NCBI GenBank assembly: GCA_934101645.1
Contig: CAKORX010000003.1
Coordinates: 5,179-69,178 of the forward strand
Length of the DNA: 64,000 nucleotides
Source: an uncultured Bacilli bacterium
Lineage (GTDB): Bacteria; Bacillota_I; Bacilli_A; RF39; UBA660
Direction: 5' to 3'
Shown: positions 1-64,000 of the stretch, in pieces
Layout of the letters: each line of letters opens with the position of its first letter
Numbering within the stretch: position 1 is the first letter of the stretch
Translations under genes and position numbers: made by a program
Notes under the pieces: model-generated
The model's database searches: none
Told to the model about the DNA's origin: nothing
Seen by the model: only the letters and a program-made list of their open reading frames with translations

Positions 1-181
1 AATAAAAAAACTTTGTCAATTGATGATTATATTAAGTTTTTATCTTTGGGTAGTAGTATGTATTCCTTAGATTTATTAAAAATATTAAATATTGATTTAT
101 TAAATACTGATATAATAGATTCTGGTTTTAACGTACTAGCAAATGATTTAGAAAAACTTGAAAAAATAATATTTTTTGAAT
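1..181 (+). CDS. 3' end of upstream CDS (partial; C-terminus faintly resembles M3B oligoendopeptidase F)
   Basis: Open frame from the window edge ending at TAA 179-181 (...VLANDLEKLEKIIFFE*). The family assignment is only an impression from the C-terminal residues. Confidence 0.3.
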
Positions 182-250
182 AACTTTATTGTACAATAAA
201 ATATTGAAAATAAAATTTTATTCTAATATAATATGTGTAAGAAGGTATAT

Positions 251-970
251 ATGGAAAATAAATTAAAGCACTTAGCGATAATAATGGATGGCAATGGAAG
301 ATGGGCTCAAAAAAGAGGCATGAAGCGCAGTATGGGACATAAGAAGGGTTCAGAAACCCTTGAGAAGATAGCACTTCATATTAATGAACTTGGTATAAAT
401 GTTTTAAGCGTTTATGCATTTTCTACTGATAATTTTAAAAGAAGTAAAGAGGAAGTTGATTATTTGATGGACCTTTTTATTGAAATGTTTAATAAAAAAC
501 TTAAAAAGTTAATAGATAGAGGCGTTAAAGTAGTTTTTAGTGGAAGCAAAGATAATTTAAGAAGTGATGTTGTATCTGCGATGGATAATATTGTAAATAA
601 GACTAAAGATAACTTGGGTACAATTTTAAATATTTGTTTGAATTATGGTGGCCAAGAAGAAATTATTAGAGCTGCAGAAAAATATCATGACGATTTAGTT
701 AATAATGTAGTTAGCAAAAATGATATTAATAGAGATAATTTTTACAGGTATATGGATAATGATTTACCACCAATTGATATATTAATAAGAACTGGTGGAG
801 ATCATAGATTAAGTAACTTTATGCTTTATGAACTTACTTATGCAGAAATATATTTTATAGATACATTATTTCCAGATTTAAATAACAAAGAAATAGATAA
901 TATAATAAATTCTTTTTATCATAAAGACAGAAGATTCGGAGGTATAAATGAAAAGAAAACAAATAGTTGA
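251..970 (+). CDS. uppS: isoprenyl transferase / undecaprenyl-diphosphate synthase
   Basis: The protein starts MENKLKHLAIIMDGNGRWA..., the canonical UppS N-terminal motif (DGNGRWA), and carries a later ...IRTGGDHRLSNF motif. AGAAGG RBS lies 5 nt upstream of ATG 251. The track ORF starts earlier at 233. Confidence 0.9.
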   Translation: MENKLKHLAIIMDGNGRWAQKRGMKRSMGHKKGSETLEKIALHINELGINVLSVYAFSTDNFKRSKEEVDYLMDLFIEMFNKKLKKLIDRGVKVVFSGSKDNLRSDVVSAMDNIVNKTKDNLGTILNICLNYGGQEEIIRAAEKYHDDLVNNVVSKNDINRDNFYRYMDNDLPPIDILIRTGGDHRLSNFMLYELTYAEIYFIDTLFPDLNNKEIDNIINSFYHKDRRFGGINEKKTNS

Positions 971-1475
971 TTTAATTACTGCAGTAACACTTATTATAGT
1001 GGGTAGTATATTACTTATTTTCCCATTACTTAAAATAGTTAATGTAAAATATATTTTTATGGGAGTTTTATCTTTTTATGGAGTAATGAATTTAATTCAA
1101 TATTTACTTACCACTAAATCAAAAGATTATGAAGGACTATTTACTATGATAGCAAGTATTATTACTCTTGTTATTTTAGGACTTGTTAATGTTGAAAAAA
1201 ATCCATTAAATTTAGCACTTACTTTATTTGTTTGGATTACATTAATGAGTTTAATAAAACTTAAAAAATGTGACTATTATCATGATAGGCATAAAAAAAT
1301 TTATATATTAAGAATTATAACTTTGATATTATTTGTTTTAACTGGTTTATTATGTACAATAAATTTATATTATGAACCTTCGGTACAAGTATTAGTATTA
1401 GGTTTTTTCTATTTTATTCATGGAATATTAGAACTAATAGACCCAATTACAAATTATTTAATTAGTGAAAGATAG
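948..1475 (+). CDS. hypothetical polytopic membrane protein
   Basis: 175-aa ORF with 4-5 hydrophobic helices. No recognisable motif. Overlaps the uppS stop. Confidence 0.45.
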   Translation: MKRKQIVDLITAVTLIIVGSILLIFPLLKIVNVKYIFMGVLSFYGVMNLIQYLLTTKSKDYEGLFTMIASIITLVILGLVNVEKNPLNLALTLFVWITLMSLIKLKKCDYYHDRHKKIYILRIITLILFVLTGLLCTINLYYEPSVQVLVLGFFYFIHGILELIDPITNYLISER

Positions 1476-1520
1476 TTCTAACTTTAAAGTATTTTCATAT
1501 ATATTATTATGGAGGAAAAT

Positions 1521-1781
1521 ATGGAAATATTAAAAGTAGGATCTAAATCAAATCCAAGTAAAGTTGCGGGAGCAATAGCTAACATATTTCGTGAAAATAG
1601 AACAGTTGAAGTGCAAACTGTTGGAGCTGGAAGTCTAAATCAAGCAATAAAAGCATTAGCAATAGCAAGAGGTTTTGTAGCACCAATGGGGGATAATTTG
1701 GTTGCCATTCCAGCATTTTCAGATATAGAAATAGGCGGTGAAAAGAAAACTGCTATTAAGCTTATAATCGAGTCAAAATAA
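1521..1781 (+). CDS. spoVS: stage V sporulation protein S
   Basis: MEILKVGSKSNPSKVAGAIANIFRE...VGAGSLNQAIKALAIARGFVAP... is near-identical in pattern to Bacillus SpoVS (86 aa). GGAGG RBS lies 5 nt before ATG 1521. Confidence 0.9.
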   Translation: MEILKVGSKSNPSKVAGAIANIFRENRTVEVQTVGAGSLNQAIKALAIARGFVAPMGDNLVAIPAFSDIEIGGEKKTAIKLIIESK

Positions 1782-1797
1782 ACTCGATTTTTTTTTA
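1766..1797 (+). terminator. rho-independent terminator after spoVS
   Basis: Hairpin ATCGAGT-caaaataa-ACTCGAT followed by a T9 run. The stop codon lies in the loop. Confidence 0.55.
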
Positions 1798-1877
1798 CAT
1801 ATTTTTACGAATAATTATAAATATATAATAATTATTTTTTCTAAAATGTGATATCATTATAAAGTAGGTGATATAAA

Positions 1878-2183
1878 ATGGATTTAGCAATATTAATTTT
1901 ACTTGTGGTATTAACAATAATTTTTATGAGAAAATTTAGCAATGTAGTTTATGTAATATGTATAGTAGATATCTTTTTAAGAATACTTGATAGATTAGAA
2001 AAACTATTAAATGTTAGTGAATTTTCTGTTTTAGTTAATAAATATTTTCATGACTCAATTTTAGATATTGCAGGAACTTACACAACGGGAATAGTTTATA
2101 CAATTATATGCTGGCTAGTTTTAGCTATATACATAGTATTTTTATATTACGTTATAAGAACTTTTTTCAGAAAGAAAAAATAA
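1878..2183 (+). CDS. hypothetical small membrane protein
   Basis: 101-aa ORF with two hydrophobic helices. No motif. Confidence 0.35.
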   Translation: MDLAILILLVVLTIIFMRKFSNVVYVICIVDIFLRILDRLEKLLNVSEFSVLVNKYFHDSILDIAGTYTTGIVYTIICWLVLAIYIVFLYYVIRTFFRKKK

Positions 2184-2193
2184 AAAAGGAATT

Positions 2194-2568
2194 TTAATTT
2201 CCTTTTTTTGTGTTTTTACCAAGAATACTTCCTATTATAGAACTTGCCATTAATATTAAATAGTAAAGTAAAATACTTATTTTTATATTTCTTATGAAAA
2301 ATATTAAAGTTATAATAAATAGACTACATAAAAGCAAGCTTCCATTTATAATACCCTCGACAAAACCTTTTTTTGTAGTGTTTTTACCTTTTTTAAACGA
2401 TAAATAAAAGAATAGTGATATATTTACTACAAATGATAAAAGATTTGTTATATAACTATTTAAACCAATTAAATTTAAAAGGCCTAAAATAAATGCTAAG
2501 GATAATTCAATTAATATAAAAACCCCTATATATTTTCCATATTTTAATAATTTTTTAATAACAATCAC
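2194..2568 (-). CDS. hypothetical membrane protein
   Basis: 124-aa ORF with 3-4 TM helices, convergent to its neighbours. Confidence 0.35.
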   Translation of the reverse strand: MIVIKKLLKYGKYIGVFILIELSLAFILGLLNLIGLNSYITNLLSFVVNISLFFYLSFKKGKNTTKKGFVEGIINGSLLLCSLFIITLIFFIRNIKISILLYYLILMASSIIGSILGKNTKKGN

Positions 2569-2624
2569 CTAATAAAAGATATGATTTGTTTAAAATAATA
2601 TTACTTTGTCCATAATATAAATAG

Positions 2625-3272
2625 GTGATAAAATTGGTTTTATTTAAAGTTGTTATCAGAACATTATTTTTTTATTTTTTTATTACAATATCATATAGGC
2701 TTATGGGTAAAAGAGAAGTGGGACAACTTGGTGTAATTGATTTAATTGTGTCAATATTAATAGCAGAACTTGTGGCTATTTCGATAGAAAATCATTCTGA
2801 TCCTATGTATTTAACGGTTATTCCTATAGGACTTTTAGTATTTTTAGAAATTGCATTAGCATTTATTTCTATTAAAAATAGAAAACTACGTTTGATTTTA
2901 GATGGAAAGCCATCACTAATTATTACAAATGGCAAAATAAATTATCATGAAATGATAAAACAAAGGTATACTTTAGATGATTTACTTTTATCGCTAAGAC
3001 AAAAAGAAATTAGAGAAATAAATGAAGTTGAATACGCTTTTTTAGAGCCTAATGGTAAACTTTCAATTTTTAAATATAAACCACTTAAAAAAAGTATTTA
3101 TCCAATGCCAGTCATTTTAGATGGCAAAATAGATTATGATGCTTTAAAACATATTAGAAAAAATGAAAATTACTTAAAAAATGTATTAAGTGAAAGTAAT
3201 CTTTCTTTGAAAGAAGTATTTTATGCTTTTTATAAAAATAAAAAAATTTATATAATAAAAAAAAGTAGTTAG
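2625..3272 (+). CDS. DUF421 (YetF/YdfR-like) membrane protein
   Basis: N-terminal TM region ...YRLMGKREVGQLGVIDLIVSILIAELVA... and C-terminal soluble repeats are typical of the DUF421 family. GTG start as in the track. Confidence 0.7.
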   Translation: MIKLVLFKVVIRTLFFYFFITISYRLMGKREVGQLGVIDLIVSILIAELVAISIENHSDPMYLTVIPIGLLVFLEIALAFISIKNRKLRLILDGKPSLIITNGKINYHEMIKQRYTLDDLLLSLRQKEIREINEVEYAFLEPNGKLSIFKYKPLKKSIYPMPVILDGKIDYDALKHIRKNENYLKNVLSESNLSLKEVFYAFYKNKKIYIIKKSS

Positions 3273-3508
3273 TCTACTTTTTCAAAACGATACTCTTGTA
3301 CTGCATTTGGATATTTTTCTTTGTCAACTTTTGAAGTGAAGTTATCATATGGTCTTACCCATATTTTTCCATCGTGATTTGATTTGTAAATAACAAGTTT
3401 ACGTGGATTACCATCACTATCATTAATTTCACTATCATATCCAATAAATAAAACTTTATAAACGTTTCCTTTAAAATGTTTATAGGTTTTGTTTTCTTCA
3501 ACTATCAT
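3269..3508 (-). CDS. DUF1653-like small protein
   Basis: 79 aa: ...HFKGNVYKVLFIG...KLVIYKS...WVRPYDNF... matches the DUF1653 pattern. Confidence 0.55.
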   Translation of the reverse strand: MIVEENKTYKHFKGNVYKVLFIGYDSEINDSDGNPRKLVIYKSNHDGKIWVRPYDNFTSKVDKEKYPNAVQEYRFEKVD

Positions 3509-3598
3509 TATTTATCACCCTAGTAATAATTATACATTTTTCACTTTAAAATATCAATTTTTTATTATATAATTGATTATAGAAAGTAGGTTGATTAT

Positions 3599-4570
3599 AT
3601 GAAAGTACTTTGTGTTGGTCGTAGCGAATATAATATATTTGGTGAAATAGATAAATATCCAGAAGAGGGAAGTTTAAGTAACATTACAAAAATTACTGAA
3701 ACAAGTGGTGGTTGCACAGTAAATGCAGCTTACACAATTGGAAAATATAAAATTGATACTTATGTTGGTTCAATTGTTGGTGATGATACATTTGGTAACT
3801 CTGTTAGAAAAGAACTTGAAAAAATTGGCATTCATACTGAATATATGGAAATTGCTTATGAGAAAAGAACTCCAATTAGTTTAATTTTATTAAATCAAAA
3901 TACTAAAACTAATACAATATTTGCTTTAAATAAAGAGAAACTACTTATGAAAAAAACTGAATTTGCAATGGATCCAGACTTAGTTTTGGTAGATAGTAGT
4001 GACTATGGAGCAGCTTTAGCAGCATTAAATAAGTATTCAAATAAAATTACCGTTATTCATGCTACAGTGCCAAACTCTGAAACATTAGAATTATGTAAAT
4101 ATGTAAAATATATAATTTGTTCAAAAGGTTTTGCTTCAGCAGCCTCTGGAGTTAAAATAGATTTTAATAATCCAAATTCATTAGTAAATGCATATTCAGC
4201 TTTGCTAAATAAATTTCCAAATAGAAATATTATTGTAACTTTAGGTGAAAAAGGAGCAATGTATACTGCAAATAATCAAATAAAGGTTATGCCAGGTTTA
4301 AAAGTTAATGCTGTTGATACAACTGGCGCAGGAGATATTTTTGCAGGAGCATTTGTTTATGGCATTTTAAAGGACTACGATGTTGAAAAATGTATAACAT
4401 TTGCTAACATTGCGTCAGGATTATCTGTTGTTAAAATTGGTGGTAAACCATCAGTACCAGAATATGATGAAGTTATGAAATACTTTAACCAAAAGTATGC
4501 TCCTGAAGAAAATAAACAAGTTGTGACTCCGGTTATTCCAACTGAAGCAGGTCAAACTACCGTAAAATGA
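3599..4570 (+). CDS. PfkB-family carbohydrate kinase (ribokinase-like)
   Basis: C-terminal DTTGAGDIFAGAFVYG anion-hole motif of ribokinase/PfkB kinases. 323 aa. Confidence 0.8.
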   Translation: MKVLCVGRSEYNIFGEIDKYPEEGSLSNITKITETSGGCTVNAAYTIGKYKIDTYVGSIVGDDTFGNSVRKELEKIGIHTEYMEIAYEKRTPISLILLNQNTKTNTIFALNKEKLLMKKTEFAMDPDLVLVDSSDYGAALAALNKYSNKITVIHATVPNSETLELCKYVKYIICSKGFASAASGVKIDFNNPNSLVNAYSALLNKFPNRNIIVTLGEKGAMYTANNQIKVMPGLKVNAVDTTGAGDIFAGAFVYGILKDYDVEKCITFANIASGLSVVKIGGKPSVPEYDEVMKYFNQKYAPEENKQVVTPVIPTEAGQTTVK

Positions 4571-4824
4571 TAATTACTAGTAAAACACCAAAACTTGATT
4601 TGCATGGCGAAAAAAGTAGTATGGTTGAGGTGTTAGTAAATGATTTTATCAATTTAAACGTATTACTTAAAAATGATGGAGTAATAATAATTCATGGTAA
4701 AAGTACTAATATTTTAACTAAAGAAGTTCATAGCGTACTAAAAAATAACAATCAAGTAAAGAATTTTTATTTAGATAATTGGAATTTAGGACAGACTATT
4801 GTTGAGCTTAAGAATAATTCTTAG
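4567..4824 (+). CDS. Smr-domain protein
   Basis: 85 aa with LDLHG...IIHGKS motifs typical of Smr (MutS2 C-terminal-like) domains. Overlaps the kinase stop by 4 nt (ATGA). Confidence 0.55.
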   Translation: MIITSKTPKLDLHGEKSSMVEVLVNDFINLNVLLKNDGVIIIHGKSTNILTKEVHSVLKNNNQVKNFYLDNWNLGQTIVELKNNS

Positions 4825-4833
4825 GCTTTTAAT

Positions 4834-4862
4834 TTGACAAAAATTAAACATTTATGTATAAT
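4834..4862 (+). promoter_or_regulatory. consensus sigma-A-type promoter
   Basis: TTGACA (4834-4839), 17 nt spacer, TATAAT (4857-4862). Confidence 0.5.
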
Positions 4863-4886
4863 ATGGTCAATTTGTGGGGGGTAAAT

Positions 4887-5555
4887 ATGAAAGATTATGC
4901 GAGCGAATATAAAGGCTATTGTTTAACATGCAAAAATTATGATTTATCAGCAAAAAACGATGCTACTACAAGAGGGTTTAGATGTACTTATCATGGAAGA
5001 CCTATGGCAATGGATGAAAAGTGTCCAAGATATTCAAGAGATATCGCAAAGAGTAATTCATACATATCATCTGCAGTAAGTTGGATGAATAATCATGGCT
5101 ATGATCCACGTAGAGATAAAGATACATTTTGCTATATAACAACGATTTGCTGTGATATTTTAGGATATTCAGATAGTCATATATATTTAGAAAGTTTAAG
5201 AGCTTTAAGAGATTATTTACTTAATTCTGATTTTGGTAAAAAAATTCTTTTTGATTATGACGTTTATGGCGTAAAAGTTGCTCAAAAGGTGTATGAGTCT
5301 TATACTTTTGATAAAGAAAATACTCTTAGTATGATTAATGAAATTATAGTACCTAATTATTTTGAACCATTATGTGCATTAATTCAAAGTGGACAATTTG
5401 AACAAGCTACAAATTTATATGTAAAAATGACTTTTGTTTTAATGAGAAGGTATCACATAAATTATTATCTAATACCTATAAAAGGTAGTCAAATTGAGTC
5501 TAAAGACTTAGGGCATGGCTATGATTATGGTAGAAAATTAGCAATTAAATATTAA
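4887..5555 (+). CDS. hypothetical Cys-rich protein
   Basis: ORF with an N-terminal CxxC...C...H...C cluster (CLTCKNY...CTYHGRP...CPRY) suggesting a zinc ribbon. GGGGG RBS lies before ATG 4887. The track ORF starts at 4854. Confidence 0.45.
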   Translation: MKDYASEYKGYCLTCKNYDLSAKNDATTRGFRCTYHGRPMAMDEKCPRYSRDIAKSNSYISSAVSWMNNHGYDPRRDKDTFCYITTICCDILGYSDSHIYLESLRALRDYLLNSDFGKKILFDYDVYGVKVAQKVYESYTFDKENTLSMINEIIVPNYFEPLCALIQSGQFEQATNLYVKMTFVLMRRYHINYYLIPIKGSQIESKDLGHGYDYGRKLAIKY

Positions 5556-5637
5556 AAAATTGCTTTTTTATTGACGTAAAATAACTTTCATAGTATAATT
5601 TAATCCCATTGATAAATACTATAAATGAGGTGTAAAT

Positions 5638-5668
5638 TTGACATTTTACAAAAAATATGCTATAATCA
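5638..5668 (+). promoter_or_regulatory. promoter module A (TTGACA-17-TATAAT with GCTATaatcATAGC inverted repeat)
   Basis: TTGACA 5638-5643, TATAAT 5661-5666, inverted repeat GCTAT/ATAGC spanning the -10. This is near-identical to the element at 43820-43849. A second TTGACG-17-TATAAT lies at about 5571-5600. Confidence 0.5.
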
Positions 5669-5692
5669 TAGCGTAATAAGGGGGAAATAGAA

Positions 5693-6112
5693 ATGAAAGG
5701 TTATGTATTAGATTACGTTAATGAGAATGAATTTAGAAAATTAGAAAGAGCGTTAAAAAAATACAACATGATAGCTTTCAAAAAATTAAACTTCGAATAT
5801 TATCCATCATTAAGAAATGGTAATTTTGTAGGAGAAATGGTTGCTAGCAATAAGAAAAATGGTACAGAAAGTTATGAATTGAAACTTCCAAGTGATAAAA
5901 TATTTACTCAAATTCATGGCGAAGTTAAATTATTATATACAGTTCATAAAAAAGAGGGTATTGTAATTCTTGAAACATTAACTCCAGAAGATATTTTATT
6001 AGAAGGTCACAGAAGTGAACTTACTACATATAAAGGAATAATGATTTCTAAACAAAATGCCTCAAAAGAAATGTTTAAAATTGATTTATTAAATATGTTA
6101 CAAAATAAATAA
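5693..6112 (+). CDS. hypothetical protein
   Basis: 139-aa ORF with a GGGGG RBS. No confident family. Confidence 0.45.
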   Translation: MKGYVLDYVNENEFRKLERALKKYNMIAFKKLNFEYYPSLRNGNFVGEMVASNKKNGTESYELKLPSDKIFTQIHGEVKLLYTVHKKEGIVILETLTPEDILLEGHRSELTTYKGIMISKQNASKEMFKIDLLNMLQNK

Positions 6113-6138
6113 GCTGATTGGTGCTTATTTTTTTTATT
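6109..6138 (+). terminator. rho-independent terminator
   Basis: ATAAGC-tgattggt-GCTTAT hairpin followed by a T-run. Confidence 0.55.
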
Positions 6139-6185
6139 TTTTTATTGCTTTTTTAGTTTTTTTATAATATAATCATAGTGTTGTT

Positions 6186-6262
6186 GGACCTCTAGCTCAG
6201 TTGGTTAGAGCATCCGGCTCATAACCGGGCGGTCATAGGTTCGAGTCCTATGAGGTCCACCA
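6186..6262 (+). tRNA. tRNA with CAT anticodon, most likely tRNA-Ile2 (lysidine, k2CAU) rather than Met
   Basis: 77-nt cloverleaf GGACCTCTAGCTCAGTTGGTTAGAGC...CTCATAA...GGTTCGAGTCC...GGTCCACCA. It is highly similar to Bacillus tRNA-Ile(CAU) as I recall it, and ends in an encoded CCA. Confidence 0.8.
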
Positions 6263-6269
6263 TTCAATT

Positions 6270-6354
6270 GCAGGTATGGCGGAATTGGCAGACGCGTTAG
6301 ACTTAGGATCTAATGGAGTAATCCGTGGGGGTTCAAGTCCCTTTACCTGCACCA
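6270..6354 (+). tRNA. tRNA-Leu (TAG)
   Basis: 85 nt with a long variable arm, anticodon loop cuTAGga, GGTTCAAGTCC T-arm and encoded CCA. Confidence 0.85.
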
Positions 6355-6368
6355 ATTGAATAACTAAA

Positions 6369-6393
6369 GTCCCGTATATTCGGGCTTTTTTTA
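6369..6393 (+). terminator. rho-independent terminator after the tRNA pair
   Basis: GTCCCG-tatatt-CGGGC hairpin followed by T8. Confidence 0.6.
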
Positions 6394-6433
6394 TGATATA
6401 AAAAAACTTAATATTTGCATACTAAGTGTATTT

Positions 6434-7462
6434 TTATCCAAATATGTCATTTATTTTTTTTATAAAATATTTATTACTTAGTCCTAATTTTATAAAAAAT
6501 TCACCATATCTAGAATATAAAAGTTTACTTAAAAAACATCTTTTATTTAAAGAACTATATAGTTTTTTAGTCTTTTTAAAATATATATTTTTTAAATTAC
6601 AATTATTTTTAAGACAAAATTCTATGCTTTCTGCAGCTTTTATACCGGATAGTAGGGCATAGTAAATACCTTCGCCGCTTACTCTATCTACTAATGAAGC
6701 AGCATCTCCTACTAATATAAATCTGTCATCTATGACAGAATTTTTAAAAACCTTTTTTGAATAAAGCGGTATATGATAACCCCTTATTTTTGTTTTATCA
6801 ATTTTTAAATTATATTTTTTTGCAAAGATGTATAAATAATTTAAATATTCATCATTTTTATTTACGAACTTACCAACACAAATTGTTGTATGATCATTTT
6901 TAGGAAAAATCCATCCATATCCATCCTTTATTGCCGAAAAATCAAAAATCGTTTCATCAAAAATAGAATCACTATTATATTCTACGCAAAATCCAAATTT
7001 TCTATTTGTAATCATTTTTCTACTATAACCATTTACGCCATCAGCAAATATAATATATTTAAATTCATATTCGTTTTTATCGGTTATTAATATATGTTCC
7101 TTAATATTTATAACATTTTCTTTTTCAAATAAATTATTTTTAGTGGTTTGTTTTACGTTATTATAATCAAATTCTTTTCTATCAACCATTATAATTTCAT
7201 TGTATAACTTTGTTTTCTTTGATAATTTATTTGAAACAATTCTAACTTCTTTACATTTTTTTGTATTGATATTTTCTATCTTCATATTTAAATAATTTAT
7301 TAGATTTATACTTTTATGAGTTAAACCTCCACCACATAGTTTTTCTCTAGGAAATTTGTTTTTTTCTATTATACAAAAATTAATACCAACTTTTTTAAGC
7401 GTTTTTGCTGCGGCAATTCCTGCGGGTCCGGCACCAATAATAATTACATCATATTTTTTCAT
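6434..7462 (-). CDS. FAD-dependent oxidoreductase, geranylgeranyl-reductase family
   Basis: N-terminal YDVIIIGAGPAGIAAA Rossmann dinucleotide motif and LCGGG motif, 342 aa. Confidence 0.75.
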   Translation of the reverse strand: MKKYDVIIIGAGPAGIAAAKTLKKVGINFCIIEKNKFPREKLCGGGLTHKSINLINYLNMKIENINTKKCKEVRIVSNKLSKKTKLYNEIIMVDRKEFDYNNVKQTTKNNLFEKENVINIKEHILITDKNEYEFKYIIFADGVNGYSRKMITNRKFGFCVEYNSDSIFDETIFDFSAIKDGYGWIFPKNDHTTICVGKFVNKNDEYLNYLYIFAKKYNLKIDKTKIRGYHIPLYSKKVFKNSVIDDRFILVGDAASLVDRVSGEGIYYALLSGIKAAESIEFCLKNNCNLKNIYFKKTKKLYSSLNKRCFLSKLLYSRYGEFFIKLGLSNKYFIKKINDIFG

Positions 7463-7592
7463 AAGTAACCTTTCTAATAAACTAAAATAATTATATCATA
7501 GTTTTTTTATTTGAATAAATTAATTGTAAATAAGTGTTATGTTTGTGGTAAGTATTATTTTTTTTGTGATATAATCTTGTTTGAGGTATAAA

Positions 7593-9740
7593 ATGAATAA
7601 TATAATAATTGAAAATATTGCAAATAATTTAAATATAAAGGTATCACAAGTTCAAAAAACTTTAGAACTTTTAAGTGAGGGATGTACAATTCCATTTATT
7701 GCAAGGTATAGAAAAGAAGCCACAGGCGCACTTGATGAAGAACAAATAAGAAAAATAAACGAAGTATATGATTATGAAAATAAGTTATTAGAACGCAAAG
7801 AAAATGTTATAAAACTTATAGACGAAAAAGGATTATTAACCGATGAATTAAAAGATAAAATTATGTCTTCGGAAAAACTTGTCGAAGTTGAAGATTTATA
7901 TAGACCATTTAAAGAAAAAAAGAAAACTAAAGCTACGGATGCAATTAATAATGGTTTAGAACCACTTGCTAAAATGATTATGTCTTTCCCAGTTAAAGGA
8001 AATATTGAACTTTTAGCAGGAAAGTTTGTAAATGATAAAGTTAAAACTATTGATGATGCAGTAACCGGAGCAGGCTACATAATTGCAGAATATATTTCTG
8101 ATAATGCTTATTATAGAAAATGGATAAGAAACTATATATTTAAAAATGGAACGCTAGTAGCTAAAAAGAAAAAAGATGCTATTGATGAGAAAAAAGTTTA
8201 TGAAATGTATTATGATTTTTCTGAAAGCATAAGACTTATTAAGTCATATCGTGTACTTGCAATAAATAGAGCAGAAAAAGAAAAAATAATATCTGTTTCT
8301 TTAAATGTTGATAATGATAAAATAATTAGTTTTTTAGAAGAAAAAATTATTAAAAATAAAGAAAGTTTTGTAGTAAAAATTGTTGAAGATGCAATAAAAG
8401 ATAGCTATAAAAGGCTTATTTATCCAAGTATTGAAAGGGAGATTAGAGCGGAACTTTCTGATACAGCAGAATCTGTTGCAATTAAAAACTTTAGTGAAAA
8501 CTTAAATAATTTACTTTTAACACCACCAATAAAAGATAAGATTGTTTTAGGACTCGATCCTGCATTTAGAACTGGTTGTAAACTTGCAGTATTAAATCCT
8601 GTTGGTAAAGTTCTAACAATTGAGAAGATTTATCCACATGAACCGGTCAATAAATATGAAGAGGCTAAAATTAAAACAATTGATTTAATAAATAAATATA
8701 ATGTAGATATTGTTGCTATTGGTAATGGAACTGCCTCAAGAGAAAGTGAAAGATTTATTATTGATGTTTTAAAAAATGTAAATCATAAAGTTGATTATAT
8801 AATTGTTAGTGAGGCAGGAGCTTCAGTTTATAGTGCATCAAAACTTGCCATAAGTGAATTTCCAAATTTAGTTGTTGAGGAAAGAAGTGCAATAAGTATC
8901 GGTAGAAGACTTCAAGATGCTTTAGCAGAACTTGTAAAAATCGACCCAGAAAGTATTGGTGTAGGATTATATCAACATGATGTTAATGATAAAAAACTTT
9001 CTGAATCACTTGATTTTGTTGTAACAAAAGTTGTAAATGATGTCGGAGTAAATATAAATACCGCTAGTTCTTCACTTTTAAAATATGTTTCTGGAATGAC
9101 AAAGAATTTCATAGATAAAATTATTAATTATCGTGAAAACGAAGGGAAAATTACTTCTAGGGAAGAAATACTAAAAAATAAGTTATTAAGTGCTAAAGCT
9201 TATGAACAAGCAATTGGCTTTATGAGAGTTGAAGGTGGAACTAATCCATTTGATACTACAGATATTCATCCAGAAAGTTATGATGTTGCTAAAAAAATTA
9301 TGGATATTTTAAATATAAGTTATGATGATATAGGTAAAGAAAGTATTTTACCAAAACTTGATAATATAAATGAAGATGAACTAGTTAATCAAACTAAAAG
9401 TGATATTTATACAGTGCAGGGTATTTTAAATTCACTAAAAAAACCCCATAGAGATCCAAGGGATGAAATGCCAAAACCAATTCTTAAAAGTGATATTTTA
9501 GAAATAAAAGATTTAAGTATTGGCATGAAAATTCAAGGAACAGTTCGTAATGTTGTAGACTTTGGAGCATTTGTTGATATTGGACTACATAATGATGGTT
9601 TAATACATATTTCTAAAATGAGTAAAAATTATATTAAACATCCAAGTGAAATTTTGTCAGTTGGAGACATTGTAGATTGCTATGTAATAGGTATTGATAA
9701 AGAAAAAGAGAAAGTAAACCTTTCATTATTTAATGATTAA
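7593..9740 (+). CDS. tex: Tex-like RNA-binding transcription accessory protein (YqgF/HhH/S1 domains)
   Basis: About 715 aa with PFIARYRKE near the N-terminus, a central YqgF-like region, HhH motifs and a C-terminal S1 domain (GTVRNVVDFGAFVDIG). GAGG RBS lies before ATG 7593. Confidence 0.85.
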   Translation: MNNIIIENIANNLNIKVSQVQKTLELLSEGCTIPFIARYRKEATGALDEEQIRKINEVYDYENKLLERKENVIKLIDEKGLLTDELKDKIMSSEKLVEVEDLYRPFKEKKKTKATDAINNGLEPLAKMIMSFPVKGNIELLAGKFVNDKVKTIDDAVTGAGYIIAEYISDNAYYRKWIRNYIFKNGTLVAKKKKDAIDEKKVYEMYYDFSESIRLIKSYRVLAINRAEKEKIISVSLNVDNDKIISFLEEKIIKNKESFVVKIVEDAIKDSYKRLIYPSIEREIRAELSDTAESVAIKNFSENLNNLLLTPPIKDKIVLGLDPAFRTGCKLAVLNPVGKVLTIEKIYPHEPVNKYEEAKIKTIDLINKYNVDIVAIGNGTASRESERFIIDVLKNVNHKVDYIIVSEAGASVYSASKLAISEFPNLVVEERSAISIGRRLQDALAELVKIDPESIGVGLYQHDVNDKKLSESLDFVVTKVVNDVGVNINTASSSLLKYVSGMTKNFIDKIINYRENEGKITSREEILKNKLLSAKAYEQAIGFMRVEGGTNPFDTTDIHPESYDVAKKIMDILNISYDDIGKESILPKLDNINEDELVNQTKSDIYTVQGILNSLKKPHRDPRDEMPKPILKSDILEIKDLSIGMKIQGTVRNVVDFGAFVDIGLHNDGLIHISKMSKNYIKHPSEILSVGDIVDCYVIGIDKEKEKVNLSLFND

Positions 9741-9766
9741 GATAGATAAATTCTATCTTTTTTTCA
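9740..9766 (+). terminator. rho-independent terminator after tex
   Basis: AGATAGA-taaatt-CTATCT hairpin followed by T7. Confidence 0.5.
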
Positions 9767-9786
9767 TATAATCTATTGGTGATAGT

Positions 9787-10032
9787 TTGAATATAAAATA
9801 TGCTTTAGAAAATTTTTTGTATGATAAAGATTTTTTTATATCAATTTATAGTGGCCATGTATATGTTTATAATTATGATGAAATTGAAATATTAACAAAT
9901 GACAAAATAGTTTTAAAAATAAATAATTTTAAAGTAAATGTAATAGGTAGTAATTTAAAAATTGAAAAGTTAAATAAAAAAGAACTTCTTATTGAGGGAT
10001 TTATTAATAATATAGGAAAAATTTATGACTGA
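9787..10032 (+). CDS. yqfC: YabP/YqfC-family sporulation protein
   Basis: 81 aa. ...IYSGHVYVYNYDEIEIL...LKI...ELLIEGFI... fits the YabP/YqfC pattern. It is followed by yqfD as in Bacillus. TTG start. Confidence 0.65.
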   Translation: MNIKYALENFLYDKDFFISIYSGHVYVYNYDEIEILTNDKIVLKINNFKVNVIGSNLKIEKLNKKELLIEGFINNIGKIYD

Positions 10033-11158
10033 TTATATTTTAATTGAGGGTAGTGGAAAAAGTCTTAATGATGTTACTTTAAAATTAAACAATATAAATG
10101 TTGCTATTTATTTATCTTATGAAAAAAATAATCATTTTTATTTTAAAATTAAGTATCAAGATTTTGAAAAAATAAATAAATATTATAAATATTTAAATTT
10201 TAAAATAGTAAGATATTATGGATTAATATATTATAAAAAAATACTTAAGAAATATTATTTGATTTTTTTTAGTATGCTTACAATTTTTTTATTAGTTTTT
10301 GTGTTTTCACATGTTATTGTAGATGTAGAAATTGATCATGAAAACGAAAAGATAGTAAATTTACTTAAAGAAGAATTACGTGAGTATGGAATAAGCGCAT
10401 TTACTTTGAAAAAAAGTTTTACCAAATTAAATGAAATAAAAGAGAAGATTAAAACAAAATATAATGATAAAATTGATTGGTTAGAGATTAGTAGTAAAGG
10501 CATGAAATATATTGTAAAAGTCGAAGAGAAAATTATTCCTGAAAAAGAAATTAACCATTCGTACTGTGGTATTTATGCTTCAAATGATGGACTTATAAAA
10601 AGATTTAAAATATATAAAGGTAACAATTTAATAAAGATTAATGACTATGTAAAAAAAGGAGATTTACTTGTAAGCGGAGACATTTTTTTAAATGAAAATC
10701 AAGTGAATCAGGTTTGCGCAGATGCAAGCATTTATGCAGAAGTTTGGTATAATGTGAGTGTTGATATACCTTTTGAATATTATGAAACAAAGTTTACTAA
10801 AAAAAAGAGAAATAATTTTGTATTAAATATTAATGATAAAGATTATGTTTTACTAAATGATCGATTAAAAAATTATGAATCTAAAAATAAACTTATATTT
10901 GAGGGATTAGGAATTAAACTATATTTAAGAAAAGACTATGAGGTGAAAAAGAAAAAACTTATTTATAGTGAAGAAGAAATCATAAAAAAAGGTATTGATT
11001 TAGCTAAAGAAAAAATAAATTTAACTTTATCTAACGATGAAAGAATTATCGAAGAAAAAGTTTTGCAAAAAAATGCAAATGATAGTACAATGAATATGGA
11101 TGTGTTTATAGTAGTAGAAAAACAAATTGGCTCAAAGGTCATTTTAGAGGAGAAATAG
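10025..11158 (+). CDS. yqfD: sporulation protein YqfD
   Basis: 377 aa with a single TM. Synteny yqfC-yqfD-ybeY-dgkA-era-recO. Confidence 0.65.
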   Translation: MTDYILIEGSGKSLNDVTLKLNNINVAIYLSYEKNNHFYFKIKYQDFEKINKYYKYLNFKIVRYYGLIYYKKILKKYYLIFFSMLTIFLLVFVFSHVIVDVEIDHENEKIVNLLKEELREYGISAFTLKKSFTKLNEIKEKIKTKYNDKIDWLEISSKGMKYIVKVEEKIIPEKEINHSYCGIYASNDGLIKRFKIYKGNNLIKINDYVKKGDLLVSGDIFLNENQVNQVCADASIYAEVWYNVSVDIPFEYYETKFTKKKRNNFVLNINDKDYVLLNDRLKNYESKNKLIFEGLGIKLYLRKDYEVKKKKLIYSEEEIIKKGIDLAKEKINLTLSNDERIIEEKVLQKNANDSTMNMDVFIVVEKQIGSKVILEEK

Positions 11159-11159
11159 T

Positions 11160-11693
11160 GTGATTTATAACGTTTTAAAAAATAGTTTAATTAATATATG
11201 GCCATCATTAGTAATTGTTTTAGTAACAGTTTGCTGCATAAGGTATGCTTATTTACGCATAAATAAAATTAAGTTTGTTTTATATAAAGAGTTATTAATG
11301 ATGCTTTCACTTGTATACCTACTTCTTTTATACGAACTTGTAACAAGAGTTGATTATAATACTTTAGGAGGATTTAATATTATTCCTTTTACTGAAATTT
11401 TAAGATATAAAATTAATAGTGAACTATTTTTATTAAATGTTATTGGTAATATCGCCTTATTTATTCCATTTGGTTATATTGTTTCGGTATACATTAAACC
11501 TAAAAATATCTTTTATAACTTGTTAATTTCCATTATTGTAAGTTCTACGATTGAATTTGTTCAACTTAATATAGGTCGTAGTTTTGATGTTGATGATATT
11601 ATATTAAATACTATTGGTTGTAGTATTGGTTATTTGATTTATATATTTGTTAATAAATTAATGACTTTTTTAAGTGAAAAAACACTTAAATAG
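11160..11693 (+). CDS. VanZ-family membrane protein
   Basis: ...NIIPFTEILRY...NVIGNIALFIPFGY...DVDDIILNTIGCSIGYLIY... are VanZ-like motifs. It sits where phoH lies in Bacillus. Confidence 0.65.
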   Translation: MIYNVLKNSLINIWPSLVIVLVTVCCIRYAYLRINKIKFVLYKELLMMLSLVYLLLLYELVTRVDYNTLGGFNIIPFTEILRYKINSELFLLNVIGNIALFIPFGYIVSVYIKPKNIFYNLLISIIVSSTIEFVQLNIGRSFDVDDIILNTIGCSIGYLIYIFVNKLMTFLSEKTLK

Positions 11694-11745
11694 TTTGATT
11701 TGTTAAGTATTATTGGATATAATAGTTGCTAGTGGGGTATTCTAG

Positions 11746-12192
11746 ATGAATAAATTTGAAATAATAGATTTAGTTAAATATAAAAAATATGGTATTGTTA
11801 AAAAAGTTTTAAAAAGAACTTTGAAAATGGAAAAAGTTAACAATGCATTTTTTTCAGTTGTTTTAGTAGATGAAAAGAAAATTCAAGAAATAAATAAAGA
11901 ATATCGTAATATTGATAGAGTAACCGATGTTATATCATTTGCTTTTGAAGATAACGATAAACGTGAGTATAACGACATAAGAGTTTTAGGTGAAATATAT
12001 ATATGCATTCCAAGAATGAAAGAGCAAGCAAAAATGTATGGTCATAATGAAACTAGAGAGATAGCTTTTTTAGCTGTTCATGGGCTTTTACATTTACTTG
12101 GATATGATCATACAAAATCAAAAGAAGATGAAGAAATAATGTTTGGAAAACAGGAGTTGGTATTAAATGGATTTAATAAAACGCAAAGGTGA
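11746..12192 (+). CDS. ybeY: rRNA maturation endoribonuclease YbeY
   Basis: HGLLHLLGYDH metal-binding motif, 148 aa. Confidence 0.85.
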   Translation: MNKFEIIDLVKYKKYGIVKKVLKRTLKMEKVNNAFFSVVLVDEKKIQEINKEYRNIDRVTDVISFAFEDNDKREYNDIRVLGEIYICIPRMKEQAKMYGHNETREIAFLAVHGLLHLLGYDHTKSKEDEEIMFGKQELVLNGFNKTQR

Positions 12193-12565
12193 AAAAGTCG
12201 GACCAGTTAAAGATGTATTACATAAATTTAAATATTCTTTTCAAGGATTTATTTATTGTTATACTCATGAAACTAGTTTTATATTTGAAACAATTGGTAT
12301 AGTGGCAATTATTGTATGTGGTATTATTTTTAAAATTACTTTTATGCAATGGATTTTTGCTTTAATAAGTATGCTTCTTATAATGGAAATTGAATTTTTA
12401 AATACCGCTATAGAGGCTACTGTAGATTTAGTAACTCAAGAATATCATCCACTTGCAAAAGTAGCAAAAGATTGTGGCTCAGCAGCAACTTGTATGGCAA
12501 CATTTATGGCAATAATAGTAAATGCAATAATATTTTTGCCATATATAATAAGTTTATTTAAATAG
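12167..12565 (+). CDS. dgkA: diacylglycerol / undecaprenol kinase
   Basis: 132 aa three-TM protein with EIEFLNTAIEATVDL resembling DgkA. Conserved position between ybeY and era. Confidence 0.75.
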   Translation: MDLIKRKGEKVGPVKDVLHKFKYSFQGFIYCYTHETSFIFETIGIVAIIVCGIIFKITFMQWIFALISMLLIMEIEFLNTAIEATVDLVTQEYHPLAKVAKDCGSAATCMATFMAIIVNAIIFLPYIISLFK

Positions 12566-12572
12566 GTGAGTT

Positions 12573-13457
12573 ATGAAAAGTGGATTTGTAAGTTTAATAG
12601 GAAGACCAAATGTAGGAAAATCAACTTTAATTAATTCCTTAATTACTCAAAAAATTGCTATTACATCTGATAAAGCAGGTACAACTAGAAATGTTATTCA
12701 AGGTATATATAATGAAAAAGATTATCAAATTGTGTTTGTGGATACTCCAGGTATTGCTAAACCAATTAATAGACTAGGTAAAATATTAAATAAAAAAGCA
12801 AAAGAAATGACTGAAGATGTTGATGCAATACTTTTTGTTATAGATGGTAAAAAAGGTATTGGTCCTGGAGATAAATATATTTTAAATATTTTAAAAAATG
12901 TTGAAATTCCCGTTATTTTGGTTATTAATAAAATAGATCAAATATCTGATGAAATACTTCTTTATACAATAAATGAGTATAAAGACTTATATCCTTTTTC
13001 AGACATTGTTCCGGTTTCTGCTATGACAAATGATAATACAGATAGACTTATTGAAGTAATAAAAAAGTATTTATCTGATGAAGTTAAATATTATGACGAT
13101 GATATGATTACCTCAAATTCAATGAGCTTTATGGTATCTGAAATTGTTAGAGAAAAACTTTTAAATGATACAATCGAAGAAGTTCCTCATAGTATTGCTT
13201 GCAACTGTGTTGGGTACCATGAAAAAAAAGATGTAGTAAATATTTTAGTAGATATTATAGTAGATAGAGATTCTATTAAAAAAATAGTTATTGGAAAAAA
13301 TGGTAGTAGACTTAAAAAAGTTGGTATCGAAGCCCGTGAAGAAATCGAAAAAATGGTTGGCAAAAAAGTTTATATAGAGCTTTATGTTAAAACTATAAAA
13401 AATTGGAAAGATAAAGAAAAGTATTTATTAGAATTAGGTTATTTAAATAATGAATAA
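12573..13457 (+). CDS. era: GTPase Era
   Basis: GRPNVGKSTL P-loop, DTPG, NKID and a C-terminal KH domain. 294 aa. Confidence 0.9.
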   Translation: MKSGFVSLIGRPNVGKSTLINSLITQKIAITSDKAGTTRNVIQGIYNEKDYQIVFVDTPGIAKPINRLGKILNKKAKEMTEDVDAILFVIDGKKGIGPGDKYILNILKNVEIPVILVINKIDQISDEILLYTINEYKDLYPFSDIVPVSAMTNDNTDRLIEVIKKYLSDEVKYYDDDMITSNSMSFMVSEIVREKLLNDTIEEVPHSIACNCVGYHEKKDVVNILVDIIVDRDSIKKIVIGKNGSRLKKVGIEAREEIEKMVGKKVYIELYVKTIKNWKDKEKYLLELGYLNNE

Positions 13458-13502
13458 AAAAGTAATCTTTTCATCATCATATAATTAGAAAGGGTGAAAA
13501 GG

Positions 13503-13592
13503 TTGACTACGAAAGAGGCTTGGAATAAATTTAAAACAAGTGGAAAAGTTGAAGATTATTTAAATTATAAAAAAGTTAAAGAAGGAAAATAA
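13503..13592 (+). CDS. yqzL: YqzL-family small protein (29 aa)
   Basis: This small ORF is not in the supplied track. It reads (L/M)TTKEAWNKFKTSGKVEDYLNYKKVKEGK with a TTG start and an AAGGGTGAAAAGG RBS, and its stop overlaps the recO ATG (TAATG). The W..F..TG.VE.YL.YK pattern and its position between era and recO match Bacillus yqzL. Confidence 0.5.
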   Translation: MTTKEAWNKFKTSGKVEDYLNYKKVKEGK

Positions 13593-14320
13593 TGCCACAG
13601 GAAGTAGAAGGTTTTATTGTTACAGAAACGCCTTATGGTGAATCTAGCAAAATAATTAATGTATTAACAAGAGAAAAAGGCCTTATAGGGATAATGTGTA
13701 AAGGTGCTAAGAAGATGAAGTCTCCTCTTAGAGCTTGCACACAAATACTTACCTATGGCGTTTTTAATTTGCAGTATAAAGATGGTAAATTATCAAATTT
13801 AATAAGTGTTGATGTTATAGATCCTTTAGTAAATATTCGAACTGATCTTGATAAAATAAGTGTTTCTTTATATTTAACTAAACTTATAACACAAGTAGTT
13901 AAACAAAATAATAATCCCAAAATCTATGATTTATTTATCAAAACTATATTAAAAATAGAGGCAAATTTGGACCCTTTAACATTATGTAATATTTTAGAAT
14001 TAAAACTTTTACCATATTTAGGAGTTGGTTTAAATTTAGATAGTTGTATAAGATGTGGTAAAAAAACTAATATTGTTACAATTGATGCATCTTATGGTGG
14101 ACTTATATGTAAAGATTGTTATCAAAATGAACAAATAATCGATTTAAAGATAGTAAAACTTATTAGAATGTATTATTATATAGATATAGAGTCAATAAAT
14201 ACAATAAATGTTGATAATAAGATTAAAAAAATTATTAATAAGTTTGTTACTGATTATTATGATTCATTTACTGGACTTTATATTGATAAGAAAATGTTAG
14301 TTTTTGGAGAGAATAGATGA
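13592..14320 (+). CDS. recO: DNA repair protein RecO
   Basis: 242 aa with an N-terminal OB fold (EGFIV...ESSKII) and a C-terminal CxxC...CxxC zinc motif (CIRCGKK...CKDC). Confidence 0.8.
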   Translation: MPQEVEGFIVTETPYGESSKIINVLTREKGLIGIMCKGAKKMKSPLRACTQILTYGVFNLQYKDGKLSNLISVDVIDPLVNIRTDLDKISVSLYLTKLITQVVKQNNNPKIYDLFIKTILKIEANLDPLTLCNILELKLLPYLGVGLNLDSCIRCGKKTNIVTIDASYGGLICKDCYQNEQIIDLKIVKLIRMYYYIDIESINTINVDNKIKKIINKFVTDYYDSFTGLYIDKKMLVFGENR

Positions 14321-14952
14321 CGGATTTAACCTTATTTTATGGAACAATGGAAAGTGGTAAGACCACAAAGTTATTACAAGATAATTATAATTATAGAAAA
14401 CATGGTCACAAAGTTTTAATACTTAAGCCTTTACTTGATACAAAGGGCGGAGACTATGTAATAAATAGAACTAAAGAAAAAGCTAAAGTTGATATACTTT
14501 TAGATGAAAAAGATTCTATATTTGATGAGAAATATTTATCCCTTATAAAAGGCACTGAGGTTGTTTTAGTAGATGAAGCACAGTTTTTAACAGAAAGACA
14601 AATATTTGACTTTTGGATGCTTTCTCATGAGATTGGGATTACAGTTATTTGTTATGCTTTAAAAAGTGATTTTAAAGGAAGACTTTTTAAAGGTACGCAA
14701 GCTTTAATAGGATATGCGGATAGAAAAAATGAATTAACAGTTAATTGTAAATGCGGAGAAACCGCTATATTTAATGCAAGAAAAGTAAATGGCGTATTTG
14801 TTTATTCTGGTGATGAAGTTGCAATAGATGGAGTAGATGATGTAAGTTATGTACCACTTTGCAGTGAGTGTTATTTTAAAGAAGTTATAAGTAAAAAAGA
14901 AAAGAACATGATTAATAAATATAAAAGCCTTTTATCGGTAGAAAACAAATAA
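14317..14952 (+). CDS. tdk: thymidine kinase
   Basis: LFYGTMESGKTT P-loop and a C-terminal Cys4 cluster (CKCG...CSEC). 211 aa. Confidence 0.9.
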   Translation: MTDLTLFYGTMESGKTTKLLQDNYNYRKHGHKVLILKPLLDTKGGDYVINRTKEKAKVDILLDEKDSIFDEKYLSLIKGTEVVLVDEAQFLTERQIFDFWMLSHEIGITVICYALKSDFKGRLFKGTQALIGYADRKNELTVNCKCGETAIFNARKVNGVFVYSGDEVAIDGVDDVSYVPLCSECYFKEVISKKEKNMINKYKSLLSVENK

Positions 14953-14959
14953 ATTGTTG

Positions 14960-15117
14960 CCAAAATAAGTAAAAGAGATTATAATACAAATATAAAAGCA
15001 ATGAGGGGCTTGGCAACCCGGAGCTATATAATTTTTAAAAGTGATTCCTTTGGGAATAATTAGGGTGGAACCGCGGATAAAATTTCGTCCCTAAATTATT
15101 TTTGAAGGGATTTTTTT
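14960..15117 (+). promoter_or_regulatory. T-box riboswitch leader (glycine-specific by context)
   Basis: Canonical T-box sequence AATTAGGGTGGAACCGCGG at 15057-15075, followed by a terminator hairpin and T-run (15086-15117) immediately upstream of glyQS. Confidence 0.7.
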
Positions 15118-15134
15118 ATTTATTAGGAGGATGT

Positions 15135-16514
15135 ATGGAAAAATTAACTATGGAAAAACTTACAAATTATTGTAAGAATTATGGATTTATATTTCAAGGT
15201 AGTGAAATATATGGAGGACTTGCAAATTCTTGGGATTTTGGACCACTTGGTGCAGAATTAAAAAGAAATATAAAAAATGCTTGGCTTAAAAAGTTTGTTG
15301 AAGAAGATGAAAATAATGTCTCTTTAGATAGTTCAATTTTAATGAATCCTAAAGTATGGGAAGCATCAGGACATTTAAAAACTTTTGCAGACCCTCTTAT
15401 AGATTGCAAACATTGTAAAACTAGATACAGAGCAGATAAATTAATTGAAGATTATACAAATGGAAAAGAAACTGGTGATGGTTGGGGCAATGAAAAATTA
15501 ATTGAATTTATTAAAGAAAATAATATTATTTGTCCAAAATGTGGAAAAAGTGATTTTACTGATATAAGACAATTTAATTTAATGTTTAAAACATTCCAAG
15601 GTGTTACGGAAGAAGCTAAAAGTACAATTTATTTAAGACCTGAAACAGCTCAAGGAATCTTTGTAAATTTCTTAAATGTACAAAGAAGTATGAGACTAAA
15701 AGTACCATTTGGAATTGGTCAAGTAGGAAAAAGTTTTAGAAATGAAATAACTCCGGGAAACTTTATTTTTAGAGTAAGAGAATTTGAACAAATGGAGCTT
15801 GAATTTTTCTGCAAACCAGGTACAGAACTTGAATGGTTTAAAATATATAAAGAAAGATGTTTTAATTTCTTAAAAGATTTAGGTATTAAAAAAGAAAATC
15901 TACGTATGCGTGATCATACAAAAGAAGAACTTTGTTTTTACTCAAATGCCACAACTGACATTGAATATAATTTTCCATTTGGTTTCGGAGAACTTTGGGG
16001 AATTGCCTCAAGGACTGATTATGATTTAACTCAACACGAAAAGTTTTCTTCAGAAAATTTGAAATATTTAGATCCAGATACTAACGAAAAATATATTCCT
16101 TATGTTATAGAGCCTTCTGTAGGCGTTGAAAGATTATTTTTAACAATACTTTGCGATGCTTATAACGAAGAAGTTTTAGATGATGGCACAAGTAGAGAAG
16201 TACTTAAAATTCATCCATATTTAGCACCTGTAAAAGTAGCTATTTTACCTTTAGTTAAAAAATTTCATAGTGAAAAAGCTAGAGAAATATATAGGACTTT
16301 ATCTAAAAATTTTGCTTGTTCATTTGATGAAACAGGAAATATTGGTAAACGTTATAGAAGAGCAGATGCTATAGGAACTCCATTTGCTATAACTATTGAT
16401 GATGATACTTTGAATAATAATACAGTTACGTTAAGAGACCGTGATACAATGAAACAAATAGTGATTAGTTTAGATGATATTACATCTTACGTAAATGAAA
16501 AAATTAAATTTTAG
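15135..16514 (+). CDS. glyQS: glycine--tRNA ligase (dimeric GlyQS type)
   Basis: ...[22 protein letters not shown]... and class II aaRS motifs, about 460 aa. GGAGG RBS lies before ATG 15135. The track ORF starts at 15102. Confidence 0.9.
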
Positions 16515-16529
16515 AAAGGAAAAATTTTT

Positions 16530-17966
16530 ATGAATAATAAAATGACAGAAAAAATTACTCCAAGGGATGAAAACTTTACACAATGGTATACAGATGTTGT
16601 AAAAGTAGCAAAACTTTGTGATTATACTGATGTTAAAGGGTGCATGATTTATTTACCTAATGGCCAAGCAATTTGGGAAAATATTCAAAATAATATGGAT
16701 AAAATGTTTAAAGAAACGGGCGTTCAAAATGTATACCTTCCAATGTTAATTCCAGAAAGTTTACTTCAAAAAGAAAAAGATCATATAGCTGGTTTTGCAC
16801 CAGAAGTTGCTTGGGTTACAATGGGTGGTAATGAACCTTTAGAAGAAAAAATGTGTATAAGACCTACGAGTGAAACATTATTTTGTAATTATTGGCAAAA
16901 AGAAGTTAAATCTTATAGAGATTTACCAAAAATTTATAATCAATGGTGCTCAGTTTTACGTTGGGAAAAAACCACTAGACCATATTTAAGAAGTCGTGAA
17001 TTTTTATGGCAAGAAGGACACACAATTCATTCAACTAGTAAAGAAGCAATGGATAGAACTTTGCAAATGCTTGATATATATACTAAATTCAGTAGAGATT
17101 ATTTAGCTATTCCTATGGTTACTGGTGAAAAAACTCCTTCAGAAAAATTTGCAGGTGCAGAAAATACTTACACAATGGAAGCAATGATGCATGACGGAAA
17201 AGCACTTCAATCTGGTACAACTCACTATTTTGGTCAAAGTTTTGCAGATGCTTTTAATATTAAATTTTTAAATAAAGAAAATAAATTAGAAACAGTTTAT
17301 GAAACATCTTGGGGAACATCTACAAGATTAATTGGTGCACTTATTATGGTTCATGGGGATGATAATGGTTTAGTTCTTCCACCAAAAATTGCTCCAGTAC
17401 AAGTAGTAATTGTTCCAATTGCATCACATAAAGAAGGTGTAATGGAAAGTGCAAATGAAATCTATGAAGATTTAAAAAATGCTGGAGTTAGAGTAAAAAT
17501 TGATGATAGTGATAAAACTCCAGGATTTAAATTTAATGAAAGTGAAGTTCAAGGAATCCCTCTTCGTATTGAAGTTGGCCCAAGAGATTTAGAAAATGGG
17601 GAAGTTACTTTAGCAATAAGATTTACTCATGAGAAAGAAACAGTTAAACTTGAAAATATTGTAAGTGATGTTATTCAAAAACTTGAGACTATTCAAAATG
17701 GTATGCTTGAAAAAGCCACTGAATTTGTTTCTACTCATATTTATGAAGCGAAAAATATGGATGAAATGATAAATATAGCAAATACTAAAGAAGGATTTAT
17801 CAAAGCTGATTGGTGTGGAAACGAAGAATGTGAAGATAAAATCAAAGAACTTACAGGTGGAGCAGGAAGTAGATGCATTCCATTTGATGAAAAACTAATT
17901 ACAGGAAAATGTATTTGTTGTGGTAAAGATGCTAAACATAATGTAATTTGGGGTAAATCATACTAA
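16530..17966 (+). CDS. proS: proline--tRNA ligase (archaeal/eukaryote-like type without an editing insertion)
   Basis: 478 aa starting ...ENFTQWY, with class II motifs and a C-terminal zinc-binding domain ending ...CGK...WGKSY. It starts 16 nt after the glyQS stop. Confidence 0.9.
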   Translation: MNNKMTEKITPRDENFTQWYTDVVKVAKLCDYTDVKGCMIYLPNGQAIWENIQNNMDKMFKETGVQNVYLPMLIPESLLQKEKDHIAGFAPEVAWVTMGGNEPLEEKMCIRPTSETLFCNYWQKEVKSYRDLPKIYNQWCSVLRWEKTTRPYLRSREFLWQEGHTIHSTSKEAMDRTLQMLDIYTKFSRDYLAIPMVTGEKTPSEKFAGAENTYTMEAMMHDGKALQSGTTHYFGQSFADAFNIKFLNKENKLETVYETSWGTSTRLIGALIMVHGDDNGLVLPPKIAPVQVVIVPIASHKEGVMESANEIYEDLKNAGVRVKIDDSDKTPGFKFNESEVQGIPLRIEVGPRDLENGEVTLAIRFTHEKETVKLENIVSDVIQKLETIQNGMLEKATEFVSTHIYEAKNMDEMINIANTKEGFIKADWCGNEECEDKIKELTGGAGSRCIPFDEKLITGKCICCGKDAKHNVIWGKSY

Positions 17967-18051
17967 AAACTAGAAAAATCTATTTTGGCTGTCTATTGCA
18001 TAATAGATTTTTTTTTAGTATAATTAAGTGGATACTAGGAGGCAAATATAT

Positions 18052-18462
18052 ATGGGCTTTAAATTAAAAAAATTGTTTGTTGATAATGATGATGATATGA
18101 TGCAAAATGTTAGTGAAGATGAATTTTATACAATAAGTAAAGATGATGCAATGAAAGAAGCAGATAAAGTTGGAAATAAGATGATTTTATTAGAACCAAG
18201 AGCTTATTCTGAATCACAACAAATTGCAGATCACCTTAAAAATCGTAATTCTGTAGTAGTAAATTTAAAAAGAGTTACTGCGGAACAAGCTAAAAGAATT
18301 ATTGATTTTTTAAGCGGTTGCATTTATGCAATTGGCGGTTCTATGCAAAAAATTGGTGTTGGAATATATTTATGTACACCAAAAAATGTTAATGTTCAAG
18401 GAAAAATAACTGACGAAGCTGATAAAAAAGAAAAAGAAGAATCTGAAGAAATAGATTGGTAA
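18052..18462 (+). CDS. sepF: cell division protein SepF
   Basis: ...MILLEPRAYSESQQIADHLKNRNSVVVNLKRV...DFLSGCIYAIGGSMQKIG... is a typical SepF/DUF552 core. AGGAGG RBS lies 9 nt before ATG 18052. Confidence 0.8.
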   Translation: MGFKLKKLFVDNDDDMMQNVSEDEFYTISKDDAMKEADKVGNKMILLEPRAYSESQQIADHLKNRNSVVVNLKRVTAEQAKRIIDFLSGCIYAIGGSMQKIGVGIYLCTPKNVNVQGKITDEADKKEKEESEEIDW

Positions 18463-18475
18463 AGGGGCCTAAACC

Positions 18476-18901
18476 ATGGTTAAATTTAGAACAAATATCT
18501 ATGGTTATAATAAAGATGATGTTGTTAAGTTTGTTAATAAAGTAGCTGAAGAATATGAAAATATTTATCAAAAACTTCGTACAGCAACTTTAGAAGCAGA
18601 AAGTCTTAGAAAAGAAATAGAAAAATATCAAAACTTGGAAAAGACTTTAAACGACACTCTTTTGCTTGCACAAGAAACTAGTGCAAATGCTCAAAAAGCT
18701 GCTTTTGCACAAAGTAAATTAATTATTGAGGATGCTAAAAATAATGCTTCGAAAATAGTTAATAATTCCTTAGTTAAAGCTCAAAATATAGAACGTGAAG
18801 CAGAAGAGTTACAACGAAAAGTTATAAGTTATAAAAAGAGGTTTATTGCTTTAGTCGAGTCACAAGTTGACGAGATGGATAAATTTGATGAAAGGCTTTA
18901 A
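18476..18901 (+). CDS. DivIVA-domain protein
   Basis: N-terminal F...GYNKDDV..F DivIVA motif followed by coiled coil. 141 aa. Confidence 0.75.
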   Translation: MVKFRTNIYGYNKDDVVKFVNKVAEEYENIYQKLRTATLEAESLRKEIEKYQNLEKTLNDTLLLAQETSANAQKAAFAQSKLIIEDAKNNASKIVNNSLVKAQNIEREAEELQRKVISYKKRFIALVESQVDEMDKFDERL

Positions 18902-19696
18902 ATGAAAACGAGAATTATTAGTGCCATTATAGCAATTGCTATAGCTGTGCCGTTTGTTTATTTTGGAAAAGAATTATTTATGTTTGGAGTAGGGCTTATT
19001 TGTTTATGGTCGTATAAGGAAATTATGGATTTAAAAAAAACACATAAAAAAATTCCAAACGTACCGAAATTTTTAGGATTATTTGGACTACTTATGATAG
19101 TATTTTCAAATACTAGTTATTCCCTTTATTATAGTGGTGTATCATATATTTATTTAGCGGTATTATGCTTTACATTAATTATACCAACACTATTTTATGA
19201 TGATGATAAATATACAATAAAAGATGCATTTCATTTAGTTGGTTTACTTTTATTTGTTGGACTTGGTTTTAATAGTATTATTTTAGTGAGAAATATTGAT
19301 ATTAAATTATTTTTGTATTTGGTATCTATTCCGGTAATTACTGACTCGTTTGCCCTTTTCGTGGGTAAAAGATTTGGTAAAAATAAAATGTGTCCAAATA
19401 TTAGCCCTAAGAAAACTTGGGAAGGTATGATTGGTGGAACTATTTTTGGAACAATCATTCCACTTATTATCTATTATTTATTTTTTAAAGAATTTAATTT
19501 TATTATGGTTTTAATAACATTTATTTTAACAATAATGGATCAAATTGGTGATCTAATATTTAGTAAGTTAAAAAGAGAAAATGATATAAAAGATTTTTCA
19601 AATATTATGCCTGGACATGGTGGTGCCCTAGATAGACTTGATAGTACGCTTGTTATATTTATTACATATGTAGCACTATCATTAATATTATTATAA
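18902..19696 (+). CDS. cdsA: phosphatidate cytidylyltransferase
   Basis: Polytopic membrane protein with the C-terminal KRxxxxKDxxxxxPGHGGxxDRxDS signature (KRENDIKDFSNIMPGHGGALDRLDS). Confidence 0.85.
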   Translation: MKTRIISAIIAIAIAVPFVYFGKELFMFGVGLICLWSYKEIMDLKKTHKKIPNVPKFLGLFGLLMIVFSNTSYSLYYSGVSYIYLAVLCFTLIIPTLFYDDDKYTIKDAFHLVGLLLFVGLGFNSIILVRNIDIKLFLYLVSIPVITDSFALFVGKRFGKNKMCPNISPKKTWEGMIGGTIFGTIIPLIIYYLFFKEFNFIMVLITFILTIMDQIGDLIFSKLKRENDIKDFSNIMPGHGGALDRLDSTLVIFITYVALSLILL

Positions 19697-19709
19697 AGGA
19701 GGAAGAAAA

Positions 19710-20783
19710 ATGTTTGCAAGTATAGGATTATTTATAGTAAAAATATTATTACTTTTATTTATTTTAGGAATAATAATTTTAGTTCATGAGTTTGGTCATT
19801 TTATATGGGCTAAGAAATTCGGCGTTTATATTTATGAATTTTCTATAGGAATGGGTCCAGTTATTCATACTCATAAAGGAAAAAAGGACAAAATAAATTA
19901 TAATATTCGTCTTATACCAATTGGTGGATTTGTATCAATGGCTGGCGAGGTATATGATAATGATGAAAAAATACCTAAATCTAAATTAATGTGTAATAAA
20001 AAATGGTACCAAAGGCTTATTATTTTAGTCGCTGGTGTTGTAAATAATTTTATTTTAGCAATAGTAATACTTTTTGCCTATACTTTAATTTGGGGTGGTG
20101 GAGCTATAACACCTAAGGTTAGTGAGACTATAGCTGATAAACCTGCCGCAGCTGCGGGAATTAAAGAAGGCGATGTAATTACAAGCATTAATGGCTATCA
20201 TGTTTCATCTTGGGATAAAGCTCAAATAATTTTATATTATAAAAATAATAAAGACTATTATACATTTGAAGTAAAACATTCTGATGGAAATAAAGAAACT
20301 ATTAAAGTAAAACCAGAAATTATTAAAGATGAAGAAACTGGCACAGAAAGTAAATTATTTGGTATAAAAATTAAAGAAGCTGATACATCAAATGTATTTA
20401 AGGCATTTATTTATAGTATTCAAAAATTTGCAAGTATTATAAGTTCAATGGTTTATACAATATGGGGATTAATTGCTGGTAAAATAGGCCTTTCTGCATT
20501 ATCAGGTCCTGTTGGAATTTATGAAGTAGTGGGTCAAACTATTAATTATGGAATCAATTATTTCTTATATATTTTGGCATTTTTATCAATAAATGTAGGA
20601 TTTATAAATATATTACCATTCCCAGCATTTGATGGAGGACATGTATTTTTCTTAATTGTAGAGAAAATTAAAGGAAAACCTGTAAATGCTAAATTTGAAA
20701 GTACATGCCATTTAATTGGCTTTATATTAATATTTCTACTTATGATAATTGTTACAATAAACGATATAATTAAGTTATTTTAA
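19710..20783 (+). CDS. rseP: RIP zinc metalloprotease RseP (site-2 protease)
   Basis: HEFGHF zinc motif in the first TM, a central PDZ domain (GIKEGDVITSING) and LDGG motif. 357 aa. Confidence 0.85.
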   Translation: MFASIGLFIVKILLLLFILGIIILVHEFGHFIWAKKFGVYIYEFSIGMGPVIHTHKGKKDKINYNIRLIPIGGFVSMAGEVYDNDEKIPKSKLMCNKKWYQRLIILVAGVVNNFILAIVILFAYTLIWGGGAITPKVSETIADKPAAAAGIKEGDVITSINGYHVSSWDKAQIILYYKNNKDYYTFEVKHSDGNKETIKVKPEIIKDEETGTESKLFGIKIKEADTSNVFKAFIYSIQKFASIISSMVYTIWGLIAGKIGLSALSGPVGIYEVVGQTINYGINYFLYILAFLSINVGFINILPFPAFDGGHVFFLIVEKIKGKPVNAKFESTCHLIGFILIFLLMIIVTINDIIKLF

Positions 20784-20797
20784 CTTAATTATTTTTT

Positions 20798-20874
20798 GTC
20801 CTCGTAACTCAATTGAATAGAGTACTTGCCTCCGACGCAAGAAGTTATGGGTTTAAATCCCATCGAGGACACCA
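20798..20874 (+). tRNA. tRNA-Arg (CCG) with non-canonical D- and T-loops
   Basis: 7-bp acceptor stem GTCCTCG/CGAGGAC plus ACCA; anticodon stem CTTGC/GCAAG with loop cuCCGac. The D-loop AATTGAATA lacks G18G19 and the T-loop is TTTAAAT, with U where C56 is normally found. Confidence 0.65.
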
Positions 20875-20943
20875 TATTATAATATGTTTATTGTTAAGGT
20901 TTACACAAGTATGATATAGTGATAATATTAAAATGGTGGTAGT

Positions 20944-21450
20944 ATGGAAAATAAAAAATCTAAAAAAGAAATAGTTAAAATGTTATTAAAGAAAAATTTG
21001 GATAGTAATGATGAAGAAGAACTTCTTGATATGCTTATTAATGAACCAATCGCAGTTGATGTAGACAAACAAAGTGATTTAAATAGAACTTTTGGTGATA
21101 AACTTGCAGATAAAATTACTGAAGTGGCGGGAAGTTGGCCATTTATAATATGCTTAATTATTTTCTTAATTTTATGGATTTTGTTAAATATTTTCATTTT
21201 AAAAGAGGCTGATCCATATCCATTTATTTTACTTAATCTGTTACTTTCATGTGTTGCAGCACTTCAGGCACCGATAATTATGATGAGCCAAAATAGAGAA
21301 TCTAAAAAAGACAGATTAAGAAGTTTAAATGATTATAAGACAGATTTAAAAAGTGAACTTATTTTGGAAGAATTGCATCTAGAATTACAAAAAGTAATTA
21401 ATAATCAAAATAAAATACTTAAACTTTTAGAAGATAAAGATGAAGAATAG
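20944..21450 (+). CDS. DUF1003 membrane protein
   Basis: 168 aa with two TMs and ...MSQNRESKKDRL..., characteristic of the DUF1003 family. Confidence 0.65.
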   Translation: MENKKSKKEIVKMLLKKNLDSNDEEELLDMLINEPIAVDVDKQSDLNRTFGDKLADKITEVAGSWPFIICLIIFLILWILLNIFILKEADPYPFILLNLLLSCVAALQAPIIMMSQNRESKKDRLRSLNDYKTDLKSELILEELHLELQKVINNQNKILKLLEDKDEE

Positions 21451-21488
21451 TAGTTTATTTCTGAATATTTAAATGGTATACTACTTGT

Positions 21489-23288
21489 ATGAAAAAGAAG
21501 TTTATAAATTTATTTTTAAGTATTATTTCAACACTTTCATTATTTTTAAATTTTAAAAAAATATATTTGAATAAAAGTGGCATTGTAAATATATGGAGTA
21601 TTATTTTAATTATTATATTCGCAATTGTATTTTATTTGTTTTATAACAAAGTTGATTTAAAAAAAAGTTTAAAAGAAGATAAAATTTTATCTTCATTATT
21701 TTCTATTTTCACTTTAATAGGACAAAGTTATCGAAGTGTTTCAAGTTTAAGTATACTATTTAAAAAATATATGTTTATTTTTACAATATTTAGATTTATT
21801 GGATTATATTTTTTATATTTACTTTTAATTTATTACTACAAAAAATGTATTAATAATTTTAAAAATCGTCCTGATTTAAAAGAAAATAGATTTATAAAGA
21901 TATTTAATAAACATCCGTTTTTAACTAGCTTAGTTGTAATATGTTTAGTTTGGACAATATATTATATTGCATTTTATCCAGCAGTATTATCTCCAGACCC
22001 TAGTTACCAAATAAAACAAGCGTTTAATGTTAGAACAAAGTATAATGATTATTCTATTCAAATTAACCCTAAGGTAAATATTACAAATCACCATCCGGTT
22101 TTTCATACGCTTCTTTTAGGAGGATGCATTAGACTTGGAAGACTTATTTTAAATGATAATTTTGGTTTATTTATTTATACATTTACGCAAGGAATGTTTT
22201 TGGCAGTAACGCTTGCATATACAGTTTTATTATTGAAAAAGAAAAATATTCAAAATAAATATTTAATACCACTTTTACTTATTTATTCATTTGTTCCATG
22301 TTTTCCTTTTTATGCAATTAATATGAATAAAGATGTTTATTATACGACATTTATTATATGGTTAATAATTCTTTTGATAAGGTATATAGAATGTTTTAAA
22401 ACTACTAAAGTTACTAAATCGTTTTTACTAGAATATTTTATAGTATCAATATTTTTATGTTTATTTAGAAATAATGGAATATTTTTAATTATTATGCTTC
22501 TTCCTTTCTTATATAAATTTAGCAAAAAAAATAGGATAAGTATTTTAATTGTTACAATTCTTATAACGGGATTATATTATTCTTATACAAAAATATTGCT
22601 TCCAAAGCTTGGAGTTACTGGAACAAGTGTAAGGGAAGCATTAAGTATACCATTTCAGCAAAGTGCTAGATATATAAAATATTATGAAAGCGAACTTTCT
22701 TTAAAAGATAAAGAAAATATAGGAAAAGTTTTAAACTATGAAGTTATTAAAAATAGTTATGATCCTCAGCTTTCAGATCCTGTGAAAAATACGTATAATA
22801 AGTATGCCACGAAAGAAGAACTATTAAATTATTTTGATACTTGGGCTCATGGACTAATAAAAAGACCATTTCTTTATCTAGATGCAACATTAAACAATAT
22901 TTATGGATTTTTTGACCCTGGAGATATACATTGGTATATATATTCTAGATATAATGATACGATAACTGAAAATGGACTTGTGGATTATCATTATAATAAT
23001 TTGAACATCTTGCGAGTAATTCTTAAAAATTATGCCTATGCATTTAAGGTTATTCCTGTATTAGGTTTAATTGTTACTCCAGGATTTAATACTTGGATTT
23101 TACTTTGCTTAATTATATATATTTTAAAATCAAAAAAGAAAGATGAAATTATAGTATTACTTCCTATGATAGTTTCGCTTGTATTTTGTGTTTTAGGACC
23201 AGCGAATAATTACTATAGGTACGCTATGCCATATGTTTTTTCAATGCCATTTGTTGTGGTATATTATTTAAATAAAAAAGTTAGATAA
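21489..23288 (+). CDS. large polytopic membrane protein (unassigned, possibly glycosyltransferase-like)
   Basis: 599 aa with more than 10 TM helices. No definitive motif. Confidence 0.45.
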   Translation: MKKKFINLFLSIISTLSLFLNFKKIYLNKSGIVNIWSIILIIIFAIVFYLFYNKVDLKKSLKEDKILSSLFSIFTLIGQSYRSVSSLSILFKKYMFIFTIFRFIGLYFLYLLLIYYYKKCINNFKNRPDLKENRFIKIFNKHPFLTSLVVICLVWTIYYIAFYPAVLSPDPSYQIKQAFNVRTKYNDYSIQINPKVNITNHHPVFHTLLLGGCIRLGRLILNDNFGLFIYTFTQGMFLAVTLAYTVLLLKKKNIQNKYLIPLLLIYSFVPCFPFYAINMNKDVYYTTFIIWLIILLIRYIECFKTTKVTKSFLLEYFIVSIFLCLFRNNGIFLIIMLLPFLYKFSKKNRISILIVTILITGLYYSYTKILLPKLGVTGTSVREALSIPFQQSARYIKYYESELSLKDKENIGKVLNYEVIKNSYDPQLSDPVKNTYNKYATKEELLNYFDTWAHGLIKRPFLYLDATLNNIYGFFDPGDIHWYIYSRYNDTITENGLVDYHYNNLNILRVILKNYAYAFKVIPVLGLIVTPGFNTWILLCLIIYILKSKKKDEIIVLLPMIVSLVFCVLGPANNYYRYAMPYVFSMPFVVVYYLNKKVR

Positions 23289-24384
23289 TAATTGGTTTAT
23301 TAGCTAACTCTTTTTTTTGCTCATTACATCCCGTAATCATATCATAAATTATCGCGGATTTTAGTTCATAATTATATGTGATAGATTTTTTATCTTTTTT
23401 AATAGGAATAGAAATATTCTTTTTTATTTTATTTATATAATCTTTACCTTTTTGGGAAAAACCTAAAATATTAATATATTCAATTTCTAAATTTGCATCA
23501 TTTTTTTTAATATTTAATAAAATATGAATCAGCATACGATTTATTTTGTTATATGTATATTTTTGGGATTTAATATTTTTAATTAATTCCTCCAAATTAT
23601 CCACATTTTTAATAGTTTTTTTCAAAAGATAGTTCATTGACTTGTCAACATCAAGTACGTCGCTTATGTCATTATTTAGGATTTGAATTTTAATTAAATT
23701 AAAAAGTAATGAAGTATCAATTTTAATTATTTTATCCATTGAATAATTTGGTAAATATCTTTTTATATCTTTATTATTTTTAATTTTTTCACGAATATTT
23801 AAAGCACTAATTATATCATCATTACTTTCTTTATCTAAATAATCATTTGTTCTTTTTATAGTTTGAGCTTCGATTAAAAAATTATTTGTTAAAATCGATT
23901 TAACATAACATATTCCTAAAAGGTCATTTGAATTATAAGAAAAATCTTCATTAATTACTTTACTAAGAGCAGTAGGGTAATTAAGTCCATTTTTTAAATG
24001 AACTTTTATATTTTCATTATTATGATTTTCAATGGATTTTTTTGCAATCAATTTTATTTTTTCTATATCATCACATTCACTACCAAAAATAATCTTTTTT
24101 ACCTTAAAATAATTTAATAATTTTATTGATGCGTCAGAAAATGTATCTGCACTTTGAGTTCCATATAAAACAGGCAATTCCAAAACTATATCAACGCCAC
24201 TTAATAAAGAAATATGAGTTTTATCATATTTGGATATTATAGAGGGTTCTCCGCGCTGAAGAAAATAGCCATTTAGAACTAAAACTAATAAACTATCCGG
24301 ATACATTTCCTTAATTTTATTTATATGATATAAGTGACCATTATGAAATGGATTATATTCTGCGATTAAACCTATTATTTCCAT
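23281..24384 (-). CDS. tmcAL: tRNA(Met) cytidine acetate ligase (YlbM/DUF795 nucleotidyltransferase-fold)
   Basis: N-terminal GLIAEYNPFHNGHLYHI HIGH-like motif and overall YlbM/TmcAL pattern. 367 aa. Confidence 0.7.
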   Translation of the reverse strand: MEIIGLIAEYNPFHNGHLYHINKIKEMYPDSLLVLVLNGYFLQRGEPSIISKYDKTHISLLSGVDIVLELPVLYGTQSADTFSDASIKLLNYFKVKKIIFGSECDDIEKIKLIAKKSIENHNNENIKVHLKNGLNYPTALSKVINEDFSYNSNDLLGICYVKSILTNNFLIEAQTIKRTNDYLDKESNDDIISALNIREKIKNNKDIKRYLPNYSMDKIIKIDTSLLFNLIKIQILNNDISDVLDVDKSMNYLLKKTIKNVDNLEELIKNIKSQKYTYNKINRMLIHILLNIKKNDANLEIEYINILGFSQKGKDYINKIKKNISIPIKKDKKSITYNYELKSAIIYDMITGCNEQKKELANKPIII

Positions 24385-24449
24385 GCAACTAATATATAAA
24401 ATATTTCTTTATTTGTCAATTTATATTATAATACCAATTGAGGGAAAAT

Positions 24450-25310
24450 ATGATTATATGTGTATGTGGTCCAACAGGGATAGGAAAGACTAAATTAAGT
24501 GAATTATTAGCAGAGAAATATAATGCAATTATTTTAAATGCAGATGCAACTCAAATTTATCAAGAACTTAATATTGGTAGTGCAAAAATAACTAAAGAAG
24601 AAATGGGCAATCGTCAGCATTATTTATTTGATATCAAAAAGCCTAATGAAGATTATAGTGTTATGGAATATCAAAATGATGCAAGAAGAATATTAAATGA
24701 TTACAATGACAAAAATATTGTTGTTGTCGGCGGAACTGGTTTATATATTAAAGCATTATTCTTTGATTATGTATTTGATGAGATGAAAAAAAATAATTTT
24801 GATAATTTAAGTAATGATGAACTGTATACTCTTGCAATGAAAAAAGATCCTAAGTGTAATTTGCACAGGAATAATAGAGTAAGACTTATAAATTTTTTAA
24901 ATCGAACAAAACAAGAAAATAATAAAGATGTTAAACTATATGATGTAATTTTCGTAGGGCTTACTGCAGAAAGAAGCAAAATATATGATATATGTAATAA
25001 AAGAGTAGATATAATGATTAAAAGTGGTTTACTAAATGAAGTTAAAACATTAAAAGAAAAATATCCAAATTCAAATATTTTAAAACGCGCTATAGGTTAT
25101 AAAGAATTAATAAGTTATTTAGATAGTAATATTTCATACAATGATGCTATAGAGCTTATAAAGAAAAATACAAGGCATTATGTAAAAAGACAATATACAT
25201 GGTTTAATAATCAACTTGATATAAAATGGTTTGATGTAGATTTTGATAATTTCAATAATACATATGAAGATGTAATAAAATATATTGAAGCAAACAAAAA
25301 GGCAAATTAA
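24450..25310 (+). CDS. miaA: tRNA dimethylallyltransferase
   Basis: GPTGIGKT P-loop at the N-terminus and ...DATQIYQELNIGSAK... 287 aa from ATG 24450. The track ORF starts at TTG 24438. Confidence 0.9.
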   Translation: MIICVCGPTGIGKTKLSELLAEKYNAIILNADATQIYQELNIGSAKITKEEMGNRQHYLFDIKKPNEDYSVMEYQNDARRILNDYNDKNIVVVGGTGLYIKALFFDYVFDEMKKNNFDNLSNDELYTLAMKKDPKCNLHRNNRVRLINFLNRTKQENNKDVKLYDVIFVGLTAERSKIYDICNKRVDIMIKSGLLNEVKTLKEKYPNSNILKRAIGYKELISYLDSNISYNDAIELIKKNTRHYVKRQYTWFNNQLDIKWFDVDFDNFNNTYEDVIKYIEANKKAN

Positions 25311-25321
25311 TTGCCATTTTT

Positions 25322-26302
25322 TTATGAACCAAAAGCTTTCAAATTATTAATTTTATCATTAAATTCTAAATAATAGTTTTTATCAAAATTATGTTCTTCG
25401 ATTTCAACTTTTCCAGAATCAACAGCCATTAAAGCGGTGGTATCGACTAAAAAATATTTATGATATAAATAGTCTTTACCATCATCACTAACTGGATCAT
25501 CCCAAGTTAGGTCTAGGTGAAGCCACTTATCATTTAAATAAACTGCATTCCAAATATGCCCATTTGATTTATAACCGACACTTTCTTTTGTAGTAGCAAT
25601 TTTATAGTTTTTAATATTAAACTTTGTTAAGAATATTGCCATTAAATCTGTGTATCCATTACATGTAGCCATGTGATCAAATAAAGGACCATATGCAATG
25701 TAAGATAAATATTTACTATCACCATTTTTATTTCTTTCTACGTCATATTTTGTGGTATTAATAATATAGTCATGAATAGTTTTAATTTTTTCGTATTCAT
25801 TCATTTCGGTAGTGATTTTTTCATTTATAATTTTATTAACTTCATTATCAATTTTTTCAATTTGATCTTTTGTATAAAGGTAGTTTATCTCAATAGTAAT
25901 TTCTCCGGATTCAAGCATGCTTGTTTTCATATTAGTAAAACTATTATAAGGATGAACATAGTTATTAACATGAGTTAAAGTAATATCATCTTTACTTATT
26001 TGTTCTATATCCTTTATACAATCGGTATATTCATTAGGACAATAAAAAGTAAAAGTATCCCAGCCATTATTAATTGTAGTATAAATAATGTTTAGTAAAT
26101 CGTTATAAGAATATGGTACAAATTCATTTACATTATGAACAAATAAGAAATTATCAGTTTTTGTATATTCATTTTTTTCTTTAATAAGAAGTTTTGGGGT
26201 TTCAGTAATTTTATTTGCAATAAGGTTACTTATAAAATCTGATTTATACGAAATAATAAGTAACAAGATAACACATATAATAGTTATAATAAATTTTTTC
26301 AT
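25322..26302 (-). CDS. transglutaminase-like cysteine-protease-domain protein, membrane-anchored/secreted
   Basis: N-terminal TM, then a C-terminal ...CNGYTDLMAIFL...GHIWNAVYL...LHLDLTWDD Cys-His-Asp transglutaminase-like core. Confidence 0.7.
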   Translation of the reverse strand: MKKFIITIICVILLLIISYKSDFISNLIANKITETPKLLIKEKNEYTKTDNFLFVHNVNEFVPYSYNDLLNIIYTTINNGWDTFTFYCPNEYTDCIKDIEQISKDDITLTHVNNYVHPYNSFTNMKTSMLESGEITIEINYLYTKDQIEKIDNEVNKIINEKITTEMNEYEKIKTIHDYIINTTKYDVERNKNGDSKYLSYIAYGPLFDHMATCNGYTDLMAIFLTKFNIKNYKIATTKESVGYKSNGHIWNAVYLNDKWLHLDLTWDDPVSDDGKDYLYHKYFLVDTTALMAVDSGKVEIEEHNFDKNYYLEFNDKINNLKAFGS

Positions 26303-26352
26303 ATTTATATTGTACTAAAAAATAGGTAATAAAAAAAGTAGTTTTTTAATAA

Positions 26353-26616
26353 CTACTTCATGTTTTTAATTTTTTGTGATAATCTTGATTTTTGTCTATC
26401 AGCTGTATTAGATTTAATTAATCCTTTACTTAAAGCTCCATCGCATTCTTTTTGAAATTTTTTAAATAACTCAGAAGCTTTTTCTTTATCGTTAGCTGCA
26501 ATTAATTTTTCTATATCTTTAATTAAGTTCTTAACTTGTGCTTTAGCTTCATGATTATTATCAGTTTTTTTAGCGATAACTTTAATTGCTTTTTTTGAAC
26601 TTTTAATATTTGCCAT
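26353..26616 (-). CDS. rpsT: 30S ribosomal protein S20
   Basis: MANIKSSKKAIKV...ADRQKSRLSQKIK is typical of bS20. 87 aa. Confidence 0.9.
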   Translation of the reverse strand: MANIKSSKKAIKVIAKKTDNNHEAKAQVKNLIKDIEKLIAANDKEKASELFKKFQKECDGALSKGLIKSNTADRQKSRLSQKIKNMK

Positions 26617-26765
26617 CTTTTCTTCCTTCCTTTTTAGTACGTAACTATTTTATCAAAACTTTTCTAGTTTAGCAAGTATTTTCAAGCATGCTAAGCAAAA
26701 ACCTTAAAAAACTTATTTAAAGATATTTTTTTCGACAAAAAAATTAGTATTTATTTGTTAATTTT

Positions 26766-27632
26766 ATGATGGTGATAAAAATGGGACATTTTAAAAGCAT
26801 GAGTAAAAAAAGAAAGATTCAAAGAAAAATAATATTTTTTTTACTAGAAATAATATCTGCTTTAATAATTGTCAAAGTTATTAAGAAAAATTATAAATTG
26901 AATGAAGATAAATTAGTTTATTTGACTTATAATTATTTAGGAAAAATCTCTAAAAAAGTTGAACAAGTAAATAATGAAGTTATTGAAAATACAACACCTA
27001 TATTTAAAAATGAAAGGGATCCCACAGTATACATTTACAATACTCATCAATCTGAAAAATATAAATACAGCAAAGTTAACAATTATAATTTAGATTATAC
27101 CGTTATGTTTGGCAGTCAAATATTAAAAGATTATTTAAATGAATATAATATTAATGCGTATGTAGAAGAAAATTTAATTAGTAAAGTTTTAAATGAAAAT
27201 AATCTTGTATATAAAGATAGCTATGTAGCAAGTAGAATACTTATGGAAAATGCTAAAAAAAGTAATCCCACTTTAAAGTATTTTATTGATTTACATAGAG
27301 ATTCTTCATCATACGAAAGAACTACATGTTTAATTAATGATGATTCATATGCAAAAGTATTGTTCGTTTTAGGACTAGAAAATCCAAACTATGAAAAAAA
27401 TAAGGAAATGATTAATGCGTTAAATAATAAAATTATTTCCTATAACAGTTGCTTATCAAGAGGAATAATGGAAAAAGAAGGTCCTTATTCAAATGGCGTA
27501 TATAATCAGGACTTTGATAAAAATACAATTCTAATTGAAGTCGGAGGACAATATAATGATATTAAACAGGTAGATAATACCTTAAAAGTTTTAGCAAAAG
27601 TTTTATATGAATATATTATGGAGGATTCATGA
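26766..27632 (+). CDS. spoIIP: stage II sporulation protein P family
   Basis: ...IYNTHQSEKY...HRDSSS... motifs of SpoIIP. Conserved position between rpsT and lepA. Confidence 0.8.
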   Translation: MMVIKMGHFKSMSKKRKIQRKIIFFLLEIISALIIVKVIKKNYKLNEDKLVYLTYNYLGKISKKVEQVNNEVIENTTPIFKNERDPTVYIYNTHQSEKYKYSKVNNYNLDYTVMFGSQILKDYLNEYNINAYVEENLISKVLNENNLVYKDSYVASRILMENAKKSNPTLKYFIDLHRDSSSYERTTCLINDDSYAKVLFVLGLENPNYEKNKEMINALNNKIISYNSCLSRGIMEKEGPYSNGVYNQDFDKNTILIEVGGQYNDIKQVDNTLKVLAKVLYEYIMEDS

Positions 27633-27955
27633 CAAATGATAAAAAAAATCCATTTTTTAAAATATTATCACTTTTATTTTTAATATATTTAGGATTATTT
27701 ATAGCTAAAGAAACTGGCTATTATGATAAAAATATTAGAGAAAAAACTTTACTTACAGAAACTAAAATTAATGATTTTGAAAATGATTTAAAGTCGGGTA
27801 AACCTGTTGATGTTATTTCATATTTACCTGAAGAAAAAGATTACTCTAACATATTAACTAAATCTGCGAATAAAGTTTCAAATAAAATAGGGATTTTGGT
27901 AAATTCAAAATCTAAGAACATATGGGATTTTATTAAGACTTTATTTATTTCTTAA
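27629..27955 (+). CDS. hypothetical small membrane protein (YqxA-position)
   Basis: 108 aa with one TM. It directly follows spoIIP as yqxA does in Bacillus. No sequence motif recognised. Confidence 0.4.
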
Positions 27956-27986
27956 CTTTTTGTATAATAATATTTGGTGGAAGAAA

Positions 27987-29780
27987 ATGAAATCAAATAT
28001 TAGAAACTTTTCGATTATTGCTCATATAGATCATGGTAAAAGTACTTTAGCAGATCGCTTTTTGGAACTAACAAAAACATATGAAAGTCGTAATAATGAA
28101 ACTCAAATTTTAGATAATATGGACCTTGAAAAAGAAAGAGGCATAACAATTAAGTTAAATGCCGTTTGTTTAGATTATGAATATAAAGGTGAAAAATATA
28201 CTTTAAACTTAATTGATACTCCGGGTCATGTAGATTTTTCATATGAAGTTTCTCGAAGTTTGGCAGCTTGCGAAGGGGCAATTTTAGTAGTTGATGCTTC
28301 TCAAGGAATTGAAGCACAAACTTTAGCTAATCTTTATTTAGCAATGGAAAATGATTTAACAATTATACCAGTTATTAACAAAATTGATTTACCAAATGCT
28401 AATACTGAAAAAGTAAAAAATGAATTAGTTAAAACCTTAGGATTTAAAGAAGACGAAATACTTCTTTGTAGTGCTAAAACCGGTTTAGGTGTTAAGGAAA
28501 TTTTAGATGCTGTTATTGAAAGAGTACAACCTCCGGTAATTAAGGAAAATGATAAATTACGTGCTTTAATTTTTGATAGTCATTTTGATTCTTACAGAGG
28601 TGTAGTTCTTCTTGTGAAGGTTATGGAAGGTAGCATTAAAGTAAAAGATAAAATTAAAATGATGCAAATGGATTCTGTTTTCGAAGTTACTGAAGTAGGA
28701 GTTAATAAAATTGTAAATAAGCCATTAGATAAACTTTCGAGCGGTATGGTTGGTTATGTAGCAGCCGCTATAAAAGATATATCAAAAGTAGCTGTTGGTG
28801 ATACTATTACTTTAGAAAGTAATCCGGCTTTAGAACCTTTACATGGATATAAAAAAATGAAGCCTATGGTTTTTTCAGGTATATTTCCTACAGAGGCAAA
28901 TAAATACGATGAGTTAAAAGATGCTTTAGAAAAATTAAAATTAAATGATGCATCTTTAACAATTAGTCCAGAAAATTCAATAGCTTTAGGCTTTGGTTTT
29001 AGAACAGGTTTTTTAGGACTTCTTCATATGGACATAGTTCTTACAAGACTAGAAAGAGAATTTAATCTAGAAACTATTGCCACAAGTCCATCAGTTGTCT
29101 ATAAAGTAGGACTTACCTCTGGTGATGAAATTGAAGTTTCTAGTCCAAATGAAATGCCTGAAAAAGTGAAAATTGCTTATATTAAAGAACCTTATATTTA
29201 TACAAATATTATAACGCCAACTGAGTTTATTGGTCCAATAATGACTCTTTGTCAAAATAAAAGAGGCATCTATGATGTAACTGAGTATCTAGATGAAACT
29301 AGAGTAAATATTCATTATTATATTCCTTTAGGAGAAATTATTTATGACTTTTATGATAAATTAAAAAGTACAACTAAAGGATATGCTTCTTTTGACTATG
29401 AAATGAGTGATTATAGAGAAAGTAAACTTGTTAAAATGGATATTTTATTAAATGGTCAAATTGTTGATGCATTATCAGTTATTGTCCATGAAGATTTTGC
29501 TTATAGTAAAGGTAGATATATTGTTACTAAACTTAGAAAAACAATTCCAAGACAGATGTTTGAAGTGCCTATTCAAGCAAGTATTGGTTCAAAAGTAATT
29601 GCAAGAGAAAATGTTAGTGCAATGAAAAAGAATGTGCTTGCTAAATGCTATGGTGGCGATGTATCTAGAAAAAGAAAACTATTAGAAAAACAAAAAGAGG
29701 GAAAGAAGAAAATGAAAATGATAGGTTCGGTAGAGGTTCCTAAAGAAGCATTTTTAAGCATTTTAAGTGATGAAGAATAA
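27987..29780 (+). CDS. lepA: elongation factor 4
   Basis: [29 protein letters not shown] and a C-terminal LepA-specific domain. The track ORF starts upstream at 27960. Confidence 0.95.
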
Positions 29781-29795
29781 GAAAGGTAGTAAATA

Positions 29796-30104
29796 ATGAG
29801 AAGTAAAAGTCAAGAAGAAGAGATGAAAATAAAAATTTTATTATTGAGTAAACTTTTTTTAGAAAGTAATTATTCTGATATAGAACTTTCTAATATTACA
29901 GGAATTAGCTCTTCGAGTGTGGGAAGATATCTTACAAGTCCATTTGCAATGGAAATTTTAGGACCAGAAACATTTAATTTTATAGCACAAAAACGTAGAG
30001 AGAATTTATATAATGCAAAAATCAAAGGTGGTCAAGTGTTTGCAAGACAAAATATTTTATTTAGAGAAGAAGACGGGAAAATCATAGGTAGTAAAAAAAG
30101 ATGA
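29796..30104 (+). CDS. hypothetical small protein with possible HTH
   Basis: 102 aa. ...LSNITGISSSSVGRYL... looks like a helix-turn-helix. Confidence 0.4.
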   Translation: MRSKSQEEEMKIKILLLSKLFLESNYSDIELSNITGISSSSVGRYLTSPFAMEILGPETFNFIAQKRRENLYNAKIKGGQVFARQNILFREEDGKIIGSKKR

Positions 30105-31186
30105 TAAAAAGTGCTTATGTGCATATACCATTTTGCAAAAGTATTTGTTCTTATTGTGATTTTTGTAAAATGCTTTATCACGAGAAATTTATAGAAGAGT
30201 ATTTATTAGCACTTACAAAAGAAATAAAAACAAATTATAAAAATGAACTTTTAGATACTCTTTATGTAGGTGGAGGAACGCCTTCGAGTTTAAGTATTAA
30301 GTTATTAACTAAATTATTAGATATCCTAAAAAACTTTAATCTTTCAGATAACTATGAATTTACTTTTGAATGTAACATATCTGATATTAATGAAGAGTTT
30401 TTAAAAGTTATAAAAAAATATAAAATAAATAGATTAAGTATTGGCATTGAGTCATTTGACGAAGAAAACCTAAAGTTTTTAAATAGAAAATCCACATATG
30501 ATGATGCTAAAGAAAAAATATCTTTATGTAAAAAATATGGTTTTAATAACATAAATGTTGATTTGATTTATGCACTTCCAAGTGAAAATATAAATACTTT
30601 AAAATCTGATTTGGATAAAATTATATCACTTGATGTTACTCATATAAGTACATATAGTTTAATGATTGAGCCAAATACATTGTTAAGTATTAAAAATATA
30701 AAACCTATAAATGAAAAATTAGATAAAAAAATGTATGATGTTATTTGTAAAACCTTAAAGGATAATGGTTTTAATCATTACGAAATCAGCAATTTTTCAA
30801 AACCAAACTATGAGTCAAAACATAATTTAGTTTATTGGCATAATGAAAAATATTATGGTTTTGGTTTAGGTGCTTCGGGATATATTCAAGATTTTAGATA
30901 TAATAATACAAAAAATTTTAAAAGTTATATAAGTGGTAAGTTTCTTAGTGATAAAGAAAGTATTGCTAATAAAGATAATATTTCCTATGGACTTATTTTA
31001 GGATTTAGATTAGTAAAAGGAATAAGTGTAAAAAATTTTTTCTCTAAATATGATGTTGATTTATTAGAAAATGAAAAAATTTTAAAGTTATTAAAAAATA
31101 AAAAATTAATTTTAAAAAATGGTTATTTGAGTATTAATAAAAAATATTTATATGTTGAAAATGAAATTTTAATAGAATTTATTTAA
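30101..31186 (+). CDS. hemW: radical SAM heme chaperone HemW (HemN-like, oxygen-independent coproporphyrinogen oxidase family)
   Basis: YVHIPFCKSICSYCDFC radical-SAM CxxxCxxC motif. 361 aa. Conserved position after lepA. Confidence 0.85.
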   Translation: MIKSAYVHIPFCKSICSYCDFCKMLYHEKFIEEYLLALTKEIKTNYKNELLDTLYVGGGTPSSLSIKLLTKLLDILKNFNLSDNYEFTFECNISDINEEFLKVIKKYKINRLSIGIESFDEENLKFLNRKSTYDDAKEKISLCKKYGFNNINVDLIYALPSENINTLKSDLDKIISLDVTHISTYSLMIEPNTLLSIKNIKPINEKLDKKMYDVICKTLKDNGFNHYEISNFSKPNYESKHNLVYWHNEKYYGFGLGASGYIQDFRYNNTKNFKSYISGKFLSDKESIANKDNISYGLILGFRLVKGISVKNFFSKYDVDLLENEKILKLLKNKKLILKNGYLSINKKYLYVENEILIEFI

Positions 31187-31204
31187 AAGGAGAAATTATA
31201 ATAA

Positions 31205-31597
31205 ATGCTTTATAATCTAGAAATATTAAATGGAGAAATAACTCCGCAGTTTAGTAGTGAAGTATTTAATTATGAAGTAAATGTAGATTCAAGTGCTTTA
31301 ACTTTAATCTTTAATTATGATACATGTGATACGTGTAATGTTACTGTATATGGAAATAATTTTCTTACAGAAGGTGAAAATCACGTTCTAATTGAGGTAT
31401 ATGACAAAGAACTTATTACCTATACATTAATCGTTAATAAAGAAAAGAAAAGTGAAAGCGTGTTTAGTGAAACAAATGATAAAGTTGAAATTAAAGTAAA
31501 TAATAATAAAGAAATATTTACTCCCTTAATTGGAGTAGTATGTTTTTTATCAATTTTGACATTATTTTATGTTATTTTTCATAAGAAAAAAGTATGA
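31205..31597 (+). CDS. hypothetical protein with C-terminal TM anchor
   Basis: 130-aa ORF. No motif. Confidence 0.35.
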   Translation: MLYNLEILNGEITPQFSSEVFNYEVNVDSSALTLIFNYDTCDTCNVTVYGNNFLTEGENHVLIEVYDKELITYTLIVNKEKKSESVFSETNDKVEIKVNNNKEIFTPLIGVVCFLSILTLFYVIFHKKKV

Positions 31598-32184
31598 ATG
31601 AATTTAAATTAATTGCACATAGGGGAATGCATTTTAATAAAAATGAAGAAAACACACTTTTTTCTTTTTTTAATGCTATAAATAATAATTATGAAGGATT
31701 TGAATGTGATGTAAGACAAACTAAAGATGAAAAATTAATTATTTATCATGATATTTTATATAAGGGAAAGATGCTAAGAAATATACTTTATAAAAATATC
31801 GATAATGCTTTACTTTTAGAAAATGTTTTAAAAATAAAAACAGATAAAATAATTTTGTTAGAAATAAAAGATCCTTTTATTAATATAGAAAAACTTAAGG
31901 ATTTATTATTTAAATATAAAAATAAAAATATTTATGTTATGTCATTTCATGATAGTATAATTGATAAACTTAATGTAACTGGCAAAACTTATAAAGTCGG
32001 TGTTCTTAATTATGTACTAAATACAAATAAATCACATTTTAAATACGATTTTATTTGCATATTAAATACACTTTTAAATCAGAAAACTATAGATTATATT
32101 TTTTCTAATAAACAAGAATTATTTATTTATGGTATAAAAGAAAATAAATTTACTTATAAATGGCCTTATTATATTGTAAATTAA
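31594..32184 (+). CDS. glycerophosphodiester phosphodiesterase-family protein
   Basis: LIAHRG...FECDVRQTKD..LIIYHD are GDPD catalytic motifs. 196 aa. Confidence 0.7.
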   Translation: MNEFKLIAHRGMHFNKNEENTLFSFFNAINNNYEGFECDVRQTKDEKLIIYHDILYKGKMLRNILYKNIDNALLLENVLKIKTDKIILLEIKDPFINIEKLKDLLFKYKNKNIYVMSFHDSIIDKLNVTGKTYKVGVLNYVLNTNKSHFKYDFICILNTLLNQKTIDYIFSNKQELFIYGIKENKFTYKWPYYIVN

Positions 32185-32238
32185 AGTAAAATTTAGTAAA
32201 ATTATTTTAGAATAGAAAAGGGAGTAGAAAGGTTCATA

Positions 32239-33624
32239 ATGGTATTTTCAAGCATTTCATTTTTATATTATTTTTTGCCAGTATTTTTAATTTTATATTT
32301 CTTAACTCCTATAAAATATAGAAATATTACTTTATTAATTGGTAGTTTATTATTTTATTTTTATGGAGAGCAAAGATATTTTTATATAATTATTTTAATG
32401 GGGCTAATAAATTATTTAATAGGAAATAAGTTATCAAAAAGTAAAAATAAGTTTATTTTAACTATTGGAATTTTAATAAATATCTTAGTATTATTTTATT
32501 TTAAATATTATGATTTTTTTGTTCAAAATTTTAATAATATATTTGGCTTTAATATAAGTTTTTTAAATATTATAATTCCTTTAGGGATAAGTTTTTTTGC
32601 TTTTAAAAATATAAGTTATATCGCTGATATTTATAATGGTAAAATTCAAAAGGCTAAAAATTTATTTTATTATTTAACTTATTTAGTAATGTTTCCAAGC
32701 TTAGTACAAGGACCTATCGTTAGGTATGAAACAGTTTCTGAAGAGTTAGAAAAAAGAAGTAGTTCATTTAATTTATTTTCTAAAGGTGTTTCAAGATTTG
32801 TAATTGGTCTTTCTAAAAAAGTTATTTTAGCAGATACCTTAGGAAAGTTTATAAGTAGTTTAAGTTTAATTGAAAGTCAAACAGTACTTTCTGCTTGGTT
32901 AAAAGCAATTTGTGATATCACTAGATTATATTTAGATTTTTCTGGTTATAGTGATATGGCAATTGGACTTGGATTAATGTTAGGCTTTCACTTTTTGGAA
33001 AACTTTAATTATCCATTTTGTGCAAGTTCACTTACAGACTTTTGGCGTAGATGGCATATTTCATTATCAAGTTTCTTCAAAGACTATATTTATATTCCTT
33101 TAGGAGGAAGTAGGGTTAATAAATTTAGAAAATATTTAAATATTTTTATTGTTTGGTTTGTTACAGGCCTTTGGCATGGAGCAAGTTGGAATTTTATTTT
33201 GTGGGGATTATATTTTGGTATATTTTTGGTAATAGAAAAGAAATTATTTTATAAATTTTTTCAAAAACATAAAATACTAGGAAATATTTGGACCAATATT
33301 TTGGTTATTATAGGATTTGTTATGTTTTATCAATATAATATTTCTGATATAACAAAATTACTTGGTTTAATGTTTGGTAAAAATGCTTCTTTAGTAAACA
33401 TAGAAACTATTTATTATTTGAAAAATTATTTAATTTTATTAATTATTTCTTTTATATGCTGTACGCCACTTATAAAAAATTTAATTTTAAAATTAAGAAA
33501 AAACAAGAAGTGGAATGTGATTATAAATATATTAGAACCTATTTCATATATAGTGCTTCTTATTATTTGTACATCATTTATAATTGATGCATCATCAAGT
33601 CCATTTTTGTATTTTAGGTTTTAA
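32239..33624 (+). CDS. MBOAT-family membrane O-acyltransferase (AlgI/DltB-like)
   Basis: 461 aa polytopic protein with ...FWRRWHISLSSFFKDYIYIPLGGSR... and ...TGLWHGASWNF... containing the conserved MBOAT His. Confidence 0.85.
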   Translation: MVFSSISFLYYFLPVFLILYFLTPIKYRNITLLIGSLLFYFYGEQRYFYIIILMGLINYLIGNKLSKSKNKFILTIGILINILVLFYFKYYDFFVQNFNNIFGFNISFLNIIIPLGISFFAFKNISYIADIYNGKIQKAKNLFYYLTYLVMFPSLVQGPIVRYETVSEELEKRSSSFNLFSKGVSRFVIGLSKKVILADTLGKFISSLSLIESQTVLSAWLKAICDITRLYLDFSGYSDMAIGLGLMLGFHFLENFNYPFCASSLTDFWRRWHISLSSFFKDYIYIPLGGSRVNKFRKYLNIFIVWFVTGLWHGASWNFILWGLYFGIFLVIEKKLFYKFFQKHKILGNIWTNILVIIGFVMFYQYNISDITKLLGLMFGKNASLVNIETIYYLKNYLILLIISFICCTPLIKNLILKLRKNKKWNVIINILEPISYIVLLIICTSFIIDASSSPFLYFRF

Positions 33625-33633
33625 GAGGTTAAT

Positions 33634-34728
33634 ATGAAAGAAAAAATTGTATCAATTTTATTTGTATCTATGTTGTTAGTTTTAGGCTTAGGAAGTATTA
33701 TTGCCAAAGATAATGATATTTCATATAAAGAAAGAAGAACTTTAACAAAAATGCCTTCATTAAATTTAAAAAGTATTTTTTCTGGTGATAATTATTTTGA
33801 AAATTTAACAAATTATTTTAATGATCAATTTATTTTCAGAGATAATTTTAAGTCTTTGAAAGGAATTACAACAAGCAAAATATTTGTTATGAAAGAAAAT
33901 AATGGTATATATGAAAAAGACAATTATTTATTTCAAATGGATACAAATGTAAATAAAAAGTCAATCGATAATTTATTAAATAAAATAAAATATATTGATA
34001 ATACTTATTTAGATAATCAAAACAAATATTTTGTAATGATTCCAGATAAAAATTATTATTTAGATGATGAAAATATTCCTAAAATAGGGTATAATACTAT
34101 TATAGATAGTCTAAAAAATGGGCTACCTAATGATGTTAAATGGATTGACATAACAAAATCTTTAACTTTAGATTCATATTATAGAACTGATATTCATTTT
34201 AAAGAAAATAAACTAAGTGATGTAGTAAAAACTTTATCTAATAATATGAATTTTGAAAGTAGTAATACTAATTATACTTTAAAAAAATATTATCCATTTT
34301 ATGGTGCACTTTATGGAAAGGTTGCTAGCAATATTAAAGCAGATGAAATTGAATATTTAACAAATGATGTTATTAATAATGCTAGCGTTTATAATTATGA
34401 AAAAAATAGAGTAGAAAAAGTATATATGGAAGATTACTTAAAAAATGTTGATAGTTATGATGTATTTTTATCAGGAGCAACACCACTTTTAATTATTGAA
34501 AATGAATTTAATGATTCAGGAAAAGAACTTGTAATGTTTAGAGATTCTTTTGCTAGTTCATTAACACCTTTATTAATTGAAAGTTATTCTAAAATAGTAA
34601 TGGTTGATTTAAGATATGTTAGTAGTAAATATCTAGAAAAAATTAATGAATTTTCTGTTAAAGAAGATGCAGATGTTATGTTTATTTATAGTACAGTTAT
34701 TATTAATAATAGTTTTTCTTTAAAGTAG
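33634..34728 (+). CDS. DHHW/AlgJ-like extracytoplasmic protein (putative O-acyltransfer partner of the MBOAT protein)
   Basis: N-terminal signal anchor. YYRTDIHF motif in the position of the DHHW signature. Genes of this type are usually adjacent to MBOAT genes. Confidence 0.55.
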   Translation: MKEKIVSILFVSMLLVLGLGSIIAKDNDISYKERRTLTKMPSLNLKSIFSGDNYFENLTNYFNDQFIFRDNFKSLKGITTSKIFVMKENNGIYEKDNYLFQMDTNVNKKSIDNLLNKIKYIDNTYLDNQNKYFVMIPDKNYYLDDENIPKIGYNTIIDSLKNGLPNDVKWIDITKSLTLDSYYRTDIHFKENKLSDVVKTLSNNMNFESSNTNYTLKKYYPFYGALYGKVASNIKADEIEYLTNDVINNASVYNYEKNRVEKVYMEDYLKNVDSYDVFLSGATPLLIIENEFNDSGKELVMFRDSFASSLTPLLIESYSKIVMVDLRYVSSKYLEKINEFSVKEDADVMFIYSTVIINNSFSLK

Positions 34729-34744
34729 TAAGGAGTGTGGGTAT

Positions 34745-35215
34745 ATGAAGAAAAAAATTAGTTTAGTATTACTTGTAATTATGGTTACTTTATTATGTTC
34801 AGCATGTGGTAAGAAAGAAGAAAACATAAAAGGAAACTTACCAGATTTAATGAATAAATTATATGAAAATCTTGATGGTTTTTCCACTGAAAATTTACAG
34901 CAGGTAGCATTTACAAAAGATGAACAAGAATATTTTATCGGAGATGTTTCATTTGATTATAAAGACGCATTAGCAAGTGAACCAGTTATGTCTTCGGTAG
35001 CTCATTCAGTTGTTTTAATTAGATTAAATTCTTCGAAAGATGCAGAAAAAGCTAAAAAAGAAATAAAAGAAAAAGTAAATCCTAGAAAATGGATATGCGT
35101 TGAAGTCGAAGAGAAAAATGTAATTGTCGAAAGCAGAGGCGATTTAGTACTTTTAGCAATGGATAATCAGTATTCTGGAGCTATTAAAGAAAATTTTCTA
35201 AATTTAAAAAATTAA
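34745..35215 (+). CDS. DUF4358-like lipoprotein
   Basis: Lipobox LLCSAC|G. 156 aa. The family is typically co-located with MBOAT/DHHW genes. Confidence 0.55.
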   Translation: MKKKISLVLLVIMVTLLCSACGKKEENIKGNLPDLMNKLYENLDGFSTENLQQVAFTKDEQEYFIGDVSFDYKDALASEPVMSSVAHSVVLIRLNSSKDAEKAKKEIKEKVNPRKWICVEVEEKNVIVESRGDLVLLAMDNQYSGAIKENFLNLKN

Positions 35216-35305
35216 AGTAAATATTGTAAAAAAATTGTATAACAAAGCAGGGCAACTTGCTTTTTTTTATAAAAAAGATTATTCTAATTATGAAGGATGT
35301 TTTTT

Positions 35306-36223
35306 ATGGAAAAACAAATTAAATTAAAAAAGAACATTATTATATTTTATGTTTTACTTTTTCTAATAGTATTTATATCTATTATAGTTTTGTTTTTGAA
35401 AAATATTTTAATAAAGAGTAATTTTACAAATAAAAGTGATAATTCAAATAATATTGTAAAGGTAGAAAATAATACAGTAGAAAATATTCCAAGTGAAAGT
35501 GTAGAAAATAAAACTCCTACAGAAAATGATAACAAAACTTTAGATGACAATAAAAATGTGACAGATAATGAACCTACTGTAGATAATAAAACAAGTCCTA
35601 CTGAAAATGAAACTCCTTCAGTTACTAAACCAAATTCTACATATGTTCAAGATGAATTTTTAATTGATGATATAACTAACGAAGATGCTAAAAATATCTT
35701 TATTGAAAAGCATGCTATGGTAGTTGGTGATTCAATGGGAGAAGGATTAGATTGCTATAAAGTACTTAATTCAGAAAGTGTTGTATGGGCTCGCGGAAGA
35801 AGAATTGATACAATGAAAAATGATTTAGATAAGGTAATTACATATAATCCAAAATTTTTATTTCTATCTTATGGTGCAAATGATATAAAATCATGGTCAT
35901 ATAATTATGATGGTTGGATTAATAAATATAGAGAAGTTATATTAATGATACAAAGTGCTCTTCCAGAAACAAAGATAATTGTAAATTCTGTTTTACCTGT
36001 GGGGGATTATGCTTTACAAAGTGATCCATCATTTACTTATCAAGAAACATATAATGAAAAACTTAAAGAATTAGCCAAAGAACTTGGTATTCAGTTTTTG
36101 GAAAATGGTGTTTATTTAAATGATCGAGTAAATTCTTTTTCATCAGATGGTGTTCATCCAAAAGCCAGCTTCTTCTTTTTATGGGGAAGACACATGGCAA
36201 GTTATTTAAAAAGTGTAAACTAA
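35306..36223 (+). CDS. SGNH/GDSL-family hydrolase, membrane-anchored with low-complexity linker
   Basis: N-terminal TM, N/T/E-rich linker, then VVGDSMGEGL (GDS block I) and C-terminal DGVHP (block V). GAAGGA RBS lies before ATG 35306. Confidence 0.7.
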   Translation: MEKQIKLKKNIIIFYVLLFLIVFISIIVLFLKNILIKSNFTNKSDNSNNIVKVENNTVENIPSESVENKTPTENDNKTLDDNKNVTDNEPTVDNKTSPTENETPSVTKPNSTYVQDEFLIDDITNEDAKNIFIEKHAMVVGDSMGEGLDCYKVLNSESVVWARGRRIDTMKNDLDKVITYNPKFLFLSYGANDIKSWSYNYDGWINKYREVILMIQSALPETKIIVNSVLPVGDYALQSDPSFTYQETYNEKLKELAKELGIQFLENGVYLNDRVNSFSSDGVHPKASFFFLWGRHMASYLKSVN

Positions 36224-36290
36224 AGTAAACTGAAAATAAATAATTTTTCAGTTTTTCTTTTTTATGCTATTATAAATATGGTGGTAAAAT

Positions 36291-37316
36291 ATGAAATGTG
36301 TAAAATTAACAGGTGTTAAAAATTTAAATGTAGCACAAGAAAATGAAATTGTAAGTGATGGCAAAAAAGTAATTTTTAAAGTAGATACTTGCGGTATTTG
36401 TGGTTCTGATATACATTATTGGGATATGGGTCAACCTGAAGGCTTAGTAATGGGTCATGAATTTTGTGGAACAGTTGTCGATCCTGGTAGTAGAGCTGAT
36501 TTAAAAATTGGTGATAGAATAACAGGACTTCCAATTTCTCCATGTGGAAAATGTGATGCTTGTAAAAGTGGAAATCCTCAGTATTGTCCTGAAACATGGG
36601 CTCATGCAGTAGGACTTTCTTTAGATTATCCTGGTGCATATGCGCAAATGTCAAGTTGCCATCCAGATATGGTTAGAAAACTTCCAGATAATGTTTCAAA
36701 CGAAGAGGCTTGTATGGTAGAACCTTCAGCAGTAAGTTTACATGGTATTGGTCTTGCAAACATTAATGTAGGTGACAAAGTTGCCATAATTGGTGGCGGA
36801 ATTATTGGCCTTATGGCTGCAGAATTTGCTAAAATGGCAGGAGCTACATATATAGCGCTTCTTGAAACAAATGAAAATCGTGGAAAGAAGGCTTTAAAAT
36901 TTGGCTGTGTTGATGAATATTTCAATGCTTTAGATGAAAATCTAGTTCCTATGTTAAAAGAAAAAACTGCTGGTGGATTTGATAAAGTTATTGATTGCTG
37001 TGGTAATTCTGCTGCAGTAAGTGAAGCTATAATGATAACTAAAAATGGTGGAACAATAGTTTTAGTTGGTGTTTCAATGGCGCCAATAACAATTCCAACT
37101 GTAGTATCTGTTATGGGTGAAATAACTATGAAAGGTTCAATTGCATATACTGAGTTTGATTTTGATAGAACTATTAAATTAATTGCAGATGGCAAATTAA
37201 ATGTAAAGAAATATATTGACGACATAATACCTTTAGAAAAAGCTCAAGAAGCTTTTGAAAGATTAACATCAGGAACCGATGATGCAATTAAAATTATTTT
37301 TAAACCAAATAATTAA
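36291..37316 (+). CDS. zinc-dependent alcohol dehydrogenase, MDR family (sorbitol/threonine dehydrogenase-like)
   Basis: GICGSDIHYW...GHEFCG zinc motif, second Cys4 zinc site (CGKCDACKSGNPQYC) and GGGIIG Rossmann motif. Confidence 0.85.
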   Translation: MKCVKLTGVKNLNVAQENEIVSDGKKVIFKVDTCGICGSDIHYWDMGQPEGLVMGHEFCGTVVDPGSRADLKIGDRITGLPISPCGKCDACKSGNPQYCPETWAHAVGLSLDYPGAYAQMSSCHPDMVRKLPDNVSNEEACMVEPSAVSLHGIGLANINVGDKVAIIGGGIIGLMAAEFAKMAGATYIALLETNENRGKKALKFGCVDEYFNALDENLVPMLKEKTAGGFDKVIDCCGNSAAVSEAIMITKNGGTIVLVGVSMAPITIPTVVSVMGEITMKGSIAYTEFDFDRTIKLIADGKLNVKKYIDDIIPLEKAQEAFERLTSGTDDAIKIIFKPNN

Positions 37317-37393
37317 TCAACATATTTAAAAAAGTGTTTATTTACATAAAAATTTTAAATTTGTACAATTATAATAGAAAGGAGAAAAAATAT

Positions 37394-37942
37394 ATGTTAG
37401 AAAAATTTAATAAATTTTTATATTCATCAATAATATTATCAGTATTAATGTTTGTTTTAGGATTAATATTTATGATTTACCCAAATGTATCATTTTCAGT
37501 AATTACTTATATAGTAGCTGTATTTCTAATTATTAATGGAATTTACTTTATTATAGAGAAAGATACAAGTTTGTTTTTCTCAGGTTTCCTAACTTTAGGA
37601 GTCCTAGAATTATTAATGGGAATTATAATGATTATTAATCCTCAGATAGTTAAAACATTATTTCCTATAGTAGTAGGAATATCAATGGTTGTAAAATCTG
37701 CTCTTGATTTAAGAATATCTTTATTATTAAGCGGTAGTGGTTACAAAAATTGGCTAATTCTATTTATATGTTCACTTCTTTCAATTATCTGTGGAATTTA
37801 TATTATAATAAATCCAGGTATTGGAAGTGAAGTAATAACTACTTATGTTGGTATAGTAATAATGGTTTATGCAGTATCAAATATTATAGATACAATTATC
37901 TTTAAAAAGAATGTAAATGATATAGTTAAACTTTTAAAATAG
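37394..37942 (+). CDS. HdeD/DUF308-family membrane protein
   Basis: Six-TM repeat pattern typical of DUF308. AGGAG RBS lies before ATG 37394. Confidence 0.65.
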   Translation: MLEKFNKFLYSSIILSVLMFVLGLIFMIYPNVSFSVITYIVAVFLIINGIYFIIEKDTSLFFSGFLTLGVLELLMGIIMIINPQIVKTLFPIVVGISMVVKSALDLRISLLLSGSGYKNWLILFICSLLSIICGIYIIINPGIGSEVITTYVGIVIMVYAVSNIIDTIIFKKNVNDIVKLLK

Positions 37943-38018
37943 GTTAAAAAACCTATTTTTTTTATAATTTAAGGTTTATTTAATAAATAAAATCTATTAT
38001 AATTTTTGTAGGTGAAAT

Positions 38019-38675
38019 ATGAAAATACTTTTAATTGAAGATGAACAATCACTTGTTAAAATTATAAAATAAACATTAGAAAATTCTAAATTTGAAGTAG
38101 ATTTTTCCTTAGATGGACTTATAGGGTATGAAAAAGCATTAAGCAATGAATACGATTTGATAATTTTAGATGTAATGCTTCCAAATAAAAACGGATTTGA
38201 TATTTTGAGTGATTTAAGAAAAAATAATATTACTAGTAAAATTATTATGCTTACTGCACTATCTAGTTTGGAAAATAAAATTGATGGGTTTAACAAAGGC
38301 ACAGATGATTATTTAACAAAGCCTTTCCATATTGAAGAGCTTATTGTGAGAATTAATAAACAACTTAATTTAATTAATTATAAAATTTCTTATGAGGATA
38401 TTTATTTAGATAAATCTAATAAAAAATTAATAAATGAAAAGACTAATGAAAGTGTTGACTTAGTTTGTAAAGAATATAAACTTTTAGAATATTTAATAAA
38501 TAATCAAATCATGATACTTTCAAAAGAGCAGATATACGATAAAGTGTGGGGTATTGAAAATGAAAGTGAATCAAATAATATTGAAGCATATATGTCATTT
38601 TTAAGAAAAAAACTAAAATCAATAGCTTCAAGTGTAACTATAAAGTCCTATCAAAATTTAGGCTATAAATTGGAA
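38019..38675 (+). pseudogene. OmpR-family response regulator with in-frame TAA at codon 18
   Basis: MKILLIEDEQSLVKIIK-TAA(38070-38072)-TLENSKFEVDFSLDGLIGYEKAL..YDLIILDVMLP...LTKPF... gives a receiver domain. A winged helix ending ...IKSYQNLGYKLE follows. The whole reading is in one frame. Confidence 0.7.
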
Positions 38676-38741
38676 GCTCAAAATGAGAAAGTTAAAAAGA
38701 AAATAGAAAATTCTTTGAAAGATATAAAAGAAAATAATTTA

Positions 38742-39278
38742 AGAACTCAAAATAATGACCGTAAAGATGAATTCTTTGAAAAGATAGTTTCAGATACAAC
38801 TTCATTCTATTTCAAAGGAAAAAAATATGATTGGACATTTTATTTAGATGTGTTTAATAATGAAATTGTTGGATTAGATGTAAGAAAAACAATGTACGGA
38901 AATGGTATATTAAATCATAAAAAAACTGTAGAAAATATGCTAAATAACAAAATAAAAAGAGGATATAAAGACCTAGATACAATAGTTCACATAGATCAAG
39001 GCATTATTTATTCCTCAGTATCATTTAAAAATATATTTAATTCCTATAACATAACCAGATCTATGTCTAGAGCTGGTATACCAACAGATAATCCAGTTAT
39101 TGAATCCAAAAATGGATGGTTAAAGAAAGAAATGTATATTGATTTTGACGTAAATAATTATAACACAGTTAAAGAATTTATTGATGATATTATTTGGGAT
39201 AATAATAACTATAGATCCAGTTATGCTTTAAATTATAAAAACCCAATTGAATATAGAACTCAACTGGGCTTTCAATAA
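38742..39278 (+). mobile_element. IS3/IS150-family transposase OrfB remnant (DDE integrase core only), fused in-frame to the response regulator
   Basis: ...VSDTTSFYFKGKKYDWTFYLDVFNNEIVG...HIDQGIIYSS...SMSRAGIPTDNPVIESKNGWLKKEM...YRTQ aligns with the catalytic half of IS3-family OrfB. There is no OrfA, no OrfB N-terminus and no stop codon between it and the regulator. Confidence 0.7.
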
Positions 39279-39334
39279 TACTTTTTTAGTGTCTACTTTT
39301 TGTTGACAACTTCATTTTTAATAAGTAGCATTTT

Positions 39335-39904
39335 TTATATTTCATCTTTTATTAATTTATCGATATAAGAAATTATTTCATCTTTAGTATACTTACCATT
39401 AGAATTTAAATATTCAAATCCTAAATTTAGGACTCCACCAACGTAGAATTTAGCAATAATCTCTGCGGGAATTCCATCACTAATTTTTTCTTTACTAATT
39501 CTTTTTAAAATATCATCATTTATTGCACTAAGTAAAATATCCATCATTATACTATTTCGATTATGTACCATAATTGAGGAATATATATCTTTTTTATCCT
39601 CAACATGATTTAAAAATATTTTAATAAGCTCAAGATAGTATTCTTTTATATTTAATGCTTTGTTATTTTCTAGTTTTTGAGAAAACTCATCTTTTAAGTC
39701 TTTAATGAAATCTACAAGAAGTTCATATTTATCTTCATAATGTGCATAAAAGGTTGATCTATTTATTAAGGCTTTTTCACATATATCAGATACTTTAATT
39801 TCTTCAAATGTTTTCTCTTTCATAAGTTCCACTAAAGATGTATATATCATTCTTTTTGTTTTAATAACCCTCAAATCTTTTTTCTTTTCCATTTTTTTCA
39901 CCAA
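39335..39904 (-). CDS. TetR/AcrR-family transcriptional regulator
   Basis: N-terminal HTH ...RMIYTSLVELMKEKTFEEIKVSDICEKALINRSTFYAHY is the TetR signature. Divergent from the MMPL gene. Confidence 0.8.
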   Translation of the reverse strand: MVKKMEKKKDLRVIKTKRMIYTSLVELMKEKTFEEIKVSDICEKALINRSTFYAHYEDKYELLVDFIKDLKDEFSQKLENNKALNIKEYYLELIKIFLNHVEDKKDIYSSIMVHNRNSIMMDILLSAINDDILKRISKEKISDGIPAEIIAKFYVGGVLNLGFEYLNSNGKYTKDEIISYIDKLIKDEI

Positions 39905-40072
39905 CTAAAGTATATCACTTTATTAATCAAAATAAAAGATAAATAACAAAATGTTGGATAAAAATATACATAATTTGATATTTTGTTGGATAACAAGCAT
40001 TTAAAAGTTTATGTGTGTGTTATTTTCTTATCCATTGTAATAAAATACTTTGTGTGAAAGGAAAGATGACAA

Positions 40073-43000
40073 ATGAAAAAGTTTGCGGACAAAATATGTA
40101 AGCATAAAAGTCTCATTTTAATTGTAACCGGTATTTTAATGGTTCTATCATTTATCGGTATGAGTTTAACTAAAGTAAATTATGATATTTTAGTTTACTT
40201 ACCCGAAGATATTGAAACAATACAAGGCCAAAATATATTAACTGATGACTTTGAAATGGGTTCATATTCTGTGGCAATAGCAAAAAATATGTCCTCAAAA
40301 GAAATAATAAAGTTAGAGGATAAAATTAAAAATGTGAAAGGAGTAAATAAAGTAGTATCACTATATGATGCTACCGGAGTAATTCCTGTAGATATTTTAC
40401 CAACTGATATCACAAAATATTTACATGATGATAATGCCGATATATTCTTAATTACTTTTGCAGGTGGAACTTCTTCAGAAGAAACCATTAATGCCGTAAA
40501 AGAAATAAGAAATCTTACTAGTGATAGTGTAAAACTTGGCGGAATGAGTTCAATGGTACTTGATACAATGAACCTTTCAAATGAAGAAATAGTTATTTAT
40601 ATAATTATTGCAGTAATACTTTGTATTGCAGTGTTAGAATTTTCACTAGATTCATATATAGTTCCAATTTTACTTCTTGCAAATATTGGTATAGCTATAC
40701 TTATAAATATGGGAACAAATGTCTTTTTAGGAGAAATTTCCTACATAACAAAGGCATTAGTTGCAGTACTTCAACTCGGAGTAACTACTGACTTCTCAAT
40801 TTTCTTATATAACTCTTACGAAAAGAAAAAAACATTATATAAATCAAAAGAAGAAGCAATGGCAAATGCTATTATAGAAACTTTTACTTCAGTTATTGGT
40901 AGTAGTCTTACAACAATTGCAGGTTTCTTAGTTTTATGCACAATGAGTTTAACTTTAGGAAAAGACTTAGGTATTGTAATGGCAAAGGGTGTTTTAATCG
41001 GACTTATTTCAACACTTTTACTATTCCCAGCATTACTTCTTACATTTGATAAATTAATTGATAAAGCTAAACATAAAAAGATAAATTTAGTTTTTGATAA
41101 ATTAAATCATTTTATTGTAAAAAATTATAAAGTAATATTTATTATTTTTGTACTTTTAATAGTACCTGCATATTTAGCTTATTCAAAAGTAGATGTATAT
41201 TACAAAATGGATAAAACACTTCCTGATACTTTGGAAAGTATAAGTGCAAATAAAGAATTAAAAGATAAATTTAACATAGTAAGCCCAGAAATGATCATTT
41301 TAGATAGTAATGTTAAAGCTAGTGATGTAAGTAATATGATAAGTGAAATTAAAGATGTTGAAGGAATTGATTTTGCTTTATCACTTTCTGAACTTGAGAA
41401 AATGGGACTTTCTGAAAATGTTATTCCAAGTGATTTACTTAAAATATTTAAAAGTGGTAAATATCAAATGGTACTTGTAAATAGTATTTACGAAGTAGCC
41501 AGTGATGAAATAAATAATCAAATTACTTTGGTTAATGACATAGTTAAAAAATATGATAAAACCGCTATCGTAGCAGGTGAAGGACCACTTATGAAAGATT
41601 TAATTAAAATAAGTGATACTGACTTTAATAATGTAAATTATTCAAGTATATTATGTGTATTTATCATATTAATTATTTGTTTAAAAGCATTTGCTTTACC
41701 TGTTTTATTAATAATCACTATTGAAGCCGCTATATTCATAAATATGAGTATTGCATACTTTGGTGGAGTAGTTTTACCATTTGTAGCTCCAATAGTACTA
41801 GGAACAATTCAGTTAGGAGCAACAATTGACTATGCTATACTTTTAACAACTACATATAAAGAAAAAAGAAAAACTATGGATAAGAAAAAAGCAATGGAAG
41901 AAGCACTTAATTACTGCGGAGCTTCAATACTTATAAGTGGTTTATGTTTCTTTGCTGCAACATTTGGTGTAGGAGTATATTCTAAACTTGAAATGATTTC
42001 ATCATTATGTACTCTTATTTCAAGGGGAGCCATTATAAGTATGGTGGTAGTAATTTTAGCACTTCCTACAGTACTTCTTACATTTGATAAATTAATATTT
42101 AGAAAGAAAGGAAATGATAATATGAAAAATGTTAAGAATAAAAAAATTATAGAGGCATCATTTTTAGCACTTCTAACTTTAATGCCATTAAATACATTTG
42201 CTCTTTCAAAAGATGAAACAGTTTATGCTCATTTAAATGAAAATGGTGAAAGTAAAAGTGTTATAGTTTCTGAAATTTTAAAAAATACAGAAAATAAAAA
42301 TGAACTTATTGATTATTCAACTCTCGAAGATATCGTAAATAAAAATGGAAACGAAACTTATACACTTGATAAAAATAAATTAACTTGGATGAGTAACGGA
42401 AATGATATATATTATGAAGGTAAATATCAAAAGTCTTTACCAATTTCAATGGATATAACTTACAAATTAGATGGCAAAAAAGTAAATGCTAAAGATGTTT
42501 TAGGCCAAAGTGGTAAAGTAGAAATTATCATTAATTACAAAAATAATTCTAAAAAAAGTGTTAATATAAATGGAAAAAATGCAAATATTTATACACCATT
42601 TATGATTATGTATGGAGCAATGCTTGATAGTAATTATAATAAAAATGTAACTATTAATAATGGTAAAGTTATTGCAAATGGTAATAAAAATATGGTAGTA
42701 GGTTTAGCTATTCCAGGTCTTAAAGAAAGTCTTAATATAAATGAACTTTCCCTTGATAGCTTAGTTATTACATATGAAACTACAAACTTCGAAGTACCTA
42801 CAATGTATAATGTTATTTCAAATAAACTAATAAGTGATGGAAATTTTAATATTTCTAAAATAAATACGCTTTATGAGAAAGTTGAAAGTCTTCAAGATGG
42901 AATTGATAAAATTAATGAAGGTTCAAAAAGTCTTAGTGATGGTTTATCACTTTTAAAAAATACTCTTATAACATCTTTATCTTCTTTAGATGATAATAGT

Positions 43001-43801
43001 AGTGCATTAACTGATAATGAAGTTTCTTATATTAAAGAAAGTGCAATTAATAGTACTCTTAATACTATGAAAACAAATTTAATAGTTGATGCAAATGGTA
43101 ATGTAATTGGCTCAAAAGATGAAAATGTAAATAATATAGTTTCATCATCAGTAAAAAAAGCAGCATTAAATTATTTACAAAGTGTTAATGAAGAAGAAAA
43201 TTTAAACACATATTTAACAGTTATGACTAAAATGCAAAATAATATAGAACTTAGTGATGAAGAAAAACTTTTTGCTTATACACATAAAGATACTTTAACA
43301 ATACTTGGAATTGTTGTTAATGCAAGTACTATTTCTGCAAAAGAGGTAAGCACCAATATATCAACTTATGTTGCTAAAAGTGTAGCGGGAAGTGTATCAG
43401 AAAGTGTTGCTAAAAATGTTGCAGATGAAGTTAAAAAAGAGGCAATAAAAAGCACTAAAGAATCATTAAATGAACTATTGGGTGCTATAACTAAACTTGA
43501 TAATGGAGCAACTACTTTAAATGATGGCATAACTAAATACAATAAAGAGGGTATAAGTGCTATTTCAAACATTGTAAATAGTAATGTTAAAGAATATGAA
43601 GCTAGATTAAATGAGATTAATAAATTAGCAAAAGAATATAAAACTATCGAAGAAAAGTCTATTAGTAATGAAGACGAGACAAAATTTATTTTAGTTGTTG
43701 ATGGTCAAAAGAAGGAAGAAACTGTAAAAAATAGTGAAACTAAAGAAGTTAAAACATCTTTATGGATTAAAATAAAAAACTTATTCAAAAAGGAAAACTA
43801 G
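40073..43801 (+). CDS. MMPL/RND-superfamily transporter with ~520-aa C-terminal N/K/S-rich coiled-coil extension
   Basis: Two 6-TM MMPL-like modules (aa ~180-330 and ~520-690), an additional hydrophobic segment, then about 520 aa of low-complexity coiled coil reminiscent of YhgE/Pip-type domains. Confidence 0.75.
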   Translation: MKKFADKICKHKSLILIVTGILMVLSFIGMSLTKVNYDILVYLPEDIETIQGQNILTDDFEMGSYSVAIAKNMSSKEIIKLEDKIKNVKGVNKVVSLYDATGVIPVDILPTDITKYLHDDNADIFLITFAGGTSSEETINAVKEIRNLTSDSVKLGGMSSMVLDTMNLSNEEIVIYIIIAVILCIAVLEFSLDSYIVPILLLANIGIAILINMGTNVFLGEISYITKALVAVLQLGVTTDFSIFLYNSYEKKKTLYKSKEEAMANAIIETFTSVIGSSLTTIAGFLVLCTMSLTLGKDLGIVMAKGVLIGLISTLLLFPALLLTFDKLIDKAKHKKINLVFDKLNHFIVKNYKVIFIIFVLLIVPAYLAYSKVDVYYKMDKTLPDTLESISANKELKDKFNIVSPEMIILDSNVKASDVSNMISEIKDVEGIDFALSLSELEKMGLSENVIPSDLLKIFKSGKYQMVLVNSIYEVASDEINNQITLVNDIVKKYDKTAIVAGEGPLMKDLIKISDTDFNNVNYSSILCVFIILIICLKAFALPVLLIITIEAAIFINMSIAYFGGVVLPFVAPIVLGTIQLGATIDYAILLTTTYKEKRKTMDKKKAMEEALNYCGASILISGLCFFAATFGVGVYSKLEMISSLCTLISRGAIISMVVVILALPTVLLTFDKLIFRKKGNDNMKNVKNKKIIEASFLALLTLMPLNTFALSKDETVYAHLNENGESKSVIVSEILKNTENKNELIDYSTLEDIVNKNGNETYTLDKNKLTWMSNGNDIYYEGKYQKSLPISMDITYKLDGKKVNAKDVLGQSGKVEIIINYKNNSKKSVNINGKNANIYTPFMIMYGAMLDSNYNKNVTINNGKVIANGNKNMVVGLAIPGLKESLNINELSLDSLVITYETTNFEVPTMYNVISNKLISDGNFNISKINTLYEKVESLQDGIDKINEGSKSLSDGLSLLKNTLITSLSSLDDNSSALTDNEVSYIKESAINSTLNTMKTNLIVDANGNVIGSKDENVNNIVSSSVKKAALNYLQSVNEEENLNTYLTVMTKMQNNIELSDEEKLFAYTHKDTLTILGIVVNASTISAKEVSTNISTYVAKSVAGSVSESVAKNVADEVKKEAIKSTKESLNELLGAITKLDNGATTLNDGITKYNKEGISAISNIVNSNVKEYEARLNEINKLAKEYKTIEEKSISNEDETKFILVVDGQKKEETVKNSETKEVKTSLWIKIKNLFKKEN

Positions 43802-43819
43802 CTTCTAAATTTACAAAAT

Positions 43820-43849
43820 TTGACATTTTTCTAAAAAAATGCTATAATC
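43820..43849 (+). promoter_or_regulatory. promoter module B (TTGACA-18-TATAAT with GCTATaatcATAGC inverted repeat)
   Basis: TTGACA 43820-43825, TATAAT 43844-43849. Near-identical to module A at 5638-5668, including the downstream GGGGGAAATA RBS region. Confidence 0.5.
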
Positions 43850-43873
43850 ATAGCAGTTAAGGGGGGAAATAAA

Positions 43874-44356
43874 ATGAAAAATGAAGAAAGAAATTTAGAG
43901 AAGGGAAAATTAAATGTCACTAGATATTTAGGATTAGGACTAACTGCTTTTTCAATTGCTAGTGGTATAGTGTTACATTCACAAACTAACCATTTACTTG
44001 AAAGATGTCCTTTTGAAATACTATATGGTGACAAAGCAATTGAACATAGTATTGAGGAAGCAAAAAAACATAGAGAGACAAATACAATTAAAGTAGCACC
44101 TGTTGGTTATACACTTGATCCTAAGACTGGAAATTGTGTAACAGAATCAAGAAGTAATTTGGAAGTTACAATTAATCCGGAAACTGGAAAACTTGAAAAG
44201 AAATTAGCTACTAAAGAAGAATCTGTTGAACCTATGGCTTATACATATGATACATATTATGGATGGCCATCAGAGTTTTATGGTATAAGTAGTAGCGTTA
44301 CAAGTACTTCAGCGGAAGAAGAACTTGAAACTGCTGTAAGAAATTTGTATAGATAA
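43874..44356 (+). CDS. hypothetical membrane-anchored protein
   Basis: 160 aa with one N-terminal TM (LGLGLTAFSIASGIVL). No family recognised. Confidence 0.45.
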   Translation: MKNEERNLEKGKLNVTRYLGLGLTAFSIASGIVLHSQTNHLLERCPFEILYGDKAIEHSIEEAKKHRETNTIKVAPVGYTLDPKTGNCVTESRSNLEVTINPETGKLEKKLATKEESVEPMAYTYDTYYGWPSEFYGISSSVTSTSAEEELETAVRNLYR

Positions 44357-44357
44357 A

Positions 44358-44381
44358 AAGTGATTAAATTCACTTTTTTTA
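44358..44381 (+). terminator. rho-independent terminator
   Basis: AAGTGA-ttaaat-TCACTT hairpin followed by T8. Confidence 0.55.
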
Positions 44382-44428
44382 ATTGAATTATAAAAAAATA
44401 TAATCTATAATAAGCAAAAGAGGTAAGA

Positions 44429-44683
44429 ATGAAAGATATTGTAGAAATTAATGGTAAAAAATATTTTGTAATGTTTACATATGAAGATAGTCAAGAATAT
44501 AAATATATCTTCTATACAGATAATACCTATGATGAAAATAATAGACTTAATGTAATTTTTGGAACATATGAAATTCATGATGATAAATATTTAGTAAATG
44601 ATATAACAGATGAATTAAAAAAGCAAAAAGCTGCAAAAATATTTAATGAAGTTATAAAAGGTATGACTAATATTAATAAATAG
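44429..44683 (+). CDS. hypothetical small protein
   Basis: 84-aa ORF with a GAGG RBS. Confidence 0.4.
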   Translation: MKDIVEINGKKYFVMFTYEDSQEYKYIFYTDNTYDENNRLNVIFGTYEIHDDKYLVNDITDELKKQKAAKIFNEVIKGMTNINK

Positions 44684-44689
44684 GATTTT

Positions 44690-45922
44690 ATGAAAAAATA
44701 CTTAAACTTAATTATTTTTATAATATCAATAGTTATATATTTTCTTGTTATGTTTATTTTTAATATAAATTTAGGAACTGGTAAAAAAGAACTTGAAAAT
44801 ATTTTAGTTTTAGTATTTCCAGTTTTAGCAATGTTATTTTATTTAATTTATTATGAAAAAGATAAAAAGATTATTTTATATTATTTAACAATGTATTTTG
44901 TAATGCTAATAGGTTTTGTATTTTTTTCAAGTAGAGCAAACTATCTTACAACAAATAAAATTTTGTTACGAAACTATAATATTATTCCTTTTATTGGAAT
45001 AGTAAAATTATTTGAAACTTCAAAACGTTTTGCGATTTATAATATTTTAGGTAATTTTTTAATGCTTTCACCTTTAGCAATATTACTTCCAATAATTTGT
45101 AAAAAATTTAAAAATATTAAATATTTTAGTTCATTTATATTAATTTTAACTTTAACAATTGAAAGTGTTCAATATTTTACTAATATTGGTTCATTTGATA
45201 TTGATGATATTATTTTAAATATAAGTGGAGCAATAATTACTTTTTTAATAGTTTATAATACAAGACTAAAAAAAATTATATATGATTTATTTTTGGAAAA
45301 GAAAAGTGAAAATATAATGTTTAAATTTCTTTATTATGTTTTCATATCTTTATCATTTATAGTCTTTCTTTATTATGCATTCTTAATATTAAATAATATT
45401 TATGAAAATAAAGTTAATTATAGTAATTTAAAATGTGTAGAAGAAAATAAAACTTATCTTACTAGCATTAATAATTATAGATATTATTCATTATGTAAAT
45501 ATAGTGGCAATGTCAAAAAGGGCAAAAATAACTATTCATTAAAAGATAGTATATTAAATAATTTTTTTAATGAAAAAGATTTAAAGAAACTAAATATTGT
45601 AAAAGAGAAAATAGTAACGGATGTAAGGTTAATTAGTGATACTAAGATAAATGAAATTTATTTAAATGAAAATACGTATTATTTAGTTAATATGAAGGAT
45701 ATAATTTATACAATTGATGGTACACAAATAAGCTTAAATCAAGCAGCAAAAGATTATGATTTTAATCCTATATTATCACTTGTTAAAATTAGTTATTTTG
45801 CAAAAAATAAAATAATGAGTGTATATGAAGGAGAATATTTTAATGTAATAAATTGCTCTGATAATAAATATTTTGTTTTAGATAAAAACTTTAAATATGA
45901 TTATAATTTTTGTAGTAAATAA
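44690..45922 (+). CDS. VanZ-family membrane protein with C-terminal extracellular domain
   Basis: VanZ motifs (NIIPFIGIV...NILGNFLMLSPLAILLP...DIDDIILNISGAIITFLIV), then a TM and about 190 aa of extracytoplasmic domain with 6 Cys. Confidence 0.6.
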   Translation: MKKYLNLIIFIISIVIYFLVMFIFNINLGTGKKELENILVLVFPVLAMLFYLIYYEKDKKIILYYLTMYFVMLIGFVFFSSRANYLTTNKILLRNYNIIPFIGIVKLFETSKRFAIYNILGNFLMLSPLAILLPIICKKFKNIKYFSSFILILTLTIESVQYFTNIGSFDIDDIILNISGAIITFLIVYNTRLKKIIYDLFLEKKSENIMFKFLYYVFISLSFIVFLYYAFLILNNIYENKVNYSNLKCVEENKTYLTSINNYRYYSLCKYSGNVKKGKNNYSLKDSILNNFFNEKDLKKLNIVKEKIVTDVRLISDTKINEIYLNENTYYLVNMKDIIYTIDGTQISLNQAAKDYDFNPILSLVKISYFAKNKIMSVYEGEYFNVINCSDNKYFVLDKNFKYDYNFCSK

Positions 45923-46058
45923 TATTGTTTTATTTACTTTTTTTGTCGATTTTTATTTGCTTTAACTAATAAGCAGTTAAAACTTTTGATATCTTTTGTC
46001 GAAGTTGTTTAAATTATAAAAAAATTGAACTATATTATTTGTAGCAAAGGAAAATAAT

Positions 46059-46391
46059 ATGTTAAAAATGAATTTAGAATTCAATAAAGGTATTTTATTT
46101 GTTAGATTAGATGGAATGCTTAATAGAGCTACAACATATAAAGTTAATAATTATCTAGTGCCAGTTATATTAAAACATAAAATTAAATATTTAGTTTATA
46201 ATTTATATGCTTTAGAAGATATTGATGAAACTGGAATTGATGCTTTATTAAATACAAAATTTGCTATAAAAAGTAATAAAGGAGTAATATATTTTTGTGA
46301 AGTAAGTGATTATTTAAATAAAAAATTACATAAATTACACATAAAAAAGATTGATAATGAATTAGTGGCATCAAAATTAATTGAGGTTTAG
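46059..46391 (+). CDS. spoIIAA: anti-sigma-F factor antagonist (STAS domain), SpoIIAA-like
   Basis: 110 aa. ...ILFVRLDGML...IKYLVYNLYALEDIDETGIDALLN... aligns with the SpoIIAA phosphorylation segment (DLSFMDSSGLG), but with Thr at the phospho-Ser position. Confidence 0.7.
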   Translation: MLKMNLEFNKGILFVRLDGMLNRATTYKVNNYLVPVILKHKIKYLVYNLYALEDIDETGIDALLNTKFAIKSNKGVIYFCEVSDYLNKKLHKLHIKKIDNELVASKLIEV

Positions 46392-46394
46392 AAA

Positions 46395-47033
46395 ATGACT
46401 AAAGAACAAATCATTAACGAAAATGCTGGCTTAATTTATGAAATAGCAAAGAAGTTTTATGGTTATCCGAAAGAAGATTTATTTCAAGCAGGTGTTCTAG
46501 GTTTATTAAAAGCCTTTAAAAATTATGATCCTAGTTACGGAGCAAAGTTTTCAAGTTTTGCATATACTTCAATTTATGGAGAAATGTATTTACTAGTTAA
46601 TAATCGAAGTATGAAAATAAATAGAGAAGCTTTAAATTTATATAAGTTAATCGAACAAACTAGATTTTCTTTGGCTCAAAAGCTTGGCCATGTTCCAAAT
46701 TATAATGAAGTTGCAAATTTCTTGGAAATGGACCCCGTTAAAATTTATGATGCTGTAATAGCAGGTCAAGCTGTGATGAGTTTAGATAGTGCTGAAAATG
46801 CACCATTATATGATATTATTAAAAAAGAGGAAAGAACTTCTTTAGATGATAAATTGTTCTTAGATGAAGGTTTAAGTGTACTTTCCGAAGATGAAAAAAA
46901 TATTATTAAATCGAGATATTTTGATGATTTAACTCAAAGTGAAGTTGCAAGAAAACTTAGAATGACTCAAGTAATGGTTTCAAGATATGAGAAAAAAGGT
47001 ATTCAAAAAATGAGAGAGTATATGACTTTATAA
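46395..47033 (+). CDS. sigF: sporulation sigma factor, SigF-like (sigma-70 regions 2-4)
   Basis: ...DLFQAGVLGLLKAFKNYDP..G.KFSSFAYTSIYGEM... (region 2) and ...TQSEVARKLRMTQVMVSRYEKKGIQKM (region 4.2). It lies between spoIIAA and spoVAC as in Bacillus. At 212 aa it is about 40 aa shorter at the N-terminus than B. subtilis SigF. Confidence 0.7.
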   Translation: MTKEQIINENAGLIYEIAKKFYGYPKEDLFQAGVLGLLKAFKNYDPSYGAKFSSFAYTSIYGEMYLLVNNRSMKINREALNLYKLIEQTRFSLAQKLGHVPNYNEVANFLEMDPVKIYDAVIAGQAVMSLDSAENAPLYDIIKKEERTSLDDKLFLDEGLSVLSEDEKNIIKSRYFDDLTQSEVARKLRMTQVMVSRYEKKGIQKMREYMTL

Positions 47034-47079
47034 GTATAAAAATCACCATATTTAAAATAATAATAATGGTGATTTTATT

Positions 47080-47517
47080 TTGGACAAAGAAGAATATAAA
47101 AAACTTGTAAAGGAAAAATATCCTAAAGAAAAAAGAGCAAAAAATGCACTTATAGCTTTTTTAGTTGGAGGATTAATAGGCTTAGGTGGTCAAATTTTAA
47201 CAAGATTACTTGTTTTAACTTTTGGTATTTCAAAAATGATGAGTTATAGTGTTGTTTGTTTAGTAATAATTTTTCTTGCAGCTTTATTTACGGGACTTGG
47301 ATTTTTTGATGACTGGGTAATTAAAACTAAATGTGGTTTAATTATTCCTACGACAGGATTTGCTCATAGTATAACAAGTTGTGCCTTAGAATATAAAAAA
47401 GATGGAATGATTACGGGACTTGGTGCAAATTTTTTTAAACTAGCGGGTTCTGTAATATTATATGGTATAATTTCTGCATTTTTCTTATGTATAATAAAGG
47501 TGGTATTTTATGGGTAA
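47080..47517 (+). CDS. spoVAC: stage V sporulation protein AC
   Basis: ...KNALIAFLVGGLIGLGGQIL... is a typical SpoVAC membrane protein. TTG start. Confidence 0.8.
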   Translation: MDKEEYKKLVKEKYPKEKRAKNALIAFLVGGLIGLGGQILTRLLVLTFGISKMMSYSVVCLVIIFLAALFTGLGFFDDWVIKTKCGLIIPTTGFAHSITSCALEYKKDGMITGLGANFFKLAGSVILYGIISAFFLCIIKVVFYG

Positions 47518-48484
47518 TATTAAATTTAATAATGTTTATATTAAAGATTATTTTACTTTAGTAGGTCCCAAAGAAAAAGATAGTAAGATAACAAATTATG
47601 ATTTAGGTTTTAAAGATAGTTATTTTGGTGAAAAAACCTTTGAACTTGCGGAAATTAAAATGCAAAAAGTAGTTATTCAAAATCTACTTAATAAAAATAA
47701 TTTAAGTGAAAATAGTATAAATTATGTAGTAGGTGGAGATTTAATTAATCAGATTGCTATAACAAGTTATACTATGATGGATTATTTAATTCCTTTTGTG
47801 GGAGTTTATGCAGCTTGTGCTACTTTTCCATTATCAGTAATATTAGGAGCAAATCTAATAGAGAGTAAAAATGCTAAAAATATTATCACTCTTACTTCCT
47901 CGCACAATTTAACTGCCGAAAGACAATATCGATATCCTGTTGAATATGGTTCGCCGAAACCTAAAACATCAACATGTACTTTAACTTCGAGTGTTGGTGC
48001 GCTTCTATCTAACGATAAAACAAATATCAAAATTTCTGGTGGACTAATCGGCAAAGTTATAAACTTAGGAATCAATGATGTAAATCATATGGGAGCTATA
48101 ATGGCTCCAGCCTGTGCTGATACAATACATACATTTTTAGAAAATAGTAAAGAAAATGTGAAAGATTATGACTTAATTTTAACAGGAGATTTAGGAAGTG
48201 TAGGTTTAGAAATTTTAAAGGAATATTATGAAAGGGTTTATGGTAGTCGTTTAACAAAAATAATGGATGCTGGTAGTGAGATATTTTTAGCAAGTGATAT
48301 GTTTTCAGGTGGTTCTGGACCTTGCTGTTTACCTCTTATATTTTTTACTAAAATACTTAAGAATAAACGTTATAAAAAAATTCTTCTTGTAGGAAGTGGT
48401 TCTTTGCATACAACAGTTTTAGTAAATCAACATCAAACAGTTCCTGCAATAAGCCATTTAGTTAAAATTGAGGTGATATCATGA
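47510..48484 (+). CDS. spoVAD: stage V sporulation protein AD
   Basis: 324 aa, thiolase/KAS-like fold with an active-site Cys region (...YAACATF...). Conserved order AC-AD-AEb. Confidence 0.8.
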   Translation: MGNIKFNNVYIKDYFTLVGPKEKDSKITNYDLGFKDSYFGEKTFELAEIKMQKVVIQNLLNKNNLSENSINYVVGGDLINQIAITSYTMMDYLIPFVGVYAACATFPLSVILGANLIESKNAKNIITLTSSHNLTAERQYRYPVEYGSPKPKTSTCTLTSSVGALLSNDKTNIKISGGLIGKVINLGINDVNHMGAIMAPACADTIHTFLENSKENVKDYDLILTGDLGSVGLEILKEYYERVYGSRLTKIMDAGSEIFLASDMFSGGSGPCCLPLIFFTKILKNKRYKKILLVGSGSLHTTVLVNQHQTVPAISHLVKIEVIS

Positions 48485-48831
48485 TTTATTTAAATTCATT
48501 TTTATTTGCTGGCTTTATTTGCATGTTAGGACAAATAATACTTGATAATTCCAAACTTACTCCGGGACATATAACTTCAATATTTACTGTAGTTGGCGTT
48601 CTTCTATCATTTTTTGAAATCTATCCATCATTAGTGGAAAAATGCGGAATTGGAGCAACCTCATTAATAATTAATTTTGGAAATATGCTTTTTTTAGGGG
48701 GAATGGAAGGTTTCGAAGAAAGTGGGCTAATCGGAATTTTTTCGGGACTTCTTTGTAAAAGTTCATTAGCAATAACTGGAGCAATAGTATTTGCTTTTAT
48801 AATTACAATATTTTGTAAACCAAAAAATTAA
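48481..48831 (+). CDS. spoVAEB: stage V sporulation protein AEb
   Basis: 116 aa, 3 TM, ...GHITSIFTVVG...GATSLIINFGNMLFLGG.... Confidence 0.8.
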   Translation: MIYLNSFLFAGFICMLGQIILDNSKLTPGHITSIFTVVGVLLSFFEIYPSLVEKCGIGATSLIINFGNMLFLGGMEGFEESGLIGIFSGLLCKSSLAITGAIVFAFIITIFCKPKN

Positions 48832-48841
48832 CATAAAAAAA

Positions 48842-48880
48842 GGAAAATATTCATTTAGTACTAGGAATATTTTCTTTTTT
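48842..48880 (+). terminator. strong rho-independent terminator after the spoVA genes
   Basis: 10-bp perfect stem GAAAATATTC / GAATATTTTC followed by T6. Confidence 0.7.
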
Positions 48881-48910
48881 ATGTCATAATTATAATAGAG
48901 GTATGATAAT

Positions 48911-49900
48911 ATGGAAGAAAATAACGATTTTAAAATTGAGTTACCAAAAGTAAATGAAGAAAATAATAATGCATCTGTATCAGAACCAGTTGTGCAAATG
49001 CCTACTATAGAACCTTCTGTACAGCCGGCAATATCTAATGAGCCTACAAGTGAAGTAACTATGGAGCCAGTAGTTGAAACTCCAGTTGTTACAAGTCCAG
49101 AGGTTTCAATGGAAAGTACTCCAGAAACTTATAGTGAACCAGTATCACCGGTTACTATGATGCCAGAAGTTGAAGTTCCAACTGAAGTGCAAACTCCAGT
49201 AGTAGAACAAACTCCAACATCTGTAGAACCTGCGGTACAAATGCCTAGTGTGGAACCAGCTGTGGAGCCAGTAGTTGAAACTCCAGTTGTTACAAGTCCA
49301 GAGATTTCAATGGAAAGCACTCCAGAAACTTATAGTGAACCAGTATCACCGGTTACTATGATGCCAGAAGTTGAAGTTCCATCAGAAGTGCAAACTCCTG
49401 TAGTAGAACAAACTCCAACATCTGTAGAACCAACTATAGATGTAGCTCCTGCAACTTCAGAAATTTCTATGCCTGAAGTTGAAACTCCAGTAAATAGTGA
49501 AGTTACTTCAGCACCAGTAGAACCAGCGCAAACACAAGTAAGTGCACCTGAACAAACTACTTATGAAGCTGTTCAAACTCCAAATGTGGACGTAGCACAA
49601 GAACAACCTTCTGAAATGCAGTCATCTGTTTCAGAACCTGCTACTGAAGTACCTGAAACTCCAGTTTCAACAATTGCGGAAACACCTGCACAACCTGAAC
49701 TAGCACAAAATGTTAATTTTAATCAAACTGCTCCTGTGATGGAAAGTGCTCCTGTTATGGAAGGACAAACAGAAAATAATAATAAAACTGAGTTACCAAA
49801 AGTTAGTAAGCCAGTTAAAATTATTTGTACTGTCGCAGTAATTGTTGTAGCGTTATTGATTATTTACTTTCTTGTAAGAAACTTTTTCTTAGTTAAATAA
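48911..49900 (+). CDS. P/T/E/V-rich low-complexity surface protein with C-terminal TM anchor and internal 67-aa tandem duplication
   Basis: 329 aa. Two near-identical 67-aa repeats (PVVETPVVTSPE[VI]SMESTPETYSEPVSPVTMMPEVEVP[TS]EVQTPVVEQTPTSVEP). C-terminal hydrophobic helix IICTVAVIVVALLIIYFLV. Confidence 0.6.
   Translation: MEENNDFKIELPKVNEENNNASVSEPVVQMPTIEPSVQPAISNEPTSEVTMEPVVETPVVTSPEVSMESTPETYSEPVSPVTMMPEVEVPTEVQTPVVEQTPTSVEPAVQMPSVEPAVEPVVETPVVTSPEISMESTPETYSEPVSPVTMMPEVEVPSEVQTPVVEQTPTSVEPTIDVAPATSEISMPEVETPVNSEVTSAPVEPAQTQVSAPEQTTYEAVQTPNVDVAQEQPSEMQSSVSEPATEVPETPVSTIAETPAQPELAQNVNFNQTAPVMESAPVMEGQTENNNKTELPKVSKPVKIICTVAVIVVALLIIYFLVRNFFLVK
49064..49431 (+). repeat. 201-bp direct tandem duplication (2 copies, >95% identical)
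   Basis: GAGCCAGTAGTTGAAACTCCAGTTGTTACAAGTCCAGAG... at 49064 recurs at 49265 (period 201 bp) with a handful of substitutions. Confidence 0.9.
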
Positions 49901-50252
49901 CTTTTATAATTTGATTAAATAAAATAGTTTTATTTTCAAAATAGATTTTACGATAAGTAGGGTCTATTTTTTTTATGTATCCATTTATATTTTCAATATT
50001 TCCATTTTTATAATAAAAAACCTTTATTTTTACATTACTATAAAAAGCTAATATTAAAGTTTTTTCAATATTAATAACTTGTTCTTCAGAAAGGATAGGC
50101 ATTTTAATTTTACTTTTTTCTTTTAAAATACTATTTACAACTTCTTTGCTAGAAATAACTGAGTTAAATGGCATCCATTTAATAATACCACGTTCAATAT
50201 TATGCATTATGACCACCAACTTTTTTATTACGCTCTTTAATTGTTGAGTCAC
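49893..50252 (-). CDS. YolD-like protein
   Basis: About 105-119 aa, ...MPILSEEQVINIEKTLILAFYSNVKIKVFYY.... It overlaps the 3' end of the Y-family polymerase gene as yolD/yqjX do in Bacillus. The true start is probably an internal Met near 50204. Confidence 0.55.
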   Translation of the reverse strand: MTQQLKSVIKKLVVIMHNIERGIIKWMPFNSVISSKEVVNSILKEKSKIKMPILSEEQVINIEKTLILAFYSNVKIKVFYYKNGNIENINGYIKKIDPTYRKIYFENKTILFNQIIKVI

Positions 50253-51462
50253 TTAATAAACTTGAAGCTTTTAAAACACTATTTTTTCCAAATTTTTTCT
50301 TAATTTCATCAATTACTTCATTAATATTATCCTCTTTTTTTATATCATCATAATTTTCAAATAAATTTAATTGAGTACCACTTTTAGAAATTAAAGAACC
50401 AGCACAAACAGTTACTTTTCTAATAGGAAGTTTTTCGTAATATCTATCAAAAATAATATTAGCATATTTAATAAAATCACTTGCTTTATCAGTCGGGCAA
50501 TCAAGTTTAATATTATGATAAAAACCTCCGGGTGTATTTTTAGAATAACTTATTCCTAAACCAAAAACTTTACATTCTTTATTATTTTTTCTTAATCTTT
50601 CAGTTAAGTTATCAATCATTTCATTTATTATTATAAAAATATTATTTTCATTATAGTCCTTAAATAAAACTTGTGAGTTAGAGTAGGACTTATCTTTAGA
50701 AATTTTATTAAATTCAGATATTTCACTATTATCAATACCATTTGCATGATTCCAAAGCTCAAGTCCAATAATTCCAAATTTATCCTTTAAAATACCTGGT
50801 TTCATTTTTGCTAAATCGCCAATAGAAAAAATGCCCATAGAATTTAAATTTCTTTCCATATTTTTGCCAATGCCCCACATATCACTTAAAGGTTTAATAT
50901 TCCACAGTTTTGTAGGTACATCTTCATATCCCCATTTACTAATGCAATCTTTGTTGTGTTTTGCTTCAATATCCATGGAAACTTTTGCTAAAAGCATATT
51001 TGGACCAATTCCGCATGTTGCCGTCAAACCAGTTACGTTTTTTACTTTATCTAAAATTTCTAATGCAAGTTCATAATCAGTTTTTTTATATAATTTTAAG
51101 TAATGAGTGACGTCTAAAAAACATTCATCAATTGAATAAATATGTAAATCTTCTTTAGCAACATAATCTAAATAAACACTAACAACTTCTTTACTTTTAG
51201 CAATGTAATAATTCATATGAGGCATAATTATATCATATTTAATCTTTTTATCTATTTCAAATATTCTTCCTCGAGAGGGAACTCCTAAAGTTTTTAGATA
51301 TGGTGTAACAGCTAAAGTGATAGCTCCATCACCTTGATTAGGATTTGCTACAACCAAAGGATATGAAAATGGATCTTTATTAAGTCTTATGCACTCACAT
51401 GAAGCAAAAAAACTTTTTAAGTCGATACAAAGAATATGTCTTTCTTTAAATAACTCTTTCAT
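50200..51462 (-). CDS. Y-family (UmuC/DinB-like) translesion DNA polymerase
   Basis: ...ILCIDLKSFFASCECI... (palm motif I), SIDECFLDVT (catalytic Asp/Glu) and little-finger region. AGGAGG lies before ATG 51462. The track extends to TTG 51489. Confidence 0.8.
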   Translation of the reverse strand: MKELFKERHILCIDLKSFFASCECIRLNKDPFSYPLVVANPNQGDGAITLAVTPYLKTLGVPSRGRIFEIDKKIKYDIIMPHMNYYIAKSKEVVSVYLDYVAKEDLHIYSIDECFLDVTHYLKLYKKTDYELALEILDKVKNVTGLTATCGIGPNMLLAKVSMDIEAKHNKDCISKWGYEDVPTKLWNIKPLSDMWGIGKNMERNLNSMGIFSIGDLAKMKPGILKDKFGIIGLELWNHANGIDNSEISEFNKISKDKSYSNSQVLFKDYNENNIFIIINEMIDNLTERLRKNNKECKVFGLGISYSKNTPGGFYHNIKLDCPTDKASDFIKYANIIFDRYYEKLPIRKVTVCAGSLISKSGTQLNLFENYDDIKKEDNINEVIDEIKKKFGKNSVLKASSLLSDSTIKERNKKVGGHNA

Positions 51463-51474
51463 AATCCTCCTTGC

Positions 51475-51486
51475 AAACAAATGTTT
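51475..51486 (-). promoter_or_regulatory. candidate LexA (Cheo-like) box AAACAAATGTTT
   Basis: A perfect 12-nt palindrome matching the half-site pattern xAAC-N4-GTTx lies immediately upstream of the Y-family polymerase start. Confidence 0.35.
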
Positions 51487-51599
51487 CAATTACATTATAT
51501 CTAAAATATAAAAAAATTCAACTGGTAAATATATGAAATTTTTTCTTGTAAAAATTATAATTGAATGTTAAAATAAGTTTGTAAATCGATTATGAAAGA

Positions 51600-51790
51600 T
51601 TAGTAATAAATATGTTATTTTTAAGAGAGTTAGTGCTTGGTGGAAACTAATAAATAAATATTTATGAATCTACTTTCTAGAAAGTCTAATCAACTTCGGG
51701 TAATTTCCGTTAAAGAATAATTAAGTAATATAAAGGATGGCACCGCAGAATTGCTCCTTAAGGAGTGATTTGGTGTTTTTTTATTGAAAG
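51600..51790 (+). promoter_or_regulatory. T-box riboswitch leader upstream of serS
   Basis: Stem-I-like AGAGAG...GGTGGAAAC, T-box-like AAAGGATGGCACCGCAG at 51733-51749, and a terminator-like hairpin plus T7 before the RBS. Confidence 0.6.
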
Positions 51791-51802
51791 GAAGGATATA
51801 AA

Positions 51803-53092
51803 ATGATAGATATTAATTTAATAAGAGAAAACAAGGAATTAGTAAAGGAAAATATTAAGAAAAAATTTCAAGATGAAAAGCTTGCTTTAGTTGATGAAAT
51901 CGAAGAAAAAGATAAAAAGTTTAGAGAAACTAAAACTAAAGCAGATGAACTAAGATGTGAAAAAAATAATATTAGTGCAAAAATTGGTGAATATGTAAGA
52001 AATAAAGAATTTGATAAAGTAGAGGAAGCTAAAAAAAGAGTAAATGAAATTAATACTGAAATAGCCAATCTTACAAATGAAGAAGAAAGATTACAAAGTT
52101 ATATTAGAGATAAAATGCTTTTAATACCAAATATTATTGATCCTAGTGTACCAATAGGAAAAGACGATAGTGCAAATGTAGAAAATGAGCGTTTCGGTGA
52201 ACCTAAAGTTCCAAACTATGAAATACCATATCATGCTGATATTATGGAAAGACTTAATGGACTTGATAAGGAAAGTGCAGGAAGAACGTCTGGAGAAGGA
52301 TTTTATTATTTAACCGGTGATATAGCAAGAATCCATAGTGCAATGCTTTCTTATGCAAGAGATTTTATGATAGATAGGGGCTTTACTTATTGCATTCCAC
52401 CATTTATGATTCATTCATCAGTAGTTGAAGGAGTAATGTCTTTCCCAGAAATGGAAGCAATGATGTATAAAATTGAAGGTGAAGATTTATATTTAATAGG
52501 AACAAGTGAGCATTCAATGATAGGAAGATTTTTAGGTCAAATTGTTGATGAAAAATCACTTCCTATAGCACTTACTTCATACTCTCCATGTTTTAGAAAA
52601 GAAGGCGGTGCTCATGGCCTTGAAGAAAAGGGCGTTTATAGAGTTCATCAATTTGAAAAACAAGAAATGATAGTTTTATGTAAGCCTGAAGATGCTTTTA
52701 ATTGGTATGACAAAATGTGGAAAGCAACAGTTGAATTATTTAGAAGTTTAGATATACCAGTAAGAACTCTTGAATGCTGTAGCGGCGATCTAGCAGATCT
52801 TAAAGTTAAATCATGTGATGTAGAAGCATGGAGCCCAAGACAACAAAAATATTTTGAAGTAGGAAGTTGTTCTAATTTATCTGACGCTCAAGCACGTAGA
52901 TTACAAATAAGAACTAAAGGTGAAAATGGAACATATTATGTTCATACATTAAATAATACAGTACTTGCTTCTCCAAGAGCGTTAATTGCTTTTGTAGAAA
53001 ATAATTATAATGAAGATGGAAGTATTAATATTCCAGTAGCATTAAGACCATATATTGGTGGTTTAGAAGTTATTAAACCAAATAAAAAATAA
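51803..53092 (+). CDS. serS: serine--tRNA ligase
   Basis: N-terminal coiled-coil arm and class II motifs (...FRKEGGAHGLEEKGVYRVHQFEKQE...). 429 aa. Confidence 0.9.
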   Translation: MIDINLIRENKELVKENIKKKFQDEKLALVDEIEEKDKKFRETKTKADELRCEKNNISAKIGEYVRNKEFDKVEEAKKRVNEINTEIANLTNEEERLQSYIRDKMLLIPNIIDPSVPIGKDDSANVENERFGEPKVPNYEIPYHADIMERLNGLDKESAGRTSGEGFYYLTGDIARIHSAMLSYARDFMIDRGFTYCIPPFMIHSSVVEGVMSFPEMEAMMYKIEGEDLYLIGTSEHSMIGRFLGQIVDEKSLPIALTSYSPCFRKEGGAHGLEEKGVYRVHQFEKQEMIVLCKPEDAFNWYDKMWKATVELFRSLDIPVRTLECCSGDLADLKVKSCDVEAWSPRQQKYFEVGSCSNLSDAQARRLQIRTKGENGTYYVHTLNNTVLASPRALIAFVENNYNEDGSINIPVALRPYIGGLEVIKPNKK

Positions 53093-53109
53093 TTAATTTT
53101 GAGTATGAA

Positions 53110-53136
53110 TTACATACTCTTTTTTTTGCTTAAAAT
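53110..53136 (+). terminator. rho-independent terminator after serS
   Basis: GAGTATG-aattac-CATACTC hairpin followed by T8. Confidence 0.7.
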
Positions 53137-53696
53137 TAAGATGTAAAGAACTGTTATGAGTGATTATTATTTATGAGATAGAAATTTATCATATAAAGCA
53201 TATCTTTATTTAATGACCGGGACTATTTTATGGATAGACTTTGTGCAATTAATAAAGAAAGTAGGAATGGTATAAGCTCAATAATAAAAGAATAACCACG
53301 TTTCTTGGAAAAAATAGAAACGAGGTTCATATCAAATTTCTTTATTTTTTTCAGCAATGCCACTTTATGTTTAATTTTTTTAAAGAGGACAAACTAGAAT
53401 TGCTCATGTGATATTGAAAATTATAACGGAAATATATCTGTGGATACCTTTGAAAATATTGGTAGATGTTTAAAAGTAGAATATAATAATGAATATGTTT
53501 CTTTTAACAGTGTTATTTATACTTTAAAAGAAAATAATATTGTATTTATTAATAGTACAAGTGATGATGTTATTTATTTTAATAGAATAAGGTAATTAAA
53601 TAGATAAACAACGTATAAAAACAAATAAATTTTATACATTCTTTTGACGTATAAATAAATCTATGATAGCATATTTATATAGTCACAGGTGAAGTT

Positions 53697-56600
53697 ATGG
53701 GTATATTAGATATTTTAAAAGATAATTTGGTTATATCAAGGATAAGTAGAAAATCAAATTTAGAAATAGAGCAATTAGTTAATTTAACTGATAATCAACT
53801 AAAAAAATTAATGAGCAATAAAGAGATTTATTTGATTGATTTAGGAAAAATATCTTCATATGATTTGCTAAAAAAACTTATTGAACTTTATAAATTTTCA
53901 AAGGATGATTATAAAAGTGTCAGTTTACTTTTAAGTATGGCTGATGAAAAAATGTATAAAATTTTAGAAACAAGCAATGTTTCAAATATTAAAAATAACT
54001 TGTGCGAAGAAAGCATTAAAAAATTTATATCAGAGCCTTCATATACAATAGATATTAATTTATTTTCTGAAGAATTTATAAAGGAACACGATGATATTTT
54101 TCTAGTTAATACGCTTCCGGAAGATATCAGAAAAAAATATTATGAAAAGAAGATTACTGAAAAAGATTTGTTAGATAATATTGAAGTATTGTGTAAGGTA
54201 AAATATCAAAATATAATTTTAGATAACGTAAATTATAAAGATGATAATTCTAAAAATTTTATTTTAAAACTAGGATTAGATGGTTTAGAAAAAATTACTA
54301 GCAATTTAGGAGCAAATTTTTATCGTATTTATAACGATCAAAACAAAATGGAAGAAATGTGTAAATTCCTAGAGCAAAAAAATCCGAATGATTATTATAT
54401 AGGTGTTGTAAATTATTTATATACTGATGAAGAGTTTTTAAGTGCTTTAGGTATTCAGCAATTTAATAATGAACTGAATTTTTATGGTCAATATTATCTT
54501 GAAAAAATAAATAAAAATAATATTAATAAAATAGATTTAACAAATTATTTTAATAAAGTTTTTTCTGATTATCAAAGAGAAAGTAGTTTTTATAATTTTA
54601 TGAAAAATATGATAACTATTTTATCAAGAAATGAAACTATAAATAGTACTGAAGAATTATTTGAAAAAGTGGCAGTAGCTACAGCTAAAGAAAAAGGAGA
54701 TAATTCACAAGAATTTACTAGTGAATTCATAAAAACTCATCAGCAATATTTTTTGCCAAATGATGCTCCAGATACACTTAAAGAAAAATTTTATAATAAA
54801 TCTCTAACATATAAAGATGTATTAGATAATCTTGCATATTTTTCTAATACGAATATATCATTAGCTTTTTTTGATGAAACAGATAATCGATGTGGTTTAT
54901 TTGATAATAATCTTTTTCTAAAGATGCTTCAGATTTGTGATGGTAATTTGAAAAACTTAAATTGCACTTTCTTTGAAAATATTTTATCTCGACCAGATTC
55001 CAAAATTAATTTTATATCATCTTATGATGAATTTTTATCAATATTTGAAAAGTATTATATGAGTAATGGTATACCAATCAAAGATTTTGAGATTTTAAAA
55101 AAGATTGGTTTTAATAAAAGTTATTTAAACGAAATCGAAGAAAATATTAAAAATTATAATCTACAAAAAGATAACATCAAGTGTGATCTTCGTCTTTTTA
55201 CTAATAATATTATGAAAAAATTTGATATTAATATTATAAAAGCACTTATGACTTATTACCATAGTGGAGCTGTTTCTTTATTAATAAATTATAGCAATGA
55301 TGATGTAATTGTAAATAAAATTAATACTTTGCTAGCACTATTAAGTAAAAGCGATAATAATTTTATTAATGGTAAAAATATAAATTATATTATTCTTTCA
55401 TTTGACAAATGTAGAAGTCTTTTTGATAGTATTATAAAAAATAATACTGTTTTAAATGAAGTACAAATAAAAAACTTAAATGATATTTTAGCTAATAGAA
55501 ATAAATATAATATAGAAAATATTGAGCAGTTAACAAATTACAGTACATATAAGAAAAAAATATTAAATGAAAAACTTGAAAGTAGTAATTTGACCGATGT
55601 ACAATCTGCGATTACTGAATGTTTGTTTTCAATCGACAGAGAATCAATTATTGATTTAAATTCTGTTTATGGTATTTTTAAAGATAAAATGTATCTAAAA
55701 AAAATACAGCCATATTTACCTGTTGATATTGCTGCTGCATTAGAAATAATAAAAGAGGTTTATAATAACTCTGATATTAATAATTTAAAAGCAATATTTG
55801 ATAATTGTATGGAGTTAGGAAATGTTGGTATTAATGCTGTACAAATTAAAACAGCTCTTCGAAATGCATATGAAAAACTTTATATTAGTGAATTATTTAA
55901 AGGTGAAGGAAATAGGGAATACTATATAAATGGGGTTAATAGTGATATATGTACTCATAATGTAAATGGTGAAAAAATTTCATCAGAAAATACTATTAAA
56001 GTAGTTGAACTTAATGACAAGCCATTTAAATTAATAGTACATCATATATTTGTTGGTTCACCAGATCCTTTGTTTAAAGATATTCCTAGTAGAATAATTA
56101 AAAATCCTGAAATTTGGAATACTAAAGAGGGAGCAACTACATTATCTACTACCATAATTTCAAATTCTTGTATTAAAACATTTGGTGTAAATCAACCAGG
56201 GTCCCATATATATTATGGATTTAATGAATTACCATTTGATGTTTTAAGAGGTACTTTTCCAGCAGATGCGGGTACTTTACATGGAGGAGGCCAACTTGAG
56301 GCATTAAGTGGTGCCTACCAAATAAATACACTAGATTATTTAATTAATGTTACAACTGCTCATTCACCTTATAATGAAATTGTATTAATGCGAAGAAGTC
56401 CTATTAAAAATAAATTTGATGGTAGAATTCAACCTAATTGTATTGTTACTTTTGATGATAACATTGATGAATATACAAAATTAGCGGCTCAATATTTTAA
56501 TGTTCCAATTTATAAAATTAATTATAATAAGTATTGGGAAATTAATAGGCAAAACATTGATAAATATTTAAATGGAAAAATAGAAAAATTTGATAATGAT

Positions 56601-56855
56601 GATATAGAAATGATTTTTTCTACTGATTTTGGAAGTTTAAATAGAAATGTAAACAAAGTAGAAATGTGTATTCAACTATTAAAAAAAGCACTAAATGAAA
56701 ATCTAATAAATAATGAACAATATTATGATAGGGTGCAACATATTTTAGATTATGTTGAGGAGAATGGTATAATAATACAACCAGATGATTTAATCAAACT
56801 TAATAGCATTTTAAGTAATAGAATTGAGGTGAATGAAAATGAACTTACAAAATGA
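53697..56855 (+). CDS. 1052-aa orphan protein with internal repeats and an unassigned C-terminal globular domain
   Basis: Long uninterrupted ORF. Repeat units SEEFIKEHDDIFLVNTLPEDIRKKYYEKKITEKDLLDN (aa ~124-166) and SEFIKTHQQYFLPNDAPDTLKEKFYNKSLTYKDVLDN (aa ~342-382). The C-terminal ~270 aa has different composition (HHIFVGSPDP...STTIISNS...HGGGQLEALSGAY...). Confidence 0.55.
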   Translation: MGILDILKDNLVISRISRKSNLEIEQLVNLTDNQLKKLMSNKEIYLIDLGKISSYDLLKKLIELYKFSKDDYKSVSLLLSMADEKMYKILETSNVSNIKNNLCEESIKKFISEPSYTIDINLFSEEFIKEHDDIFLVNTLPEDIRKKYYEKKITEKDLLDNIEVLCKVKYQNIILDNVNYKDDNSKNFILKLGLDGLEKITSNLGANFYRIYNDQNKMEEMCKFLEQKNPNDYYIGVVNYLYTDEEFLSALGIQQFNNELNFYGQYYLEKINKNNINKIDLTNYFNKVFSDYQRESSFYNFMKNMITILSRNETINSTEELFEKVAVATAKEKGDNSQEFTSEFIKTHQQYFLPNDAPDTLKEKFYNKSLTYKDVLDNLAYFSNTNISLAFFDETDNRCGLFDNNLFLKMLQICDGNLKNLNCTFFENILSRPDSKINFISSYDEFLSIFEKYYMSNGIPIKDFEILKKIGFNKSYLNEIEENIKNYNLQKDNIKCDLRLFTNNIMKKFDINIIKALMTYYHSGAVSLLINYSNDDVIVNKINTLLALLSKSDNNFINGKNINYIILSFDKCRSLFDSIIKNNTVLNEVQIKNLNDILANRNKYNIENIEQLTNYSTYKKKILNEKLESSNLTDVQSAITECLFSIDRESIIDLNSVYGIFKDKMYLKKIQPYLPVDIAAALEIIKEVYNNSDINNLKAIFDNCMELGNVGINAVQIKTALRNAYEKLYISELFKGEGNREYYINGVNSDICTHNVNGEKISSENTIKVVELNDKPFKLIVHHIFVGSPDPLFKDIPSRIIKNPEIWNTKEGATTLSTTIISNSCIKTFGVNQPGSHIYYGFNELPFDVLRGTFPADAGTLHGGGQLEALSGAYQINTLDYLINVTTAHSPYNEIVLMRRSPIKNKFDGRIQPNCIVTFDDNIDEYTKLAAQYFNVPIYKINYNKYWEINRQNIDKYLNGKIEKFDNDDIEMIFSTDFGSLNRNVNKVEMCIQLLKKALNENLINNEQYYDRVQHILDYVEENGIIIQPDDLIKLNSILSNRIEVNENELTK

Positions 56856-57009
56856 TGAACTAACAAAAGATGAAAAACTTGTTTATCTATTAAATAAAAT
56901 CGAAGAAGATAGCAATTGTAATCCTCATAAAGAAGTAATAAATGATTTAAAAATGAAACTAATATTAAAGATGAATACTGATATAGAATCTTTAGATGAT
57001 AAAAATTAA
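56839..57009 (+). CDS. possible 56-aa small ORF overlapping the 3' end of the 1052-aa gene
   Basis: GAGGTGA RBS 6 nt upstream of ATG 56839, giving MNLQNDELTKDEKLVYLLNKIEEDSNCNPHKEVINDLKMKLILKMNTDIESLDDKN. Not in the supplied track. Confidence 0.3.
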   Translation: MNLQNDELTKDEKLVYLLNKIEEDSNCNPHKEVINDLKMKLILKMNTDIESLDDKN

Positions 57010-57189
57010 TTCATAATAAATGATTTAAATAGGGTTGATGTTTATTTAACACTTTACACCAATTTGATATTAAAGTATAAAAATATACTATAATTAATGG
57101 ATGTTATAATACTTAACTTAATCATACATGGGTGGAATTGAAAAAATAGTTCCTAAGAAATAACTTGAGTTTAAAAGCTCATTTTTTTC

Positions 57190-57218
57190 TTGCAATTTTT
57201 TAATGTAATATTTATAAT
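57190..57218 (+). promoter_or_regulatory. putative promoter of the antitoxin/toxin pair
   Basis: TTGCAA (57190-57195), 17 nt spacer, TATAAT (57213-57218), about 30 nt before ATG 57250. Confidence 0.45.
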
Positions 57219-57249
57219 GTGTTTTAGGCAGTACGTAATAAGGAGAAAT

Positions 57250-57726
57250 ATGTTAACAGCAAAGGACGTGGCAGAATACTTTCTTTCTAAAGATCCAAAT
57301 AAAAAAATATTTAACAAAAATATTATGATTTATAATGGAATAAGATTTTATGAAGGAAATGTAAAATTAAATAAGTATCTATTTTTATCTCAAGTTGTAT
57401 ATCTAGCAAAATATGGAAAAAAATTATTTGAAGATGATTTTATTGCTTATGATAATGGACCTGTAATTGAAAAAATAAGAAATCTTTATGTAAGACTTAA
57501 AGGACGTAATAGTCATATTAATTTACAAACTAAAATTTTTTTAGACAAAATATATTTGTCACTTGAAAATGCTACAACACAGGAACTAATTGAAATAAGT
57601 CATGAAGATCCAGAATGGCAACGCTTAAAAAATATGACCCATAAAAATATTAAAATGGATGTTGAAAGTAATATCAAAGAATATAAAGAAAGATATGAAG
57701 GATTAATAAAAGCCTTAAAAATATGA
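57250..57726 (+). CDS. Panacea-domain (DUF4065, SocA-like) putative antitoxin
   Basis: MLTAKDVAEYFLSK...KLNKYLFLSQVVYLAKYGKKLFEDDFIAYDNGPVIEKI...HEDPEWQRLK matches the SocA/DUF4065 pattern (ALDVAAYIL...KLQKLLYYAQAWSL...PLFDE.IEAW.NGPVV...AEDPWR). AAGGAG RBS lies before ATG 57250. Confidence 0.7.
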   Translation: MLTAKDVAEYFLSKDPNKKIFNKNIMIYNGIRFYEGNVKLNKYLFLSQVVYLAKYGKKLFEDDFIAYDNGPVIEKIRNLYVRLKGRNSHINLQTKIFLDKIYLSLENATTQELIEISHEDPEWQRLKNMTHKNIKMDVESNIKEYKERYEGLIKALKI

Positions 57727-58145
57727 TTAATAAATTAAAAGTTGGTCAAGTGTTATGGCTTAAAGTTAGGTATCAGAGTAATTTGGTATCTATGACTAAA
57801 CATCCTATGCTTATAGCAAAAATAAAATATGGTTATATTGAAGTTATTGCATTAGATAAAATAAAAGGAAAATTACAAAATTTATATTATCCATATAATT
57901 ATTTTATTGATTCGGATAATCCTAAAGAGACTGTTTTATATGAAGATAGTTATGCTCAGTTAAATACAAAATTAACTATAGAGTTTTTTCCAGAATTACT
58001 ATTATTTAGAAAAACTACGTCAGTTTTATCAAAAGTAAAATTAAATGAATTATTAAAGGCTTATAGAAAATATCAAAGAAAATATGGGATAAAAAGTGAA
58101 AGAATAATTTATATGTCAAAAAAAGATATTCAAAAATTTAATTAA
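57723..58145 (+). CDS. uncharacterised 140-aa protein, putative cognate toxin (possible MazF/PemK-like barrel)
   Basis: Overlaps the antitoxin stop by 4 nt (ATGA). Residues ...VGQVLWLKVRY...KHPMLIAKI...IEVIALDKIKGK...YFIDS...LSKVKLNELLKAYRKY follow the MazF/PemK beta-strand pattern, but only loosely. Confidence 0.4.
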   Translation: MINKLKVGQVLWLKVRYQSNLVSMTKHPMLIAKIKYGYIEVIALDKIKGKLQNLYYPYNYFIDSDNPKETVLYEDSYAQLNTKLTIEFFPELLLFRKTTSVLSKVKLNELLKAYRKYQRKYGIKSERIIYMSKKDIQKFN

Positions 58146-58195
58146 TATTGTTTTAAATAATAAAATATGCTAAATTAAATGTAATTGGAGGGTTT

Positions 58196-58411
58196 ATGGA
58201 AAATTTAATTGGTTATAAAAATAAATTAATTGGTATTAGAAATGAAATCCTTGAGTCGTTAAAAAGTGCAGAAAGTAAAGATGAAATGAGAAATTTTTTA
58301 ATAAAACTTCATAATGTAAATGAAAGAATTAAAAATGTAGAAATTAAAATTCAAGAAGAACAAAGAGAAAGTCAAAGAAGTGGTAGTAGTCATTTTGGAC
58401 TATTTAAATAA
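58196..58411 (+). CDS. hypothetical 71-aa coiled-coil protein
   Basis: GGAGGG RBS. Predicted helical/coiled coil. No family. Confidence 0.35.
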   Translation: MENLIGYKNKLIGIRNEILESLKSAESKDEMRNFLIKLHNVNERIKNVEIKIQEEQRESQRSGSSHFGLFK

Positions 58412-58570
58412 AAATTTATAAAAGATTACTTAGAAAAATGTCGAAAAAGCAAACCTACATATCTTTAATTATTAAACTCAAATTTTGAGTTTATTTTTTT
58501 GTAAGTGCATTGACAAAACTCTAAATGATGATATAATTACTCATGTGCATAAAAAGTATGTGAGGTTTGT

Positions 58571-59020
58571 ATGAAAAGAAGTATTTTGAAAAGCGTTAAA
58601 ACATTTCACCAATTAGTTATTAATAGTATGGGAGTTAGGAATATGCCAAAATATCCAAATGTTACAACTACCCAAATTGAAATTATGGAATATATTATAA
58701 ATAGCCCTAAAAAATATGCACTTCAAAAAGAATTTGAAAAGGTATTAGGACTTTCTAGAGCTACGGTTTCAAGTGTTTTAATAACAATGGAAAAAAATGG
58801 TTTAATTGTAAGAATTACTGACAATAATGATACTAGAACTAAAAAAATAGTTTTAAGTAATAATGCTCAAAAAGTATTTGAAAGTAGTAAAGAAAAAATT
58901 GAAAGTCTTGAAAAAAAATGTATTAGTGGAATAAATGAAGAAGATTTAAATACATTTATAAAGGTTTTATCTAAAATGACAGAAAATTTGAAGGAGGAAA
59001 AAAATGTTAAAATTATTTAA
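58571..59020 (+). CDS. MarR-family transcriptional regulator
   Basis: ...TTTQIEIMEYI...LQKEFEKVLGLSRATVSSVLITMEKNGLIVR... is a winged-HTH MarR signature. Precedes the ABC exporter genes. Confidence 0.75.
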   Translation: MKRSILKSVKTFHQLVINSMGVRNMPKYPNVTTTQIEIMEYIINSPKKYALQKEFEKVLGLSRATVSSVLITMEKNGLIVRITDNNDTRTKKIVLSNNAQKVFESSKEKIESLEKKCISGINEEDLNTFIKVLSKMTENLKEEKNVKII

Positions 59021-60761
59021 AAATTTAAGAAAAAAAGATTATTTACTTATTTTGGTATGTGCAATAATTATTTTCTTAGAAGTTTGGTTAGAATTAAAAA
59101 TGCCAGATTATATGAGTAATATAACAGTTCTTGTTCAAACTGAAGGTAGTAAAATGCGTGAGATACTAAAAAATGGTGGATACATGCTTTTATGTGCTTT
59201 TGGTTCTTTAATTGGAGCTGTTATAACAAGCTATATATTAACTTATGTATCAACCACGTTTTCTAAAAATGTTAGAAAAAAAGTTTTTTCAAAAACCATG
59301 GATTTATCAACTGCAGAGGTAAAAAACTTTTCTGTAAGTAGTTTGATTACAAGAACTACAAATGACGTAAGCCAAATTGAAATGTTTTTATCAATGGGAT
59401 TATCACTTTTAATGAAAGCACCAATGACTGCTGCATGGGCTATAATTAAAATATTAAATAAAAGTTGGCAATGGAGTGCTTTAACAGCATCTTGCGTTGT
59501 TGTACTTCTTATAACAATTGGAATTATTACAAGTATTGTTATGCCAAGATTTTCTTTAGTGCAAAAATTAATCGATAAAGTAAATCGTGTAACAAGAGAA
59601 AATTTAACAGGCATTAGAGTTGTACGTGCATTTAATGCTGAAAAATTTCAAGAAAATAAATTTCAAAAAGAAAATGATACACTTACAAACACTCAACTTT
59701 TCAATCAAAAATGTTTTGCAGTATTAGAGCCAATTATGACTATGGTAATGTATACGTTAACTTTAGGTATTTACTTTATTGGCGCAAGTCTTATAAATAA
59801 TGCCTTAATGACTAATAAATTAACTCTTTTTGGAGATATGGTAGTATTTTCTACTTATGCAATGCAAATAATTATGTCATTTATTATGCTTTCAATGATT
59901 TTTATGATTTTACCAAGAGCAAATGTATCTGCACAAAGAATTAATGAAGTTCTTGATGAAAAGATAACTGTCAATGAAGGTGCATTTGACGGAAAAACAA
60001 GTGAAGTTGGAACGATAGAATTTAAAAATGTGTCATTTAAATATCCTGATGCTGATGAATATTTATTAAGAGATATTTCATTTAAGGCAGAAAAAGGCCA
60101 GACTGTTGCCTTTATAGGTTCAACGGGAAGTGGAAAAAGTACTCTTATAAATTTAGTGCCAAGATTTTATGATGCTACCGATGGAGAAGTATTAATTGAT
60201 GGTATAAATGTAAAAGAATATAATTTTGAAAGTTTATATAATAAACTTGGTTATGTTTCTCAAAGAGCAGTTATGTTTGATGGAACAGTTAAATCAAATG
60301 TTTCTTATGGTAAATCAAATAGAAAAATAACAGCTGATAAAGTCAAAGAAGCTTTGGAAATCGCTCAAGGATATGACTTTGTTTCTAAAATGGATAAAGA
60401 TATAGATTCACATATAGCATCTGGTGGAACAAATGTATCTGGAGGTCAAAAACAAAGATTATCTATTGCAAGAGCAATTGCTAAAGATCCTGAAATATAT
60501 ATATTTGATGACTCTTTTTCAGCTCTTGATTATAAAACTGATTCATCACTTAGAAAGGCTTTAAAAGAAAATGCAAAGGGTGCGACAACTTTAATTGTAG
60601 CGCAAAGAATTGGAACTATTCTTAATGCAGATAAGATTATTGTTCTTGATAATGGAAAGATGGTTGGCATGGGAACTCACAAAGAATTACTAAAAAATTG
60701 TGATGTTTATAAAGAAATTGCTTATTCACAGCTTTCTAGAAAGGAGCTTGAAAATGCATAA
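59004..60761 (+). CDS. ABC transporter permease/ATP-binding protein (type I exporter half-transporter)
   Basis: Six-TM domain followed by an NBD with Walker A GSTGSGKST, signature VSGGQKQR and Walker B IYIFDDSFSALD. Confidence 0.85.
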   Translation: MLKLFKNLRKKDYLLILVCAIIIFLEVWLELKMPDYMSNITVLVQTEGSKMREILKNGGYMLLCAFGSLIGAVITSYILTYVSTTFSKNVRKKVFSKTMDLSTAEVKNFSVSSLITRTTNDVSQIEMFLSMGLSLLMKAPMTAAWAIIKILNKSWQWSALTASCVVVLLITIGIITSIVMPRFSLVQKLIDKVNRVTRENLTGIRVVRAFNAEKFQENKFQKENDTLTNTQLFNQKCFAVLEPIMTMVMYTLTLGIYFIGASLINNALMTNKLTLFGDMVVFSTYAMQIIMSFIMLSMIFMILPRANVSAQRINEVLDEKITVNEGAFDGKTSEVGTIEFKNVSFKYPDADEYLLRDISFKAEKGQTVAFIGSTGSGKSTLINLVPRFYDATDGEVLIDGINVKEYNFESLYNKLGYVSQRAVMFDGTVKSNVSYGKSNRKITADKVKEALEIAQGYDFVSKMDKDIDSHIASGGTNVSGGQKQRLSIARAIAKDPEIYIFDDSFSALDYKTDSSLRKALKENAKGATTLIVAQRIGTILNADKIIVLDNGKMVGMGTHKELLKNCDVYKEIAYSQLSRKELENA

Positions 60762-62730
60762 TAAAAAAATGGAAAATGCAAAAGATTTTAAGGGTTCACT
60801 TAAAAGACTTGTAAAGGAATTAAAACCATTTAAAGTACTTGTTATAATAAGTTTAATTTTAGCTATTTTTGGTTCAGTACTTACAATAAGTGCTCCGAAT
60901 AGACTTTCTAAACTAACTGATGAAATTCAAAAAGGGTTAGTTATTAATTCAAAAAATCTAAATACTTTAAATGAAAAAATAGAAACATCTTTTGGAAGTG
61001 ACATTGTTATTGATAATGTTACTATAAGTATGAACGATCAATTAGAATATGTTAATGCTTTAAAAACGTTAAAAAAGGGTTCAAGTGCAAAAGAATTATA
61101 TAATGCACTTGAAAACATGCCAGAAAGTGTTCAAAAAGTAATTAAACCAAAAATGGATATTAAAACAATTAAAAACATATGTATTATGCTTTTAACTGTT
61201 TATTTTGTAAGTAGTATATTTGGCTTTTTACAAGCACTTGCCATGACTAATGTATCAAATAATTTTGCTAGAACATTAAGAAAAAGAATATCACAAAAAA
61301 TTAATAAATTACCTCTTAAATATTTTGATAATCATCAAACTGGAGATATATTATCAAGAGTAACAAATGATGTTGATACACTTGCTCAAACACTTAATAA
61401 TTCGCTTTCTTCACTTGCAAGTAATGTGACATTATTATTTGGCTCAATTATTATGATGTTTAAAACAAATGCAGTTATGAGTTTAACAGCAATACTTTCA
61501 TCATTAATAGGTTTTGTTTTTATGGCAATAATTCTTTCTAAGAGTCAAAAATATTTTGTAAAAAGACAAGAAGGTTTAGGAAAACTTAATAGTCATATTG
61601 AAGAGATTTATTCTGGACTTAACGTTGTTAAAGTTTATAATGGACAAGATGATGCAAACAAAAAATTTGATAAAATAAATAAAGAGGTTAGTGAATGTAG
61701 TAGAAAAAGTGGTTTCTTATCAGGACTTATGCATCCAATGATGAGCTTCGTAGGTAATTTTGGTTATGTTGCTGTATGCATAGTTGGTGCACTTCTTACA
61801 ATGAATGGTAAAATTACTTTTGGTGTAATTATTGCCTTTATTACATATGTAAGACTATTTACAATGCCACTTTCATCAATAGCACAGGAATTTACTTTTA
61901 TACAATCCGCTTTAGCATCTTCAGAAAGAGTATTTGAATTTCTAGATGAAGAGGAAATGTCTAAAGAAGAAAATAAAGAAAAACTTGATAAAGATAGTGT
62001 AAAAGGAAATATTGAGTTTAACCACGTTTCATTTAAATATGATGAAAACGGCAAAACAATTATTAAAGATTTTTCTGCAAAAGTTAAATCGGGTCAAAAA
62101 ATTGCTATTGTAGGACCAACTGGTGCAGGTAAAACAACTATGGTAAACTTACTTATGAAGTTTTATGATATACATGATGGAGATATAACTATTGATGGAA
62201 AAAGTATTCATGATTTAACAAGAGAAAATATTCATAATTTATTTACTATGGTACTTCAGGATACTTGGCTTTTCGAAGGAACAGTTAAAGATAATATTAG
62301 ATATAATAATTCAAAAATTACTGATAAAGAAATAGAAAATGTATGTAAATATATTGGACTAGATCATTTTATTAAAACACTTCCAAATAATTATGATACT
62401 GTAATTTCTGAAAATGATAATATTTCCGCAGGACAAAAACAACTTCTTACAATTGCAAGAGGTATGTGTGAAGAGGCTCCACTTTTAATACTAGATGAAG
62501 CTACATCAAATGTTGATACTAGAACTGAGGAACTTGTTCAAAAAGCTATGGATAAACTAATGGAAGATAAAACATCATTTATAATTGCCCACAGACTTTC
62601 AACTATAAAAAATGCTGATTTAATATTAGTTATGAATGAAGGAAATATTATAGAGCAAGGTTCTCATGATGAACTTATGAAAAAAGATGGCTTTTATGCT
62701 AAACTTTATAATTCTCAATTTGAATTATAA
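60754..62730 (+). CDS. ABC transporter permease/ATP-binding protein (heterodimer partner, extended extracellular loop)
   Basis: TMD plus NBD with Walker A GPTGAGKTT, signature ISAGQKQL and Walker B LLILDEATSNVD. AGGAG RBS lies before ATG 60754. Overlaps the upstream stop. Confidence 0.85.
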   Translation: MHNKKMENAKDFKGSLKRLVKELKPFKVLVIISLILAIFGSVLTISAPNRLSKLTDEIQKGLVINSKNLNTLNEKIETSFGSDIVIDNVTISMNDQLEYVNALKTLKKGSSAKELYNALENMPESVQKVIKPKMDIKTIKNICIMLLTVYFVSSIFGFLQALAMTNVSNNFARTLRKRISQKINKLPLKYFDNHQTGDILSRVTNDVDTLAQTLNNSLSSLASNVTLLFGSIIMMFKTNAVMSLTAILSSLIGFVFMAIILSKSQKYFVKRQEGLGKLNSHIEEIYSGLNVVKVYNGQDDANKKFDKINKEVSECSRKSGFLSGLMHPMMSFVGNFGYVAVCIVGALLTMNGKITFGVIIAFITYVRLFTMPLSSIAQEFTFIQSALASSERVFEFLDEEEMSKEENKEKLDKDSVKGNIEFNHVSFKYDENGKTIIKDFSAKVKSGQKIAIVGPTGAGKTTMVNLLMKFYDIHDGDITIDGKSIHDLTRENIHNLFTMVLQDTWLFEGTVKDNIRYNNSKITDKEIENVCKYIGLDHFIKTLPNNYDTVISENDNISAGQKQLLTIARGMCEEAPLLILDEATSNVDTRTEELVQKAMDKLMEDKTSFIIAHRLSTIKNADLILVMNEGNIIEQGSHDELMKKDGFYAKLYNSQFEL

Positions 62731-62769
62731 AATATATTGTTATTGACAAAGAAAAATAATTTTTATACA

Positions 62770-63021
62770 ATAAACTTGTAAATCGATGAGAAAGAAAAGT
62801 AGGTAATATTGGTTTTATAGAGAGTAACTAAATGGTGGAAAGTTATAAATTGATGTTATACGAAATGGACTTTTAAGAGGCTACCGAAATTTTAGTAGGC
62901 TAGCACGGAGTACTTAACTTCGTTAACAAAATAGCATGTATAAATGTACATGACACACTTTTTAGGTGGCATTAATAAGAATTTAAATCTTATCCTAATT
63001 ATTGAGGATAAGATTTTTTTT
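62770..63021 (+). promoter_or_regulatory. probable T-box leader upstream of trpS (AT-rich variant)
   Basis: Stem-I-like AGAGAGTAACTAAATGGTGGAAAG, a UGG-containing loop region, T-box-like TTAGGTGGCATTAATAAG with UGGC bulge, then a clean terminator CTTATCC-taattattga-GGATAAG plus T8 (62989-63021). Confidence 0.5.
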
Positions 63022-63039
63022 AAAGAAAGAAGGATAAAT

Positions 63040-64000
63040 ATGAAAAAAAGAATTTTAACTGGATTAAAACCAACTGGAGAACTTACTTTAGGTAATTATA
63101 TTGGAGCAATATCGCAAATGGTAGAACTTTCAAATGATGAAAATAATGAAGTATATCTTTTTGTAGCAGATCTTCATGCGCTTACTGAATATCAAGATCC
63201 TGATACTTTAAGAAATAGAATTAAAAAGTTTATTGCAATGTATATTGCCTGTGGAATAGACCCAGAAAAGGTGGTTGTTTATATTCAATCAGATAATGAA
63301 TATATCCCTATGATTTCATGGATTTTAGAGTGTAACACTTATTATGGTGAAGCATCAAGAATGATTCAGTTTAAAGAAAAATCTAAAGGTAAAGAAAACT
63401 TTACTGTAGGACTTTTAACTTATCCAATTTTAATGGCTGCAGATATTTTATATTGTGATTCAGATTATGTTCCTGTAGGCATAGATCAAAAACAACACGT
63501 TGAAATTGCACGTGATATTGCAGAAAGATTTAATAATAAATATGGGGAAATTTTTAAACTTCCACAGCCTTTAATTAGTAAAGAGGGAATTAAAATTAAA
63601 GATTTGAAAGATCCAAGTAAAAAAATGAGTAAATCAGAAACTAATCCAAATGGAGTTATTTCTTTATTTGATAGCCCAGAAATGGTAAGTAAAAAGATTA
63701 TGGGAGCAACTACAGATAGTGAAAATTTAGTGTATTTCGATGAAAAAAATAAACCTGGAATTTCTAATTTGCTTAATATAGCAAGCGTTATTTCTAAAAG
63801 AACTGTAGAGGATATTGCAAATGAATATAAAAACTCTGGCTATGGCAACTTTAAAAAGTATGTAGCATCATTAACATCAAATATGATAAGTGATATTCAG
63901 ACAAAATATAATCATATTATAAGTTCTGGTAGACTTGATGAAATATTAGAAAAGGGTAAAGAGAATTCTAGAAAACTTGCTTATGAAAAAATGATTGAAA
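63040..64000 (+). CDS. trpS: tryptophan--tRNA ligase (5' part; continues beyond window)
   Basis: ...ILTGLKPTGELTLGNYIGAI... HIGH-region equivalent and later KMSKS, typical of TrpS. The ORF is open to the window end. Confidence 0.9.
   Translation, partial: MKKRILTGLKPTGELTLGNYIGAISQMVELSNDENNEVYLFVADLHALTEYQDPDTLRNRIKKFIAMYIACGIDPEKVVVYIQSDNEYIPMISWILECNTYYGEASRMIQFKEKSKGKENFTVGLLTYPILMAADILYCDSDYVPVGIDQKQHVEIARDIAERFNNKYGEIFKLPQPLISKEGIKIKDLKDPSKKMSKSETNPNGVISLFDSPEMVSKKIMGATTDSENLVYFDEKNKPGISNLLNIASVISKRTVEDIANEYKNSGYGNFKKYVASLTSNMISDIQTKYNHIISSGRLDEILEKGKENSRKLAYEKMIE

Follow-up and report, generated by a model that had tools for sequence, protein, structure and literature searches.

A Panacea-family gene and its candidate MazF-fold toxin partner form a conserved pair in uncultured gut Bacillota

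Panacea antitoxins pair with 88 clusters of toxins, and several of them (T5, T6, and T9) are MazF-like according to CDD or HHpred (Kurata et al. 2022 PNAS, PMC8832971). Among the MazF-like PanTs, those of P. moraviensis and B. ruminantium are toxic, inhibit protein synthesis, and are neutralised by PanA; that of C. bovis is toxic and not neutralised; and those of Listeria phage B025 (gp28) and F. xanthum are non-toxic in E. coli (PMC8832971). Where the same paper describes pull-downs, the PanA-PanT pairs examined form complexes of the type II kind (PMC8832971). Ernits et al. 2023 showed that a Panacea domain standing alone is able to neutralise a toxin directly (PMC10440598).

We analysed a locus that resembles these systems within the window, which is the whole stretch of 64,000 nucleotides from an uncultured Bacilli bacterium. 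It shares with the PanAT systems of Kurata 2022 that carry a MazF-like PanT (for example those of P. moraviensis and B. ruminantium, and gp27-gp28 of Listeria phage B025) a stand-alone Panacea protein, an antitoxin gene that comes first, and a 4-nt overlap. The toxins are also alike, with a MazF fold –predicted in our case– and little or no domain-database signal. We read the locus as a chromosomal type II PanAT module in which PanA would bind and silence PanT, a putative MazF-fold RNase toxin, and we give this reading a probability of roughly 0.68. It builds on the Panacea domain identified in PanA, the layout of the two genes, their strict co-conservation, and the modelled fold of PanT. The features of the locus, with + for the forward strand, are:

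57166..57188, +: hairpin and U-run (RNA fold), likely terminator of the preceding unit
57190..57218, +: promoter candidate TTGCAA-17-TATAAT, sigma-70-like, 10/12 consensus matches
57240..57245, +: panA ribosome-binding site AAGGAG, read from sequence
57250..57726, +: panA, 158-aa stand-alone Panacea (DUF4065) protein, putative antitoxin
57723..57726, +: ATGA overlap of panA stop and panT start, read from sequence
57723..58145, +: panT, 140-aa MazF/PemK-fold toxin candidate, basic, pI 9.8
58196..58411, +: orf3, 71-aa protein rich in Lys and Glu, predicted to be helical; it has a ribosome-binding site of its own, GGAGGG
58473..58501, +: 9-bp hairpin and U-run (RNA fold), likely intrinsic terminator after orf3
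58510..58537: MarR promoter TTGACA-16-TATAAT, 12/12 consensus matches

The panA gene starts at ATG 57250 and stops at TGA 57724-57726, with a product of 158 aa. The initial annotation had given the PanA-like protein 178 aa, and this length had to be corrected: gene calls on public contigs and PanA homologues run to 158-160 aa, matching the ATG 57250 start. The longer reading, from TTG 57190, is a mechanical artefact of ORF listing, and this TTG belongs to the -35 hexamer. Genetic code 4, which would abolish the TGA stop of panA, was rejected as well. Read with table 11, the long ORFs are unbroken and have TGG for Trp, so the panA stop is real. The ATGA overlap is present as first described and is conserved in related loci, and GGAG-type ribosome-binding sites are kept upstream of panA there. 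Judging from this arrangement, panA and panT are translationally coupled.

At the mechanistic level, panA and panT would be transcribed together and their translation coupled through the overlap, which would lead to PanA being made with or before PanT. Stand-alone PanA would then bind PanT directly and hold it inactive. Free PanT, presumably a dimer by analogy, would cleave RNA as a sequence-specific endoribonuclease, and this cleavage would bring translation and growth to arrest. The release of PanT could follow the loss or turnover of PanA, or else a signal perceived through the Panacea domain, with phage infection as one possibility. We infer that the two proteins bind each other, that PanT is toxic and cleaves RNA, and what would set it free. 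PanA has no DNA-binding domain and we found no operator-like palindrome between the -35 hexamer and the panA start codon, which leaves autoregulation unexplained and was counted against this reading.

By its profile matches, the product of 57250-57726 is a Panacea/DUF4065 family protein. The initial annotation had made this assignment and named a failed profile search as what would speak against it. Pfam PF13274 (SocA_Panacea) matches with an E-value of 1.6e-12 and 48.7 bits (gathering cut-off 25.7), and the alignment spans profile positions 1-113 of 113. PanA also matches phrog_1281 in PHROGs, with an E-value of 4e-19. N-terminal HTH, PAD1, or ZBD domains are absent from the protein, which is conserved along its full length among relatives, C-terminal tail included. 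A PDB sequence search found no solved structure related to PanA by sequence.

To place the pair, we scanned one genome per GTDB species with a profile of close PanT homologues (A1, 60-70% identity) and obtained 48 loci. All of them come from MAGs, whose labels read uncultured Bacilli, Tenericutes, Mollicutes, Clostridia, or the like. A PanA homologue lies directly upstream of the PanT homologue in 48/48 of these species-level genomes, and a Panacea-matching gene occupies the same place in 5/5 distant PanT relatives (19-40% identity). The search for DUF4065 genes beside homologues of the 140-aa protein, suggested as a check by the initial annotation, thus favours its proposal. The spacing between panA and panT is -4 in 25 of the 48 loci, -7 in ten, and -1 or +2 in eight, 43 loci in all. 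Decayed copies are few; at L053, L055, and L056 the decay has reached panA as well as panT, which was counted in favour of a TA module. The pairing is far beyond chance.

For TA-like loci, Kurata 2022 asked for a partner within at most 100 nt, an architecture found in at least two species, and no conserved longer operon. Here, the genes overlap by 4 nt, the architecture recurs in 48 species plus five distant relatives, and the neighbours are unconserved. Because the pair is constant while the flanking genes differ between species, panA and panT form an autonomous, co-inherited two-gene module. The proposed PanA-toxin pair is supported: the partner of panA is obligate and its family unannotated. 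PanA with MazF-like toxins is a class already published and validated (PMC8832971).

The wider flanks of the pair vary among species. In the window's own species it is flanked by SerRS and MarR-ABC genes, and in one species it sits within an island of GmrSD_N, PLD-like, and DUF2828 genes and an integrase fragment. In others the neighbours are LeuRS, gyrase/topo IV, or ribosomal protein genes; apart from the island, four sampled contexts are of the housekeeping type. An island of that kind would suit abortive-infection phage defence, with Panacea sensing a phage cue and freeing or activating the MazF-like RNase. Such a role is compatible with the main mechanism, and Panacea has been proposed as a sensor, with the fused CapRel system noted as a parallel (PMC10440598). 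However, the housekeeping contexts speak against it, PADLOC gave no match, and phage and viral collections hold no homologues. Specifically, searches of the INPHARED phages, the PLSDB plasmids, and the contigs of IMG/VR found no PanT homologue, so carriage by phages or plasmids is unsupported; this absence was also counted against the main model. With one defence-island-like context and none in phage, plasmid, or viral collections, a phage-defence role for panA-panT is weakly supported, and we regard it as possible at clearly less than even odds.

At the sequence level, nothing in Pfam, NCBIfam, PHROGs, PADLOC, or the PDB matches PanT. PDB sequence searches with two PanT profiles, A1 and A2 (an alignment of 48 sequences spanning the whole family), returned noise only. 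When 1.84 billion representatives were searched exhaustively with a profile, the family came to 141 clusters at 50% identity. In a collection of 5.8 billion proteins the homologues made up 414 to 473 clusters (about 470 at 90% identity), all of about 140 aa. Throughout, these proteins carry no annotation or are called "hypothetical protein", and they were found only in uncultured gut Bacillota MAGs. The PanT family is small and self-contained, and from these searches it appears to be uncatalogued.

PanT does not match PF02452 (PemK_toxin) even at E ≤ 10, the gathering score of this family being 23.1 bits. Five of the 48 PanT relatives do match, all below threshold, with a best E-value of 2.7e-4; the match of relative P0181 spans positions 7-102 of the 109 in the profile and reaches 17.0 bits. 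By Pfam's definition PanT is outside PF02452, and it is a structural and remote-sequence relative of MazF/PemK. No member of the PanT family attains the gathering score, which sets it apart from canonical MazF, PemK, and Kid and which we counted against the RNase-toxin reading.

At the structural level, the choice of alignment was decisive. AF2 gave PanT a pLDDT of 36 with the close homologues of A1, and a pLDDT of 96.6 and a pTM of 0.90 with the family-wide A2. When the latter model was compared to the PDB with Foldseek, the best 40 matches were all MazF, Kid, CcdB, or CptN (best E-value 1.4e-4, TM 0.55-0.69), and against BFVD it found phage proteins described as "PemK-like" or "endoribonuclease". 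Alignment of A2 with four MazF/Kid sequences –each checked to be identical to a PDB chain– using hhalign gave an E-value of 4.7e-4 and a score of 28.1 over 102 colinear columns. As controls, 100 column shuffles scored 10.5 ± 2.0 (maximum 18.4, at most 29 aligned columns) and the reversed alignment scored 9.7. The model thus makes PanT a MazF/Kid/CcdB-type SH3-like barrel with a C-terminal helix. It adds a strand at 128-131 and a helix at 133-139 beyond the usual C-terminal helix, an extension of about 20 residues. The loose threading of the 140-aa protein onto MazF/PemK in the initial annotation was right, as the AF2 model, Foldseek, and hhalign agree. Its fall-back of a possibly new toxin domain is unsupported at the fold level, and only the sequence family is unannotated. 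This is another case in which a MazF fold is seen only by structure prediction with a deliberately diverse alignment. As a side observation, the basic charge of PanT (pI 9.8) was counted in favour of an RNase-type reading.

Catalysis by Bacillus MazF depends on the pair Arg25 and Thr48 (R25 and T48 in B. subtilis; PMC7354611). In the profile alignment, on which the mapping of catalytic residues relies, His27-Pro28 of PanT aligns with MazF Arg25-Pro26, and Asp45 aligns with Thr48. Where MazF has a catalytic Arg followed by Pro, the window protein therefore has His27-Pro28, and the same profile alignment puts Asp45/Lys46 at the catalytic Thr, which lies at the end of strand beta-3. Among the 48 relatives, 40 have His and seven have Arg at position 27, and 44 have Pro at position 28. 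At position 45, 33 carry Asp and nine carry Ser, and 36 carry Ser at position 46. The residues G8, Q9, E69-T70, D75-S76, Y114, and Y117 are strongly conserved in the family, and the C-terminal Asn140 is kept in 46/48. MazF Arg25 and Thr48 would correspond to His27, which is Arg in a minority of the relatives, and to Asp45 with the adjacent Ser/Lys46. Mtb MazF4 and MazF7 tolerate substitutions by Lys and Ser, with Lys at the R25 site in MazF4 (PMC7354611), and we found no report of His at this site. The absence of both canonical MazF catalytic residues from the window protein was counted against the type II RNase reading.

These positions allow two further readings. In the first, the family would be a Panacea-exclusive offshoot of the MazF fold with a distinct function, either built on a His-based centre or having lost RNA cleavage and taken a different target. 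On the model, the C-terminal strand-helix and terminal Asn could form a new interface for the substrate or for PanA. Likewise, the stand-alone Panacea protein could be the trigger sensor in these sporulating, low-GC, never-cultured gut Bacillota. We consider this offshoot doubtful.

In the second, PanT would be a catalytically degenerate MazF fold, a non-toxic or weakly toxic partner that binds RNA or protein, and the pair would be regulatory or act as a sensor. The loss of the canonical Arg and Thr from the window protein fits this reading, and so do the housekeeping genes around the pair in most sampled species and the several MazF-like PanTs that are non-toxic in E. coli (PMC8832971). However, the conservation of His-Pro/Arg-Pro, G8, Q9, D45/S46, E69-T70, and D75-S76 argues for a maintained active or binding site. 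[quoted passage not shown] Degeneracy is thus unlikely, and we keep to the type II module with a putative RNase toxin.

Compared to the type II systems MazEF, PemIK, and Kis-Kid, the pair described here differs on both sides. The antitoxins MazE and PemI are of AbrB or RHH type, whereas a Panacea protein takes this place here. The canonical toxins have the catalytic Arg, whereas 40/48 PanT relatives have His and the site of Thr48 is Asp or Ser; besides, MazF, PemK, and Kid lack the extra C-terminal strand and helix. Since PanT has the same fold superfamily as CcdB, it might instead poison DNA gyrase or topoisomerase IV with no RNA cleavage. This is highly improbable: CcdB scores below every MazF in the comparison with PanT, whose closest affinity is not CcdB, and for the gyrase genes that three species have near the pair, synteny is the simplest explanation.

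The type VI system SocAB of Caulobacter has an antitoxin that carries PF13274, as PanA does, and a toxin, SocB, that binds DnaN and is unrelated to the MazF-like PanT. By this model, PanA would be a proteolytic adaptor delivering PanT to ClpXP for constant degradation. SocA is the founding Panacea member, as the Pfam name of PF13274 records, and PanA matches the NCBIfam model SocA_antitoxin (NF047745) with an E-value of 2.4e-6. However, this match covers 41 residues only and reaches 27.4 bits, far below the equivalog cut-off of 190, PanT is not SocB-like, and the PanAT pairs for which Kurata et al. describe the experiment form stable type II complexes (PMC8832971), all of which makes an adaptor very improbable. 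PanA probably acts by direct binding, unlike SocA with its ClpXP adaptor action.

Among the described MazF-like PanTs, we compared our family with B025 gp28, the sole T9 member included. The hhalign comparison of A2 with this protein showed no significant similarity, with an E-value of 0.35 over ten columns. B025 gp28 has the canonical S-R-P motif, whereas our family mostly has H-P, and only the latter has the C-terminal extension of about 20 aa. The survey of 2022 was based on RefSeq and is unlikely to have sampled the uncultured gut Bacillota MAGs that carry the family. By this comparison with one T9 member the family may be new among published PanTs, and it may equally coincide with T5, T6, or another member of T9. 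As a separate observation, several Kurata MazF-like PanTs are non-toxic or not neutralised, and this was counted against the RNase-toxin reading.

Systems of this kind have been described and validated before, and the locus opens no new question. Its points of interest are that His naturally replaces Arg, that a conserved element is added at the C-terminus, and that the family is of use for annotation. PanT adds an unannotated protein family, covered by no Pfam, NCBIfam, PHROG, or PADLOC model, to the toxin candidates partnered with Panacea, and with it the range of PanAT systems comes to include uncultured Bacillota of the human and animal gut. The natural swap of Arg to His at the MazF catalytic position is a ready test of how much the active site tolerates. 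At the practical level, a new Pfam or NCBIfam model could be built for the family, and the pair is a candidate for TA and phage-defence screens.

Regarding transcription, the pair had been credited with its own promoter. The motif TTGCAA-17-TATAAT is present at 57190-57218, but it is indistinguishable from background: promoter-like sites number 15 in this 22%-GC region, and shuffles lead one to expect 17.3. Because the count is no higher than in the shuffles, the match alone is no evidence. Similar TTGnnn-17-TAnnnT motifs lie upstream of panA in most related loci, and the site is plausible as the panA promoter. Just before it, the upstream hairpin (57166-57188) has an inner stem of 6 bp (57166-57181) and then the run UUUUUUU, with -9.5 kcal/mol and a z-score of -2.3 in the RNA fold, and it likely marks the 5' boundary of the module. 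Further upstream, a 58-aa ORF and a 1052-aa ORF are confined to the window's own species and lie outside the conserved module.

Finally, the third small ORF of the initial annotation exists at 58196-58411, but it is species-specific and outside the conserved module. With tblastn, no orf3 homologue was found beside the pair in any of the 47 loci from other species, nor in contexts L005-L008, and searches of Pfam, NCBIfam, and PHROGs gave sub-threshold family matches only. As a third component of the module, orf3 was ruled out, being absent from all other species loci. The RNA fold gives no hairpin between panT and orf3, which is probably co-transcribed with panA-panT in this genome; the transcription unit here is likely panA-panT-orf3. 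The hairpin at 58473-58501 (-7.2 kcal/mol, z-score -2.5) likely closes this unit.

GC content was 20-24% across 53.2-58.6 kb of the window, with a short peak of 27.5% near 56 kb, and 27-33% in the flanking SerRS and ABC genes. Because its GC lies below that of these flanking genes, the data suggest that this segment is an accessory insertion. Upstream of the PanAT pair, it contains:

53697-56855, + strand: 1052-aa ORF, rich in Asn, Ile and Lys, directly 5' of the PanAT pair
56833-57009: 58-aa ORF, overlapping the 1052-aa ORF

Among the 48 species with the PanAT pair, both ORFs were found only in the window's species. Searches of Pfam, NCBIfam, PHROGs and PADLOC gave no match for the 1052-aa ORF.

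Downstream of the PanAT pair, we located a MarR-headed ABC exporter operon, and the hairpin that precedes it could act as a regulatory leader:

within 58510-58564, + strand: promoter TTGACA-16-(TG)TATAAT, a perfect match, 5' of the MarR-family gene
within 58510-58564, + strand: 9-bp hairpin, 3' of the promoter, overlapping the MarR-family gene's ribosome-binding region
58571-59020: MarR-family gene, first gene ahead of the exporter genes
59004-62730: two-gene ABC exporter operon

In other species, the PanAT neighbourhoods were diverse. In the species with P0022, the pair is part of an apparent defence island (contexts L005-L008, about 450-12400), with genes for a PLD-like 861-aa protein, DUF1810, GmrSD_N, Metallophos and DUF2828/DUF7788 and, on the opposite strand, an 80-aa fragment of a phage integrase; the gene content of the island differs from strain to strain. 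On one distant relative's contig (L061), a HicB-like antitoxin gene (3463-3795) lies immediately 3' of the pair, so toxin-antitoxin genes are clustered there.

The most divergent toxin relatives (L057 25-675; L059/L060 245-946) kept the canonical Arg-Pro motif (RRPFLVI). Their PanA partners are longer (216-233 aa vs. 158 aa for the stand-alone PanA of the window) and, unlike the latter, presumably carry an extra N-terminal domain.

Topoisomerase genes (gyrB/gyrA-type or parE/parC-type) were directly upstream of or near the pair in three other species (L065/L066 687-5182; L067/L068 1-4137; L064 11274-12429). This adjacency was recorded because the PanAT toxin shares its fold with the gyrase poison CcdB, and it is probably residual synteny.

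Finally, elsewhere in the window we found:

46059-47033, + strand: STAS-domain (SpoIIAA-like) gene, then a sigma-70-family sigma factor (SigF-like) gene
47080-48831: spoVAC, spoVAD and spoVAEb-like genes, 3' of the SigF-like gene

Thus, this low-GC 'uncultured Bacilli' MAG has sporulation genes. The SpoIIAA-like and SigF-like genes are 3 nt apart, with no ORF for a SpoIIAB-like anti-sigma kinase between them, and this MAG possibly has an unusual spoIIA operon.
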